IMG/VR virus record: IMGVR_UViG_3300045988_080502 | Location: 1-64,000 of that record | From: a virus | Strand: one strand, 5' to 3' | Length of the DNA: 64,000 bases | In this document: positions 1-64,000 of the stretch, piece after piece | Position numbering within the stretch: position 1 is the stretch's first letter | How the letters are laid out: each line of letters begins with the position of its first letter | Program-made: the position numbers and the translations under genes | The notes under the pieces: model-generated | Told to the model about the DNA's origin: nothing | What the model saw: the letters and a program-made list of their open reading frames with translations, nothing else | Database searches by the model: none

Positions 1-26
1 AATAATTTCAAAAGATTCTATGCGTC

Positions 27-893
27 TCAAAATTCGACTGGTTGAATGAGGTCTTCGATATAAAGTCTACCTTCTTCCTTAAAAATAGGAATATTGAGAT
101 CGACGAACCAATAATGTTTAAAATGGATTGAACCATCCTCTCTTTCGGTCTCTTCGCAGTCTTTTATGCAACAAGAACCTCTTTGTAAATAGACGGGCAA
201 TTCATTCCAATCTATTCCTTTTTGAGAAATAAGCATTTCTAAAATTTCGCTACTACATTTACCTTGAAGTTCACTATGAGAAAAATTCGCTTGTCCAACC
301 ATTTGAATAGAATTTCTAATAGCATCTAATTGGCGCCAATAAATTAGATTTGTTACTTCTTCTTTCGGAATATTGAAAACACGAGCATCAAACATAGCCC
401 CTCTTGCGTTTGCTATCCGTAAAGTTCTCATATATTCTTGATGTTCAAGTTGAATTTCTACGCTCTGAGGAGTTAAAGAATTTTTCCAACCAATATCGTA
501 TCTTTCAATAGCTGAACGAAACACCTTATTAAAAATCATTGTTGCCATGGACGCTGCTACAGAACACATTTTTTGAACTTCATAATCAAACCATGCGTCG
601 CTATTTAATTTTTTATAGTCAACAAGAATTAGAGTTATTTCATCGCTTTGAGTATATCCAAGAACACATCCTTGGATATTTTCACATAAATATTTCATTG
701 TTTCTTGCATAGCCGAAGTCAATACCGCATCAAATGGTTTTCTAAAACCTTTAGTAAAGGTATGAAATGCTTTTCCATCAATTCTAATTGCTACAGGTGT
801 TCTACGCATAAGTCGAGTTTTTGGAATTTGCTCATAGAACTCTTTCATGCGAGCGCCTAGCTGGTCATTCATATTATTCATCCTCCTTATCAA
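27..893 (-). CDS. Thg1-like protein (tRNA-His guanylyltransferase / 3'-5' nucleotidyltransferase family)
   Basis: Motifs RIDGKAFHTF..KPFD, GYTQSDEITLIL and FDARVFNIP..YWRQ align with the conserved Thg1/TLP blocks (RLDGRNFHRF, AYGQSDEYSFVF, FDGRVVVYP..SWRQ). Confidence 0.85.
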   Translation of the reverse strand: MIRRMNNMNDQLGARMKEFYEQIPKTRLMRRTPVAIRIDGKAFHTFTKGFRKPFDAVLTSAMQETMKYLCENIQGCVLGYTQSDEITLILVDYKKLNSDAWFDYEVQKMCSVAASMATMIFNKVFRSAIERYDIGWKNSLTPQSVEIQLEHQEYMRTLRIANARGAMFDARVFNIPKEEVTNLIYWRQLDAIRNSIQMVGQANFSHSELQGKCSSEILEMLISQKGIDWNELPVYLQRGSCCIKDCEETEREDGSIHFKHYWFVDLNIPIFKEEGRLYIEDLIQPVEF

Positions 894-1605
894 CAGTAAA
901 GATGTGTTCGTCGAAAGTATCCAAGTTTAGAAGAACAGTTTTTCCAGACATATAACTGCAACAGTCAATATCAACTTTATGATTATCACAATACCATAAA
1001 GCTCCACCATTATATAAGTAAGAGAACTGTCTATCTGGCGGTAGAAAATTATTCGCATTATCTAATCTTAGAATTAAGTATTCTGAAATTGGAGTATGGC
1101 CATGAACGCAAATTCCTTCACCTTCGGTAGTATCATAGATATGCTCTCTATCCCATAGCAAATCCTCGTTTGCTGGGAATGGTTCTTTTGCAGGAGTAAA
1201 ACCCGCATGACAAAGCATAATGGTTATTCCATTTTTATTCTTATATTCAAGATATAGGGGCAATTTTCTTAGATAGTGATACCATCCAGACTTAGCTCCA
1301 TCATTAATCCATCCATTAAAAGTAGAAGCTCCTCCATTCCAACAGAGAAGATCAAAATGACCTCCTCCATATGTTTCATATTTAATATAATCTTTCATAG
1401 CTTTAACAAGCATATCTTCGTGATTACCTTTAATATAGATAAAACGCGGATCCGACGCGACCGCTTTAATAGTTTCCCAAGACCGCGGACCTCGATCGCC
1501 GCAATCTCCTAGACAATAAACTTTATCTTCTGGCTTTAGAAAGTCACTAATTTTTTGATATAGCTCATACATACCATGAAGATCGCTAACTGCGTATACG
1601 CTCAT
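874..1605 (-). CDS. calcineurin-like metallophosphoesterase (lambda Ser/Thr phosphatase-like)
   Basis: SDLHG...GDCGDRGP...GNHE metallophosphoesterase motifs. Confidence 0.8.
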   Translation of the reverse strand: MSVYAVSDLHGMYELYQKISDFLKPEDKVYCLGDCGDRGPRSWETIKAVASDPRFIYIKGNHEDMLVKAMKDYIKYETYGGGHFDLLCWNGGASTFNGWINDGAKSGWYHYLRKLPLYLEYKNKNGITIMLCHAGFTPAKEPFPANEDLLWDREHIYDTTEGEGICVHGHTPISEYLILRLDNANNFLPPDRQFSYLYNGGALWYCDNHKVDIDCCSYMSGKTVLLNLDTFDEHIFTVDKEDE

Positions 1606-1685
1606 AAATAAAACTCCCTTTCTTATATTATATAAATATTATATCATAAATATTATAAAAAATAAAGAGAGCTGTAAAGCTCTCT

Positions 1686-2411
1686 TTAAGAAAAGAATGG
1701 ACAAGTTGGCATAGGGGAAATCTTATGTAAATTTCTCTTATGTCTTTGTTCAATGTTTTTATATATCTCATATGGAGGAGTAATACCATTAAGTAGGAAA
1801 TTATCTAGGACATCATAAGAAAATCCTAAATTTTCCTCATCTGTTAAACCGCTTAATCCATCCTCTGGAGGCTTTTCAATGAAGTTCTTTGGCAATCCAA
1901 GCTCAATACCAATTTCTTTAACTTCCGTGGCAGTATAATTAGAGAGAATAGAAAAATCTCCTGCTGCATCTCCAAATTTAGTAGAATAGCCTACATAGTC
2001 TTCACTTCTATTGCAAGTATTCACAACTCTTCCATGACGGCTCGCGGCGATTGCATAAAGGATATTCATTCTTACTCTTGCTGGAACATTACTTGTAACT
2101 TGCGGCTGAATTCTAATATCATTGGGCAAAGACAAGAAAATCTCCTGACAAGATGAACCAATATTGATGTTGTAATGCTCTGTAATTTCGAGGTAATCAA
2201 TTACCTCATTAGAAACATCAATATCATATTGGAATCCCTGTGGCATTTGTACGGCAATTACTCGATTCGGGCCAAGAGCCTTACAAAGAAGAGCCGCAGC
2301 CACTGTAGAATCTTTGCCGCCAGAAATCCCGATAACAGCTTTACACTCCGGCCCGTTTTTTATGAAATACTCTTTAATCCAATCTATAATTTTAGTAACC
2401 GTATTAGTCAT
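1686..2411 (-). CDS. nadE: NH3-dependent NAD+ synthetase
   Basis: PP-loop SGGKDS motif and overall NadE-like length and arrangement. Confidence 0.8.
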   Translation of the reverse strand: MTNTVTKIIDWIKEYFIKNGPECKAVIGISGGKDSTVAAALLCKALGPNRVIAVQMPQGFQYDIDVSNEVIDYLEITEHYNINIGSSCQEIFLSLPNDIRIQPQVTSNVPARVRMNILYAIAASRHGRVVNTCNRSEDYVGYSTKFGDAAGDFSILSNYTATEVKEIGIELGLPKNFIEKPPEDGLSGLTDEENLGFSYDVLDNFLLNGITPPYEIYKNIEQRHKRNLHKISPMPTCPFFS

Positions 2412-3997
2412 AGAACTTCTCCCATCAATCTCTCTTTAATAGTTTCGATAGTCTCTACGCTCTCCGTACAGAAACTTCCATTCTTGACTTTAAATTTCAT
2501 TACATTGTTCTTATATCCAATGGATTCTTCAAGAGTAAGATTTTCTACTAAAGAATAATCGCCATTCTCCTCTTTAAAAATTGCAACACATCCACGAGGA
2601 GACTTTTTCCCAGGGTCGGTTTTAGGCATTTTATAAATCTGAATTTCATCATTGCCGAGGATACAATCTGTAGCTTTAATAGCATAGCCTCTAGTATCAC
2701 GAGTTACATACTGATAAGTATAAGCTCCAATTCCAAAACATAGATTGGATACTGAGATATTATTTCTAACGCACCAAGAGCAAACTTTTTCAGTAATCTC
2801 TGGAGTAATGGCATCTCCATAAATCATACGAATATAAGAAGGAAGAATAAAATATCCTTTAGTATTCAATTCACCGCCAAAGATTTCTTTTAGAAGATTT
2901 AAAGTTCCTATAAACTCAGGAGAACCGGGTACAGCATCTGGGTCGCCGCAGATAATCTTTACTGGGTCTCCACTATCAGGTCGTACAGAGAAACATCCAT
3001 CTCTTGTTGCAATAACATCATGCAACATGGGAAGAACCTTAGATACAATACCCCAATAATCATATGTATCTGATACATAAGTCATAGTTCCAGTAGGTTG
3101 CACTTCTATGCAAAGATAATTGATAAAAAGCATTTCTGCAATAAGGTTAATATCCCAATTATCAAAAGCGGCCTTAGAGAAAAGATAACGCTCAATTTCA
3201 GTTAAATCTCCATTAGTAATCTTCTGCTTCATCCAAGCTACACCTTGTTCAACAACAGAGTGTTCAAGAGAAGGAGTTCCCATCATGGGAGGATTATTCT
3301 CAAGATCTGCTCCATAGTATTTTTCAAGGAGAAGGTTAGAGCCAATGGTTGCAGTTCTATCAAAAGAAAGAGCATGGGCAGCCCCGGAGATATAGCCTGC
3401 CTCAAGACTTGTGTGTCCGCGCAGAGAAAAGTCGCCACACATATGCGGAAGAGCAGACATATCGTCGCAACTAGTCTTGACATAAGGCTCAATTAACTTG
3501 CGGCGATAAAAAGCGGTAGTGGCAGAAGTCGAGGGGAGCCAGTTATTAGCGCTCCACTGATCTTCGATAAATTGCGGAAGCCACGCAAAATTTTGATGAT
3601 TAGAAAAAATTACATGATCTGGAATCCCGACGGGAAGAAGCGTACCCTCTGGAACTCCCATGATAGAAATAGGTAAATAACCAAGTTTATGCAATTCTTT
3701 AAACTTGGTAAAATCCGCATAATCAGGATGGAAAGTATTTTTAATTACATGATTCCACTCCTGTTCAAGAAGCTCAACTGGCTGATCAAAGAACTCTGTC
3801 TGCCAAAATTCAAGCAGTTTCTGGATGGTATATTGATGACCAAAGACCACTGTCTTAGGGCAATTTGGATGGTGCTTATAACTGCGAGCTGTCCAAGTAG
3901 AATAAACCATAGAGGCAGACTTCGGCTGCATCTTAATAGCATGACCAACTTTGTAGTAGTCAGCGGCAAACATTGGAGCTACATCAAAGAAACTCAT
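2408..3997 (-). CDS. NAMPT/PncB-family phosphoribosyltransferase (nicotinamide/nicotinate PRTase; Namat-like)
   Basis: 529 aa. N-terminal DYYKVGH motif matches the D-x-YK-x-H block of NAMPT/NAPRTase. Adjacent to NAD-related genes. Confidence 0.75.
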   Translation of the reverse strand: MSFFDVAPMFAADYYKVGHAIKMQPKSASMVYSTWTARSYKHHPNCPKTVVFGHQYTIQKLLEFWQTEFFDQPVELLEQEWNHVIKNTFHPDYADFTKFKELHKLGYLPISIMGVPEGTLLPVGIPDHVIFSNHQNFAWLPQFIEDQWSANNWLPSTSATTAFYRRKLIEPYVKTSCDDMSALPHMCGDFSLRGHTSLEAGYISGAAHALSFDRTATIGSNLLLEKYYGADLENNPPMMGTPSLEHSVVEQGVAWMKQKITNGDLTEIERYLFSKAAFDNWDINLIAEMLFINYLCIEVQPTGTMTYVSDTYDYWGIVSKVLPMLHDVIATRDGCFSVRPDSGDPVKIICGDPDAVPGSPEFIGTLNLLKEIFGGELNTKGYFILPSYIRMIYGDAITPEITEKVCSWCVRNNISVSNLCFGIGAYTYQYVTRDTRGYAIKATDCILGNDEIQIYKMPKTDPGKKSPRGCVAIFKEENGDYSLVENLTLEESIGYKNNVMKFKVKNGSFCTESVETIETIKERLMGEVL

Positions 3998-4445
3998 AAA
4001 ATCTTCCTTTCCTTATTTCTTAAATATATTATATCATATATTTTTATAAAAATAAAAAGCCCTCTTTATGAGGGCTTTTATCAACTTTGAAGCAAGCTAA
4101 GCAACGCTTCAATTCCTACATATTCTGGCGCAATCGCACAAGTAATAAGCGGAACACTAACCATTACGCCGACTACTAATACAAACAATAATATAAATAG
4201 CAGTAAATGCCATCTACTATAATCTGCTTCCATCATTATATATAACACAAACCACACTATACCAATAAGTAAGAGGCCAGCAAAAACTCCTATAAAGAGA
4301 GTTGAAGTCAGGTCTTTAACGGTTACATATCAACCATATTTAGCCAACCACATGGGAGCGTTTTCCATAATAGTTTGAGTTGTTACTCCAAAAAATTCTG
4401 CGAGCGACTGAAGAATAGACGCGAGAGTCTGCTCTAAAGATAGAT

Positions 4446-4895
4446 TCACTTTAACAACCCTCCAACAACAGCACTTACAATCTTCATATCTACCTTACCT
4501 TTAAGCTCCATAGAAACAGATTTCATAAGCGTACCACGATTTGCTTTGAGGAGATCAATACCTGCGGTTCCCGCAATCTCTCTTACTTTTGTTTCAATTT
4601 CTGCCTTATCAGTAATAAGCTGAGGGGCGCACATCTTTACGACCTTCATATCCTCTTGATACTGATGTAATTTTTCAGGATAACTAGCAGGACAGGTATC
4701 AATCATTTCTTGTACTGTCTTTTGGTATTTGATAAGGGTTTCATCAACTAGCTGCTCAGTTAATTCAACTCTTCCTTTTGGAGTAATGGCTGCTTTCTGA
4801 CACGCATCAATCATATCAGAAAGCACCCTCTTTGTATTCATATCTCCATTTTTAAGAGCCATAATCTTTAACTCTTGAAGTTTCTCAATCGTCAT
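4446..4895 (-). CDS. GatB/YqeY-domain protein
   Basis: 149 aa helical protein with the YqeY-like pattern. Confidence 0.55.
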   Translation of the reverse strand: MTIEKLQELKIMALKNGDMNTKRVLSDMIDACQKAAITPKGRVELTEQLVDETLIKYQKTVQEMIDTCPASYPEKLHQYQEDMKVVKMCAPQLITDKAEIETKVREIAGTAGIDLLKANRGTLMKSVSMELKGKVDMKIVSAVVGGLLK

Positions 4896-5704
4896 CTTAC
4901 AATCTCTACCTTTCCTCTAATATCCCACTCTGGCTTGAAGATGCTATCAGAAGTGAAGATTTTCTTCACAATATCTTGATTATACATATCACCCTCAATC
5001 ATGGTATGTTCTGCATGGGTCACATACAGATAAACATTCTTTGCGCCAGCTTCTTTGAGGGCATTTGCTGCATGATAAAAAGTTCCACCACGAGAGCAAA
5101 TATCGTCTACAATTAAGACATTTCTCTCTTTAACAATTTCCTCATTCATTAATTGCAAACCAAGAATTTTTCCAGTAGACCAATCTCTTTTCTTAATTCC
5201 AAAAGCATAAGGAAGACTAATGGGTGGAGCAGAATATCTCTTCATCGCTCCTTCATCTGGGAAAAATAGGATAGGAATTTCTCCTTCATATTCCTCAGTT
5301 CTCTTAATAGCCTCTTTGATTTCTCCAATTGGACTAAGATCAATAACTCTATCAAGTAGAGCTAACGATACATTAGAATGAGCATCACGCACAATAACTT
5401 TATCAAAATGAAGGCTATTAATTACTTGACAGAAGTATTTTAGAGTAAATACATCTTCAAGTTCTTGAACTCGATCCATCCTTGCATGAGGAATATATAG
5501 CATATCTAGGTTTACAGGGAAATCTTCGAAATGTCCCTTAACACAAATGAGAGTAAATAATTCTGCATCATTCTCGTACTCCCAAACAATCGTATCATAA
5601 TCGAAGTAGTTGGGAGGCATGTTAATATGCAGCGTACCATCTGGAAAATGATTTTGTTCAATTACGTCTGTCCAATGACTGCGTGTATTAATTAGACTAA
5701 TCAT
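4892..5704 (-). CDS. Prs-family phosphoribosyl pyrophosphokinase-like enzyme (PRPP synthetase / Adps-like)
   Basis: Type I PRTase PRPP-binding motif VLIVDDICSRGGT near the C-terminus. Lies between the NAMPT-like and nicotinamidase-like genes. Confidence 0.6.
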   Translation of the reverse strand: MISLINTRSHWTDVIEQNHFPDGTLHINMPPNYFDYDTIVWEYENDAELFTLICVKGHFEDFPVNLDMLYIPHARMDRVQELEDVFTLKYFCQVINSLHFDKVIVRDAHSNVSLALLDRVIDLSPIGEIKEAIKRTEEYEGEIPILFFPDEGAMKRYSAPPISLPYAFGIKKRDWSTGKILGLQLMNEEIVKERNVLIVDDICSRGGTFYHAANALKEAGAKNVYLYVTHAEHTMIEGDMYNQDIVKKIFTSDSIFKPEWDIRGKVEIVR

Positions 5705-5707
5705 TTT

Positions 5708-6280
5708 TTAATCCTCCACATCAATCTGCTGGGCTTTGAAAATAGTTAGCGCTGCTTCATGCGATTCTGGAGTTACTCCTGCACACGCACTAGAATGGAC
5801 GATAATTCTAGTATTTGGCATCGCCGCACGAAGCATAACTGCATTAGCCATAACGCAAATATCGGTACAAAATCCACAGATATGAATTTCTACTTCCTCG
5901 GGATTCTTCATTTTTAGAGAATCGTATACTTCATTGACCATATCAGTACTGCCGAAGGTATCTTTTTCATAATAGTTAAATTTGTTATTCAACGCAACCA
6001 TAATTCTGGAATCCATACACCAGCCCACACTTGCTTTGATACAATGTTTAATGGGAAGTCTTTTTCCTTCCAAAGTATCAAAGTAATCATTATCATGGGT
6101 ATCCATGGTACAAATAACTTCCTCCCAACAGAATCGTTTAATTAGATTAACGATATTAGGAACCGCGGCATCCGCTGTCTTAGATCCCAAAGAACCAGTA
6201 ATAAAATCATTCTGCGCATCTACAATCACAAGAAGTCTATACATATCATAATTCCTTTCTTTTATATAAATATTATACAA
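5708..6280 (-). CDS. isochorismatase-family hydrolase (nicotinamidase PncA-like)
   Basis: VIVDAQNDF ... catalytic Cys in the CGFCTDICV cysteine-hydrolase signature. Confidence 0.7.
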   Translation of the reverse strand: MYNIYIKERNYDMYRLLVIVDAQNDFITGSLGSKTADAAVPNIVNLIKRFCWEEVICTMDTHDNDYFDTLEGKRLPIKHCIKASVGWCMDSRIMVALNNKFNYYEKDTFGSTDMVNEVYDSLKMKNPEEVEIHICGFCTDICVMANAVMLRAAMPNTRIIVHSSACAGVTPESHEAALTIFKAQQIDVED

Positions 6281-6491
6281 TATTTTATTATAAAATTAAA
6301 GGAGAGAATATACTCTCCTTTAATTTAAAGTTTAATTGGTTATAGAATTGCGTTTATTAGTACACAAAGAAATGTAGCTCCAATGCCAGTATAATACCCA
6401 AGATAAAACTCTTCATCAACTGGGCCAAAAATAGTTTGAACCGTATAATAAACAAAGAGCATACCTACCGCTCCCAAAATAATTCCTAACA

Positions 6492-7763
6492 TTAGATCTC
6501 TTCCTCCTGAGCCTCTTCCATGTCAGGTACATTCTCACTTTCTTTAATAATTCCCTCGATGACTTTAAACTCATAAGTCTTAGACTTAAAAGCTGTGAAA
6601 GCACGACGATTTACAATTCGGACAACGACGCCCTCTTTTACATGGGTGCGGCCGATCGGATCAGTGAGATCTTCGAAGTATTTGTTAATGCGCTCCTGCA
6701 AATCCTCTATGGTAGTAAATTCAAAATCCTCAATCACAGGAACTCGATTAAAGCCATGAGCATTACACCATTCAGTAATCTCGTCAGGAGTCCACTCTCT
6801 TTCTCCATTTTCAGAGGTAATACGATAAATATACATCTTGCTCTGACCAGGCTCACATCCATAAGAGAAAATAGAACGCTTACCAAACTGCTTTACAAAA
6901 GCCTTATCATTGACTTTGGTATTATCTCCGATAGGCATAATGGTGTTCTCTTCATTAGGGCCGTAATAACCCACTACTTCGTAGAAAACTTCCATTCCGG
7001 GCTCAAGATAAGGTTTCAATGCTTCATGATGTGGCATACGAAACTGGTCATTTCCATAAAATCCCTGAGAGTTCTCTGTGACTACACAACGACGAGTTCC
7101 AAGAACATAAGCCTGCTTAGTGCGCTTTTTCATATGGAAGAGGCGACGGAAGAAACCATTAGGAAGCTAAGCATAAGTATTCATAGAGCGCTGAGAAGTT
7201 CCGTGCATTTTAAGGGTCATATTGAGAATATCTCCGGAGCGGAACTTATCAAGATTATATGCCAATTGTTCAGTATCAGTATGCATAGAGAACTCAGGAT
7301 ATGTAATTCCCTCAGCCTTACGACCTTTATAAGAAGTCTTAACCTGACCAGTGGGAGTCTTGCGCTTAGGAATGTATTTACGGCAAAATTCTTTGTCGTT
7401 GATAGTGTTTACCTTATCTCCATCTTTCCAGTTCTGATTTCCGAATTTTTCATAAACTTTATCAAGAGCAATTACAACACCAGAACTCTGATTGCCGCGA
7501 AGCTTAATAGCCCTGATATGTCCATTATTTTCGATGTAGCCACCCTGAGGAGTTCCATCCTCGTTCTTGCGGAAGAGGCAAAATTCATTCCCGAACCATC
7601 TCTCAATCTCGCCATCAGTAGGAAGATAAAGAACCAACTGACCGGTTTGCATATCAGGGCCGACAATTACGCCCTCATTGAAACAATCTGCAAGATAAAG
7701 GCGGTCACTATTCTCGTCCTTCCGCGCATTCTGCAACTTAGTTACAAGACCAAAATATGCCAT
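6492..7763 (-). CDS. ATP-dependent RNA ligase (Rnl2-like) with one in-frame TAG at 7167-7169
   Basis: ORFs 7167..7763 and 6492..7133 are in the same frame, separated only by a TAG. KMHGTS matches the Rnl2 KxHG lysine-adenylation motif I. Confidence 0.65.
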
Positions 7764-7782
7764 TCTATATCATTCTCCTTTC

Positions 7783-8121
7783 TTACCATTTATCATATCT
7801 GTCATGATCAGGATCTTCCTCAACAGTAGTTACCAAATAGGAAAGCCAACCTTCAATTTCCTCTTGATATATACCAGAGATTTCATCTTCATCTTCTTGG
7901 GTCAGTTCATCTTCGGTCAGTTCATTTTCTTCGCAATATTGCTCTCGAATGTCTCCCTCAGACAAAATTCCGTGCATACCCTCATAAGATTGGTACTCTT
8001 CAATCGCTAGCTCTCGAGCGGCTTCCTCGGCGTCTTCTCTAGAGTCATAATCTTCTGTGCAATGATATTGATACCCGCCAAATCCTCCGCCCAGGCCTGC
8101 GTATAAATTATATTTAGCCAT
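7783..8121 (-). CDS. hypothetical acidic protein
   Basis: ORF with RBS; very acidic C-terminal half. Confidence 0.4.
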   Translation of the reverse strand: MAKYNLYAGLGGGFGGYQYHCTEDYDSREDAEEAARELAIEEYQSYEGMHGILSEGDIREQYCEENELTEDELTQEDEDEISGIYQEEIEGWLSYLVTTVEEDPDHDRYDKW

Positions 8122-8929
8122 TTACTCTCCTCCAACCCATTCCGTAGTAGTGGTTACCACCCTTGATAGCTTTCTCGATGTTTTTTATCGTATTTTCAAG
8201 ATTGAAATGCTCATAGGCGTCAGACTCGCATTTATTTTCTTTAAGCCACAATGCAGCAGCTTCAACACTAGTAAAAGTATTTGTAGCCCGCTTCTTAGAA
8301 TTAACAATGCAAATAGTTCCAGCAGGATAACCAGCTTTATTCCATTTAGGAATAAAAACACTTTCTTTATTAGTTGCTTTCCTCTTCCAATCAGCGAACA
8401 TTTCATCAAGTGTTTCTCTTGATGTGTTACTTATAAAATCATATACTTCCTTTAGTAGAACTGCATCATCTAAGGAGTTGTGATTTTGTTCAGCAGAAGG
8501 ATTAAATCTTCTGAGAGTATTCAAAAGACTGTGATTACATTCCCATTTCAGCTCTTTTTTGCACATCTTGGCATAATCTCGATAATTGCCACAAATATAT
8601 CCCAACGCCATTTTTGCTTTAAGTGCAGTCGCATGACGAGAAGTATGTCGAATAAAATCTCCATCAGAATTTCCCCATACAAGAAATTCTGGTGCGTCAT
8701 CTAGATTTTCAAACAACCAATCATAGAACTTAGAGAATACGGCATCGGCAGACATAGCACTATCAATCATCTCTGCTGTGATACCAGTAAGATTAGTAAT
8801 GAAAGGAGTAATTTTACCTTTCTTTGGTGCTACGAGTGCATAAAAAGTCTGACCATCCTCTCTGATACATCCGACAGAAATAATTTCCTGCGAAAATTGC
8901 GTAGCCTCAAAGTCGATAAAATATTTCAT
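8114..8929 (-). CDS. DEDD-family 3'-5' exonuclease (DnaQ-like)
   Basis: N-terminal FIDFEAT...SVG ExoI motif. Confidence 0.65.
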   Translation of the reverse strand: MKYFIDFEATQFSQEIISVGCIREDGQTFYALVAPKKGKITPFITNLTGITAEMIDSAMSADAVFSKFYDWLFENLDDAPEFLVWGNSDGDFIRHTSRHATALKAKMALGYICGNYRDYAKMCKKELKWECNHSLLNTLRRFNPSAEQNHNSLDDAVLLKEVYDFISNTSRETLDEMFADWKRKATNKESVFIPKWNKAGYPAGTICIVNSKKRATNTFTSVEAAALWLKENKCESDAYEHFNLENTIKNIEKAIKGGNHYYGMGWRRVNG

Positions 8930-9191
8930 TACTAATAATCTCCCCTCTTAATAATTTTGAAACTCCATTGTTACAGGAAGAACTTTGTGTTTCTGTTCAA
9001 ATTGATCCCAAATTACCTCTTCTCTTGACACTATTACCTTCATAGGTTGTGATTGAGAAGCAATTTGTTGAACAGTTTGAATAAATTTAATCTCTATGAA
9101 TGGTCTCGGCGCCTGCATTCTCCATTGTCGAATAATTTGATTATCTAGATAGATACTAAAAGTAACATCAAAAATATCTTCATTCATGACA

Positions 9192-9539
9192 TTAATAAAC
9201 ATCATATCCCTGCCTTCTCATTACAGCCAATGATTTATATACCATTTTACCCATGCTCTTACTTTTTGCTTTTGTTACATTTCCCATTTCAATTAAATGA
9301 GAAAGAATACGAGCCATCTTCTGAGGGCTTAACCCTGTTAATGTAATTGATCTTTGCTGAATTTGCTCAATAGTAAGAGCCTCTTCGCTATCAGCAAGAA
9401 TTACCATTACTTCTCCTTGAAACAAGGCGTTCTGATCTTTTGTATATTTTGAAGTTCTGCGACCTGGCATATTACTGTACCTCCTTATAGGAAATAACCC
9501 TAATATTTTCAAGTTTTTCAGTATAGGAAGTCCTGCCAT
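9192..9539 (-). CDS. hypothetical protein
   Basis: ORF only. Confidence 0.35.
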   Translation of the reverse strand: MAGLPILKNLKILGLFPIRRYSNMPGRRTSKYTKDQNALFQGEVMVILADSEEALTIEQIQQRSITLTGLSPQKMARILSHLIEMGNVTKAKSKSMGKMVYKSLAVMRRQGYDVY

Positions 9540-9718
9540 TATAGATAACTACAATCTTATTCTCGCGGTCAACGCCAACAATCTTACCATCACGACCGCT
9601 AAGAGTCTTCACGATTGTTCCTTCACATACATAAGGCATCATATAAATTACTTCCTTTCTTAACTTTCTATATATATTATATCATATAAAAATAAAAAAA
9701 TAAAGAAGATGATAATGG

Positions 9719-29707: not shown

Positions 29708-29941
29708 TTAAGCTACTCCAGCTTTTCTTGCTACTCTTGCAAGAATTTTATAGTCTGTGCTATCTTCTGCAACCAATTTACATGGCTTTCCAATTAGAGC
29801 AAATAAACCAAGCAGACTACGAGCATCAACCATAATCATACCGTCATTAGAATGAACCCAAAGTACATCTGGAGTTTTACTCGCTACGGCATTTAGACGC
29901 TCAACATCACTTGTGCTTTTGATATTAATATCCATTACCAT
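29708..29941 (-). CDS. hypothetical protein
   Basis: ORF within the tRNA array. Confidence 0.35.
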   Translation of the reverse strand: MVMDINIKSTSDVERLNAVASKTPDVLWVHSNDGMIMVDARSLLGLFALIGKPCKLVAEDSTDYKILARVARKAGVA

Positions 29942-29956
29942 TTTATCGACCTCCTT

Positions 29957-30208
29957 TTATATTCTCCATGTACGAAACTCTTTGAACTGCTCTTCCAGAT
30001 CTTGTTGATAGTTATAAACTTCAAGAACCCGTTGCATATTTAAACTATTGGTTCTATCAATAAGACTAATCGCTTCATTTATATCAACTGCATAAATAGG
30101 GTAATCTTCAAAGGAAAATTCATCAACTGCAATAATGCAGTATTGATTGATACCATTATCACCATGGATTACCATATCGCGAACTTCTGCATAACTTGCT
30201 ATAGACAT
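29957..30208 (-). CDS. hypothetical protein
   Basis: ORF within the tRNA array. Confidence 0.35.
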   Translation of the reverse strand: MSIASYAEVRDMVIHGDNGINQYCIIAVDEFSFEDYPIYAVDINEAISLIDRTNSLNMQRVLEVYNYQQDLEEQFKEFRTWRI

Positions 30209-30226
30209 GGTACTCTCTCCTTTTAT

Positions 30227-30301
30227 TGGCAGGGCGAGTAGGATTCGAACCTACAGTCATGGTTTTGGAGACCATTGGTTTAGCCATTAACCGATCGCCC
30301 T
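30227..30301 (-). tRNA. tRNA-Trp (CCA)
   Basis: Anticodon arm auggu cuCCAaa accau; CCA end. Confidence 0.8.
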
Positions 30302-30540
30302 ATGTAAGCTGAGCGTCCCCAGCCCTAATCGAGTTACTTTGGAGCTGCTTCCACTGACGGGCGAACTCGATAAACAAAAGCCTTTTGTTCTACACTCTAG
30401 TCAAAGCAGCATGACACCCTAGTGTAGCATGGCCTCTGTGGTCTTTGTCCCACAAAGAATTTTTCGAACCGAACTCTTTGCACATGATAGAATTTTGCGT
30501 TAGGTATTCACCCTGCCATCTATCAAGGCTGACATTCGGT

Positions 30541-30617
30541 TGGTGCTCCGAGGCAGATTTGAACTGCCGACCTCGCGATTATCAGTCGCATATTCTAACC
30601 AACTGAACTACCGAAGC
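30541..30617 (-). tRNA. tRNA-Ile (GAU)
   Basis: Loop cuGAUaa; CCA. Confidence 0.8.
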
Positions 30618-30843
30618 ATATAATAGGTTCGTTTCGGCGTCACACGCATTGAGGAGAACCATTTCCCCAGTCTGAGGCCTTAGGGCATACCTCGACAACA
30701 GCCCAGCGTTATGTCCGCCAACAGAAAGTTTTTTGACACCCAGTTTATCACTTTCAACTTTTCCGCCGAAGAATGGCGTGGCTTTCCTTTATACACCTCC
30801 GAGGAGGAGCTTCCCGCAGTCTATTCGCCCCGGCTACGAGGGG

Positions 30844-30919
30844 TGGAGCAAGATACCGGATTCGAACCGGCCCTTTCTGCTTGGAAGGCAGACGTGCTAG
30901 CCGCTAACACTAATCCTGC
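30844..30919 (-). tRNA. tRNA-Gly (UCC)
   Basis: Anticodon arm ucugc cuUCCaa gcaga; CCA. Confidence 0.75.
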
Positions 30920-31188
30920 ATATGGTAGTTTCCCTGTTTTTTAGAGGTACTACCTAACCCAAGTCGACTTTGTCGTTTGTTCACAGATAACCCGCTCAAA
31001 CAAAACAAACCAAAATGCGGAGATGAACGAAATTGTTTTCTTCTTCTTGAATCAGAGAATCGTCATCAAGTTGTCCCTAAGTCATGCAGTCTTCGTAACG
31101 CCAGACTACCAGAAACGCTACTCGGTTTAACCTTGACTGAAAATTCTCGTGCACAGAATAACAGTTGTGTCTCACTCAAGAGTAGAAA

Positions 31189-31265
31189 TGGTGCATGTGG
31201 CGAGATTCGAACTCGCGACTCCCTGCTTAAAAGGCAGGTGCTCTAGCCTACTGAGCTACACACGC
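31189..31265 (-). tRNA. tRNA-Lys (UUU)
   Basis: Loop cuUUUaa; CCA. Confidence 0.8.
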
Positions 31266-31277
31266 GACTGTAAACTT

Positions 31278-31517
31278 TTAAAGTTCACTTAGGATATTAT
31301 CGAGAATCTTTTCAAAATCTTCATCCTCAACATAGAACATCTCATTCATAGTTTTACGATCAGTAAGAGAATGATCTGCATTATATCTACAAACTAGCAC
31401 TTCAAGAAATTGCCAAAAGCGCAGATTTGGATTAGTCTTTCGCCAAATAACCTCAATCTTATTAGCAATACTAGAAATGCGATTTGCGTCTCTCACACTT
31501 AATCCTCCTCTAGCCAC
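31278..31517 (-). CDS. hypothetical protein
   Basis: ORF. Confidence 0.35.
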   Translation of the reverse strand: MARGGLSVRDANRISSIANKIEVIWRKTNPNLRFWQFLEVLVCRYNADHSLTDRKTMNEMFYVEDEDFEKILDNILSEL

Positions 31518-31774
31518 ATATCTTCACTAAACAATTCTCGATATTTGTCATCATCGACAATTAACTGTCTACATCTGCGGGCTTCAGGCTTTGCGTCGTA
31601 TCTATCAAGGAATTTAGCATCATCAGTTAAGAACCCTTGCACTAAATCTTCTTTATCCCATTCATACCCCATCTGATATGCTTCTTCGAGGCAATCTGCA
31701 TGGCGCTTCCCGCAAATAATTACAGGGTACTTACTAAAGTGAGGAATAAATTTAATTGCAGAAGCAATAATCAT
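31499..31774 (-). CDS. hypothetical protein
   Basis: ORF with promoter/leader motif at ~31790-31830. Confidence 0.4.
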   Translation of the reverse strand: MIIASAIKFIPHFSKYPVIICGKRHADCLEEAYQMGYEWDKEDLVQGFLTDDAKFLDRYDAKPEARRCRQLIVDDDKYRELFSEDMWLEED

Positions 31775-32056
31775 AACTCAAAACTTCCTTTCCTTAACTT
31801 TCTATATATATTATATAATAAAAATTAAGAATTTTCAAAAAGATTTTTATGCTTGAGTTTTCTATTAAAGGAACCTTTTCCTTTCTTTGCTCTTGTTATA
31901 GAACCTCTCTGTTTAAAATGAAGATATTCTTGCAGCTCTTCTGGAGATTTCTTTTGAGCCTGCTTTATAGTTTTTAAATTCATTTTACTAGACCTCTTTT
32001 CATCTTATTATGTACCAAAAACATATGATTTAAAGTTGCTGAATAGGTCTATGGGG

Positions 32057-32133
32057 TGTACGACGAGACTTGAACTCGCACCTCTCAGAACCACAATCTG
32101 ATGCTCTACCAATTAAGCTACGCACAACATATT
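32057..32133 (-). tRNA. tRNA-His (GUG) with encoded G-1
   Basis: Loop uuGUGgu; 8-position acceptor with G-1 opposite C73 but U1-C72 mismatch; CCA. Confidence 0.7.
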
Positions 32134-32309
32134 AGCAATAGATTTTAATATCGGGTATTAGCCTCCGGCCTTTGCGCTCGGAATTGGCGGTACAATTCTC
32201 TGCGCCCTATCTAACCCTATCCGACTCGATTTACCATACGGACTGCTTGATAAAGTGGCCACAATATCTTGCAGGCTTTCTTGCCGCGTTTAAACGCCTC
32301 TGCCGAGGC

Positions 32310-32385
32310 TGGAGCTGGATAAGAGACTCGAACTCTTAACCTATCGCTTACAAGGCGATTGCTCTACCTATTGAGCTAATCCAGC
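32310..32385 (-). tRNA. tRNA-Thr (UGU)
   Basis: Loop cuUGUaa; CCA. Confidence 0.8.
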
Positions 32386-32473
32386 GTATAATGGCCGGTA
32401 TAAACCCCGGCTCGGGTTAAGAAAATCGACAGTATGCTCGTTTCCGCACTATACACCAACCGCCAGCTTAATC

Positions 32474-32606
32474 GCCGGTCGTATGGGAGTCGAACCCATT
32501 CCTCTGTCTTTCGGTTTTGGCCTTCTCTTCCCCATAGGCTCCCGCAGCAGTACCGAAAAACTTGACGAGATTATATTGAAGTTGTTTTTGTCTCATTGAG
32601 ACCGGC
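32474..32606 (-). ncRNA. aberrant tRNA-like RNA (~133 nt)
   Basis: 7-bp terminal stem gccgguc/gaccggc and T-arm auggguucgacucccau. No D/anticodon cloverleaf, 2 extra nt before the 3' acceptor strand, no CCA. Confidence 0.35.
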
Positions 32607-32769
32607 AGGCGGCTATACTTCCAAACCTTCACAAGCCCTATTATTTCGTTAATCGCTTGTATTATCACCGCAAGCAAACGGAACTACTTAGTCGGTTTTC
32701 GTAGTTGACACAATAGCCTCGTTTATATGCGGCCGGCATATATAACAGTGTCTTATCCCGATTGGCTAT

Positions 32770-32862
32770 TGGCGAAGGGGAGAGGATTCGAACCTCCGGA
32801 CCGTGTTTCCACAATCAAGGGATTAGCAATCCCTCGCATTCAACCTACTCTGCCACCCCTCC
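32770..32862 (-). tRNA. tRNA-Ser (GCU)
   Basis: 93 nt class II; anticodon arm aggga uuGCUaa ucccu; CCA. Confidence 0.7.
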
Positions 32863-33260
32863 AAATATGTTTCCTCTGCGTTTTATGGGCTTGGAACCAT
32901 CACCTATCGGAGGCCGCATTAAACATAAAAGTTATCTATCACTATGAATAACTTCTGTTTCTGCGAAAATGAAATCATCAATATCCATCATTTTTTAATA
33001 CCTCCTTAATTTATTTTAATCGGTAGTGCCATTCTAACAGCCTATCTTGCACTTTTGATAGGTTCCCGATTCGCTAGTCTTTTATATATAAATCTCTATT
33101 GAGAAAATAATCGGTGCCAACTTAATTTTTTAACGAGGTCGTTGACTTCCATCCCCGAACTCTTTTCGTTACTCCAGATTTTATCTCTCAGCCAGCCGAT
33201 TTCTTTATACAGCGCTATATAAAGCCGCTTCAACTGAGCCTTTAGGTTCTTGGCACCTAA

Positions 33261-33335
33261 TGGGTGCGGGAGCGAGAATTGAACTCGCGTAATCGAGTTT
33301 ATGAGACTCGACTGGGAACCAACACCCTTCCCGCG
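33261..33335 (-). tRNA. initiator-like tRNA-Met (CAU) with C1-A72 mismatch
   Basis: Anticodon arm cgagu cuCAUaa acucg; acceptor cgcggga/ucccgca with unpaired C1-A72; CCA. Confidence 0.55.
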
Positions 33336-33647
33336 ATATACAGCTATTAGAATTAAATTATAATGAAACCAAAATATATTTTTACTACTTAACGCCTAGA
33401 CACTCTTGAGTTGGTCTGCGTTGCCACTCCTCGCTTTTTATTCTCGCCTCATATATTCTATATTTTGGAATAACTCTAATAGCCACGGTACTCTTGCGCC
33501 CCTCCGCTGGATGTATCAGCCGGAACCGTTTCACTTTAATTAAGCAAGGGCGTGCCACATATCAATAATTCATTCTTGCCGTACCATACTCTACGCACAA
33601 GAAAGGCCCGTCTTTTCTTTCACTCGAAACTGTGGAACCCATACATC

Positions 33648-33719
33648 TGGTGACCTTGGAGGGATTCGAACCCATCAACCTCGAGAGGGTGGCGACTTTG
33701 CCATTTCGTCGACAAGGCC
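33648..33719 (-). tRNA. compact tRNA, probable anticodon CUC (Glu)
   Basis: 72 nt. Acceptor ggccuug/caagguc+A+CCA; D-stem cgac/gucg; anticodon loop cuCUCga with one stem mismatch; 3-bp T-stem. Confidence 0.4.
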
Positions 33720-33758
33720 ATTTAAAGAGCAGTTTATTGACTTGCTCAGGTCTTTTAG

Positions 33759-33995
33759 TTAATCGCTAAGTTCGACGGCGCCACATTTAGTGAACACCTG
33801 CACGGGAGTTCCGTTCAACTCGTTGTCCTCAAGAATGGAATAATCACAAATATAAACATTTGTGTTACCAACCTTGCGAAGCGGGTTTCCGCAATTAGAA
33901 CACTTACGTTCCTTTTCCACATTCTGCGGAACCTTAATTCCGAGAGCCTTACCAAGCTCTACGAAAGAGTTGAACTTCCCGTGAACATTCTTCAT
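33759..33995 (-). CDS. zinc-ribbon protein
   Basis: CSNCGN...CDYS motif. Confidence 0.4.
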   Translation of the reverse strand: MKNVHGKFNSFVELGKALGIKVPQNVEKERKCSNCGNPLRKVGNTNVYICDYSILEDNELNGTPVQVFTKCGAVELSD

Positions 33996-34031
33996 AATAG
34001 CAATCTCCTTTTCTATTGTTTAATCTTCTGA

Positions 34032-34637
34032 CTAGATAAACTTCCAAATAAATCCGTAAGCAGTTTTTCTTTGACCATTAGCACATTGACTTATATGCGC
34101 CCTCGGTTTACCAATCGAACGCCCTGCCGCGGAGAGATTTTCGAATACCGCCAATAATTCTCCATTTTCAGAATATTGAGCCACTGGTCTACCATATTCT
34201 TTACCAACTTCAGCCGGAGTTTTAACAATTTCATTGGCTTGATTTACTATCCTGCCGACAGTATGTTCATCATACCCTAGAATATCAGCAGTCTTTTTTA
34301 TTTTATGGGTTTCTCGAAAAACACGCAGAACTAAATCATAATCTATATATCTACGTCCATCACCACCTTGGGTTGCATTATATCCATGCTTAAAACTCCC
34401 AAGCTGTTCAATCCAGTAAATTTCTCTCTCTTCTGGATTATTTGTTTCTTCAATTAGTTCAATATGAAAATGTTCAACTCCATATTTTCGCATCGCAGAA
34501 TACAAAGGACGCTTTTCGCTACGCTCCTTAAAAGCATCTCTACAATGTTCTTTAAAGCGTTTTTCGATAGAAAATTCAGTTTTTCCGACATAAATTTTAT
34601 CATTTATGTCATTGATAATCTAATAAATGTATGCCAT
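34032..34637 (-). CDS. GIY-YIG homing endonuclease with in-frame TAG at 34620-34622
   Basis: MAYIYQIINDINDKIYVGKTE (Q is TAG) ... EREIYWIEQLGSFKHGYNATQGG ... YGFIWKF. Track ORF 34032..34505 is the in-frame remainder. Confidence 0.7.
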
Positions 34638-34717
34638 AACTAAATGACTCCTTTTTATATTTCTTGGTATTAGTAATAGCAGAGTACACCACGTGCAGGT
34701 TCCAAGATTTGTACTCC

Positions 34718-34789
34718 TACTCGGTACGGGAGTCGAACCCGTGTTTCTGGCGTGAAAGGCCAGCGTCTTTACCACTTGACTAACCGAGC
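34718..34789 (-). tRNA. tRNA-Glu (UUC), no encoded CCA
   Basis: Anticodon arm cuggc cuUUCac gccag; acceptor gcucggu/accgagu. Confidence 0.7.
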
Positions 34790-35041
34790 ATATCTGCACT
34801 TTTAATAATCTCTTTCTGTCTTATTTAATAATAGCCATTGTTTATTATAAGCTATACTGTCATTACTATATATAAAGAGAATATTAACTTATCTTCTAGT
34901 TGGTGAACAGCGGCGTCACTGAAAACCACCTATTTCTATTAAGGACGGAAATAGGAATGCCCTATTGTTCTTATGGCAATGAAATCAATAAAAACCTGTA
35001 ATCATTAGACGGTATCATATATAATTATTAGTAGATACCTA

Positions 35042-35117
35042 TGGTGGAACATACGAGGGTCGAACTCGTGACCTCCTGCTTGCAAGGCAGGCGCTCTCCC
35101 AACTGAGCTAATGCCCC
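35042..35117 (-). tRNA. tRNA-Ala (UGC)
   Basis: Loop cuUGCaa; G3-U70 Ala identity pair; CCA. Confidence 0.8.
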
Positions 35118-35300
35118 ATATTGTGATTAAGATGATTGGTCGTGTCAATCAAGGAGAACTACGCTCTAATTTATCGGCTACTACAGTCCAATGTGCCAGG
35201 CATCAACCTAAAAGGGACACCGCATTGCTGATTCGCTTGCGCGCTATCGCTGCCTATATACGACTTGCGATACTTTGTTCTTTCTTAACCTTATATAAAT

Positions 35301-35329
35301 ATTATACAATATTTTTTATTGTTTTTCAA
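35301..35329 (-). promoter_or_regulatory. sigma70 consensus promoter (TTGAAA-N17-TATAAT)
   Basis: Minus-strand read tttgaaaaacaataaaaaatattgtataat. Nearly identical 45-nt copy at 36583-36627. Confidence 0.6.
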
Positions 35330-35372
35330 ATTGGCGATGACGACGGGGTTTGAACCCGTGACCTTCGGCGTG

Positions 35373-35838
35373 CCTTAGTGATTATAGTGTGGATAGAATA
35401 TCTTCAGCTTTAAAATCTTTAGCCTGCTTTTGAGTAGATAATCTTGTGGCAACAGTCCAAAACTTAGTCTCTACTGTTCCAAAAACAGGGAACATATAAA
35501 ACTTTCCATTAAACTCTGTCATAAAATAGTCTACATCTTTAGCAGAATAAGTCATTTTTTTAACCTTTCCGTTTTCTCGCACTTCATATTTAGTACGAAC
35601 AAGAAATCCAGTTTCCTCTACTGGCATAGCGTGCTTTACTTGAATTTTATAGAATTTGCCGTTCTTCTCTATCACTAAATCATACTTTTGATGATTTCCA
35701 ATCGGGATAAGAACATTCCAACCATTCTCAATTAAATACACCTAACATTTAAGTTCTGTAATATCTCCAATCTGAGACGGATTTAATTTCTCCAATGCTA
35801 TCAATCCTCTCTCTAAAGATATTCTCTATCAATCTCCA
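35373..35838 (-). mobile_element. tRNA intron (group I-like candidate) carrying an ORF
   Basis: 466 nt between anticodon positions 35 and 36. 5' exon ends in U and the intron ends in G. Contains ORF 35382..35741. Confidence 0.5.
35382..35741 (-). CDS. intron-encoded PD-(D/E)xK-like nuclease (candidate homing endonuclease)
   Basis: 119 aa; YDLVIEKNGKFYKIQVK resembles the D-x(n)-E-x-K catalytic motif. Confidence 0.4.
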   Translation of the reverse strand: MYLIENGWNVLIPIGNHQKYDLVIEKNGKFYKIQVKHAMPVEETGFLVRTKYEVRENGKVKKMTYSAKDVDYFMTEFNGKFYMFPVFGTVETKFWTVATRLSTQKQAKDFKAEDILSTL

Positions 35839-35980
35839 AGACAGGCCGACGTTCTAGCCTACTGAACTACGCCACCGTATAAGGCGAGGAAGGGTCGTAC
35901 GCACCCCGTGTGCTTTGTGCCTCGTCGTTTCACATATATCACACTTCTGACTTATTGAGCATGGGAAATCAGTAGAAACC

Positions 35981-36067
35981 ATGGTGCGCATGATGGGACT
36001 TGAACCCATACGCTCTTTCGAACACGAGCACCTCAAGCTCGCCTGTCTGCCTATTCCAGCACACGCG
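35981..36067 (-). tRNA. tRNA-Leu (GAG)
   Basis: 87 nt class II; anticodon arm cgagc uuGAGgu gcucg; A73; CCA. Confidence 0.75.
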
Positions 36068-36226
36068 CATATCTCTATGGTATTGATCGAGTTCCAAGGC
36101 TTCCTCTTTTAATACTGACTAGCCATCATAAATGCTTGGCCATTTACGACAAGAAATCCAGTCTTCAACTACGGGCCATAGCTCCGCCGGTTTATATGGG
36201 TTTAAGACAATGTCACCGGAACCATC

Positions 36227-36303
36227 TGGTGTTCCCGGCGGGAGTCGAACCCGCAACATCATGGTTCTAAACCACGCGTGTCTGCCTATTGCACCACGAG
36301 AAC
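36227..36303 (-). tRNA. tRNA anticodon UAG (Leu CUN codons) with class-I short variable arm
   Basis: Anticodon arm cgugg uuUAGaa ccaug, 5-nt variable region, A73, Leu-like D-loop aauaggcagac shared with the neighbouring tRNA-Leu(GAG). Confidence 0.6.
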
Positions 36304-36429
36304 ATAAAAGAGCAACTATTTGTTTCAGAACTACCCGTCGCTCTATTGGGCCAGCCTATTATTTTAGTTCGCAGTGGACGAATTGAGAGTTTAGGGTTAA
36401 AGTCGCGGCGCTACTCACAAACTCGACTT

Positions 36430-36506
36430 TGGCGGGAAGGGTGGGGCTCGAACCCACGACATCTTGCTTAACAGGCAAGCGCTCTACTCTTCTGAGCTAC
36501 CGACCC
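36430..36506 (-). tRNA. tRNA-Asn (GUU) with two acceptor-stem mismatches
   Basis: Anticodon arm cuugc cuGUUaa gcaag; acceptor 5' gggucgg vs 3' ccuuccc (U4-U69, C5-U68 mismatched); CCA. Confidence 0.45.
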
Positions 36507-36594
36507 AAGCTCAAGGCAGAATAAATAAACTTTCTTAAACCAAAAATAAGTGTTTTATTTAATAAAAGATTTGCTGTGTCTGCCTTATATAAAT

Positions 36595-36623
36595 ATTATA
36601 CAATATTTTTTATTGTTTTTCAA
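36595..36623 (-). promoter_or_regulatory. sigma70 consensus promoter (TTGAAA-N17-TATAAT)
   Basis: Duplicate of the 35301-35329 promoter. Confidence 0.6.
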
Positions 36624-36826
36624 AAAAGATTCAGTTGTTTAGCTTCATCATAAGAAATACCAAAGGTATCCTTGAAAGTTGCGTTAAAGTTCTCCCACTG
36701 TTCCTCGGGGCCACCAACTCCACCATTCATAAGCCAAATAGCATCACAAATACTATCCTCATTTTTATAACAAGAAAGAGCCTCGGCCGCGAGTTGTGCA
36801 AGATATAACTTCTTATCCATATGCAA
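36620..36826 (-). CDS. hypothetical protein
   Basis: ORF with leader motif upstream. Confidence 0.4.
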   Translation of the reverse strand: MHMDKKLYLAQLAAEALSCYKNEDSICDAIWLMNGGVGGPEEQWENFNATFKDTFGISYDEAKQLNLF

Positions 36827-37040
36827 CTTCCTTTCTTACTTTCTATAAATATTATATCATATTTATAAAAGTTTTTCAAATGTTTTCAAGACGCTAGCTA
36901 TTTAGCTCCGGAAATCGGATTCGAACCGATAATTTTTCACTTTGAGTTGAAATGTCTTAACCATTTGACTATTCTGGAAATAGATTTGCTGTATGCGTCT
37001 TATAGCAAGAGGGCCCTCCTATTGGGTCTGTCCTCTTAAA

Positions 37041-37116
37041 TGGTACTCCGAGCTGGACTCGAACCAAGCATCAAGCGATTATAAGTCGCCCGTTCTAACC
37101 TTTGAACTACCGGAGT
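37041..37116 (-). tRNA. tRNA-Ile (UAU)
   Basis: Anticodon arm ggcga cuUAUaa ucgcu; CCA. Confidence 0.65.
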
Positions 37117-37454
37117 ATAGATAAAGTGAGTATTTTATTTAACGCATATCAGCCCCACTCACGCCTTACCTGTGCAATTATTTATAGTTACTGTCGATAA
37201 CTTATATAAATATTATATAATATTTATTTTTATTTTTCAAATAATCAATAAGGAGTAGGTGTTCCATAAAGACCAGTAATATCAATATCATTACATAGAT
37301 CTCTAGTCACACAAGTTTCAAGTTCTGCCTGAGAAATAATCTCTTCCTCCGCTAGAGGTTCATCACTCTCAATAGTAGCAAGGATAGTGAAAGAAACTGC
37401 ATAAGTATATTTACTCATAAACTCAAAACTTCCTTTCCTTAACTTTCTATATAT

Positions 37455-37483
37455 ATTATATAATAATTTTTTTTATTTTTCAA
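37455..37483 (-). promoter_or_regulatory. sigma70 consensus promoter (TTGAAA-N17-TATAAT) with conserved leader
   Basis: Minus read cttgaaaaataaaaaaaattattatataat followed by atatagaaagttaaggaaaggaag. Confidence 0.55.
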
Positions 37484-37593
37484 GGAAGCGTAAGTTCTAG
37501 AAAATATTTCTCTTACGCTTCCCTTTTAGTAAGGAAGTTTGTACTATTATTAAACTTTATATTAAATATCTTAATTACCCATACCCAAAATTT

Positions 37594-37902
37594 TTAATCA
37601 GTAATTCCCAACTTGGCTTTAAGTTCCTCAATCTTAGCTTTATCCTCTGGAGCCAACTCAGTTGGAGTAAAACTATTTGCGGATGGAGTATCAGAACTTG
37701 ATGTAGAGAGCGTACTATCTCCTCCGCCCGCGATCGGTGTCTTAGGCATTGTAAGTGATACAGCAATCTGAACAACTTCTCCACTCGCTCCATCTTTTAC
37801 TGAAATGTAAATCTTTTTATCCGAAACAAAAGAACCTTCAAATGTTGAAAGAATTGTCTTTGTAATTAGGTCTTTCGCTGCGTCTCCTCGTCTAACTGCC
37901 AT
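37594..37902 (-). CDS. hypothetical protein
   Basis: ORF. Confidence 0.4.
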   Translation of the reverse strand: MAVRRGDAAKDLITKTILSTFEGSFVSDKKIYISVKDGASGEVVQIAVSLTMPKTPIAGGGDSTLSTSSSDTPSANSFTPTELAPEDKAKIEELKAKLGITD

Positions 37903-39206
37903 TATTCATCGTCCTCCTCGATTAATCTATCCTCTTGTTTCATTAGATTATGGCAAGTCTTACAATACGGCCTACCATCCATCCAATAAATTTTATCTTC
38001 ATCATATATTCTACGATAACAACTATTACAAGTCAAGAAGAAATCTTCATCTGCCTCTTTCTCTGATATGCAGAAATTACATAAAAATGAATCTTCTCTA
38101 TTTATATGTTCTGTTCCACAACAGGGGCAAATTGGTCTTTCACCAATTTTAATTTGAAAAACATCATTAAAATATAGTTCTTCCACATATTTATTTTGAT
38201 CTAAATGCTTTGTATAATCCTCATACTTTCCATTATTCACTGATATAATCGGTGCGTATGTACTAGAAATAACTAAATCGGAATATCCTAAATAATCACT
38301 CATATCAATTACATCTCTCGTATCATGAATACGTCCACCTGCATTTATTTGATTATATATAAGTTGCTCACTACCCCATTGAGTTTGGATTACTTTAAAT
38401 CCATAATCAAGAGGAAGAGACATATCAAATTTAATCAATTTAAGTAACATATTATGTACACAAGCGAGTAAATCTCTTGATTCATATGGATATTGTCTAT
38501 TATAATAAATATTTCTGATACCATCTGTATGGACTAACATTCTCCATTTTTTGCTATTCCATTTCATTCCTAATGGAAGACATTTTAGATGCTCTTGTTT
38601 ACCATTAGATAAATAAGCAACAATAGTTGTTTTATCTACTAAATAACTAAGATTTCCACTTCTATAATCTCCATCAAGAGACTGACATGACCACCAATTT
38701 TCATTGTTTTCTGAAATAGTTAAGAAATCAAGAGGATGAATAGAAAGATATAAATATCCTTCTATTTTATTTTCTTGCATATATCTTGAAGCAGTATCTT
38801 GTGCCCATCTAACAATCTCTTGACTATTAATAAATCGCTTAAAAGATTTGGATAATTTAGAACCTAGTGGAATATTAAAAGAAGGATATGGTAATAAAAC
38901 TCTGTTATCAAAAAATCCTCCTTTATTATCTCTCAAAAATAATTCGAGATCAGTAGTTAAGATTCCGTTTTCATCAAGAGCTTGAATAAACTCTTCAAAT
39001 CTTTTATTCTTCTGCTCTTCTGTCAAAAGAATTTTAATTGGTTCCTTGCTTCTTAATATCAATTCTCCGCCAAAAAGATTTATTATATCTTTTTTCGCTT
39101 CTGCCCATTGTTCGATTAAATTTTTTGAATCGAGATAAAATGGATAATCTTGAGAATGAACAAGTACAGATTCAAAATCATTTTGTAACTTCTGTAATTC
39201 TATCAT
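37902..39206 (-). CDS. hypothetical protein with C-terminal Cys-cluster (zinc-finger) region
   Basis: 434 aa; CPCCGT...CNFC...CNSC...CKTC near the C-terminus. Confidence 0.45.
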   Translation of the reverse strand: MIELQKLQNDFESVLVHSQDYPFYLDSKNLIEQWAEAKKDIINLFGGELILRSKEPIKILLTEEQKNKRFEEFIQALDENGILTTDLELFLRDNKGGFFDNRVLLPYPSFNIPLGSKLSKSFKRFINSQEIVRWAQDTASRYMQENKIEGYLYLSIHPLDFLTISENNENWWSCQSLDGDYRSGNLSYLVDKTTIVAYLSNGKQEHLKCLPLGMKWNSKKWRMLVHTDGIRNIYYNRQYPYESRDLLACVHNMLLKLIKFDMSLPLDYGFKVIQTQWGSEQLIYNQINAGGRIHDTRDVIDMSDYLGYSDLVISSTYAPIISVNNGKYEDYTKHLDQNKYVEELYFNDVFQIKIGERPICPCCGTEHINREDSFLCNFCISEKEADEDFFLTCNSCYRRIYDEDKIYWMDGRPYCKTCHNLMKQEDRLIEEDDE

Positions 39207-39227
39207 CTATACATTATATCTCCCATC

Positions 39228-39941
39228 TTATAAACTCCAATCAATCGGTTCTCCACCCATAGAAAGCAGTAAATTATTTGCTGTTGAAAACGGTTTACTA
39301 CCTTTAAACGCAGGAGTTCCTTTACATGGTTTACTTACACTAAAAGGACTTGGATGGGAAGATAAAATATAAGCCTTCTTAATCAAATTCTCTCTGGCAA
39401 CTCCAGGTCCATCCCATACCATAGGACTAGAATTTAAATCTTTTAATAAATTCTGAGCATTAGCTCCCCATAACATAAAAACAATAGGTTGTGGCAAATG
39501 GGTTGCGGCTTTCAGCACCGCTGTTGTAAACCTACTCCATCCCCAATTAACACAGCTATTGGCTTGATGTTCATAGACAGTTAAACTTGCATTAAGAAGC
39601 AATACTCCTCTTTCTGCCCAAGATGTTAAATCTCCAGACTGCGGAATTGGAATCCCTAAATCGCTATTAAGCTCGCTAAAAATATTTCTTAAAGATGGTT
39701 GAATGGGGCTCCCATCAGAAATAGAAAATGCTAACCCGTTTGCTGCGCCTGGGGTATGATACGGGTCTTGTCCTACAATACAAACTTTTACATCTTCTGG
39801 ATGCGTAAGATTAAGCGCTCTAAAGATTTTATCCTATTCTGGAAATAAAATCTTTCCTTTAGAGCGCTCTTCTAAAGCATGATTTTCAAGTTGAACACTT
39901 AAATCCAGTGCCTCTTGAGGAAGAATTTCCGACCATTTCAC
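39228..39941 (-). CDS. ung: uracil-DNA glycosylase (family 1) with in-frame TAG at 39834-39836
   Basis: GTG start with RBS aaggagt. ILFPEQDKIFRAL (Q is TAG, aligns with the UNG PPQ block), VCIVGQDPYH, HPSPFS, GEPIDW. Confidence 0.8.
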
Positions 39942-39998
39942 TTTAGAAACACTCCTTTTATTATCTTTATAATAATATTATAATATATAAAAATCTAA

Positions 39999-40775
39999 TT
40001 ATTTCTTTTTGCTAAGTCTAGCAAGTTCATGGAAATGCGAGATTACTGAAAAATAAGTATCACAATAATGACAAGAATGACCGGGTATATTACATTTTTG
40101 CCCACAGTTTAAACGAGTTTTTGCAAATGTTTCTTTAAATGTTAGATTATTTCTTGCCGGTAAGCCATCAATAAGAAGATTTATGTCATAATTAAATGAA
40201 CCTCTATTATAGATATTAAACAGAGTATCTTCTTTTTCTAAATTAGGTTGCTTAAAATCTATTACATCAATAGCAGAATATAAATGGAGATCCTCTGGAC
40301 GAATAAAAAAACTTGAAGGTTTTCTTTCTGCGGATAGAGAGACATTAGGGGAAATGGTGGGTGATACTCTTATCTTAATATCTCCTTTAACCTTTTCTAA
40401 TAACTCCATTTGAAATCCTAGTGGTCCATCTATATAGATGTCACTAATCTTGGCCTCCCGCAATTCTTGAAAAGTTTCCCAATCAGTAACCGGGAACCGC
40501 AAATATCTATTATATCCCATATCTTTTAAATCATTTAATTGATATATGTTTCCGCATTGAATAGTGTAATCATTTGCTATTGTTTTAATTATCTCAACCT
40601 GCTCAGCCAATCTTGTTAATTGCACCTGAGTTAATTCATCTGGAATAATTATATTACACCTTTTATTTGGATTTTCTTTAAGAAATTTAATGATTGTTCC
40701 TAATTGATTGTAGGGGCAACGTATCTCTCCAGCCATTTTTATATTGCTGGAATGATAATTTACACTAAATATCAT
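39999..40775 (-). CDS. hypothetical protein (C-terminal Cys cluster)
   Basis: ORF. Confidence 0.4.
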   Translation of the reverse strand: MIFSVNYHSSNIKMAGEIRCPYNQLGTIIKFLKENPNKRCNIIIPDELTQVQLTRLAEQVEIIKTIANDYTIQCGNIYQLNDLKDMGYNRYLRFPVTDWETFQELREAKISDIYIDGPLGFQMELLEKVKGDIKIRVSPTISPNVSLSAERKPSSFFIRPEDLHLYSAIDVIDFKQPNLEKEDTLFNIYNRGSFNYDINLLIDGLPARNNLTFKETFAKTRLNCGQKCNIPGHSCHYCDTYFSVISHFHELARLSKKK

Positions 40776-41068
40776 TAAATAAGCCCTCCTTTATTTATAT
40801 ATTTATTATAGCATATAATAAAAAATCCGTCAATCTTGAGATGAAAATGCCAAATTGACACATCCTTTTGCTTTTGTTATAATAAATATATAAATAAAAA
40901 AGGAGTTTTAACTGTGGTTTTTATTATTATCGCTATTTGCGTAATATTATTCGCGGCATTTCATATTATGAATTTTCCAGGTGGCCCTTCTGGATTTGCA
41001 ATTTGTACTAAAGTATGGCTAAAAAGAAAGGTATCTACTTTTCGTAGATACCTTTCTAAAGGTTTTAA

Positions 41069-41509
41069 TTAGCCAATTCTGCGGTAAGCAGAGAGCTTCT
41101 TAGACTTTCCACCCTCAGTGGAAGCAGGAACACTTACGGTCTCCTTAGCAACACGATTGACCTCAGGAGAAGCAAGCTGGGTTAGACGAGCAGTAACCAT
41201 CTGAGCAGAAATGTCCTCGTCGTTCAAAGCCTTTACAATATCATTGATAGTCATAGGCTCATCACCAAGGACTTCATAAATCTTCTCGCGAAGAGCATCT
41301 CCCTCGACCTTCTTAGCAGCAGCTCTCTTAGCGGCAGCAGCAGCCTTATTGTCAAGCAACTCGACCTCGTGCTCGACGAACTCGCGCAGACTATCATAAG
41401 TAATTTCACTGGACTCGAGGACAAGACCCTCGTTCTCAGCGACAGACAAAATGCTCAAAATAGCATTATAATTGGCTTTCTTTGTGGGCTTCTTTACAGT
41501 GTTAGACAT
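41069..41509 (-). CDS. hypothetical protein
   Basis: ORF; Ala/Lys-rich region. Confidence 0.4.
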   Translation of the reverse strand: MSNTVKKPTKKANYNAILSILSVAENEGLVLESSEITYDSLREFVEHEVELLDNKAAAAAKRAAAKKVEGDALREKIYEVLGDEPMTINDIVKALNDEDISAQMVTARLTQLASPEVNRVAKETVSVPASTEGGKSKKLSAYRRIG

Positions 41510-42147
41510 AATTTAATCAATTCCTCTCTTGTTTTATTGTATTTATATTATATGATATTTTTTGAGTAAAGTCAAGAAAATTTCTTGTAATTTACAAAAC
41601 ACAATGGACTACATACCATTTAGGTTCTCGTGTAATGTTTAACGCGCCCAAAATGTTTTTAAGTTCACTGGTTTCAAGATTGTTATTAGAGAAAGTGATT
41701 TCTCTAATTGTCCCTTCTTCAACGTTATCGCCTACTTGAATACCAATTACAATATCTTCATCGTTATCATAGTAGTTAGCTCTGTGAATAAAATCGCAAT
41801 TTTTATCACAAAATTCATCATCCTTCTGATTTAAGATATTAATTTCGTCATTCTCAAGACGAACTCCATAAACGATTTTAGTAAAATAGCTAACGCTCAT
41901 TACAAGAAATCTCCTTTCCTACTTTCTATATTTATTATAACTTATTTTTTTGTTTTTTGCAAACCGATTCCTTGGCTGAAGTGGCAATTTTTATGTCAAA
42001 TATCTCTAATGAAAAGGATTAGATTTGTAATCCAACAAGTTGCGCAGATACTATATAAGACTGCGTGAAGTATTGTTGGTGAAGAATACAGAAGTATTAG
42101 AGACGAAAAGATAAGAAACATATATAGTATTAGCAGCAGAGTAGTTT

Positions 42148-42630
42148 TCATTTCATTTTAACCCATTCTTTATTTCTAGCTTTTTTATCGAGTAAGGTAG
42201 ACAAATCCGCAGGTTTCTTCATATGCCGGTCATCTCCATCGCGGAATTCATCCCAACCGAGCAGGAGATACTTTAGATGTTCAGGAGCATCATCAGGGAA
42301 AATATCGGTAGAAGCGATATACCAACCAATCCCTACGGCATATCTAGCTACGGACTCCCGCAGCCAATCTTCATCAGCAGCCTTATTCCCACGAATTACA
42401 AGAATAGGCCCATTGTCAAAGCCGCGAGCATGCTTTAGACCATCATAGCCTTTATCGGTATCAACAATCTTCTTACCATAGGCTTTTGCATATTCTGCAT
42501 CGCTGTAGTAGCGAACATCTCGATGATTCTTAGTATTTGGATGCTCTACAGTAACATAATATTTACCATTTTTAATAAAAGGCTCTTCAGTAATGCGCTT
42601 ATAGGACTGAAAACTAGGTGCAACAGGCAT
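42148..42630 (-). CDS. hypothetical protein
   Basis: ORF. Confidence 0.4.
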   Translation of the reverse strand: MPVAPSFQSYKRITEEPFIKNGKYYVTVEHPNTKNHRDVRYYSDAEYAKAYGKKIVDTDKGYDGLKHARGFDNGPILVIRGNKAADEDWLRESVARYAVGIGWYIASTDIFPDDAPEHLKYLLLGWDEFRDGDDRHMKKPADLSTLLDKKARNKEWVKMK

Positions 42631-43332
42631 AATTTAAACCTCCTTAATGATTTTCACGAAGTTCATCAAGAGCGTTCTTGCTCAAAGCAATACAGCCTTC
42701 GCAATCCCAGGGGATAATTTTTACAGAATTTAAATCTTCCTCGCCGTAGTAATCAGTTACATTTCTGAGGGCTTCAGCGAAGTTGTTACCATAGGTAATG
42801 CCCTGATAAGTCTTTACCTGAAACTCTTCAAACATTTCTACCTCGTATTCGTAGTAATTCTTCATCTTTTGATACTCCTTTCCTCATCTTCTATAATTAT
42901 TATATCATTATTTTTTAATTTTTGCAAAAGAAAAAGAGCTTCCTTTAAGGAAGCTCTTTGCTAGTTAATAAAGTTTTAAGATGCCTCTTCTTTGATTTTA
43001 TAATCATAATCAAGGTTTTTGAGAAATTCGCCAAAATCATATCCAGAAATAATTCTACCGAATTTTGCGATGAACTGAGTCTGCGCGAAAAGAATAGCAA
43101 GTCTATATGCCTCGTCCGCAATCATATACTCAGGAGTTTCTCTATCAATAGGGAAATGGCTCTCGAAAGTTTTATTTTCGATAGAACAAGTAATAATAGC
43201 AGTCATGGCATTTACTTCCTTTCTTATTTTATATATTTATTATATATTATAATAAATATAATTGCAACAAGAGAAAAATAGAAGATGCGTGTGTAGGCGA
43301 GATTGGAAATTCTCCAATCTCGCCTATTAGGA

Positions 43333-44196
43333 TTACTTAGATGTGTCTCCAGTGAGGAAGCTAAAAGGATTAGAGTTGCCCATCATAGCAGAAAGCATAA
43401 ACATTTTACCCATATCGTTTCCATTATTGCCATCATTATCGCCAAACACCATGCTTGCCATCATCATAGGCATGAGATTGCCAAAAGGCTGGTCAGGAGA
43501 AGGTGCAGTATTACCAAAGTTTACGATAGGCATAATCTTGGTAATAAAGTTAAAGCCAAAGGGATTAGAGGTGGGAATTACAGTTTTAACCTCAGACTCA
43601 AGGATATCAATGACTTCAATGTTACCTTCAGAAATTGACGAAACGAACATGGGGTGATGCTTATGGATAATCATGTCGCCTTCCTTTACAGCAGAAGCCG
43701 CGACAGGCATACGATATACCATATTCTGGAAGGTGAAAGTAAAACCAGTCACATCAATGGTCTGCTTAGAGGTAGGATTATAGGTAAAATATTCACCCTT
43801 AGAATTACGAATAGCCAAGCCATAAGGAGAAAAAGCTACCTCGTCCCCGCAAGGGCCGAAATCAATATTCATATTAAAAGAGGACTTATTGGGCTTAGGA
43901 TTAGTAGTAGCAGAATTAGAGTCAGTATACATTGCCTTTGTCAACCTTTCTTTCATAATACTTACAAAACCGTAAGTGACGGGAATGTCATAGTGAAAAG
44001 AGCCACTATTTAAGAGTAGAAAAATTTCTCCACAGCGAATTTTAGTTTCAACTTCAAAAGTTAATTCTGAGGAAGCTAATTTCTTTAATAGTCTCCACGA
44101 ATCATACGGAATTTTATAATATTCTGTTTTGGAATTAACTTTTTCTGTATATTTGTCAAGAATTGGGTCAATATCTTTAGAGCTAAGGCGATACAT
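43333..44196 (-). CDS. hypothetical protein
   Basis: ORF; Met/Gly/Asn-rich C-terminus. Confidence 0.4.
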   Translation of the reverse strand: MYRLSSKDIDPILDKYTEKVNSKTEYYKIPYDSWRLLKKLASSELTFEVETKIRCGEIFLLLNSGSFHYDIPVTYGFVSIMKERLTKAMYTDSNSATTNPKPNKSSFNMNIDFGPCGDEVAFSPYGLAIRNSKGEYFTYNPTSKQTIDVTGFTFTFQNMVYRMPVAASAVKEGDMIIHKHHPMFVSSISEGNIEVIDILESEVKTVIPTSNPFGFNFITKIMPIVNFGNTAPSPDQPFGNLMPMMMASMVFGDNDGNNGNDMGKMFMLSAMMGNSNPFSFLTGDTSK

Positions 44197-44198
44197 AA

Positions 44199-44801
44199 TT
44201 ATACCTTCAATCTCTTGTTAAGTTCAGCAATTAGCTCCTCATTAGTAAAGTCACTAAGAGACTTCTCATTTTTATCAAGAATGAAAGCCGGCGCCAGTCC
44301 GCCGCTGTAGTAGTAGCCGCTGCAGTTCGCAGAACCATCGCTGCTGACAAAGCAAACGCCGTTCGAGGCCCAATTATCTTTCTCAGGAGATCCCCAAGGG
44401 GTAACAAGCCAGAACCAATTCTTGATATGAGGAGTTAGAATATGATTATACTTGCGATATTCGTCGAAGGTAAGGGGTGCAACAGCGGTATTTAGCGAAC
44501 CATATCCTTTATATCCATCCATTGCGGTCAGGTCGACATCGCGCGGAATAGCCTTGATGCCAGTTTTCTTAAGCCAAGCCTCAGCGCCCTTCCGCAATGT
44601 ACTCTCTTTATAGTTATTAGAATTTCCAAAAACAAAATCAATTCCTACTTCAAGTGCAATTACGAAGGGGTTACCATCAATTTCGTCAAGAACAAGGCAC
44701 TTTACTCCATTTACAGTAATAGTCTTTCCAATCATATTTCTCTTCCTTTCTTTAATTAGAATACTCTTCAACCATTTGAGAAAGCATATCAATTTCATCA
44801 T
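44199..44801 (-). CDS. hypothetical protein
   Basis: ORF. Confidence 0.4.
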   Translation of the reverse strand: MMKLICFLKWLKSILIKERKRNMIGKTITVNGVKCLVLDEIDGNPFVIALEVGIDFVFGNSNNYKESTLRKGAEAWLKKTGIKAIPRDVDLTAMDGYKGYGSLNTAVAPLTFDEYRKYNHILTPHIKNWFWLVTPWGSPEKDNWASNGVCFVSSDGSANCSGYYYSGGLAPAFILDKNEKSLSDFTNEELIAELNKRLKV

Positions 44802-44946
44802 CTGTTATGTTATCAAAAAAGATACCGTATTTTGCGCAGATTTGAGCTTGCTGAGATGGATCGTTCATAGTCCATGGCTTTGAAGCTAATTCTCGAGCAG
44901 CCAGTTCAAAAGCGCCAGTGTATGCGAGAAATGACATATCCATATT

Positions 44947-45381
44947 TTACACCTCCTCTATAGAATCAAATTCATGAATTAAGATTGTTCCATCACTGAT
45001 TTTTTCTGCGCAAACAATGTGTTTAATTTCATATTTATTTTCATCGGGACAGTAAACAATATGTCCACTTTTTAGCAAGGAAAGAAAGTCACTTTGATAG
45101 TAAGTACGACCTCCGAACTCGTTGCAAATTTTAAGGCGAATTTTATATCCTTCATCAACAGAATAGAGATCTCTTACATTATTATCTACTTCGCATAACC
45201 GCCAAGTTGGGTCTCCATTATTAATGCTGACTCCAAGAACCGGAATAGGACTATAAGTTTCTTGAATAGCGAAGAATTTAGCTCTTTTGAGTTGGTCTGT
45301 ATCAGAAAAGCCGAGGAACTCGCAGATTCTTACAGTGGAGTTCTTATATCCTTCTGATTTAATCAGTTCACTAATCTTCAT
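44947..45381 (-). CDS. hypothetical protein
   Basis: ORF. Confidence 0.4.
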   Translation of the reverse strand: MKISELIKSEGYKNSTVRICEFLGFSDTDQLKRAKFFAIQETYSPIPVLGVSINNGDPTWRLCEVDNNVRDLYSVDEGYKIRLKICNEFGGRTYYQSDFLSLLKSGHIVYCPDENKYEIKHIVCAEKISDGTILIHEFDSIEEV

Positions 45382-45441
45382 AACTTTTACTTCCTTTCCT
45401 TAACTTTCTATATATATTATATAATAATTTTATAAAAAAAT

Positions 45442-45467
45442 AAAGACGCTCTTTTAAGAGCGTCTTT
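45442..45467 (-). terminator. intrinsic terminator
   Basis: aaagacgctctt/aagagcgtcttt stem with T-run. Confidence 0.55.
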
Positions 45468-45470
45468 ATT

Positions 45471-45983
45471 TTACTCAAGGTCGATTACATAATTCTCTTG
45501 GATAAATGAATCTTCTGGAATATAGATGGTATACTCGGTAGACCATGGCCCAAGCAGGAAATTCAAAACTGGGTTTTTAAAACGGATTTTGTTTTCTTCT
45601 ATGTATGGGGCATCATCTGTATTCTTAATATAGGACTGATCTGCCTCAATAGATTTGGCGGTTATACCTTTATCTGTTTGATACAGGAATGAGTAATAGA
45701 GCCCATCTTCTGTATAATAACGGCCTACGTAAGAACTAAAATTATCACTCAAAGCAGTAATAGAATATGTTTGAGTGGTTTTTGCAGAATAAGTTGCAGG
45801 TTCAATAAAAATAACAATACCACAAATTATAATCGCAAATAAGAAAGCGATAAACGCTGAAAGTACAACTCCGAGAATTGTAGAGAATAGATATTCTGCA
45901 AAAGAGTCACAGTCTTTATATAATACTATAAGCGATGTAACCATGAGTAATATAAAGAATCCAATAGCTAATGGCATGAGCAA
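45471..45983 (-). CDS. hypothetical membrane protein
   Basis: Two N-terminal hydrophobic helices. Confidence 0.4.
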   Translation of the reverse strand: MLMPLAIGFFILLMVTSLIVLYKDCDSFAEYLFSTILGVVLSAFIAFLFAIIICGIVIFIEPATYSAKTTQTYSITALSDNFSSYVGRYYTEDGLYYSFLYQTDKGITAKSIEADQSYIKNTDDAPYIEENKIRFKNPVLNFLLGPWSTEYTIYIPEDSFIQENYVIDLE

Positions 45984-46145
45984 AACCTCTTTTCTTATTT
46001 ATATAAATATATTACCATATTTTATTAAGATACGCAAGTAAATCTTATGGATTATAACGAACCGTCATAATTTCTCACGGATGCGGGAATTTTTTAGGCA
46101 GAGAAATTGGCAATCCCGCGGTAATTTTAATAAAATGGTCATAGA

Positions 46146-46240
46146 GGTATTTTTGTCCAAAATTTTCTAACGAGTGTCCAAAAATTTCTAATAAAGTGTC
46201 CGATTTTTTCTAATAACTTGTCCAAAATTTTCTAATGTAT
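46146..46240 (+). repeat. four direct repeats of ~22 bp (TGTCCAAAATTTTCTAA core), operator/iteron-like
   Basis: ttgtccaaaattttctaacgag, tgtccaaaaatttctaataaag, tgtccgattttttctaataact, tgtccaaaattttctaatgtat. Immediately upstream of the RHH gene. Confidence 0.6.
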
Positions 46241-46346
46241 TGATTGTTCTATTGTTTATAATTTTAGAAAAAAGTTTAACAAATTTTAGGACAAAACCAG
46301 AAAATTATGTTATAATAAAAGTAAAGAATAGTAGAGAGGTGATTTT

Positions 46347-46490
46347 ATGAATTATTCCACTGTTTCTGTTAGATTAACAGAGGAAGAGAAGAAAGATTTG
46401 GAAGTCTTTGCTAAGAGTTGTGATTTAACAATGTCTTAGGTAATTAGAAAGGCTGTTAAAGAATATATTGAGAAAAATAAAATAGACTAA
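46347..46490 (+). CDS. ribbon-helix-helix (CopG/Arc-like) DNA-binding protein with 1 TAG
   Basis: MNYSTVSVRLTEEEKKDLEVFAKSCDLTMSQVIRKAVKEYIEKNKID (Q is TAG at 46437). Confidence 0.65.
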
Positions 46491-46505
46491 AGGAGATTAA
46501 ACTAA

Positions 46506-46727
46506 ATGACTAATGATACTTATAAAGTTTTTACGGTAAAGTTAGCACGCAAACTTTGTGATCTTGGTTTTATTATTGTTGGAACTGTTCCTAATGTTTA
46601 GAAACCTTGGTTAAATGTTTATCTTTTTGAAGATAGTTAGGATTTAAGGGATGCAGTTTAGAAGTATAAAGGGATAAGTTCGCTATTGGAGGATGATTGC
46701 CATGGCAGACAAAAGAAGAAGTCCTAA
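46506..46727 (+). CDS. small hypothetical protein with 3 in-frame TAG
   Basis: Codon-by-codon frame check: TAGs at 46599, 46638 and 46659; TAA stop at 46725. Confidence 0.45.
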
Positions 46728-47091
46728 TTAGCGAACTATTAATCATATTCATAAGGAACCATGTGATACTAATAATATATATGCTAGGATTAATAAGGAA
46801 GCGTTATTTGCGGCCCGTAGAGAGTTGACAGATGGAGAGTTTTCTTTGTGGATATTTTTTGCTAGTCAATCTGAGAAGTTAATTGATTATGATTTTGGGC
46901 CTACTATTATAGAAAAAGAGCTTGGTATAAAGAGAGCGAAATATACAAGTGCAATAGATGGATTGGTAAAAAAGGGATATTTAGTTCCAGTTGAGAGAAA
47001 AGGATATTACGATTTTTACGAGATTCCTATTGATAGTGACGACGATAAGTATAATTATATAGCTCCAGATGGAGAGAAATTTTCTTTTTAA
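46702..47091 (+). CDS. hypothetical DNA-binding-like protein with 1 TAG (46729)
   Basis: ATG 46702 is in frame with track ORF 46825..47091. Confidence 0.45.
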
Positions 47092-47118
47092 TCGTATTTC
47101 TGCAATACTATAAAAAAA

Positions 47119-47420
47119 TTTCATGTATTTCTGAGAATACTATGATTTCATCATATTGTGAAAAAGCTATGAAATTTTCATGTATTTGTTGGAAAACGAT
47201 GAAATTGTTTTCATGGTATTCTGATAATACTATGAAATTAAATAAAAAGGATTTTCATAGCTTTCCAACAATACCATGTCATAGTATTCTGACAATACCA
47301 TGAAAGTAAATAAAAATCCATTTCATGGTATTCTGACAATACAACAAATATAACATATATTAGATAACAGAATTAAGATAACAGTCGCGACTTTTTCATG
47401 TATTTGTGAAAAAGCGATGA
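47119..47420 (+). repeat. array of ~6 related repeats with palindromic core CATGGTATTCTGACAATACCATG
   Basis: Units at ~47119, 47177, 47208, 47273, 47316 and 47393. Noncoding, between the plus-strand small genes. Confidence 0.6.
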
Positions 47421-47436
47421 GTAGGAGGATTAAGGC

Positions 47437-47703
47437 ATGGAAGTATTTAAACCGATTAAGGTAGAAAATTATCAATTCATGAAGAATGGATTAAATTAGT
47501 ATGAACCAGTATTAGTTTACTTTAAAGATGATGAAGAAGAAGGCAAGGTATATTTTGTAAAGAATAAATTTGATGATAAGTTAGAAGAATGGATGGAAGA
47601 GAATTTAAAGGTAGAAGGAAGAAGTAGAGTTATAGTAGATAAGTATAGATGTTTTTACTCAAGATTTAGAGGACTCTATAACCGATTTAGAAAAACGAAT
47701 TGA
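47437..47703 (+). CDS. hypothetical protein with 1 TAG (47497)
   Basis: RBS gtaggagga; frame verified to TGA at 47701. Confidence 0.45.
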
Positions 47704-47963
47704 AAAGTTAGAAGAAGGTTTTAGAGAAATCGAATTGAAAAATCGAGATAAAAATGGAGAGATATATGAAGGATAAGAGAGATAAATAGAACTGGATAGA
47801 GATGTAGATTATCTTTATATGAAGATTGAAAGAAATTAAAGGAAATTAAAAGAAGTTTATAAAATGATGGAGTTGGGTGCCGATCGGGTCTAGGTACGAA
47901 CCATCATAACACTCGTCACACCGATCGTAAACCTAGCCTTCCGCAATTATAATATATATAAAA

Positions 47964-47996
47964 AAGGAGAGAAGCTACAATACTTCTCTCTCCTTT
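47964..47996. terminator. bidirectional terminator hairpin between the plus-strand block and the minus gene 48013..48468
   Basis: aggagagaag ... cttctctctcct stem flanked by A/T runs. Confidence 0.5.
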
Positions 47997-48012
47997 AATC
48001 TTTTTCCTCTTG

Positions 48013-48468
48013 TTACTTTAAATGCTTCAAAAACTCCATAATACTATCTTCATCAGACTTAGTATTACCCTTAACCTGAGGCACACTCTTTGCGAGAGCA
48101 TCAGAAATAGAGTCAACAGCAATGTCAATTACTTCATCAAGACTCTTTGCATTGACTACTCGAGCGGAAGTCTTAGCAGTTACAGTCATAGCCTGCATAA
48201 ACTGCTTAATATCATTTGCTGTCCACTTAGGATTGCTCTTGCTATAAACCAGCGCAGCTACACGACCAACGTCCTCCTCAGTGAGAGACAAATCATCAAC
48301 ATTGCCATAAAAAGTAGACTCAATCTCATCCAGAAGAATATCTCGTTCATGGTCTGCGGCGTTAGCCTCGGAGATTCTATTCATAGCATCAGTAAATGCC
48401 TTTGCAATCTCCTCCTGAGTAGAACCATTCTGCATTGCATCACGAATCATAATCTCATAACTATTCAT
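48013..48468 (-). CDS. hypothetical protein
   Basis: ORF. Confidence 0.4.
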   Translation of the reverse strand: MNSYEIMIRDAMQNGSTQEEIAKAFTDAMNRISEANAADHERDILLDEIESTFYGNVDDLSLTEEDVGRVAALVYSKSNPKWTANDIKQFMQAMTVTAKTSARVVNAKSLDEVIDIAVDSISDALAKSVPQVKGNTKSDEDSIMEFLKHLK

Positions 48469-49552
48469 AATAAGTTCTTTTAGTTAGAAAAAGCGTTATG
48501 ATGCTTCTTAAACTAAAATCCTCCTTTTCTTTATCTTATGTATATATTATATTATATTTTTTATATATTGTCGAACCGATCGGGTCTAGATAAAAAGATC
48601 GCTTTAACGGAATCCCGCGGAAAAGATTTTTCCTTTTCAAATAGTTAGCAACATCTTTACTATTGTTTGCTGTATCTTTAATGGTTTTAATTCTGTGAAT
48701 ATCAAGAAATTTTGAGAAAAACGAGGCATTTTTTGCTTATTTTTAAGTAAATTTGTTAGAAAAACGCGCATTTTTGCAAGATTTTAGAGGTTTTTTGTTA
48801 TATTTTGCGATAACAAGAGGTAAAAGATCGCGGGCCGATCGGTTTATCTAGCTAAAATCTCTATTTTTGAGCTATTTTTTATCATAAAATCGTGTTAAAC
48901 CGATCGGTTCCGCGAAAGAAATCTCTGGTCGTATTTGTTTTTCATAGCTATATCTTTGCTATTGCTAGTTGTATTTTAGAAAGTTTTGGTACTGTGAATA
49001 CTTGACAATTTTAAGATTTTTATTATAAAAAATTGGACGAGAGAGCCAATATTGCGAGACCGATCGGAACTAGATAAAGGAAGAAGTAAAGTAGGGCCGA
49101 TCGGTGTTTGAAAGATGGCGTTATGAATTTTGGGAAAATTGCTATGAAGTTGCGTTATGGCCAAGTTGCTATGAAAATTTTGCGCTATGGTCCGATCGGG
49201 GAAATTCGGGCCGAGTCGCCCGCGACCGGCCCGTCGAGTTTAGAAAATATAAAATAAAAAGAGAGGCCAAAGCCTCTCTTTTCTTAATCCTCGTTTTCTA
49301 AATTGATTTCTCCTATACAGTTACACCGTATCGGAGATTCAAAAACAAATTCATCTCCATATCCAACGATAGTTATTTCTCCATACTTTTTACAATACTC
49401 GTCTATCTTTTCGATTAGACTATTCCAATCTTTCTCTTGCGCTTTTTGTTTTCTAAGTGCCACTTCTTTATAGGCGGTAGCACTCAACCATTGCAACTCC
49501 TCATCATTCAGTTTGTTGAAATCAATATCAACCATCTAAAAATCTCCTTTCT

Positions 49553-50041
49553 TTAATGAAAAATCTCAGCCGGAATTTCACTAAAAACTTGCTTAAATTG
49601 CTCCATAGTCAGTTCTCTTGCCGCTCTCTCGACCCTTTCTTTTGCCCAGTCGCAAACCATTTCACAAGAAATAAATTTAATTTCATACCCGGTAATGGCG
49701 TAGATTTTAGGCGACCACTCAAATCTTTTTGTATCAGCCATATTTCCAGTTAAAATCATATATTCGCCTGTGGCTTGATTTTCTTCTGACTGTTCAACCC
49801 AACATTGAACTATATTTTCAACATAGTTTTTCCCCGTTTTAACCGCTTCTTTTTCGGTTCGAGCATTGATTAAAAAGGTAGAAAGTATAATATCATCACA
49901 AAATGATACCGTAAATTTATAAGGCTTCTTAGAGAAAATACCCTTGCGACCTTCACACCAAAAGGTAACTTGAAAATTAACACGAAATTGTTTCAGACTT
50001 TCCATTTCTTTTATCTCCTTTCCATAGTTAAATGATACCAC
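49553..50041 (-). CDS. hypothetical protein
   Basis: ORF. Confidence 0.4.
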   Translation of the reverse strand: MVSFNYGKEIKEMESLKQFRVNFQVTFWCEGRKGIFSKKPYKFTVSFCDDIILSTFLINARTEKEAVKTGKNYVENIVQCWVEQSEENQATGEYMILTGNMADTKRFEWSPKIYAITGYEIKFISCEMVCDWAKERVERAARELTMEQFKQVFSEIPAEIFH

Positions 50042-50196
50042 ATTTTTGGGAGAAAGTCAAGCTGTCAAGTTGCACAGATTTTCAATTCAAAATTGTTGAA
50101 AATGACAATAGAAGAAAAAATCGGACCGCGGCGCACGCAAGCGGTCCGCCCAAAATTTTGCGTAAAAAAAATCTCCCCATAAGGGGAGATTTTTCT

Positions 50197-50550
50197 TTAA
50201 TTGAGAATTATCGGGTATGCCTTGCGAATAACCACCGTAACCATGGCCGGGGGAGTGTCGCACAAGAAACGGTCATTTCTGATAAAACGACCAATTCCCA
50301 TATTCTGCCACAAAGTCCGGTTTACATCCTCATATCGGAGGGTATTATACTTGGAAAGTTTGATATGCCAATCATAGATAAAGGAACCATCTTCCGACAT
50401 GGTGTAATCTGGAGCCCGCTTATAATTTCTCGTATGTTCTGCGGCTCTGCGCTCAAGATCATTTGTTGTGCCAATCTTGAGAATATAGCGCCCCTTTTTG
50501 TCGATATAATGTCCGACATATAGAAACTCTTTTCCCCTTGTCTGTAAACT
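50197..50550 (-). CDS. GIY-YIG-like (T5orf172-type) protein; start and frame uncertain
   Basis: Frame 3 reads EFLYVGHYIDKKGRYILKIGTTNDLERRAAEHTR (YVG...KIGTTNDLERR..H core) and continues into track ORF 50197..50400. Confidence 0.35.
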   Translation of the reverse strand, partial: SLQTRGKEFLYVGHYIDKKGRYILKIGTTNDLERRAAEHTRNYKRAPDYTMSEDGSFIYDWHIKLSKYNTLRYEDVNRTLWQNMGIGRFIRNDRFLCDTPPAMVTVVIRKAYPIILN

Positions 50551-50603
50551 AACTATAACTTACCTCTTTTCTGGTAGGGCCGGGGTAGGCCGACCCTACC
50601 ACG

Positions 50604-50921
50604 TTATTTCTTCGGTTTACGCTTTTGCACAAGCGTCAACTCGAAACTATCCCCACCAATAGAAAACGCAATCTGTCTTTCCTTGTTAGTAATAGACAAG
50701 TCAGCGATAGAGAATTGACTGTTTTTTTCTAAAAACTCTGCCAATTCCGCAATTATACCGCCTTTCGTGGCGTTTGGCTTGCGTTGCCGTGTAGTGAACT
50801 TATATGCGGTTGGCTGTTTGCGCGTTCCAGCATGGGCAAACTTTTGAGCGATTTTCGCCTTTTCTGGCGGTAAATCGTATTCAGTCTTTTTATCAGCCTC
50901 TACCGCCTTATCATAGGCCAA
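50604..50921 (-). CDS. hypothetical protein
   Basis: ORF; GC-rich hairpin terminator at 50574-50600. Confidence 0.4.
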   Translation of the reverse strand: MAYDKAVEADKKTEYDLPPEKAKIAQKFAHAGTRKQPTAYKFTTRQRKPNATKGGIIAELAEFLEKNSQFSIADLSITNKERQIAFSIGGDSFELTLVQKRKPKK

Positions 50922-51026
50922 TAAATCTGCCTCCTCTTCCGGCGTTAATTGCAGGGCTTTATACCTTGCAATCCGTTCAGCGTCACTAATGCGACTGGAT
51001 ATAATATCACCCCCATATTATAAGTT

Positions 51027-51051
51027 AGGGCGGGGATTTTCACCCCGCCCT
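51027..51051 (-). terminator. intrinsic terminator
   Basis: 9-bp GC stem agggcgggg/ccccgccct immediately downstream of 51060..51470. Confidence 0.6.
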
Positions 51052-51059
51052 ATACGGGG

Positions 51060-51470
51060 TTACGCCATCTTAAAGAGGGACTTGCCCTTCTTCTCCGTGC
51101 AGACCACTCGACCATCAAGTTTCAACTGCCGCGCAAGGGCGGCGACCTTCTGGTTAGAATAGGCCGTCAGATCAGGAATAGCCTTGAAAATTTCCGTGCA
51201 GGTCACGCCATCGGTATCGGCATCCAGACCAGCCAGATACTCCATAATCTGCTCCTTAAAATTCTCATTCTCCTGCTGGGTGGGAGTCAGCTTCTTATCA
51301 CCGCTGGAGCTATTCTTCTTACGCAGAAGCTCCAGCTCATGGTCAATGACAGTAATAGCCACCTCGATGGTAGTGCCATACTTTACCTCGCCGTCAGTCA
51401 AGAGGGCCTTAATGTCCTCAAAACGCTGGGCCTTAGTAATGCGGATTTTCTTCTCGTCCATAATATACAT
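51060..51470 (-). CDS. hypothetical protein
   Basis: ORF. Confidence 0.4.
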   Translation of the reverse strand: MYIMDEKKIRITKAQRFEDIKALLTDGEVKYGTTIEVAITVIDHELELLRKKNSSSGDKKLTPTQQENENFKEQIMEYLAGLDADTDGVTCTEIFKAIPDLTAYSNQKVAALARQLKLDGRVVCTEKKGKSLFKMA

Positions 51471-52199
51471 CCTTTCTGGTTTTTAGGACTGTCCTTGTCC
51501 TTTGATTATATTGTACCACACTATTTGGTACTTGTCAAGAGGTTTTTCAAACTTTTTTCAAGAACTTTTGCCCTTTACTTGTTTGCCCTCTCAACCTCCC
51601 TTATAGTGTAACACACTTTGGAAAGTTTGTCAAGCCCTTTTTATTTAATTTTCAAGGTACATTGCCTTGTTTTCTGTACTTATTATAGCACATCTTCAAA
51701 GGCTTGTCAAGAGGTTTTTGAAAGATTTTTGAGAAATTCGCTGTCACTGTCTGCCGTTCGTCTCTCTCACTTTCTGAATGTATTTTACCACAAGCAAAAG
51801 CAGATTGCAAGCGTCGAATTGCACAAAAAATCGGAATTTTGGGAGAGAGTTTTTGTGCAAAATTCTGCACAAAAACGGGACGAAATTTTTGTGCAACATT
51901 ACCATTGAAAAATTCGGCCCGCGTCAGCCATCCGCGGGCCGTCGACCTTTTAGATATAAAAAAAATAAGAGGGCTGTAAAGCCCTCTTAAATATCAATCA
52001 TATAACTATAAACCATATCCCAAAGCGGCATATCATCCAGAAGGATATTTACAGTCAAAAGTCCGGTTTCTGTCGGCCCATCAACAAACCATCCCAGCCG
52101 CTGCATAAGGTGAATAACCTCATAGACATAATCGGGGTCAAGATGGTTAGTGGTAAACTGTCTTGAAAACATTTCTTTTCCTTTCTATCGGGCGGGGCT

Positions 52200-52991
52200 T
52201 TAAGCCCCTACCCGAATTGTCGGATTATTTTTCAAACTTGCGGAAAGTTGACGCTGAAAATCTGTCATAGGCGGAAACGCTCTTTTATTCTCATACAGGG
52301 ACTTTCTCATGGGCTTATGTTGGCGCATACAATACCACATGATTTCCGCCTCAATGAGAACATCCTCAAGCCCCGTATGACTTTCTTCAAAATCGGTATT
52401 GCCGGAGATAAACCGCCACACGATTTCCGCAGTCTTGCGGGGGACACCATTAGCCTGGACATATCCGTTTTCCTGACAGAATTTCTTATAAGTGGGCATA
52501 TTGCAGATAACATCCTGTGTCATCTTCATAATATCCCAAATCTCCACGCTGTCAAACGGGAACCAATAACGCCACTTGGAGTAGGTCACATAACGCTGTG
52601 TAACTCTCAAGGCATTATCGTCAAATCTGGCATTATAAGCCGCAACTTCCTTAATGCCGTATCGCTCAATGGTATTGAGCATAGCTTGGCGGATTTCATA
52701 AGTGGTAGCCATTTTACGAGTGCCGGCCCGCAGTTCCTCAATATAGCGGGGAATTTTCCAATTATAATAAGCAGTCCGCATGAGATCCCGCTCATCGTTG
52801 AAAATGTCCCTATTTACAAAACTGGCAGTTTCATAAATATTGCCCTTGGTATCCACTACCGCCCATCCGCAATCATAGACAAGAACGCAACTCATATCCA
52901 TGCGGGCTTTGCCGTTTTCGTCAGTTTCAGTCAGTGTGTTAGCAGTTTCAGTATCAACCACCAAAACATAGTGTCTACGCTTATCAATCAT
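52200..52991 (-). CDS. DEDDh 3'-5' exonuclease
   Basis: YVLVVDTETANT (Exo I) and ESHTGLEDV (Exo III, H-x4-D). Confidence 0.7.
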   Translation of the reverse strand: MIDKRRHYVLVVDTETANTLTETDENGKARMDMSCVLVYDCGWAVVDTKGNIYETASFVNRDIFNDERDLMRTAYYNWKIPRYIEELRAGTRKMATTYEIRQAMLNTIERYGIKEVAAYNARFDDNALRVTQRYVTYSKWRYWFPFDSVEIWDIMKMTQDVICNMPTYKKFCQENGYVQANGVPRKTAEIVWRFISGNTDFEESHTGLEDVLIEAEIMWYCMRQHKPMRKSLYENKRAFPPMTDFQRQLSASLKNNPTIRVGA

Positions 52992-53607
52992 AATCTTTGA
53001 CTTCCTTTCCTCTTGTTGAGTTTATTATAGCACATATCATGCTTGATGTCAAGAGGAAAAGGAAATTTTTATTGCGATTTACTGCAAGCTACTGGGCATT
53101 AGAACGGCCTATTCTAACGGCGTTCACTCGACTTACGACACAATATAAATTTACTTCCTTTACTTTCTAAGAGTTCGCGACCTCTTGATTTCTTGGCCTT
53201 CCCCTCTTGACAAATATATAATACCATACTTTCGGGATAATTACAAGATGGCAAATTGCACAAAATTTGCAAGCCAAAATTGTGCAACATCGACAAAAAC
53301 AAAAACTCGGCTCGCCGCGTGCGCCAGCGAGCCGCCCAAACGATATTAAAGAGTAAAAATAAGAGGGCCGAAGCCCTCTTAATATCCAAGATATTCTTTA
53401 TTGATAATCTCGTCAAGCCAATAGCTCAAATCTTCAAGCGAAATATCGTCATCAATTTCATTGTCGGCCATAACCTGATCAATTTGACCAATGAGAATGG
53501 ACGCATTTTTCAATACTTGTCGCTCTTCCTCGCTGAGGATAAGCCTATTAACCTTTCTAATCTTCATTTACAAAACTTCCTTTCTTATTTTAAGATTGAC
53601 TGGTGGA

Positions 53608-54072
53608 TTACTCTACCAGTCGCCATAAGGCCGTAGGTAAATCTTCATGTGGCTCGATTGTTTCCCCTAAATGCCAGCCATCCCGCACACTTTTATTATC
53701 ATCAATCAAAATGAAATTGCTAATTCCCGGCTCAAAGTGTTTCCGCACACAATTTGCTTTTGTTGTGCCATATTCCACAAGGTGGACTTTATGTGCGGGG
53801 AAGTTGTATTTTGCAAGCCAAGTGCGCTTTGCATCACGAACAGCAGTTTTATATGAGTTAGAACTGTCTTTTGCAAGCCAACTGATAACCCGAATTTCCC
53901 AGCCCTGCTCAATGAGTTTATTAAGAACGGTATTCAATTCTTCTATATCGCAAAGAGGTTTGGCGACTGTATATGGATAGGGATTTTCATTCATTAAATC
54001 TTTTAACCAATCATCCACGCCGTACAGGTCAGCGATTGTTCCATCCATATCAAAGCAGAGCATCTTTTTCAT
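53608..54072 (-). CDS. HAD-superfamily phosphatase (5'-nucleotidase-like)
   Basis: N-terminal DMDGT motif. Confidence 0.6.
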   Translation of the reverse strand: MKKMLCFDMDGTIADLYGVDDWLKDLMNENPYPYTVAKPLCDIEELNTVLNKLIEQGWEIRVISWLAKDSSNSYKTAVRDAKRTWLAKYNFPAHKVHLVEYGTTKANCVRKHFEPGISNFILIDDNKSVRDGWHLGETIEPHEDLPTALWRLVE

Positions 54073-54304
54073 TTTGATTTACTTCCTTTCTTTAGGTTGA
54101 TTAAAGTATATCAGATTTCGGGATAGAAAACAAGAGGCAAACTGCACAAAATTTCGGCTGGAAAATTGTGCAACTTCTACAAAAGAGAAAATTCCGGCCG
54201 CGCCTGTGGTGCACGGCCGGGCGAACGAATAAAAAAAAAGAACCTCCTGAATTTCAGGAGGTCATTAATTTCTGCATACCAACAACTCCCTTTCTTTTGA
54301 GAAG

Positions 54305-54538
54305 TCAATCGGCATTTTCAACAATCTTTAATCCGTTTGCTTGGATAATTTTCATAGCTTCTTCAAGCGAGGAATCAACCGATCCGCAGTCAATACAGAT
54401 ATATTTTCTACCATCTTTTACCATAGTAGTAAAATAGTATTCCTAACCGGAAGTAAGTCCCATTTGTTCACGCAAGCGAATCGGAATCATAATTCTACCA
54501 CTTGAATCTAATTTGCGAGAGAAAGTAGTTTCTTGCAT
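54305..54538 (-). CDS. AbrB/SpoVT-family DNA-binding protein with 1 TAG (54443-54445)
   Basis: MQETTFSRKLDSSGRIMIPIRLREQMGLTSGQEYY...; 78 codons verified against the sequence. Confidence 0.55.
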
Positions 54539-56646
54539 TTTGATAAATAAATTCTAGTGACCTAGGCTCGTGCGAAAAACGACTCCATCACGGGAATCGC
54601 CGATTTAGAACAATCGGAAGGAACATTTACCACTCGCAAGGCATTTTCTGGCAGAACTGAGACATAGGGTAATTTTTACAAGAATCCTAGTTCAAACAGA
54701 ACTCCAAAATAACCGCGAGTGCTTTCAGCACTTCTAAGGTCATTAGAAAAACTCCTTTCTTTATTTTTCTATAATTATTATAATATATTTTTTTGAAAAA
54801 ATCAATAGGGCCGGCATTACGCCAGCCCTAATCTCTGTAACCAAACCAGATGGTATTTACCAATGTGAAGTAGAACTGTGCCATATCCCTTATTTGTCCA
54901 AACAGTGGAACCGATAGGATATGTATGCGGTAAACGCTCAATACTCACTTTAGTTCCACCTCCTCGAAAGCTCCAATTTTTAGCAGATAATTATATAAGG
55001 CTCTATCTTGTTTTTCGCCGGTATTAAAATCAAGAGTACGAACACAGCCGGTAACATTGGAATTAAGAGGATGATTCAAACACCAACCAGCCATATTACA
55101 AATTGTGTCTCCAAACTCCGCAGATTTTTCTACACTTTCAAATTTAATAACAGCAATCATATTTATTCCTCCTTTTTATCATGGGGAGTGGAGGTTTGTG
55201 GCCTCCACTCCCGCAAGTTTTCTTAATCATCTACATAAATGATTAAATTGTTATCTCTTGCCTCAATGCCGGTTACCTGAAGTCCTAGAACCCATTCCTT
55301 AGATACCTCGATTACGTCTCCTCCCAGAGTTATTCTACCATCAGGTAATTCATGGTAATGAGCTTGGGTATTCTTATTGATAATTTCAAATCCCTCCCCG
55401 TCAAAGAACATAGTATCTTCTGCAAGCGGAGAAAGTAACCAAGCAACCATATCTAAAGTCATTTTTTTTACTTCCTTTCAAATTCTTTTTGTGGCCTGTC
55501 CCTTTGGACAAGTATATAATAACACATGGCAAAAGGAATGTCAAGTAATTTCGGGAGAAAAACTTTCGTCGAATTGCACAGACTTTCGGTCATATAATTG
55601 TTGAAATTGCCGAATAAATAAAAATTCGGGCCGCGGCGCACGCTGGCGGCCCGGCGAAAAGTCAATATGGAAAAGTGCATAAAAATGACTGGCAATCTTT
55701 GTGTAGATTGCCAGTCAAGTATTATTCCTTTACAGCTCCATGGTTTCCATGAGATAGCCCGTGCCCATCGGCACCTCCCGCAGATTGCTGGGACTTATAC
55801 GCAACTTATATTTCCTATTGATTTTATTCGCCGCACTTGTCTTATCTCTTGCTTGGACAATTACTGGTATATGGAGTTTATTCAGAGTGGGCTTATTAAG
55901 ACTGAAATATCCCATCTCTCTGCGCTTGCGGCCCATGGCGTCGATATAAGTCCCTCTATACATTTTTTTCCTCCTATTATTTAGTCATGAGAACGAACAT
56001 ATTATATTCGCTGTGCTGTGGGTTTGGCTCACAGTTATCCGCCACTATATCAGCCCAACTAAGAACTGCCCAGAGTAGGAGAGCGGCACAAATGCCGCCT
56101 CCTATCCGCTTAATAATTCTCATTTCCATTTCTTTGCCTCCTGTTCTTTAACCCATTCAGTACCGATTGTATCTCCGACCATAGCAACCTTATATTCGTC
56201 TTCGCTTGCAATTCTGGTATGCAGATTGCTATTGATAAACTTTCTATTGATATAAGCCCAGTGTGGCATATAGGCCACTCGCATGGCATTAAAAGCATCC
56301 AGGTCTAAGATGATGCCGTCCTCTACCTCTGCGGAACGCACATTCATCTTATACCGCAAAAGTTTAATAAATTCACGCTTTCTAAAAGTAGGCCCAACGA
56401 ACCACTTAATATAATTGTTCATAGTCTTTTATCCTTTCTCCCCGTATAGCCGTTAGGTCAGCTTCTTTTTAATCTACGATTTCTCCACTGGATAAATCTA
56501 CAATCCAATGATTGGGATTGACTATCTCGTGACTGGCTTTCCATCTTGCCATTGAAAGGGTGGATGGTTCATAATAGCGCATTTTCTCATTGGCTAAAAC
56601 CTGTAATTGATACATATAGTATACCCCTTTCTTTTAATTATTATAA

Positions 56647-56678
56647 CCCTGCCTTGCCTTGTGTTTTGCAAGGCAGGG
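56647..56678 (-). terminator. intrinsic terminator
   Basis: ccctgccttgc/gcaaggcaggg 11-bp stem downstream of 56690..57127. Confidence 0.55.
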
Positions 56679-56689
56679 TTTATAAACTG

Positions 56690-57127
56690 TTATCCTCTAA
56701 TTTCTTCTTCTTGGGTCTTTGTCGCCCAATCAAAAGAGGTACGAATATCGGAAGGTCTGCGGAATTGCTCTGCTTCGGCTTCCGTTCCACCTAATGCCAT
56801 AGCATAGGCTTTCCAGTCAACCGTTCCTTTTGCGGTAGTTTCTTTATATACCACCGCTTTCGCCTTACCCTGCATTTGTACCGTGCCATATAGATAACTT
56901 GTTTTGTCCGTAGCCTTAAAAGCCTTACCTAATCTGGAGAATAGCTCTTTAGCCTTAGCCTTAGCTGCTTTCTCCGCCGCCTCCGCCGCAGACTTAGCCA
57001 TCTTAGCGGCCATATACTCCATAATAATGGCTCGATCTTCATTGGTAAAATCAATCTTTTTCATACTCTTTTGACTCCCTTTCTTTTTGTGGTGTGGTTC
57101 TCTTTTGTTCTGTCTGTATTGTATCAA
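56690..57127 (-). CDS. hypothetical protein
   Basis: ORF. Confidence 0.4.
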   Translation of the reverse strand: MIQYRQNKREPHHKKKGSQKSMKKIDFTNEDRAIIMEYMAAKMAKSAAEAAEKAAKAKAKELFSRLGKAFKATDKTSYLYGTVQMQGKAKAVVYKETTAKGTVDWKAYAMALGGTEAEAEQFRRPSDIRTSFDWATKTQEEEIRG

Positions 57128-57868
57128 ACCTTTAGCAGTTTGTCAATACCTTTTTTGAAATTTTTTAATTTTCAAAGTGCCGTGCTTTTGTCTCTGTCCT
57201 ACTGGACAAGTCCAGTTTACCACCAAAACGCTCACTTGTCAATAGTTTTTTTGAAATTTCTTTCTCTCTCTTTTGCACAAAATAAATAACATCTTGTTGT
57301 GCAGTTTGCACAAACCCTTTACGCGCGCGTATTCCTTTAGGGGCGTGCTTTCTTGCTTTCGTACTTTAACGAGTGAAAGAGGCCAACTACACTTCAATAC
57401 TTTACCATGTGAAAGAGGGGCGTGTATTTTGGGAAAAACTGGAAATTTTTTTGTAAAATCGTTCTGCCACGCCATTTCAAAATCTAAATCGACTTTTCAA
57501 TCTCAATAACGAAAAAGAGAGAAGAACTCACTTCTTCTCTCCGCATTTACACTTCTTTTTTAAATTATATATAATATGATCTTCTACTTTGTAAATTGGA
57601 TATAATTCTCCACAGACTGCGCATATATTATAATAATGCTTGCCGTCAAACCATACTAATACTTTATCCATCGTCGGTTGCCTCAAAACTAAAAATCAAA
57701 TTATATCCATCCTCAGTTTCTATCGTTTCATATCCTTTTAAGATATATCCATCCTCTAGTTTAATATTAATCGCATCAGATCTCCACATTGTAGGAATAT
57801 ACTCTAGCCTTGGATAACGATTGTTCTCCTCCACGCAAGCAGTCAACAATAGTAAAATCAAAACTATA

Positions 57869-58306
57869 TTAATTATAAAGCTGATACTTCTTCCCAATTT
57901 TGTCAATTTCTTCCGCCTCCATTGGCCTAAATCCAATACACGTCAAAGTCCCTTCCGGGCCTTCGCGTTCTAACTCTGTTCTACAAGCATCATAGATAAG
58001 CCAATAATCCTTATTCTCTTCCCATCCTAATTCTTCTGCTATCTTAACAGCCTTTAACAAATCATTCTTATTCTTCGCTCTACAAACTACTTTGGTCTCC
58101 GCTTCCGCTATCCAATTATGGAATAAGTCTCTATCGAGGCTTATTCCTATATGATACATAAGACCGTCTCTTTCTTTAACAACTTCTTTACTTCCCCAAT
58201 ATAACTTTTCCAAAAGAAAAGCAATAGAAGCATGGGAAACTTGTGCGGCAAGTTTCCCTGGAGACATATTTAAGTCTCGCCTCGCAATAATTAATTGCTT
58301 GAACAT
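57869..58306 (-). CDS. peptidyl-tRNA hydrolase, PTH2 family
   Basis: RRDLNMSPGKLAAQVSHAS matches the Pth2 signature. Confidence 0.7.
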   Translation of the reverse strand: MFKQLIIARRDLNMSPGKLAAQVSHASIAFLLEKLYWGSKEVVKERDGLMYHIGISLDRDLFHNWIAEAETKVVCRAKNKNDLLKAVKIAEELGWEENKDYWLIYDACRTELEREGPEGTLTCIGFRPMEAEEIDKIGKKYQLYN

Positions 58307-59121
58307 TTTTCCAAAACCTCCAAGAAAATTCTAAAATTGCGGGAATTGCGGTTTGGAATCGCAAAATAGATATTTGGAATATTATAATTGCGGGCTGCGT
58401 TTACGAGCAAGGTGGCGACCGTTGATGGATCTTGCATAAAAACACCACAGCCCCAGGCTCCCGCGATTAAATTTTCCACTCCCTTAACCTCGGCAATTCG
58501 ATACATAAAATTAATTCTCTCTTCCATTATCCTATTGTTTAGAGAAAGAGGAACTTGCTGATAAGTATGTGCTGTTCTATAATTAGGAGAAGCACAAGTA
58601 ATTACATCAGCTAATTTTCTACTATCGTCTTTTTCAAAGACTACATCAGGAGTATAGATAGCTCTATCAAGATATAGGGCTCGATTCAGTCTCTGTCTAT
58701 TCCATGCGTAATAAGTATCATCAAAAGCAAGAAGAATAGGATAAAGGTTGCTTTCGTGACACAATGCCTCTTCTTGTGCAGAGCTACCTCCAAGGAAATA
58801 ACCACCTGGATGTTTATAGCTTGCATAATTTAAGATCGCAGTCTTGCTCCGATCGGTTAAACCGAATAGGCAGGATACACTATCTTGGTCTTTAAGATAA
58901 AAGGTATTATGGTGGGTTTCTCGCGGTTTTTGCGGAAAAGGAAGATTGGGGCCAAAAATTTCAGAGTTTATAATTGCGCGATCTGTATCTTCCCTGAGTC
59001 TCACTTTAATGTCTGCGTAATGCGATTGCGCGTGTTGTTTGAGCTCTTCTCGTTTCATTGCAGTTTCCTTTCTTCCGTGCGGTTGGGCAGAAGTGGATAA
59101 TTTAATTATCCCAATCTTCAA
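58291..59121 (-). CDS. macrodomain protein, bacterial-type PARG-like (DUF2263-like)
   Basis: GGYFLGGSSAQEEALCHESNLY and AGAWGCGVF motifs. Confidence 0.6.
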   Translation of the reverse strand: MKIGIIKLSTSAQPHGRKETAMKREELKQHAQSHYADIKVRLREDTDRAIINSEIFGPNLPFPQKPRETHHNTFYLKDQDSVSCLFGLTDRSKTAILNYASYKHPGGYFLGGSSAQEEALCHESNLYPILLAFDDTYYAWNRQRLNRALYLDRAIYTPDVVFEKDDSRKLADVITCASPNYRTAHTYQQVPLSLNNRIMEERINFMYRIAEVKGVENLIAGAWGCGVFMQDPSTVATLLVNAARNYNIPNIYFAIPNRNSRNFRIFLEVLEKCSSN

Positions 59122-59659
59122 ATAAAGTGTGTAAACTATTTGTTTCCGCCGCTAATCTCTTTAAATATTCTTTAAGCATTTTATTTTCTTTAACTTTAAT
59201 TGCATAATCGCAAGTATTGTCGCAGTCTGGTGTGTACTACCGACCGAATCTATTATAACAATAATCAATGCAAGGACACATTTTACTCATATTTACACCC
59301 ATTCATTCTACAGTCTATTGTGCATTGCCCTGACGCTCCTTCACAAGGAATAGCATCAGGATAGTATTCAAAATAAGACGAGGTTAATAGAACTTCATAT
59401 CCAAGTTCCCGCAGTATTCTTTCTGCGACATATCTATCTCTTAATTTAATCCATTCTTCTCTATTTACTTTTGTTTCTTCATATATTTTTCGAGATTCTT
59501 CCATATCTATTGTTATGATACCATCGGTGTTAGTTTTAAATACTGAAGGACTTTGTGTATGATAAAATTTTCGAAAGGGATTGTTAATATGAAGAACTTC
59601 TTCAGCATATTTGTCAAAATCTCCCGAAAATTTCATTATCTTTGCGCCTGTTTCGCTAA

Positions 59660-60421
59660 CTATAAACAATTTTTCATCAACCCCAATCTTGTTAATAGAC
59701 CTACTCCTCCGGGGACAGGAGTTGACCATACATTATTTCTTTTTGCAATTTCATCAATTTCTACAAAGTCTCCAAGAATAATTCCTGCTTCATTTCTGCG
59801 AATACCAACATCTATAACAATAGCGTTAGGACAGGCTTCTCTTGTTAAGCTAAATTTTCCTACCGCAGAGACAATTAAATCTGCTTGCCTTGTTAAATAG
59901 AGTTTTGTATTTATATCTGTTTTGCTATGACATACTGATACGGTCATATTTCTATCCAGTAGAGCTTTAGCCATTGGCTTTCCTACAATATCGCTTCTTC
60001 CCAAAATAACAGCAGATTTACCTTCGTAGTTAAAACCACATTCATCCAAATAGTCTATAATTCCTCTTACTGTTGCTGGAGTAATATTGCTCATAGGATT
60101 TAAACCATCCGCATCTTTAGAGATAGGTATTTGACTATAATTGAAATCAATTCCATTTGCTACTGGCATTTGAACTATTACCGCATCCCAGTCTTTCGCA
60201 TGGCCTAAGAGTAATCTTAACTCTACTGAACTATTCGCTCTAAACACTTCTGCTTCCCAACCAAGAGCATTAAAGTCTTTTATTTTATTACGAATATAAA
60301 TTTGATTTGCGGGATCCTAGGCTGTTGCGTCGATAATCATGAGTGATGGAACATTACCACTAATCTCCCGCAATTTGTTTACCTATTGTTGAAAATATTC
60401 TTTTATATTAATCTATTGCAT
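59660..60421 (-). CDS. folD: bifunctional methylene-THF dehydrogenase/cyclohydrolase FolD with 3 in-frame TAG
   Basis: ATG 60419-60421 with RBS ggagg. DPANQIYIRNK, DAVIVQMPVANGID, ILGRSDIVGKPMA, VIDVGI, TPVPGGVG. TAGs at 60413, 60383 and 60317. Confidence 0.75.
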
Positions 60422-60866
60422 CTGGATTAAGCCTCCAAGGGTCACTAGTATCGTAATCAATCATTTCATAGAAAGATATTTCATTTTCATTAACTTCTAA
60501 TACCTAGTGAGGAATACACTATACTTCATAGTCAAAATCTTTATTAATATGGTAAGAAGTATATATATGAATAGCAATAGGTCTAGGATCATTAACTCCC
60601 TAAATATCCCATAAACTTATTGCTTTATTTTGGAAGATTTCCTAAGCATACTATGGAGATATAGCAATACTGATTATTAAGATATTAAAATAATACTATG
60701 CTTTTTTCGGTAAATCTAAATATGGTTCGTCAAAGAACATTGGCAAACAAATCTCCTATCTTATTTTTTATAATTATATTATAACATTTTTAAATAAATT
60801 AATCAAATAAGATTTGACAATCTAGTTTTTTTTTGTTATTATATGAGTATAAAAGGAGATGACAGT

Positions 60867-61913
60867 ATGATAAAATTAGATTATACTATTGAGTCTCCAG
60901 AAGAACGGAAGGCGCTTGTCGAAAAAATAATCGCAGAAAATCCGAACCTTAGTTCGAGTTATTTAGAAATATTAGCAGATTATTTAGTTCTATGTATGGA
61001 AAAGCAAGAGAAGAAAGAAAAGAATATATTAACAGATAATAGAATGGCTACTGTTAATAAAAGAGAATGTTCTTTCGAAGGGCTTGCGTCATAGATGGAA
61101 AATGGCGAGGATGGCATTTATGGTTTAATGTCAGAAAATAAAAATGTTATATTTTAGCCAAAGATTTCTATTACACAGAAAGATTTAGATACTATACCAT
61201 GTTTAAAATAGTTGAGAGAAACCATTAATGTCTGGGAGGGCGCTTTAAAACGCGCTGCTGGGACAAAATAGGCATATATGATGAAAAAAGCATTAATAGA
61301 GATGCGAAAAGATTAGTATATCATTAAGCAAGCATATTAGAAACCTATTATACCATGTAAATTAACGAGATCCGTAAGAACTCATATTCCTCTTGATGAT
61401 TAGAGTTATCTTAATGGACAGGAGGTAGTAGTAAAGGGTATTTCGCTAATGGACGCCAATGTTGTTTCTGCTATTTTATGCAATTATTCAAAATTAAAAG
61501 AAGATAGTTATGATTAGTTTGAGGGAGATACATGGTATTTAATTCAATCATTTGAAGAAATATGTGATAAAGCTCTCAAAGACTTTCCAATCTATTTACG
61601 AATTGTTGAACTCAAAATTGATAAAAAGTAGAATAACGAAATATAGGAAATATTAAAAAATGAGTTTGGTAAAACATATAGCGTTGAATATATTTCTAGC
61701 CTATGGAGAAATAAGATTCCTAAACTCATTGCGGAAGAAGCTTTAGAAGATTTTTTACGTTGGTAGTATAAACAAAAAGGATACCCAATGAAAAAATGTT
61801 CTAAGTGTGGGCAATTAAAGCCAGCCCATAATCAATTCTTTTCAAAGAATAAGACAAGTAAGGATAATTTGTATAGTATCTGTAAGCGCTGTCGCAATAA
61901 GAAAAGAGGTTGA
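60867..61913 (+). CDS. hypothetical protein, 349 codons with 12 in-frame TAG; C-terminal zinc ribbon
   Basis: RBS aaggag. Single frame open to TGA 61911 apart from TAGs. Ends KKCSKCGQLKPAHNQFF..CKRCRNKKRG. Confidence 0.55.
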
Positions 61914-61919
61914 TTATAA

Positions 61920-63089
61920 ATGAGCCATTATTGTAAAAAATGTGGTAAAACTATGGATGATAAATAGTTTTATACATCAAAAAATTTAGAGAAGTATCCT
62001 CCAGATGGAAAGATGGATATTTGTAAAAAGTGTCTTACTATGCACGTAGATAACTGGGATCCAGAAACTTATAAATGGATTTTATAGGAGATTGACGTTC
62101 CATATATTAAAGAAGAATGGAATGGTTTATTGGAGAAATATGGAAAAGATCCAAAGAAAGTTACTGGATTAACTATTATTGGACGCTATTTATCTAAAAT
62201 GAAATTAAAGCAATGGAATAAATACACTTGGGCAGATACAGAAACGCTAGAGAAAGATTCCATTGATAAAAAAGTTCTTAATATGAAGGCTCAAGGATTT
62301 ACAGAAGATGAAATTCAAGAGCAGTTGTCTATTGATAGAACTCCTCCAAAACCAAAAGAATTAGAGGATGTTTAGGCCCCTGTAGGAACTCCAGAATATG
62401 AAGATCCAGAGGAAGATGATGATTTTGGTGATTAGCTAACCGAAGAAGATAAATTAGTATTACGTCTTAAATGGGGCCGCGGATATTCTTGGGAAGAAAG
62501 AGTAAGAATGGAGCAGCTTTATAATGATATGATGAGTTCTTATGATATTCAAGGAGCAGGTCATAAAGATACTCTTATTATGGTATGTAAAGCTAGTTTA
62601 AAAGCAAATTAGTTAATTGATGCTGGAGATATTGATGGCTTTTAGAAGATGCAAAAAGCCTATGATAGTTTAATGAAAAGCGGCAAATTTACGGCTGCTT
62701 AGAACAAAGGCGAATCCGGTGAATTTGTAGATTCAATAGGTGAATTAGTAGCCCTTTGTGAAAGAGAGGGTTTTATTCCTAGATATTATACGGAAGGGCC
62801 ACAAGATAAAGTAGATAGAACTCTTTAGGATTTACAGCAATATACTCATACTCTAGTTACAGAGGAAATGAATCTTGGTAATATGATCGAAGCTTCGTTA
62901 AGAGAAATAGTTAAAGACAGAGAACGCGAGGCAAATATTGATGTTGAAGATAGCGATGAGGATGAAGATTTATTTAATTACGAGCATCCAGAATTAACAG
63001 AAGAAGATTATCAAGAGTATGAAGATATGAAAGAGTCGGAAAGAGACAAAGATGAGGAAATGTTAAATAATATATTAAAGGAGGTTTAA
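61920..63089 (+). CDS. hypothetical protein (N-terminal zinc ribbon, acidic C-terminus; candidate small terminase subunit) with ~8 TAG
   Basis: Frame 61920 to TAA 63087 contains only TAG stops. Immediately upstream of TerL. Confidence 0.45.
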
Positions 63090-63092
63090 TAT

Positions 63093-63994
63093 ATGGCATT
63101 AAAAGATTTATTAAACCTTTCAAATAATAATAAGAAAATTGGTCTTTCCGAAGAAAGAGTTCGTGCGATAATTCCAGCAGCAAGATAGTATATAGCTTTT
63201 TGGAGAGAATATCCAGATATGTTTATTGACTTTTTGTAGACCGGCGGAGACGAGACAAGAAAAAAAGAAATTAATTTTTATTTTTATTAGAGAGTTTTCT
63301 TGCGGGCGGCCATGAGATATAAGTATGTATACATGGTATTTCCCCGTGCTTATTCTAAGTCATTCTTATCAGTAATGGTACTTATGTGTAGATGTATATT
63401 ATATCCTGGATGTAAGCTATTCATTACTTCTGGCGGAAAAGAATAGGCAGCAGGTATTGCAAAAGAAAAAGTCTAGGAAATTTGTAATGCGATTCCCGCA
63501 CTTTAGAGAGAGATTGATTGGCGAAGAGGTAAGACTTAGGAAGGAAAAGATTATTGTAAGTATATCTTCAAAAATGGATCTTATTTTGACAACGTCGCGG
63601 CTAGAGAATCTTCTCGTGGTAAGCGTAGACATGGAGGATTAATTGAGGAGTGCGTTGGTGTAGATGGAGATATTTTAAATGAAGTTTTAATCCCTCTAAT
63701 GAACGTTGATAGAAGATGTTTAGACGGATCTGTTCATGAAGAAGAAACACTTAATAAATCTTAGATTTATGTAACTACTGCGGGGTGGAAAAACACATTC
63801 CCATATAATAAGTTGATTACTTTGCTAGTGCGCATGATACTAGAACCCGAAAAGAGTATTGTAATGGGCGGAACATGGAGAATTCCTGTGCTAGTGGGAT
63901 TGCAATCCCGCAACTTTGTATAGGAGTTAAAACAAGATGGTACATTTAATGAAGCATCATTTGATAGAGAGTATGAATCTAAATGGAGTGGCAC
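63093..63994 (+). CDS. terL: terminase large subunit, N-terminal part (continues beyond window), multiple TAG
   Basis: RBS aaggaggt. KEQAAGIAKEKV Walker-like ATPase region and later crAss-type TerL-like blocks; open apart from TAG. Confidence 0.55.
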
Positions 63995-64000
63995 CGTAGA

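What the first reader, a model, noticed from the sequence alone, without database searches (positions are those of the whole stretch)
1686..6280. NAD+ salvage/reconstitution cluster: NAMPT-family PRTase + Prs-family kinase + NadE + nicotinamidase-like hydrolase
Four adjacent genes. A Prs-like enzyme next to a NAMPT-like enzyme matches the phage NAD+ reconstitution pathway NARP1 (Adps + Namat). NARP1 counters NAD-depleting defences such as Thoeris, DSR and SIR2. The extra NadE and isochorismatase-family gene are unexpected for NARP1. They suggest either a deamido route (nicotinamide to nicotinate, then a deamido-NAD-like intermediate amidated by NadE) or a combined salvage pathway.
Basis: partly seen in the sequence, partly recalled or inferred. 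Interest (0 to 1): 0.75.

Follow-up and report, generated by a model that had tools for sequence, protein, structure and literature searches.

The report
Deamidated NARP1-like NAD+ rebuilding module
A gut phage carries a conserved four-enzyme set that most likely rebuilds NAD+ from ADP-ribose and nicotinamide via nicotinic acid and deamido-NAD, a variant of the known phage pathway NARP1 that I found described in no paper and that also sits in Clostridia chromosomes.

Summary
The four genes are at the stated coordinates, all on the minus strand: a nicotinamidase, an Adps-like ADPR pyrophosphokinase, a Namat-like transferase and NadE. An accessory YqeY ORF and a terminator/promoter pair lie between them.

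The transferase is a Namat, not a Nampt or PncB. It scores 323 bits to the SPbetaL1 Namat structure against about 135 to Nampt, and its adenine-clamp motif is intact.

Its pyridine pocket is changed. Against validated Namat, D215 becomes Ala, A242 becomes Ser and H187 becomes Gly.

I classified 174 phage and bacterial loci.
- All 107 loci with the usual acid/Ala pocket lack NadE and nicotinamidase nearby.
- Nearly all 67 loci with the Ala/Ser pocket have them, in several gene orders.
- No adenylyltransferase is ever present.

The Ala/Ser clade is monophyletic and nested inside Namat. It also occurs as NrtR-linked operons in Clostridium and Oscillospiraceae chromosomes.

Best reading, inferred and not assayed: Nam is converted to NA; ADPR is converted to ADPR-PP; NA plus ADPR-PP gives NaAD; NadE converts NaAD to NAD+. 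I file it as a new variant of NARP1. No paper in the searched library describes it.

The parts
5708..6280 (-). Nicotinamidase (PncA-like, isochorismatase fold). The likely true start is the ATG at 6244.
   Evidence: PF00857, E = 7e-20. Of the eight PDB hits, five chains are deposited as nicotinamidases or pyrazinamidases (1ILW, 9U8M, 2WT9, 3PL1, 3O90), and the two best are named isochorismatase. D21, K106 and C142, plus D60, H62 and H79, align to P. horikoshii PncA D10/K94/C133 and D52/H54/H71. The residue roles are from my own knowledge of that enzyme.
4892..5704 (-). Adps-like ADP-ribose pyrophosphokinase (Prs superfamily).
   Evidence: phmmer scores: 154 bits to SPbetaL1 Adps, 125 to FADO Adps, 87 to Bas63 Adps, 40 to E. 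coli Prs. TIGR01251 scores 80 bits, below the 113-bit cut-off, while PHROG 619 scores 225 bits. The catalytic Lys, SPbetaL1 K162, aligns to K171 and is invariant across the nine sequences aligned. Its nearest relatives are the partners of other Ala/Ser-type transferases.
4446..4895 (-). YqeY/GatB-like domain protein. It is an accessory gene found in this phage clade only.
   Evidence: PF09424, E = 7e-9. It is present in L002-L004 and absent from the Phass-1, MT835544 and bacterial versions of the module.
4081..4257 (-). Small ORF with two hydrophobic segments. Its coding status is uncertain.
   Evidence: ORF list and sequence reading only.
4055..4079 (-). Intrinsic-terminator-like hairpin that ends the first transcription unit.
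   Evidence: A 10-bp stem (AAAAGCCCTC...GAGGGCTTTT) followed by a T-run.
4023..4056 (-). Promoter-like site with an extended -10 (TGATATAAT at 4036-4028), ahead of the transferase gene.
   Evidence: Consensus scan and direct reading of the sequence. A GGAAAGGAAG ribosome-binding site precedes the ATG at 3997.
2408..3997 (-). Namat-family ADPR-PP transferase with an altered pyridine pocket (G188, A216, S243). It is the proposed nicotinate ADP-ribosyltransferase that forms NaAD.
   Evidence: It scores 323 bits to PDB 9w5x, against about 135 bits to human, rodent and bacterial Nampt structures. 9w5x is SPbetaL1 Namat: the aligned fragment is 100% identical to the phage gene. The clamp motif GAYTYQYVTRD is present and the catalytic core D13, Y15, F190, R193, H246, R339 and D341 is conserved. 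The pocket substitutions are described.
1686..2411 (-). NH3-dependent NAD+ synthetase (NadE), single domain.
   Evidence: PF02540, E = 4e-46. TIGR00552 scores 157 bits, above the 63.65-bit cut-off. The SGGKDS P-loop starts at residue 30. Sixteen of the 19 PDB hits are single-domain (249-307 aa) NH3-dependent NAD+ synthetases; the other three are long 549-590 aa forms, two of them named glutamine-dependent.
1663..1688 (-). Intrinsic-terminator-like hairpin that ends the second transcription unit.
   Evidence: An 11-bp stem followed by a T-run, immediately after the NadE stop codon.

Best explanation
This is a four-enzyme, deamidated version of the phage NAD+ reconstitution pathway NARP1. It would rebuild NAD+ from the two products of defence NADases, ADP-ribose and nicotinamide.

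Proposed steps:
1. The nicotinamidase hydrolyses nicotinamide to nicotinate plus NH3.
2. The Adps-like kinase pyrophosphorylates ADPR with ATP to give ADPR-PP.
3. The Namat-family transferase keeps Namat's adenine clamp but has a remodelled pyridine pocket. It joins nicotinate to ADPR-PP and gives deamido-NAD (NaAD) directly, with no mononucleotide intermediate and no adenylyltransferase.
4. NadE amidates NaAD to NAD+ with ATP and NH3.

The phage copy is read from host-type promoters as two units. It lies in a part of a TAG-recoded genome that has no recoded codons, which fits early expression.

What is shown here: the family assignments, residue conservation, pocket substitutions, gene-neighbourhood covariation and phylogeny. 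What is inferred: every catalytic step, the nicotinate specificity, and the anti-defence role.
For: Core identity
- The transferase is much closer to the solved SPbetaL1 Namat (323 bits) than to Nampt (about 135 bits). It carries the Namat clamp signature G-S/A-arom-T-arom-Q-arom-x-T-R-D defined in PMC12774641. Nampt outgroups have GMGGGLLQ instead.
- The kinase groups with validated Adps, not with Prs, and keeps the catalytic Lys.

Pocket switch
- SPbetaL1 D215, which hydrogen-bonds nicotinamide, and A242 are both listed among the nicotinamide-pocket residues in PMC12774641. They are Ala and Ser here and in all 120 database homologues.
- A scan for clade-discriminating positions ranks 242, 187 and 215 at the top, then 239, then (after 382) 240. 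All five lie at or next to the pocket. None of the clamp positions discriminates.
- The human equivalents H191, D219 and A244 are known substrate or inhibitor-site residues. D219 sets substrate specificity: D219S switches substrate affinity and D219A abolishes activity (PMC7096376, PMC4919578).
- Namat D215A loses about 8-fold activity with nicotinamide (PMC12774641).
- E. coli PncB has Ser and Thr at the positions that correspond by motif order.

Covariation
- 107 of 107 loci with Asp/Glu + Ala lack NadE and isochorismatase within 8-10 kb.
- Among the 67 Ala/Ser or Ser/Ser loci, most have both, and the exceptions are largely truncated contigs.
- At 70% identity clustering, 9 of 9 Ala/Ser clusters have both genes against 0 of 50 acid/Ala clusters.
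- Gene order differs between lineages while the gene content is kept.

Completeness
- No HxGH adenylyltransferase occurs in any fetched locus except one acid/Ala locus (L149), or in the 64-kb window.
- The canonical Clostridium operon is nrtR-pncA-pncB-nadD-nadE (PMC2330246). Here adps + transferase stand where pncB + nadD would be.

Other support
- Modelling in PMC9316036 finds PncA and Nampt best kept mutually exclusive. A nicotinamidase next to a nicotinamide-using transferase would compete with it for substrate.
- Bacterial copies sit next to NrtR, whose effector is ADPR, in 37 of 47 loci (PMC2330246).
- The Ala/Ser clade is monophyletic (165 of 200 bootstraps) and nested within Namat.
Against: - No biochemistry exists for any member of the Ala/Ser clade.
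- Ser243 could in principle replace Asp as the hydrogen-bond partner of the nicotinamide amide, leaving substrate choice unchanged.
- The equivalence with PncB rests on motif order and inspection. The profile-profile alignment covered only the C-terminal half, at 7.5% probability.
- The covariation reflects essentially one ancestral event, because the clade is monophyletic. It shows long-term retention of the gene set, not repeated independent gain.
- Fifteen Clostridium loci have the nicotinamidase but no NadE in the operon. Some gut phage scaffolds carry NadE without the module.
- The best PDB hit of NadE is 3FIU. I recall this as the Francisella NaMN-amidating enzyme, although the margin over ordinary NadE is only 4 bits.
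- The Adps partners of the clade are not strictly monophyletic.
- The extra ATP cost has no demonstrated benefit.
Confidence: 0.6

Rival explanations
1. This is canonical NARP1 plus two independent helpers. The transferase still joins nicotinamide to ADPR-PP, as Namat does. The nicotinamidase and NadE merely boost the host's own Preiss-Handler route (PncB and NadD supplied by the host), giving a combined salvage.
For: [quoted passage not shown] NadE occurs alone in other phages. Ser243 might substitute for the lost Asp as a hydrogen-bond partner.
Against: - The pocket residues change in complete step with the presence of the two extra genes, across 59 non-redundant clusters.
- The nicotinamide-contacting Asp is lost without any conserved acidic replacement nearby. 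The motif reads FDRTATI, FTGTATI or FLNTATV in different lineages.
- The D-to-A change cripples both human NAMPT and Namat on nicotinamide (PMC4919578, PMC12774641).
- A nicotinamidase would drain the transferase's own substrate (PMC9316036).
Confidence: 0.2
2. This is a PRPP-based nicotinate salvage. The Prs-like enzyme makes PRPP and the NAMPT-family enzyme acts as a nicotinate phosphoribosyltransferase that makes NaMN. The host NadD then makes NaAD and the phage NadE finishes the pathway. In effect it is a Preiss-Handler pathway with a non-orthologous PncB.
For: The pocket resembles PncB at two positions. NCBIfam's nearest model is named nicotinate phosphoribosyltransferase: 345 bits, below the 405-bit cut-off. 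Validated Namat can still use PRPP in vitro (10.1101/2024.02.11.579819; PMC12774641).
Against: - The clade is nested inside Namat, with the adenine-stacking aromatics conserved over sequences as low as 31% identical. The clamp mutant R40A/F392G keeps its PRPP-dependent activity (PMC12774641), so the clamp would be free to decay if only PRPP were used.
- The kinase belongs with Adps. SPbetaL1 Adps gave no Prs-type product in the published assay (10.1101/2024.02.11.579819).
- nadD is never in the operon, although nadE is.
- The bacterial copies neighbour the ADPR-sensing regulator NrtR.
Confidence: 0.12
3. This is an NMN-synthetase route. NadE amidates NaMN to NMN, as the Francisella enzyme does, and a host adenylyltransferase completes NAD+.
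For: The best PDB hit of NadE is 3FIU (249 aa, 112 bits). From memory this is the Francisella NMN synthetase. The phage NadE is similarly short, at 241 aa.
Against: - The margin over an ordinary archaeal NadE (2E18, 108 bits) is trivial.
- The route would be a pointless detour compared with Nampt.
- No NadM or NMNAT lies near any Ala/Ser locus.
- In Francisella the NMN synthetase goes together with NadM replacing NadD (PMC3376133).
Confidence: 0.03

Closest known systems
NARP1 (Adps + Namat), from Osterman et al., bioRxiv 10.1101/2024.02.11.579819; Namat structure in PMC12774641
   Same: - An adjacent Adps-clade kinase and Namat-clade transferase.
- The catalytic Lys of Adps is conserved.
- The Namat catalytic core and the adenine selectivity clamp are conserved.
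- The expected inputs, ADPR and a pyridine base, are the same.
- Some relatives also carry the Macro phosphatase of NARP1-AP (L010, L036, L089).
   Different: - The nicotinamide-pocket residues are replaced: H187 to Gly, D215 to Ala or Ser, A242 to Ser.
- The module is obligatorily associated with a nicotinamidase and usually with NadE.
- The predicted product of the transferase is NaAD, not NAD+.
- It costs one more ATP.
- The clade is found only in Clostridia and their phages in the samples examined.
Preiss-Handler / PncA salvage (pncA-pncB-nadD-nadE), for example the C. acetobutylicum NrtR operon (PMC2330246)
   Same: The first step (nicotinamidase) and the last step (NadE) are the same. 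The deamidated intermediates are the same. The regulation by a neighbouring NrtR in bacteria is the same.
   Different: PncB and NadD are absent from the module. An Adps + Namat-type pair stands in their place, so the ribose-phosphate-adenosine part would come ready-made from ADPR instead of from PRPP + ATP.
NARP2 (Nampt + Nmnat, Vibrio phage KVP40) and NARP3 (PnuC + NadR; PMC13464706)
   Same: These are also phage-encoded pathways that rebuild NAD+. NARP2 uses a transferase of the NAMPT family.
   Different: The window has no Nmnat, NadR or PnuC signature. The transferase has the Namat clamp, not the Nampt GGGLLQ segment.
Bacterial prs-nadV operons under NrtR (Shewanella, Acinetobacter; PMC2330246) and bacterial NARP1 (Paenibacillus; PMC12774641)
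   Same: They are chromosomal Adps-Namat pairs next to NrtR. The bacterial relatives of this module have the same layout.
   Different: Those operons are the Asp/Ala type and never have a nicotinamidase or NadE alongside.

Membership tests
NARP1 | A Prs-family gene of the Adps clade lies next to a Namat homologue. | tested here: met
   The genes are separated only by the YqeY ORF and a short gap. The kinase scores 87-154 bits to three Adps and 40 bits to E. coli Prs, below the TIGR01251 cut-off.
NARP1 | The Adps catalytic lysine (SPbetaL1 K162) is present. | tested here: met
   It aligns to K171 and is invariant in the nine Adps sequences aligned.
NARP1 | The Namat selectivity-clamp helix motif G-S-X-phi-X-phi-X-phi-T-R-D, with aromatic X, is present. 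| tested here: met
   The window has GAYTYQYVTRD at residues 424-434. Only the Ser at position 2 is Ala. The aromatics are kept across the clade.
NARP1 | The Namat clamp loop has a stacking residue, with Arg, Lys or Tyr at the third loop position. | tested here: inconclusive
   K41 aligns to SPbetaL1 R40 and is followed by His42. The loop is variable, and stacking cannot be judged from sequence.
NARP1 | The Namat/Nampt catalytic core is present (D13, Y15, F189, R192, H245, R306, D308). | tested here: met
   All are conserved, as D13, Y15, F190, R193, H246, R339 and D341.
NARP1 | The nicotinamide-binding pocket has Asp215 and Ala242. | tested here: not met
   The window has Ala216 and Ser243, and Gly188 in place of His187. 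The same holds in all 120 homologues and in the 67 related loci.
NARP1 | ADPR is converted to ADPR-PP, and ADPR-PP plus nicotinamide is converted to NAD+. | not testable with these tools
   This needs enzyme assays.
NARP1-AP | A Macro-domain ADPR-1''-phosphate phosphatase lies in the operon. | tested here: not met
   No Macro hit falls within the 20 kb around the module in the window. One is present in the relatives L010, L036, L089 and L090.
NARP2 | A Nampt-type transferase (no aromatic clamp) occurs together with an Nmnat. | tested here: not met
   The clamp is Namat-type. No HxGH nucleotidyltransferase motif occurs in the 64-kb window. The rest of the phage genome was not examined.
Nicotinamidase (PncA) | The Asp-Lys-Cys triad and the Asp-His-His metal site are present. 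| tested here: met
   D21, K106 and C142, and D60, H62 and H79, align to the P. horikoshii PncA residues. The NCBIfam nicotinamidase model matches only weakly: 21 bits against a 174-bit cut-off.
NH3-dependent NAD+ synthetase (NadE) | The family model scores above its cut-off, and the SGGxDS ATP pyrophosphatase loop is present. | tested here: met
   TIGR00552 scores 157 bits against a 63.65-bit cut-off. SGGKDS starts at residue 30. Specificity for NaAD versus NaMN was not testable.
Canonical nicotinate phosphoribosyltransferase (PncB) | The protein shows sequence membership of the PncB family. | tested here: not met
   The profile comparison with E. coli PncB gives 7.5% probability and covers the C-terminal part only. 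The protein's nearest solved structure is SPbetaL1 Namat.

The most novel reading that the evidence does not exclude
The Ala/Ser clade of Namat-family enzymes catalyses a reaction not yet described: nicotinate + ADPR-pyrophosphate gives deamido-NAD + PPi. This would define a further NAD+ reconstitution pathway, PncA-Adps-'Naat'-NadE. The pathway would serve as an NrtR-controlled ADPR-recycling route in Clostridium and Oscillospiraceae, and would have been captured by their gut phages to defeat NAD+-depleting immunity in hosts that salvage pyridines only through the deamidated route.
Probability: 0.55. Interest if true: 0.8.

Novelty: new variant of a known kind. Interest (0 to 1): 0.75.

Why it matters
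If the inference holds, it has four consequences.
- It adds a new enzyme activity and a new short-cut in NAD metabolism: NaAD made without NaMN or NadD.
- It shows that NARP1-type ADPR recycling has diversified to fit hosts that rely on the nicotinamidase route.
- It moves the pathway from 'phage-specific counter-defence' towards an ancestral bacterial ADPR-salvage function under NrtR control.
- It gives a simple sequence rule for separating the two kinds. The Gly/Ala/Ser pocket (SPbetaL1 positions 187/215/242), with a neighbouring nicotinamidase and NadE, marks this variant; His/Asp/Ala marks the known one. Family-level hits (PF04095, PHROG 448, NCBIfam PRK09198) do not separate them, so annotation by family alone would label both alike.

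It also points to three residues that could be swapped to re-engineer the substrate choice of Namat or Nampt.

Tried and rejected
- A megablast of the region against GenBank phages found nothing. Only protein-level searches were informative.
- A single-protein search for related loci returned only close relatives. A mixed alignment was needed.
- The profile-profile alignment to E. coli PncB covered only the C-terminal half. The PncB comparison therefore rests on motif order.
- An Rfam scan of 1-9000 found no riboswitch or other RNA above threshold.
- I searched for an NMN or NaMN adenylyltransferase by HxGH motif in the window and all loci. None turned up, apart from an unrelated FDPITLGH protein in one Asp/Ala locus.
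- I tested whether the Adps partners of the Ala/Ser clade are monophyletic. They are not in the NJ tree (0 of 100 bootstraps), although they are one another's nearest neighbours.
- Four NadE-bearing gut phage scaffolds from GenBank lack the rest of the module on their contigs. NadE alone is therefore not diagnostic.
- I considered and rejected that D213 in 'FDRTATI' is a shifted equivalent of Asp215. Other lineages have FTGTATI or FLNTATV, with no acid there.
- I considered NARP3 (PnuC + NadR). It is unrelated.
- Literature searches for NARP1 with nicotinamidase or NadE, for ADPR-PP with NaAD, and for Namat with nicotinate found no description of this variant. Subscription-only papers could not be searched. 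Sorci et al. 2009 could not be read.
- I did not run structure prediction. No ligand docking or coordinate access was available to test the pocket.

Full report
WHAT IS THERE

On the minus strand of the window lie, in order of transcription:
- an isochorismatase-family gene (5708-6280; PF00857, E = 7e-20);
- a Prs-like gene (4892-5704);
- a YqeY/GatB-like ORF (4446-4895);
- a roughly 450-bp stretch;
- a NAMPT-family gene (2408-3997; PF04095);
- NadE (1686-2411; PF02540, E = 4e-46; TIGR00552 157 bits against a 63.65-bit cut-off).

The stretch between the YqeY ORF and the NAMPT-family gene holds a small hydrophobic ORF, a strong terminator-like hairpin (4079-4055) and an extended -10 element (TGATATAAT, 4036-4028). 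A second hairpin follows NadE (1688-1663). The cluster is therefore probably two adjacent transcription units. No Rfam family is present.

GENOMIC SETTING

- The window carries 30 tRNA genes, including a suppressor tRNA with anticodon CTA.
- An RNA ligase gene is interrupted by a single in-frame TAG.
- The nearest named relative is phage phAss-1 (OQ749652.1), filed under the 'code 15' clade. Its predicted host is in the Clostridia (PMC10607447).
- The four NAD genes contain no in-frame TAG and end in TAA or TGA, so their boundaries are safe.
- A 92%-identical copy lies on a 149-kb contig binned with an Oscillospiraceae MAG.

THE TRANSFERASE IS A NAMAT, NOT A NAMPT OR PNCB

- Against all PDB sequences its best matches are 9w5x/9w5w at 323 bits. 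Human, rodent and bacterial Nampt score about 135 bits.
- The aligned fragment of 9w5x is 100% identical to the gene of Bacillus phage SPbetaL1 that Osterman et al. and Lan et al. characterised as Namat.
- Lan et al. (PMC12774641) define a Namat-specific adenine 'selectivity clamp' with the motif G-S-X-phi-X-phi-X-phi-T-R-D, where X is aromatic. The window protein has GAYTYQYVTRD.
- Two phage Nampt outgroups have GMGGGLLQ at that place.
- The catalytic core is intact: D13, Y15, F190, R193, H246, R339, D341.
- A profile comparison with E. coli PncB is marginal.

THE KINASE IS ADPS-LIKE

- It scores 154, 125 and 87 bits to the Adps of SPbetaL1, FADO and Bas63, and 40 bits to E. coli Prs. The validated Adps themselves score 41-58 bits to E. 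coli Prs.
- It falls below NCBIfam's Prs cut-off (80 bits against 113) but scores 225 bits to the phage family PHROG 619.
- The lysine mutated by Osterman et al. (K162) aligns to K171 and is invariant.

THE OTHER TWO ENZYMES

- The isochorismatase-family protein's PDB hits are nicotinamidases and pyrazinamidases plus two chains named isochorismatase and one cysteine hydrolase. In the alignment to the P. horikoshii enzyme it keeps the catalytic triad and the metal site.
- NadE is a single-domain, NH3-type enzyme with the SGGKDS loop.

THE KEY FINDING: A POCKET SWITCH

In the Namat crystal structures the nicotinamide ring is held by F189, R192, D215, A242, R306, D13' and Y15'. D215 hydrogen-bonds the amide.
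- In the window protein D215 is Ala216 and A242 is Ser243.
- The same pair is present in all 120 database homologues, from 99% down to 40% identity.
- SPbetaL1, Bas63 and the Nampt outgroups have Asp/Ala.
- No conserved acidic residue compensates nearby. Different lineages read FDRTATI, FTGTATI or FLNTATV.
- A scan for positions that separate the two groups ranks 242, 187 (His to Gly, fully discriminating) and 215 at the top, then 239, with 240 a further place down after 382. All five are at or beside the pyridine pocket. No clamp position appears.
- The human equivalents H191, D219 and A244 are documented substrate or inhibitor-site residues. D219 defines substrate specificity: D219S switches it and D219A abolishes activity (PMC7096376, PMC4919578).
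- Namat D215A loses about 8-fold activity.
- By motif order, E. coli PncB carries Ser (GTSN) and Thr (TQAHE) at the two positions. A few members of the new clade are Ser/Ser.

COVARIATION WITH THE NEIGHBOURHOOD

I fetched 80 diverse viral loci and 80 species-representative bacterial loci with a mixed alignment. I added the earlier loci and searched each with HMMs for NadE, nicotinamidase, Adps and Macro.
- Of 107 loci with Asp/Ala or Glu/Ala, none has NadE or an isochorismatase gene within 8-10 kb. Nearly all have Adps.
- Most of the 67 Ala/Ser or Ser/Ser loci have a nicotinamidase, NadE and Adps in the neighbourhood. Among the 47 bacterial loci the counts are 43, 30 and 44. Among the 20 viral and reference loci, 18 have both nicotinamidase and NadE, and 19 have Adps.
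- The exceptions are truncated contigs, or Clostridium operons without nadE.
- After clustering at 70% identity the split is 9 of 9 against 0 of 50.
- Gene order differs among lineages while the content is kept:
  - isoC-adps-x-transferase-nadE in this window;
  - adps-transferase-macro-nadE-isoC in MT835544;
  - adps-isoC-transferase-nadE-nrtR in Clostridium sartagoforme.
- No adenylyltransferase is found in any Ala/Ser locus or in the window.

PHYLOGENY AND DISTRIBUTION

- In a neighbour-joining tree rooted on Nampt, the Ala/Ser group is one clade (165 of 200 bootstraps). It is nested within the Namat radiation.
- In genomes it is confined to Clostridium, other Clostridiaceae, Oscillospiraceae and related Bacillota. 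Asp/Ala pairs occur in Paenibacillus, Cohnella, Shewanella, Saprospiraceae and others.
- In one Oscillospiraceae MAG the four genes sit beside rpmG-secE-nusG.
- In bacteria both kinds usually neighbour an NrtR regulator: 37 of 47 Ala/Ser loci and 28 of 33 Asp/Ala loci. The phage copies do not.
- NrtR is released from DNA by ADPR. The classical Clostridium acetobutylicum operon is nrtR-pncA-pncB-nadD-nadE (PMC2330246). The present module looks like that operon with adps + transferase in place of pncB + nadD.

MECHANISM, INFERRED

Nicotinamide from NAD+ cleavage is deamidated. ADPR is pyrophosphorylated. The transferase joins nicotinate to ADPR-PP and gives NaAD. NadE amidates NaAD, possibly re-using the NH3 released in the first step. 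The scheme is closed with exactly the four conserved enzymes.

It also explains why a nicotinamidase can sit beside a NAMPT-family enzyme. The two would otherwise compete for nicotinamide, and modelling finds PncA and Nampt best kept mutually exclusive (PMC9316036).

A plausible rationale, which is speculation, is adaptation to hosts whose own nicotinamidase rapidly removes nicotinamide.

RIVALS AND CAVEATS

- The clade's monophyly means the covariation is retention, not repeated gain.
- Ser243 might bind the amide in place of the lost Asp.
- The enzyme might use PRPP.
- The best PDB hit of NadE is 3FIU, which I recall as the Francisella NMN synthetase. The margin is only 4 bits, and no NadM accompanies the module.
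- NadE also occurs alone in other gut phage scaffolds.
- The Adps partners are not strictly monophyletic.

NOVELTY

The NARP1, NARP1-AP, RyDEP and NARP3 papers and the Namat structure paper do not mention nicotinamidase, NadE, nicotinate or a deamidated route. The targeted searches found nothing either. Within what could be searched, this is an undescribed variant of a known pathway. Family-level matches (PF04095, PHROG 448, NCBIfam PRK09198) do not distinguish it from ordinary Namat or Nampt.

Noticed in passing
window 16920-37116, with the suppressor tRNA at 17979-18054 (-): There is a block of 30 tRNA genes that includes a tRNA with anticodon CTA. Together with the in-frame TAG noted below, it shows that the phage reads TAG as sense (code 15-like), as phAss-1 does.
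   Followed up: partly
window 6492-7769 (-), with the TAG at 7167-7169: An RNA ligase gene is split into two listed ORFs by one in-frame TAG. Read through, it is a single 425-residue protein (426 codons with the stop) with a KMHGTS motif just upstream of the TAG.
   Followed up: partly
window 27-1605 and 6492-8929 (-): The NAD module is flanked by tRNA-repair-type genes: a Thg1-like tRNA-His guanylyltransferase, a NinI-like metallophosphatase, the RNA ligase and a 3'-5' exonuclease. Bacillus phage FADO also has a Thg1 gene about 2 kb from its NARP1 (L177). This hints at a recurring counter-defence neighbourhood.
   Followed up: no
window 4446-4895 (-): A YqeY/GatB-like domain protein is inserted between the Adps-like and transferase genes. 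It occurs only in this phage clade (L002-L004). Its function is unknown.
   Followed up: partly
window 4081-4329 (-): A small ORF with two hydrophobic segments lies just before the terminator. It is in frame with a 39-codon ORF upstream, across a TGA. Its coding status is unclear.
   Followed up: no
L151, L159, L164 (Shewanella) and other Asp/Ala bacterial loci: The 'prs-nadV' operons under NrtR were described in 2008 as an unexplained dedicated PRPP supply. By clamp motif and Adps adjacency they are Asp/Ala-type Adps-Namat pairs, and 28 of 33 such bacterial loci neighbour NrtR. This fits ADPR recycling as their native role.
   Followed up: partly
L096 (CALWOP010000177.1, 148,971 bp): A contig 92% identical across the transferase, and about the size of the phage genome, is binned in an Oscillospiraceae MAG. 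It is probably the phage itself, which gives a weak host hint.
   Followed up: no
window about 46-48 kb and 60-64 kb: The GC skew changes sign and G+C content drops to about 0.30. This suggests switches in coding strand or inserted modules.
   Followed up: no
L180-L183 (MT835946, MT836475, MT836279, MT835800): These gut phage scaffolds carry a NadE that is 33-47% identical to the window's, but have no Adps, Namat or nicotinamidase on the same contig. What NadE does there is open.
   Followed up: partly

Follow-up and report, generated by a model that had tools for sequence, protein, structure and literature searches.

Accessory enzymes of a TAG-recoded gut phage: FolD, a PARG-like macrodomain protein and a Pth2-type peptidyl-tRNA hydrolase encoded in one gene cluster

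Organization of the locus

Genes for FolD, a PARG-like macrodomain protein and a Pth2-type peptidyl-tRNA hydrolase lie together on the minus strand at positions 57869-60421 of a 64-kb stretch of DNA (the window) from a phage genome of ~100-146 kb. The trio is intact, has matches in Pfam, NCBIfam and the PDB, and sits where the original prediction had placed it; the cluster is divergent from the late, packaging block, upstream of which the original prediction had put it. The operon genes overlap or abut one another, and they are predicted to form a single minus-strand transcription unit of ~3.3 kb that extends from ~60,806 to 57,516, divergent from the TAG-rich late genes. The features of this unit, and those elsewhere in the window that bear on its interpretation, are the following.

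60778..60806, minus strand: candidate promoter of the leftward operon, sigma-70-like, TTGATT-17-TATAAT with TG upstream (consensus match only)
60408..60740, minus strand: ORF110, TAG-rich first gene of the operon, 36-93% identical to its relatives
59636..60421, minus strand: FolD (methylene-THF dehydrogenase/cyclohydrolase), 261 aa, four in-frame TAG codons
59283..59636, minus strand: ORF117, uncharacterised small protein, a stable member of the module
59102..59302, minus strand: ORF66, small Cys-rich protein, one TAG codon
58291..59058, minus strand: putative bacterial-type PARG / TIGR02452 macrodomain ADP-ribosyl hydrolase, 255 aa, no TAG codon
57869..58306, minus strand: predicted Pth2-type peptidyl-tRNA hydrolase, 145 aa, no TAG codon
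57664..57936, minus strand: small lipoprotein-like protein, with a basic N-terminus, a hydrophobic stretch and an LTAC lipobox, judged by eye
57528..57686, minus strand: ORF52, the unit's last gene, encoding a small Cys-containing protein
57516..57542, minus strand: intrinsic-terminator-like hairpin at the end of the unit, an 11-bp stem followed by a T run (consensus match only)
28263..28583, minus strand: tmRNA gene within the tRNA array, tag (A)DEDYFENYLAA, UGA stop (Rfam match)
17979..18054, minus strand: amber suppressor tRNA, anticodon CTA, G73, Gln-like acceptor stem
27..16676, minus strand: RNA-repair and NAD-salvage supercluster

The small genes of the unit, namely ORF117 and ORF66 between FolD and PARG, ORF110 upstream, and the lipoprotein-like gene and ORF52 downstream, were absent from the original prediction. 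Neither ORF110 nor the lipoprotein-like protein, whose gene accompanies Pth2 in relatives, has a match in Pfam or PHROG. ORF117 carries an invariant C-terminal motif, PC-x5-QC-x3-C-x4-C; its structure model is weak (pLDDT 64, and below 50 in the Cys-rich C-terminus), and profiles of its family retrieved nothing credible from the PDB or Pfam. All relatives examined, with PARG identities that range from 40 to 99%, show synteny of the cluster, which is thus not a chance adjacency. Among GenBank phages, a blastn search with the region returned only terminase-level similarity.

The phage is large, comes from the gut, translates TAG as Gln and has relatives among phages of the Enterococcus phage H1/EF1 type. 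It has in common with the code 15 gut phages (Borges et al.; 'Phassvirus' phAss-1, PMC10607447) a suppressor tRNA-CTA, ~30 tRNAs, TAG codons concentrated in late genes, Enterococcus phage EF1 relatives and a human-gut origin, and it resembles in this the 'Phassvirus' phages, a published group with Clostridia as predicted hosts. Pth2, PARG, FolD and tmRNA are not discussed in those code 15 papers. On its RNA side, the supercluster at the window's opposite end includes Thg1, two metallophosphoesterases, an RNA ligase, an RNase_T exonuclease and RlaP; it also holds YqeY, MVP/Band-7 and DUF2828/DUF7788 proteins, as well as the NAD cluster that the original prediction had invoked, consisting of NadE, a NAPRT/NAMPT-family enzyme, a PRPP-synthetase-like protein and a PncA-like isochorismatase. 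Ribosome rescue is nevertheless represented in the genome by the tmRNA gene, which was found by Rfam and missed by ARAGORN.

Identity and motifs of the three enzymes

For the ORF at 58291-59121 the original prediction had proposed a PARG-like macrodomain and had asked whether profiles would instead assign another fold; sequence profiles and the AlphaFold/Foldseek comparison both point to a macrodomain. That ORF begins at TTG, and the ATG at 59058, with an RBS-like gaaaggaaa upstream, is the likelier start. The protein scores 92.8 bits against PF10021 (E 3.5e-26; GA 23.5) and 167.7 bits against TIGR02452 (cutoff 50), and its sequence matches the PARGs of D. radiodurans and T. curvata. Its AlphaFold model (pLDDT 91.8), a macrodomain fold with an N-terminal helical extension, matches T. 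curvata PARG (3sig) in Foldseek (E 6.5e-18, TM 0.81), with a TM of 0.79 to 5zdc and of 0.4-0.55 to generic macrodomains. The signature region reads PGGY-FLGGSSA-QEE, in which the 7-residue spacing is kept and the third Gly of the canonical GGG-X6-8-QEE is Tyr; among 108 full-length homologues scanned, the residue found there is M, F, G, Y, L or K, and the QEE is kept in all but three. The QEE is also invariant in a 22-sequence alignment (A1), as are G200, A201, G203, C204, G205, V206 and F207 of the diphosphate-binding loop GAWGCGVF. The phage protein thus has the same fold (TM 0.79-0.81) as T. curvata PARG (3SIG), D. radiodurans DRB0099 (5ZDA-G) and S. coelicolor SCO0909, and has the QEE, the GAWGCGVF loop and a size of ~255 aa in common with bacterial-type PARGs (DUF2263 / PF10021 / TIGR02452). 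It differs from them in being only 24-30% identical, in the Tyr of its signature, a position that is variable across the subfamily, and in being phage-borne, in an operon with FolD and Pth2. The PARG-like protein can be described as an intact, putative glycohydrolase of the macrodomain type.

The start of the Pth2 gene, which has GGAGG upstream, overlaps the PARG stop by 16 nt. An archaeal/eukaryotic type had been predicted for its product, in agreement with a match to PF01981 over profile positions 1-115 of 115 (E 1.4e-22; 80.5 bits, GA 23) and with matches to the archaeal Pth2 structures 1rlk, 1wn2 and 1xty. In the 1xty alignment, the catalytic residues of S. solfataricus Pth2 (Lys18, Asp86 and Thr90 in its own numbering) have K18, D106 and T110 as their counterparts in the phage protein. 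Compared with archaeal and eukaryotic Pth2 (S. solfataricus 1XTY, human PTRH2/Bit1), to which it is alike in its full-length profile match and its K18/D/T positions, the phage protein has a ~24-residue insertion after helix 1 and two 4-residue insertions. Phage PTH2 has been annotated before and has been treated in the literature (phrog_1866; Enterococcus phage H1 gp150, Xanthomonas phage XacN1), whereas adjacency to PARG is a feature of the phage family represented by the window.

FolD, described as TAG-recoded in the original prediction, is full length only if its four TAGs are read as Gln; under the standard code, all that stays open is a 195-aa C-terminal fragment. With TAG as a sense codon, and only then, the protein matches PF02882 (E 3.2e-38; 131 bits, GA 27) and PF00763 (E 3.7e-09; 37.3 bits, GA 32.8), and residues 6-258 match the FolD structure 3p2o (E 1.7e-36). 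The motifs QIYIRNK (YxxxK) and GRSDIVGKP (GxSxxVGxP, dinucleotide binding) are kept and align to 3p2o, so that this protein shares with E. coli FolD (1B0A) and the phage family phrog_7320 the two Pfam domains, the YxxxK and the motif for NAD(P) binding. Compared with FolD equivalogs, on the other hand, it is divergent, with a score of 162 bits where the NCBIfam equivalog cutoffs are at least 333. Pth2 likewise falls under its NCBIfam equivalog cutoffs (82.7 against 126, and 65.5 against 82), and an altered specificity is therefore possible for both enzymes.

Codon use, ancestry and decay

The whole phage family is TAG-recoded, and a relative (L003) has TAG at the conserved Gln of the FolD 'PANQIY' motif. 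TAG accounts for 28/49 of the Gln codons in three late genes, for 6/7 in ORF110 and for 4/13 in FolD, whose TAA stop shares bases with the start codon that follows (TAATG); full-length FolD could therefore be made only once the suppressor tRNA is active. The corresponding shares are 0/9 in PARG and 0/3 in Pth2, and both genes are TAG-free in all relatives checked, except for single in-frame stops in the PARG alignments of L027 and of the frameshifted L043. Because they lack TAG and have their own ribosome-binding sites, PARG and Pth2 should be translatable in the standard code of the host, before the code switch, and their codon content suggests early expression.

Enterococcus phage H1, which uses the standard code and has a terminase related to that of the window, helps to place these genes in time. 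Its Pth2 gene lies 1.3 kb from FolD, in the order ThyA-endolysin-DHFR-Pth2-(4 genes)-FolD beside a tRNA array; H1 lacks PARG, and neither ThyA nor DHFR was found within the 64-kb window. Phage FolD is already known, in H1 beside ThyA and DHFR. FolD and Pth2 would have been inherited together from standard-code ancestors, with FolD gaining its TAG codons in the subclade of the window. The enzyme would interconvert 5,10-methylene-, methenyl- and 10-formyl-THF, and given its ancestral company of ThyA and DHFR, its likeliest job is one-carbon supply for dTMP, purines or formyl groups.

Within the family gene order varies, PARG and Pth2 being adjacent in both orders, and PARG behaves as a present-or-absent cassette, as in L178 versus L179. 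Every one of the four possible combinations of the two genes is seen: both are present in L012, L020 and L178, PARG occurs without Pth2 in L027 and L013, Pth2 occurs without PARG in L179 and L090, and both are degraded in L006 and L043. Natural alleles of either gene are often broken by frameshifting deletions of 10-16 nt, as in cluster P0010 (60 member sequences) and P0166-P0170, and this frequent inactivation implies that in many settings neither PARG nor Pth2 is needed. An obligate two-enzyme pathway, suggested by the adjacency in both orders and the joint decay in L006 and L043, was rejected because of the PARG-only and Pth2-only genomes.

The same patterns bear on whether the genes are drifting cargo in a recombination hotspot, now devoid of selective value, a reading to which the shuffled gene order, the presence or absence of PARG and the many frameshifted alleles would lend themselves. 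It is nonetheless extremely unlikely, since both ORFs are intact in the window and most relatives, catalytic residues are conserved across 40-99% identity, TAG avoidance is family-wide, and the genes are kept in deeply diverged relatives. The cluster looks instead like a set of separate, dispensable accessory functions rather than a device for coping with an altered code, and the reading that we favour, at a probability of roughly 0.55, is that its enzymes are independent of one another and form no single pathway, with PARG and Pth2 guarding RNA and tRNA.

Likely roles of PARG and Pth2

Bacterial-type PARGs are borne by phages on 184 IMG/VR stretches, as well as by Lak megaphages and by Bacillus phage G (gp114). 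In a set of 79 viral loci representing 26 PARG lineages, the neighbours include metallophosphoesterases, a CCA-adding enzyme, RlaP/Pol-beta and DUF2828 proteins, and an RNA ligase (PF09414) immediately followed downstream by an AAA_33-HD kinase, although RNA-repair neighbours are absent in about half of the lineages. The Deinococcus DRB0100-0099-0098 operon, a ligase-PARG-HD/Pnk arrangement already pointed out (PMC11833690), likewise places an RNA ligase and a kinase-HD protein beside PARG. In bacteria, where only multi-phylum clusters were used and high-GC Streptomyces loci gave spurious ORFs, PARG occurs with KptA/Tpt1, NADAR, ARH and NrtR at 20 of 80 loci. The PARG of the window is flanked by ORF66 and Pth2, and not by an RNA ligase, a kinase-phosphatase or a nucleotidyltransferase; the RNA-repair genes of this phage (RNA ligase, RlaP and phosphoesterases at 874-11273) lie ~45 kb away.

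Recent work has shown that bacterial PARGs undo the ADP-ribosylation by RhsP2 of 2'-OH groups in RNA, as well as 5'-phosphate ADP-ribose adducts, and protect cells (2025; PMC11833690), and action on 2'-OH RNA adducts was shown for PARG-type enzymes, unlike DarG or NADAR enzymes. Orphan ADP-ribosylhydrolases of phages, namely AdfN (NADAR, T4-like phages) and AdfM (DarG2-like macrodomain, chimalliviruses), reverse DarT ADP-ribosylation of DNA bases. Like these, the protein of the window would be a stand-alone eraser of ADP-ribose with no cognate toxin, and one that could plausibly have been taken over from the conflict systems of bacteria; it belongs to a different hydrolase class, however, whose chemistry targets ribose-ribose or phosphate linkages, and this difference would imply a different toxin. 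The original prediction that the PARG counters ADP-ribosylation-based defences is plausible in this light and can be refined, in that the neighbourhoods (RNA repair in phages; operons with KptA, NADAR, ARH or NrtR in bacteria) make RNA the likely substrate, and protein or DNA a less likely one. The PARG would most likely strip ADP-ribose from ribose-2'-OH or phosphate-linked adducts on RNA, tRNA or nucleic-acid ends, and would do so either within RNA repair or as an orphan eraser that opposes the ADP-ribosyltransferase toxins of the host. The presumed hosts are not known to have an ADP-ribosyltransferase defence.

A more metabolic role, in which the PARG takes part in an NAD+/ADP-ribose conflict by degrading ADP-ribose oligomers or signals, or by freeing ADP-ribose for NAD+ salvage, draws on the NAD-salvage cluster of the window, on a gene of the AAA_28 (NadR-kinase-like) family that overlaps the PARG start in L013, on NrtR, a Nudix-type regulator of NAD metabolism that heads bacterial PARG operons, and on the proposal of Iyer et al. 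that phage Macro and NADAR domains degrade ADP-ribose-derived signals. Yet PARG has not been demonstrated to act on any known immune signal, its gene lies apart from the NAD genes of this phage, and the most consistent cross-phylum partners of PARG (KptA, RNA ligase and kinase-HD) act on RNA, so that such a role appears improbable. Hydrolysis of cyclic ADPR, the Thoeris signal, was considered and left as speculation, since the anomeric configuration probably differs. It is less likely still that the PARG erases the marks of a phage-encoded ADP-ribosyltransferase, in a reversible modification of host proteins resembling the T4 Alt/Mod takeover. Phage ADP-ribosyltransferases are well known, Iyer et al. 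report PARP-like ones in a few jumbo phages, and the window covers only 64 kb of the genome; against this, no ADP-ribosyltransferase, KptA, ARH or NADAR was found within the window, and none is among the frequent neighbours of PARG at the 79 viral loci.

The original prediction combined two proposals, that Pth2 frees ribosomes stalled at TAG, and that PARG and the NAD+ cluster counter defences based on ADP-ribosylation of protein or DNA. That PARG and Pth2 could precede the code switch, that a NAD-salvage cluster is present and that phages do encode hydrolases reversing DarT DNA modification are consistent with it. Host ribosomes reaching UAG are terminated by RF1 and are not stalled, however, so that there is no stall for Pth2 to relieve, and Pth enzymes act on peptidyl-tRNA that is already off the ribosome. 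Moreover, Pth2 has homologues in standard-code phages, its linkage to FolD in H1 implies that it was not acquired for recoding, and a published comparative study connects phage PTH2 with what follows tRNA damage (PMC7824862). With PARG-type activity demonstrated on RNA adducts and PARG neighbours drawn from RNA repair, the combined model is very unlikely, and its first part, the rescue of stalled ribosomes, is not supported.

A gentler connection with recoding would run through its side effects, whereby amber suppression causes read-through of host and early phage ORFs that end in TAG, and stalling at mRNA 3' ends, tmRNA rescues the ribosomes, and Pth2 clears the peptidyl-tRNA that drops off. 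The tmRNA gene (-LAA tag, UGA stop) in the tRNA array fits such a scheme, as does its absence from the 25-kb tRNA region of H1, where no tmRNA was found, but this comparison is of one recoded with one standard-code genome. A 2002 study by Ueda and colleagues is said to have found that suppressor tRNAs increase SsrA tagging in E. coli, which would count in favour; the recoding preprint mentions neither tmRNA nor Pth. As Pth2 is older than recoding in this lineage, and is degraded or absent in some recoded relatives, we regard this explanation too as improbable. On the favoured reading of independent accessory enzymes, Pth2 would hydrolyse peptidyl- or N-acyl-aminoacyl-tRNA off the ribosome and return tRNA to the pool when translation is damaged.

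The enzyme families are all known, and annotations of Pth2 and FolD exist for other phages, which makes the cluster itself no surprise. What it brings to light is that PARG-type hydrolases are common in large phages yet unannotated, and that they occur beside RNA repair in phages and beside KptA in bacteria. The link between Pth2 and recoding has been removed as unsupported, and in its place stands the question of whether the cost that amber suppression incurs through read-through is cushioned by tmRNA and Pth2. A broader suggestion, tentative and on present evidence rather unlikely, is that phage-borne bacterial-type PARGs constitute a widespread and undescribed class of counter-defence or RNA-repair enzymes that erase 2'-O- or phosphate-linked ADP-ribose from tRNA and further RNAs, and that the PARG, Pth2 and tmRNA of the window make up a translation kit. 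If this were true, gut bacteria would commonly use RNA ADP-ribosylation as a weapon against phages, and the kit would keep translation going under toxin attack and would also absorb the load of non-stop ribosomes that arises from amber suppression. The concrete idea that emerges is that some host defences may ADP-ribosylate RNA, and that phages may carry the eraser.

Composition of the transcription unit

The window derives from a large phage in which TAG is a sense codon, and its three plus-strand late genes hold 28 in-frame TAGs in total. Its terminase region shares ~69% DNA identity with Enterococcus phages H1, EF1 and VRE9; 'Phassvirus', a distant EF1 relative, comprises recoded gut phages of ~136 kb with Clostridia as predicted hosts (PMC10607447). 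TAG is reassigned to glutamine: in a related locus (L003) it occupies the position of the conserved Gln in FolD's 'PANQIY' motif, and the suppressor tRNA has Gln-like features, namely discriminator G73 and acceptor bases GCGGA common to the phage's own tRNA-Gln(TTG). Pth2, PARG and FolD are three members of an eight-gene unit of abutting or overlapping genes, ordered ORF110, FolD, ORF117, ORF66, PARG, Pth2, a lipoprotein-like gene and ORF52, with Shine-Dalgarno-like sequences upstream of ORF110, FolD, PARG and Pth2.

Features of the unit, the adjoining late genes and the RNA genes
57542-57516, minus: strong terminator-like hairpin (consensus match only)
57869-58306, minus: Pth2 (PF01981, end-to-end match, E 1.4e-22); TAG in 0 of 3 Gln codons
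58291-59058, minus: PARG-like protein (PF10021 and TIGR02452 passed, the latter scoring 167.7 bits where the cutoff is 50); TAG in 0 of 9 Gln codons
59283-59636, minus: ORF117, small uncharacterised family (67 representatives at 50% clustering); TAG in 0 of 2 Gln codons
59636-60421, minus: FolD (both Pfam domains, YxxxK motif, dinucleotide-binding motif); TAG in 4 of 13 Gln codons
60408-60740, minus: ORF110; TAG in 6 of 7 Gln codons
60806-60778, minus: sigma-70-like promoter candidate for the leftward unit (consensus match only), back to back with a late-gene candidate
from 60843, plus: late genes for a sigma-factor-like protein (phrog_5767, start 60843), a YonG_N/phrog_3314 protein and the large terminase; TAG in 28 of 49 Gln codons
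17979-18054: suppressor tRNA, anticodon CTA, one among 30 tRNA genes
28263-28583, minus: tmRNA (Rfam RF00023, 76.8 bits, E 4.6e-28), within the tRNA array and adjoining tRNA-Lys

The identities originally predicted for the three minus-strand genes are borne out by profile and structure matches. For PARG, where the start is most likely ATG at 59058 rather than TTG at 59121, the structure model (pLDDT 91.8) matches the PARGs of T. curvata (TM 0.81) and D. radiodurans (TM 0.79), ordinary macrodomains reaching only 0.4-0.55; the fold is thus that of a PARG-like macrodomain, as had been proposed. The catalytic QEE is invariant in an alignment of 22 sequences and, with the GAWGCGVF loop, is retained in almost all of 108 full-length homologues scanned. 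The window's protein has Tyr in place of the third Gly in the textbook GGG signature, a position that varies across the subfamily. Residues 6-258 of FolD align to FolD structures only with four TAGs translated. The last of these, at 59660, is indicated to be read through, because the TAA stop overlaps the following start codon (TAATG) and because the C-terminal tail goes on past that point in relatives without that TAG. The ORF117 family, found with FolD, PARG and Pth2 in most of the examined members of this phage family, has no relative in Pfam or PDB; its invariant C-terminal PC-x5-QC-x3-C-x4-C motif is a possible metal or Fe-S site.

Back-to-back sigma-70-like promoter candidates occupy 60778-60867, and the plus-strand -10 ends at 60842, directly against the annotated ATG (60843) of the sigma-like gene; therefore, either the mRNA is leaderless or a downstream Met at ~60867 is used. 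The C-terminal tail of the sigma-like protein is Cys-rich and HNH/endonuclease-VII-like. A short island at 46000-48000, within an otherwise minus-strand-coded region, combines a low GC content (0.30) with a markedly positive GC skew (+0.31), which suggests either an inserted element or a small number of plus-strand genes.

Variation and code use among relatives

Close relatives keep the unit in synteny, and its content is shuffled in the wider family, where terminases are 74-90% identical.

Arrangements in the wider family
L012: FolD, 77-aa ORF, PARG, Pth2
L020 and L178: FolD, ORF117-like, Pth2, lipoprotein, PARG
L179: as L020 and L178, PARG absent
L027: ORF117-like, PARG, FolD; Pth2 absent
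L013: FolD, several genes, AAA_28, PARG, DUF5662; Pth2 absent

All four combinations of presence and absence occur, and PARG and Pth2 are thus not obligate partners. Damaged copies are also found: in L006, where several deletions lie inside ~1 kb with flanking genes intact, a deletion has removed the PARG QEE motif and Pth2 is shattered, L043 combines a Pth2 lacking K18 and the Asp with a frameshifted PARG, and PARG is frameshifted in L090. Near-identical metagenomic alleles carry recurrent 10-nt and 16-nt frameshifting deletions, which truncate PARG after ...NYRTAH (proteins P0010, P0013, P0015 and P0020; P0010 stands for a cluster of 60 member sequences) and Pth2 after ...AEELG (P0166-P0170, P0176 and P0185), respectively. 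Counter-selection, deletion-prone sequence or assembly artefact may be responsible. A reading of the unit as one system was rejected on the shuffling, loss and breakage of its genes; PARG and Pth2 behave like accessory genes that occupy a variable slot and can be dispensed with.

In the examined members of the family, PARG and Pth2 are all but free of TAG, the sole in-frame stops being one in L027 and one in the frameshifted L043 PARG alignment; the late genes of the same members carry 0-13 each. At the late-gene rate, zero TAG in 400 codons has a chance of ~2e-5. Under the model of the recoding preprint, in which standard-code-compatible genes are expressed first, TAG-free PARG and Pth2 could be produced before the code switch, and full-length ORF110 and FolD could not.

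Pth2 and its proposed role in ribosome rescue

K18, D106 and T110 of the window's Pth2 align with the catalytic K18, D86 and T90 of the S. solfataricus enzyme; the protein has a ~24-residue insertion and scores below the strict NCBIfam equivalog cutoffs. It had been suggested that Pth2 could rescue ribosomes stalled at recoded TAG before enough suppressor tRNA accumulates. At UAG, however, host RF1 releases the chain and the ribosome does not stall, and Pth enzymes hydrolyse peptidyl-tRNA only once it is off the ribosome. Cultured standard-code phages also encode homologues, and in phage H1 the genes run ThyA, endolysin, DHFR, 'putative peptidyl-tRNA hydrolase', four small genes, FolD and tRNA array; PARG is absent. 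Because the Pth2-FolD linkage is present in standard-code H1, it predates recoding; both genes are inherited from standard-code ancestors, and the ancestral company of FolD is the thymidylate and folate cycle. The proposed TAG-handling role is undercut on both counts. PTH2 has already been noted in a jumbo-phage comparative study, which placed it with tRNA-damage repair (PMC7824862).

A modified version, as yet only a lead, is that the need for rescue would arise once suppression has begun rather than earlier; tmRNA would then do the rescuing and Pth2 would clear the products of drop-off. It is worth testing because suppressor tRNAs reportedly raise tmRNA tagging through read-through to mRNA ends. 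The recoded phage does carry a tmRNA, missed by ARAGORN, with tag (A)DEDYFENYLAA and stop UGA, and none turned up in H1's 25-kb tRNA region, although this comparison has one genome per side. The window yielded no SmpB-like motif, and neither tmRNA nor Pth is mentioned in the recoding preprint. Rfam also gives a 117-nt tRNA at 25779-25895 (minus; 49.8 bits), unlisted by ARAGORN, which may contain an insertion or intron.

PARG neighbourhoods and a probable link to ADP-ribosylated RNA

Among large viral contigs, PARG-like genes are commonplace, with 184 stretches in IMG/VR, and unannotated examples occur in Lak megaphages, two huge uncultured phages and Bacillus phage G (gp114); a literature search found no discussion of phage-encoded PARG-type enzymes. 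Among 79 viral loci, forming 26 PARG lineages at 70% identity, a metallophosphoesterase lies immediately upstream in 28, and nine loci of two lineages have, directly downstream, an RNA ligase (PF09414) and then an AAA_33 kinase-HD protein. CCA-adding enzyme, RlaP/Pol-beta nucleotidyltransferases, DUF2828/DUF7788 and RNase_T exonuclease also recur, and about half of the lineages have no RNA-repair neighbours. The window has the same gene set 45 kb from PARG, intermixed with NAD salvage genes and Thg1. In bacteria, PARG shares operons with NrtR, NADAR, ARH and the RNA 2'-phosphotransferase KptA/Tpt1 in 20 of 80 loci, two of them Lachnospiraceae MAGs with KptA on the same strand 0.8-2.0 kb downstream of the PARG start.

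A minus-strand supercluster at 27-8947 encodes a Thg1-like tRNA-His guanylyltransferase, metallophosphoesterase, NadE, a NAPRT/NAMPT-family enzyme, YqeY, a PRPP-synthetase-like protein, a PncA-like isochorismatase, the PF09414 RNA ligase (1 TAG) and an RNase_T exonuclease; the 64-kb window showed no NMN/NaMN adenylyltransferase. A group of genes at 9719-16676 (minus) resembles an RNA-repair scaffold set. It encodes a metallophosphoesterase, an RlaP nucleotidyltransferase, a major-vault-protein/Band-7-like protein of 813 aa with MVP shoulder and vault repeats, and a DUF2828/DUF7788 protein; DUF2828 and RlaP-like genes also recur beside PARG in other phages. In L013 (5483-6004) the AAA_28 gene, whose family includes NadR-type ribosylnicotinamide kinase, overlaps the PARG start, which hints at an NAD-metabolite link in that lineage.

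Recent work has shown that, of the hydrolases tested, only bacterial-type PARGs reverse the 2'-OH RNA ADP-ribosylation made by RhsP2, that they also free 5'-phosphate ends of the ADP-ribose added by Tpt1-type enzymes, and that they shield cells against the RhsP2 toxin (2025, PMC11833690). The same study highlights a Deinococcus ligase-PARG-HD/kinase operon, which some phages mirror. Phage 'orphan antitoxin' ADP-ribosylhydrolases from classes other than PARG-type, AdfN and AdfM, are established counter-defences. The best-supported inference is that the window's PARG acts on RNA or on nucleic-acid ends, from which it would remove ADP-ribose.

The original observation was correct in content and position, and its interpretation was half right: the link between Pth2 and recoding is not supported, and the ADP-ribosylation theme is plausible in a refined form. 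PARG is a mobile cassette, and its associations point to repair of ADP-ribosylated RNA. The cluster is an accessory operon whose enzymes belong to known families; nothing joins Pth2, PARG and FolD in a single mechanism, and nothing ties Pth2 to recoding. Of use beyond this cluster, PARG-type enzymes are widespread and unannotated in phages, and a recoded phage carries its own tmRNA.

Follow-up and report, generated by a model that had tools for sequence, protein, structure and literature searches.

In-frame TAG codons in the 64,000-nt window analysed here (the whole stretch from position 1 to 64,000 of IMG/VR record IMGVR_UViG_3300045988_080502) are distributed as a mosaic, with some units free of TAG and others carrying it; the steep gradient between metabolic and late genes that an initial annotation had described is not monotonic. 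The stretch belongs to a siphophage of gut Clostridia (~146 kb, SPbeta-like), whose lineage is allied to Enterococcus phages H1/EF1 and to phAss-1. When TAG is treated as a sense codon and counted per gene and block, the lowest density is 1 TAG in 5,040 codons (27–16904) and the highest 2.7 per 100 codons (59636–63998). Other block counts are 16/1,483 (fibres), 1/2,428 (37.6–46.0 kb), 6/337 (+ strand island, 46.3–47.7 kb), 2/2,276 (48.0–59.3 kb), 10/373 (59.6–60.7 kb) and 28/1,038 (60.9–64.0 kb). Recounting in code 15 does not even out the density (chi-square between blocks = 218, 9 d.f., p = 6e-42), and per-gene dispersion exceeds that of all 20,000 random allocations, over all codons as well as over Gln codons only; the contrast also persists between genes of matched GC3. 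Uneven use is seen again in ~20 relatives dereplicated at 96%, many of them from one metagenome (3300045988), which leaves the lineage counts partly dependent on each other at this threshold too. The pattern is real but has already been described for recoded phages.

Reading frames and alignments indicate a genetic code 15 phage in which TAG encodes Gln. Read-through gives full-length homologs of TerL, the phrog_5767 and phrog_3314 proteins, FolD, UDG and the RNA ligase, and bases covered by ORFs of at least 600 nt rise from 33% to 51% once TAG is sense. At 842 TAG sites aligned with relatives, the counterpart is CAA/CAG in 345 (41%), TAG in 81 (10%), E in 104 (12%), K in 53 (6%), Y in 13 and W in 2. 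In TerL, codon 66 (TAG here) aligns with Gln in all four relatives compared (H1, E3, MT836163 and phAss-1). Codons 118 and 224, also TAG, are Gln in the non-recoded H1, E3 and MT836163; phAss-1 has Lys at position 224 and TAG at 118, the one TerL TAG position that it shares.

A suppressor tRNA with anticodon CUA that probably inserts glutamine at UAG (17979–18054, minus strand; ARAGORN, Rfam tRNA 59.8 bits) has a U1.U72 mismatch and G73, is closest to the phage’s own tRNA-Trp(CCA) (71%) and less like tRNA-Gln, and is found at the equivalent place in relatives L091, L104 and L105. Neither a release factor nor an aminoacyl-tRNA synthetase was seen in the 64-kb window. The tRNA had been placed between the early and structural blocks; it does lie between the accessory and fibre blocks, but the main morphogenesis operon starts at 60.8 kb, 43 kb away and on the opposite strand. 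A perfect sigma-70-type promoter (TTGACA-17-TATAAT with TG, 12/12; 18492–18520, minus strand) precedes orf 18144–18470 and lies 438 nt upstream of the suppressor, and an 11/12 site is located 416–469 nt upstream in L104 and L105. Given the 12/12 match, the suppressor is likely made early, probably from the start of infection, and any delay would then come from its accumulation only.

No gene needs TAG as a stop. The stop codon of the 69 TAG-free genes is TAA (55) or TGA (14), never TAG, and a TAG so close to the ORF end (last 4%) that it might act as a stop is present in only three genes. TAG-free genes sit in the overlap of both codes, using TAG neither as a sense codon nor as a stop, and because TAG is avoided as a terminator they are read alike with or without suppression. 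For TAG-bearing genes, a full-length protein is impossible without tRNA(CUA).

The nearly TAG-free accessory block (27–16904, minus strand) carries Thg1 (27–881), NadE (1686–2411), NAMPT (2408–3997), an MVP-like protein (12303–14744) and a DUF2828/DUF7788 protein (15156–16676; the vWA gene of the initial annotation), all with 0 TAG, as had been reported for these five. Its sole TAG is in the RNA ligase (6492–7763). Further members, like these assigned with Pfam, are two Metallophos proteins, YqeY, a phosphoribosyltransferase, an isochorismatase, an RNase_T exonuclease and RlaP. Orthologs of the block in 21 related loci contain ~10 TAG in ~56,000 codons. Sigma-70 -35/-10 promoters were not found in the block, which instead has its own repeated promoter-like cassette (terminator plus extended -10); as this differs from the early-region type, early timing of the block is an assumption. 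The composition of several TAG-free genes is unusual, with elevated CAG and GC3 (15156–16676, CAG 10, CAA 1; RNA ligase, CAG 14, CAA 2; 51060–51461, GC3 0.65), as would be expected if TAG-free genes were recent arrivals from standard-code donors. Such a transfer history is very improbable: among genes with GC3 < 0.30, the native-looking members of the block use TAG for 0 of 103 Gln codons, compared with 55% TAG in the 59.6–64 kb genes, block orthologs are TAG-free down to 35–70% identity, core capsid genes are TAG-free too, and the absence of TAG stops from all 69 TAG-free genes is unlike fresh standard-code arrivals.

The fibre-like block (19506–23974, minus strand) is identified by an Mtd_N domain and tail-fibre PHROGs and ends at a 19-bp-stem terminator (19459–19499). 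Its genes vary in TAG content (19506–20843, 2/445 codons; 20869–22041, 5/390; 22059–22982, 2/307; 23142–23708, 5/188), and the last matches the earlier figure of about 5 per 190 codons. The presumed early region (25600–59302, minus strand) contains 26 tRNAs, a tmRNA and many small, nearly TAG-free genes. Its minus-strand genes have 8 TAG in 6,007 codons, limited to two GIY-YIG endonucleases (28551–29333, 3 TAG; 34020–34637, 2 TAG), UDG (39228–39941), an AbrB-like gene (54305–54538) and orf 59102–59302 (1 TAG each); the single TAG codons previously noted in UDG and the RNA ligase were thus recovered. Near-consensus sigma-70 promoters (22 observed vs 3.75 in shuffles) are concentrated in the TAG-poor 26.9–57.1 kb segment, ahead of small genes, a pattern that fits an early region. 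The + strand island (46347–47703) consists of four short ORFs, the first RHH-like, with four 21–22-nt iterons upstream. This divergent island, the SPbeta-like relatives and the recoded prophages described in passages of Borges et al. (10.1101/2021.08.26.457843) could point to a temperate phage in which TAG keeps lytic genes untranslatable in the lysogen until the suppressor is induced. We regard such a lock as improbable, as the suppressor promoter looks constitutive, the 64-kb window yielded neither an integrase nor a repressor, and the closest genome-collection matches are stand-alone ~148-kb contigs binned into MAGs, not integrated prophages.

The packaging/morphogenesis operon (+ strand) is headed by a sigma-70-type promoter (TTGACA-17-TATTAT with TG, 11/12; 60814–60842), retained as TTGACA/TTGACT-17-TATAAT by relatives with and without recoding that differ in spacer sequence. 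The first gene (60867–61913) encodes a phrog_5767 protein with a C-terminal Cys4 zinc ribbon and has 11 TAG in 348 codons; the 12 counted earlier included the terminal TGA. PHROGs and several GenBank entries call this protein a ‘sigma factor’, a label that is not supported here: neither a sigma-70 region 2/4 domain nor a sigma-like fold was found. The phrog_3314 gene (61920–63089), directly upstream of TerL, has 8 TAG in 389 codons, in agreement with the earlier estimate. Multiple TAG codons were likewise confirmed in the large terminase (SPbeta YonF type; phrog_15503/phrog_2, tblastn), with 9 in the N-terminal 301 codons that precede the window end (63093–63998); the full gene in L012, a 98.5%-identical relative, has 13 in 582 codons. 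On the other strand, a FolD-like methylene-THF dehydrogenase/cyclohydrolase (59636–60421; Pfam PF02882, 3.2e-38, and PF00763) has 4 TAG in 261 codons, at least codon 35 being inside the Pfam catalytic domain, and 14 of the 25 recoded orthologs contain TAG as well. The equation of metabolic with TAG-free accordingly holds for the long accessory genes but not for FolD. The adjacent 112-aa orf (60408–60746, minus strand; no family matched) is the densest in the window (6 TAG, 5.4 per 100 codons; ortholog mean 3.1). The orf112-FolD unit is also headed by a host-type promoter match, as is the late operon, so promoter class does not separate TAG-rich from TAG-free units.

The remainder of the late operon was followed in relatives, from which all capsid-gene counts are taken. 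TAG occurs at 0.6–2.2 per 100 codons across the late operon of recoded lineages and at 0.6–2.7 in TerL, portal, tail and fibre genes. Only 3 TAG in 12,072 codons (L012 plus 20 dereplicated lineages) were counted in the scaffold-like, MCP-like, 178-aa and phrog_2729 genes, vs 406 in 51,204 codons for neighbouring genes in the same operons. The claim that late genes are saturated thus fails for this group, in which the highest output would be needed. The MCP-like protein (L012:15734–16786, 351 aa) is encoded after the portal and scaffold-like genes, a position that suits a capsid protein. Its tblastn match to annotated major capsid genes is weak (E = 2e-7, 22–24% identity, 85–88% of length) and its AF2 model poor (pLDDT 45.8), with top Foldseek hits mostly to HK97-fold capsids/encapsulins (best probability 0.97, E = 0.0095).

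Strong ribosome-binding sites are present at the phrog_2729, scaffold-like and MCP-like genes, the last of which has a terminator hairpin behind it. These features, and the TAG-free state of the three genes amid TAG-rich low-copy genes, are what a pure dosage effect would give, in which suppression competes with RF1, each TAG cuts yield and density reflects the amount of protein needed, not timing. The base after TAG (+4) is also biased away from the strongest termination context, A being mildly enriched and T depleted relative to CAA/CAG. Dosage by itself is nonetheless an unlikely explanation: it predicts neither the lack of TAG in low-copy enzymes of the accessory block (Thg1, NadE, RlaP, the exonuclease) across the ~56,000 ortholog codons nor the lack of TAG in dozens of small early genes.

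Where TAG is allowed, its frequency matches neutral first-position synonymous ratios: in TAG-bearing genes TAG:CAG is 4.5, compared with 7.1 for TTG:CTG and 4.1 for TTA:CTA. The TAG:CAG ratio is 1:71 in the accessory block and 0:11 in the capsid group. TAG sites turn over fast among relatives. Tolerance suffices to account for these values, and selection for TAG is unsupported.

The ratio bears directly on the timing switch suggested initially, a hypothesis already published (Yutin 2021, PMC7886860; Borges 2021/22, 10.1101/2021.08.26.457843; Peters 2022, PMC9523058, in the parts of these sources consulted). In the adaptive form, late, structural and lysis genes would be under positive selection for TAG as a guard against premature or host-forced translation, and the suppressor would flip the cell to code 15 and license the late programme. 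Packaging, portal, tail and fibre genes carry TAG, whereas the promoter-rich early region and the accessory block exclude it, as a switch would have it. The homing endonucleases carry TAG, comparable to an intron endonuclease with a recoded stop reported in a passage of Borges et al. (10.1101/2021.08.26.457843). Moreover, the conserved host-type promoter of the late operon is followed first by the two densest long genes, so that translation could be the gate. Against a selected switch, TAG frequency is at, not above, the neutral expectation, only the 10% of aligned positions noted above stay TAG, capsid and scaffold genes of the same operon are TAG-free, and 25 non-recoded relatives run the same operon and promoter without TAG. 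The suppressor also lies behind a perfect early-type promoter, and TAG extends to FolD, both GIY-YIG endonucleases, UDG, the RNA ligase and the AbrB-like gene. The adaptive switch is therefore possible, but we hold it to be the less likely account.

The non-recoded relatives are Enterococcus phages H1, EF1 and VRE9, Geobacillus virus E3 and 25 IMG/VR loci (69–73% TerL identity). They share the gene order phrog_5767, phrog_3314, TerL, portal, scaffold-like, MCP-like and the sigma-70-type promoter before the first gene, and have no in-frame TAG, with CAA/CAG where this phage has TAG. The recoded phAss-1 (proposed Phassvirus, within a wider monophyletic group; Babkin et al. 2023, PMC10607447) resembles this phage, in the sections covered, in gut origin, size (~136–146 kb), tens of tRNAs including tRNA-Sup(CTA) and TAG as Gln in TerL, portal and fibre genes; it has three suppressor tRNAs, compared with one seen in this window. 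Those sections name TAG-carrying ORFs, and a density analysis was not found in them. TerL and the MCP-like protein are 42.6% and 52.3% identical to their phAss-1 homologs. At the nucleotide level, a megablast search of the phage collection with 40000–64000 gave no match, and this phage is consequently not placed in the genus Phassvirus.

In the passages available from Borges et al. (10.1101/2021.08.26.457843; crAss-like, Lak, Garnet, Amethyst and Topaz phages) and Yutin (PMC7886860), the phages share with this one a phage tRNA(CUA) with TAG as Gln, a presumed standard-code host (Firmicutes or Bacteroidetes), near relatives on the standard code, and recoded stops mostly in structural/late modules and rare elsewhere. 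Unlike those phages as described there, the present lineage has an SPbeta/YonF-type terminase. The Borges work, as far as covered, focuses on lysis genes, whereas no lysis gene was identified in this window or the fetched flanks. The preprint text obtained does not contain the word ‘capsid’, and neither the TAG-free major-capsid group nor the neutral TAG ratio was found in its passages. The code-15 crAss-like phages of Peters et al. 2022 (PMC9523058) belong to an order unrelated to this phage; they likewise combine code-11-compatible and code-15 regions in one genome. Gln at TAG in late structural proteins was established there by peptides and is read here from sequence alignments.

The reading that we favour, and consider likely, is that only genes translated late and at low output can accommodate TAG, a constraint set by timing and amount that requires no purpose-built switch. 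TAG would then be a two-state codon between genes. In low-copy late genes (terminase, portal, head-completion, tail, fibres), the two operon-head proteins and FolD/orf112, it may be used as freely as synonymous codons, at the mutational equilibrium of an AT-rich genome. It would be purged where translation occurs with the suppressor absent or scarce, as in the accessory block (NAD salvage, tRNA repair, vault-like protein) and the promoter-rich early region. Purging would be equal in the highest-output late genes (scaffold-like, major-capsid-like and neighbours), and TAG-bearing proteins would stay incomplete as long as release factor 1 wins over the suppressor tRNA. The terms ‘early’, ‘late’ and ‘high output’ are based here on function, synteny, promoter-like motifs and ribosome-binding sites, and we infer from these the temporal classes, the competition with RF1 and abundance as the cause of TAG-free capsid genes.

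A bolder version, in which the amber codon acts as a combined dosage-and-timing filter and not simply as a mark of late genes, is doubtful: costly suppression would strip TAG from capsid and scaffold genes as fully as from early ones, and the late operon, with its conserved promoter and the two TAG-densest genes at its head, would be transcribed early with its translation gated by accumulation of a single tRNA. If so, packaging and tail proteins would be timed mainly by the code switch, not by a transcription cascade, and the switch would also set virion stoichiometry.

As the pattern is textbook for alternatively coded phages, its importance lies mainly in annotation: the window needs code-15 gene calling, otherwise a third of late genes break up. 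Three aspects could sharpen the field’s hypothesis if true in other recoded clades: TAG that is all-or-none between genes, a neutral ratio where it is allowed, and highest-output late genes that are TAG-free like early genes. Together they suggest that the cost of suppression is measurable and that recoding patterns may owe as much to constraint as to selection for a switch. With recoded and non-recoded members that share one operon and one promoter, the clade is a natural comparison set for this question.

The sequence belongs to a code-15 phage that partitions its use of TAG among genes. With TAG read as sense, ORFs of 600 nt or longer covered 51% of bases instead of 33%, and fragments merged into full-length genes; reading TGA as sense gave no such rise in coverage by ORFs of this size. 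All 30 tRNA genes of the window lie on the minus strand, one with anticodon CUA (the suppressor, 17979–18054), and by GC skew the minus strand holds most genes, with plus-strand islands at 46–48 kb and from 60.8 kb. The truncated gene at 63093–63998 (+) encodes an SPbeta/YonF-type large terminase (TerL), best matched by an unannotated human faecal contig (61.6% identity), with 58–60% identity to Enterococcus phages H1, VRE9 and EF1, 54% to Geobacillus virus E3 and 42.6% to phAss-1. The last is described as a TAG-to-Gln phage in the available text of its report, which also points to further gut phages, in a wider group, that use suppressor TAG codons (PMC10607447). Megablast of 40–64 kb against GenBank phages gave no match; the final 10 kb is 98.5% identical to L012, a related IMG/VR locus of 146,360 bp. 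Among close relatives, stand-alone contigs of ~148 kb fall in MAG bins of Eubacterium, Oscillospiraceae, Lachnospiraceae and Clostridium. For family searches Q was written at TAG in TAG-bearing proteins; Pfam gave no family for TerL or the phrog_5767, phrog_3314, orf112, portal, scaffold-like and major capsid protein (MCP)-like proteins, and PDB sequence searches gave no matches or spurious ones.

Gene limits were set from code-15 ORFs, codon-usage score, ribosome-binding sites and removal of tRNA overlaps. TAG counts then amount to 1 in 5040 codons in the accessory genes at 27–16904 (−; block A), 16 in 1483 among fibre genes (19.5–24.0 kb), 1 in 2428 at 37.6–46.0 kb, 6 in 337 in the plus-strand island at 46.3–47.7 kb, 2 in 2276 at 48.0–59.3 kb, 10 in 373 at 59.6–60.7 kb and 28 in 1038 at 60.9–64.0 kb. 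Blocks differ far beyond expectation (chi2 = 218, p = 6e-42) and none of 20,000 random allocations, over all codons or Gln codons only, reached the observed per-gene dispersion, ruling out chance; a gene-calling artefact was also rejected. The density contrast reported in the initial annotation is thus real, and density was not uniform after gene delimitation, but the pattern is a mosaic of blocks instead of the gradient described. Per-gene counts held (none in Thg1, NadE, NAMPT, the MVP-like gene or the DUF2828/DUF7788 gene; one each in RNA ligase and UDG; 5 in 188 codons of a fibre-like gene, 23142–23708; 8 in the phrog_3314 gene, 61920–63089, +; 9 in the 301 codons of the TerL N-terminus), except that the phrog_5767 gene (60867–61913, +) has 11 TAG in 348 codons rather than 12, the twelfth asterisk being its TGA stop. 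The proposed split into metabolic and late genes breaks down because FolD (59636–60421, −; Pfam 3.2e-38) carries 4 TAG.

Base composition was ruled out by GC3-stratified counts, the contrast persisting among genes with GC3 below 0.30 (0 TAG among 103 Gln codons in block A; TAG making up 55% of Gln codons in genes at 59.6–64 kb). Stops of the 69 TAG-free genes are TAA (55) or TGA (14) and never TAG, so that every TAG-free gene reads the same under both codes; TAG lies close enough to the gene end to be a possible stop in three genes only. Block A orthologs in 21 related loci (RNA ligase identity 69–97%) contain ~10 TAG in ~56,000 codons, and the suppressor tRNA occupies the same position in relatives. 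Nearly TAG-free orthologs, a conserved suppressor and the lack of TAG stops together exclude recent acquisition from standard-code donors as the chief cause, and transfer history is hardly credible as the explanation of the TAG-free genes.

Like TAG and CAG, the pairs TTG/CTG and TTA/CTA are separated by a C/T change at the first position, and they provide a neutral benchmark. In TAG-bearing late genes TAG:CAG is 76:17 (4.5), resembling TTG:CTG (7.1) and TTA:CTA (4.1), and TAG therefore behaves there as any fully synonymous codon would at mutational equilibrium. Corresponding values are 1:71, 2.9 and 1.0 in block A, and 0:11, 4.5 and 2.4 in the capsid group (scaffold-like, MCP-like, 178-aa and phrog_2729 genes). 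Relatives keep TAG as TAG at just 10% of sites which, with the neutral ratio, indicates that TAG is either freely tolerated or strictly excluded; positive selection for TAG is required by none of the data. Compared with CAA/CAG, the base after TAG is somewhat enriched in A (0.38) and depleted in T (0.17; p = 3e-4, from non-independent data), which hints weakly at a role of competition with termination.

At TAG sites in three plus-strand genes the commonest partner in four relatives is Gln. In TerL, all four have Gln at codon 66; at codons 118 and 224 the three non-recoded relatives have Gln, and phAss-1 has TAG and Lys, respectively. Across 14 lineages, partners at 842 aligned TAG sites include CAA (245), CAG (100), TAG (81), Glu (104), Lys (53), Tyr (13) and Trp (2). 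The suppressor tRNA has a U1.U72 mismatch and G73, and is closer to the phage tRNA-Trp(CCA), with 71% identity and matching anticodon-loop flanks, than to either tRNA-Gln; we therefore infer charging with Gln from the alignments and not from the tRNA itself. A tRNA-Trp-like suppressor contrasts with Gln at TAG in a host that probably lacks GlnRS. Next to this tRNA there is neither an HDV-like or theta ribozyme nor a member of another Rfam family. Elsewhere on the minus strand, a phage tmRNA missed by ARAGORN (28263–28583; Rfam RF00023, 76.8 bits, full length) has a tag frame, read by eye from the alignment, of GAC GAA GAU UAU UUC GAA AAU UAU CUU GCU GCU UGA (DEDYFENYLAA), the UGA stop preceding an in-frame UAG; a ribosome-rescue RNA within a stop-codon-recoded phage is of note. 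A 117-nt Rfam tRNA match (25779–25895, −; 49.8 bits), not called by standard ARAGORN, is identified in intron mode as tRNA-Lys(CTT), its anticodon loop bearing a 42-nt insertion.

Eighty loci around TerL were retrieved. In L012, TerL (13 TAG in 582 codons), the next, 119-aa gene (3), a 501-aa protein at the portal position (10) and a 406-aa gene (5) precede three TAG-free genes (230, 351 and 178 aa); the following five carry 3–10 TAG each, and the phrog_2729 virion protein, of which only the start is present, has none. The 351-aa protein matches Bacillus phage genes annotated as major capsid protein (E = 2e-7). HK97-fold capsids and encapsulins predominate among its top fold matches (best probability 0.97, E = 0.0095), which is only suggestive of this identity since the AF2 model is of low confidence (pLDDT 45.8). 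The gene has a strong ribosome-binding site and a terminator-like hairpin 3′ of it. Capsid-group genes are TAG-free throughout 52 recoded loci. Dereplication at 96% TerL identity left 21 lineages. In the 20 whose late operon contains one or more TAG, the capsid group has 3 TAG in 12,072 codons vs 406 in 51,204 for other late genes. A pure dosage filter, excluding TAG wherever required output is high, would give such capsid exclusion; as the whole explanation we consider it unlikely, and retain required output as one of two constraints, the other being time.

TerL lacks TAG in 25 loci at 69–73% TerL identity. About one third of the relatives retrieved lack TAG in this late operon (e.g. L047, L071, L065, L067 and L066; TerL 69–73%), so recoding was gained or lost within the clade; intermediate lineages have 0.5–1.8 TAG per 100 codons. 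The genes at 60867–61913 and 61920–63089 have syntenic counterparts ahead of TerL in non-recoded phages, and FolD and orf112 are divergent from the late operon.

At 22 sites (3.75 in shuffles) the sequence agrees with the sigma-70 consensus in at least 11 of 12 positions; 20 of them are intergenic, and most of these 20 lie 22–54 nt upstream of a gene start. The majority fall within TAG-poor 26.9–57.1 kb, which supports its designation as the early region. A perfect site (18520–18492, −) precedes orf 18144–18470 and the suppressor tRNA, and the fibre operon upstream stops at a terminator with a 19-bp stem; suppressor transcription probably begins at the very start of infection. The site heading the late operon (60814–60842, +) is conserved in recoded and non-recoded relatives, with differing spacers. 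Block A has no sigma-70 sites at 11–12 of 12; between its accessory genes lies a cassette of hairpin terminator, T-run and TTTATTTTTTTATTTTTATATGATATAATAT / TATATGATATAATAT, in near-identical copies at 1638, 4028, 9676 and 12241 (−), with variants near 6280, 15070 and 19209 (−). Here TTTATTTTTTTATTTTTATATGATATAATAT forms an extended −10 without a −35, a promoter-like class unlike the −35/−10 sites of 27–57 kb. Mapping of promoter classes, as the initial annotation had proposed, failed to split TAG-rich from TAG-free units, since the late operon has a sigma-70 site and block A the cassette instead; early timing of block A is an assumption. A lysogeny lock, in which TAG would block lytic genes in the lysogen, is very improbable.

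Counter-defence-looking genes are abundant at 27–11261 and 57869–59058 (−), comprising NAD salvage (NadE, NAMPT, phosphoribosyltransferase, isochorismatase/nicotinamidase), tRNA repair (Thg1, RNA ligase, RlaP, two Metallophos), a YqeY/GatB-tail-like protein, peptidyl-tRNA hydrolase PTH2 and microbial PARG. At 12303–16676 (−) the MVP-like gene (813 aa; MVP shoulder, Vault repeats) adjoins that for the DUF2828/DUF7788 protein (506 aa), a pair unusual for a phage and kept in some relatives. An AbrB/SpoVT-like small regulator (54305–54538, −) has one TAG in an otherwise TAG-free region, kept in 15 of 20 recoded orthologs. Four tandem 21–22-nt iterons (46154–46252, +; TGTCCAAAATTTTCTAA), possibly an operator or an origin of replication, lie immediately upstream of the plus-strand island, where an RHH-like 47-aa ORF comes first and the local GC skew flips.

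In the available portions of published accounts, recoded stops are hypothesised to hold late and lytic genes untranslatable until a code switch (Yutin 2021 PMC7886860; Borges bioRxiv 10.1101/2021.08.26.457843; Peters 2022 PMC9523058). The timing switch suggested by the initial annotation fits the evidence in a weaker form, by which TAG-bearing proteins rely on the suppressor, and genes required earlier or independently of it avoid TAG; a regulatory role of TAG does not follow from this. TAG is probably constrained jointly by time and by required output, because its ratio is neutral in the genes that bear it, its sites turn over fast, capsid genes are TAG-free, and non-recoded relatives share the operon and its promoter. 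An adaptive timing switch overlaps with this constraint and is possible, if doubtful. The phenomenon and the timing hypothesis are already known, and the broader phage group has already been flagged as recoded. The all-or-none distribution, the match to the neutral ratio and the exclusion from capsid genes were not found in the available portions of published accounts of recoded phages, and may merit testing in other recoded clades.
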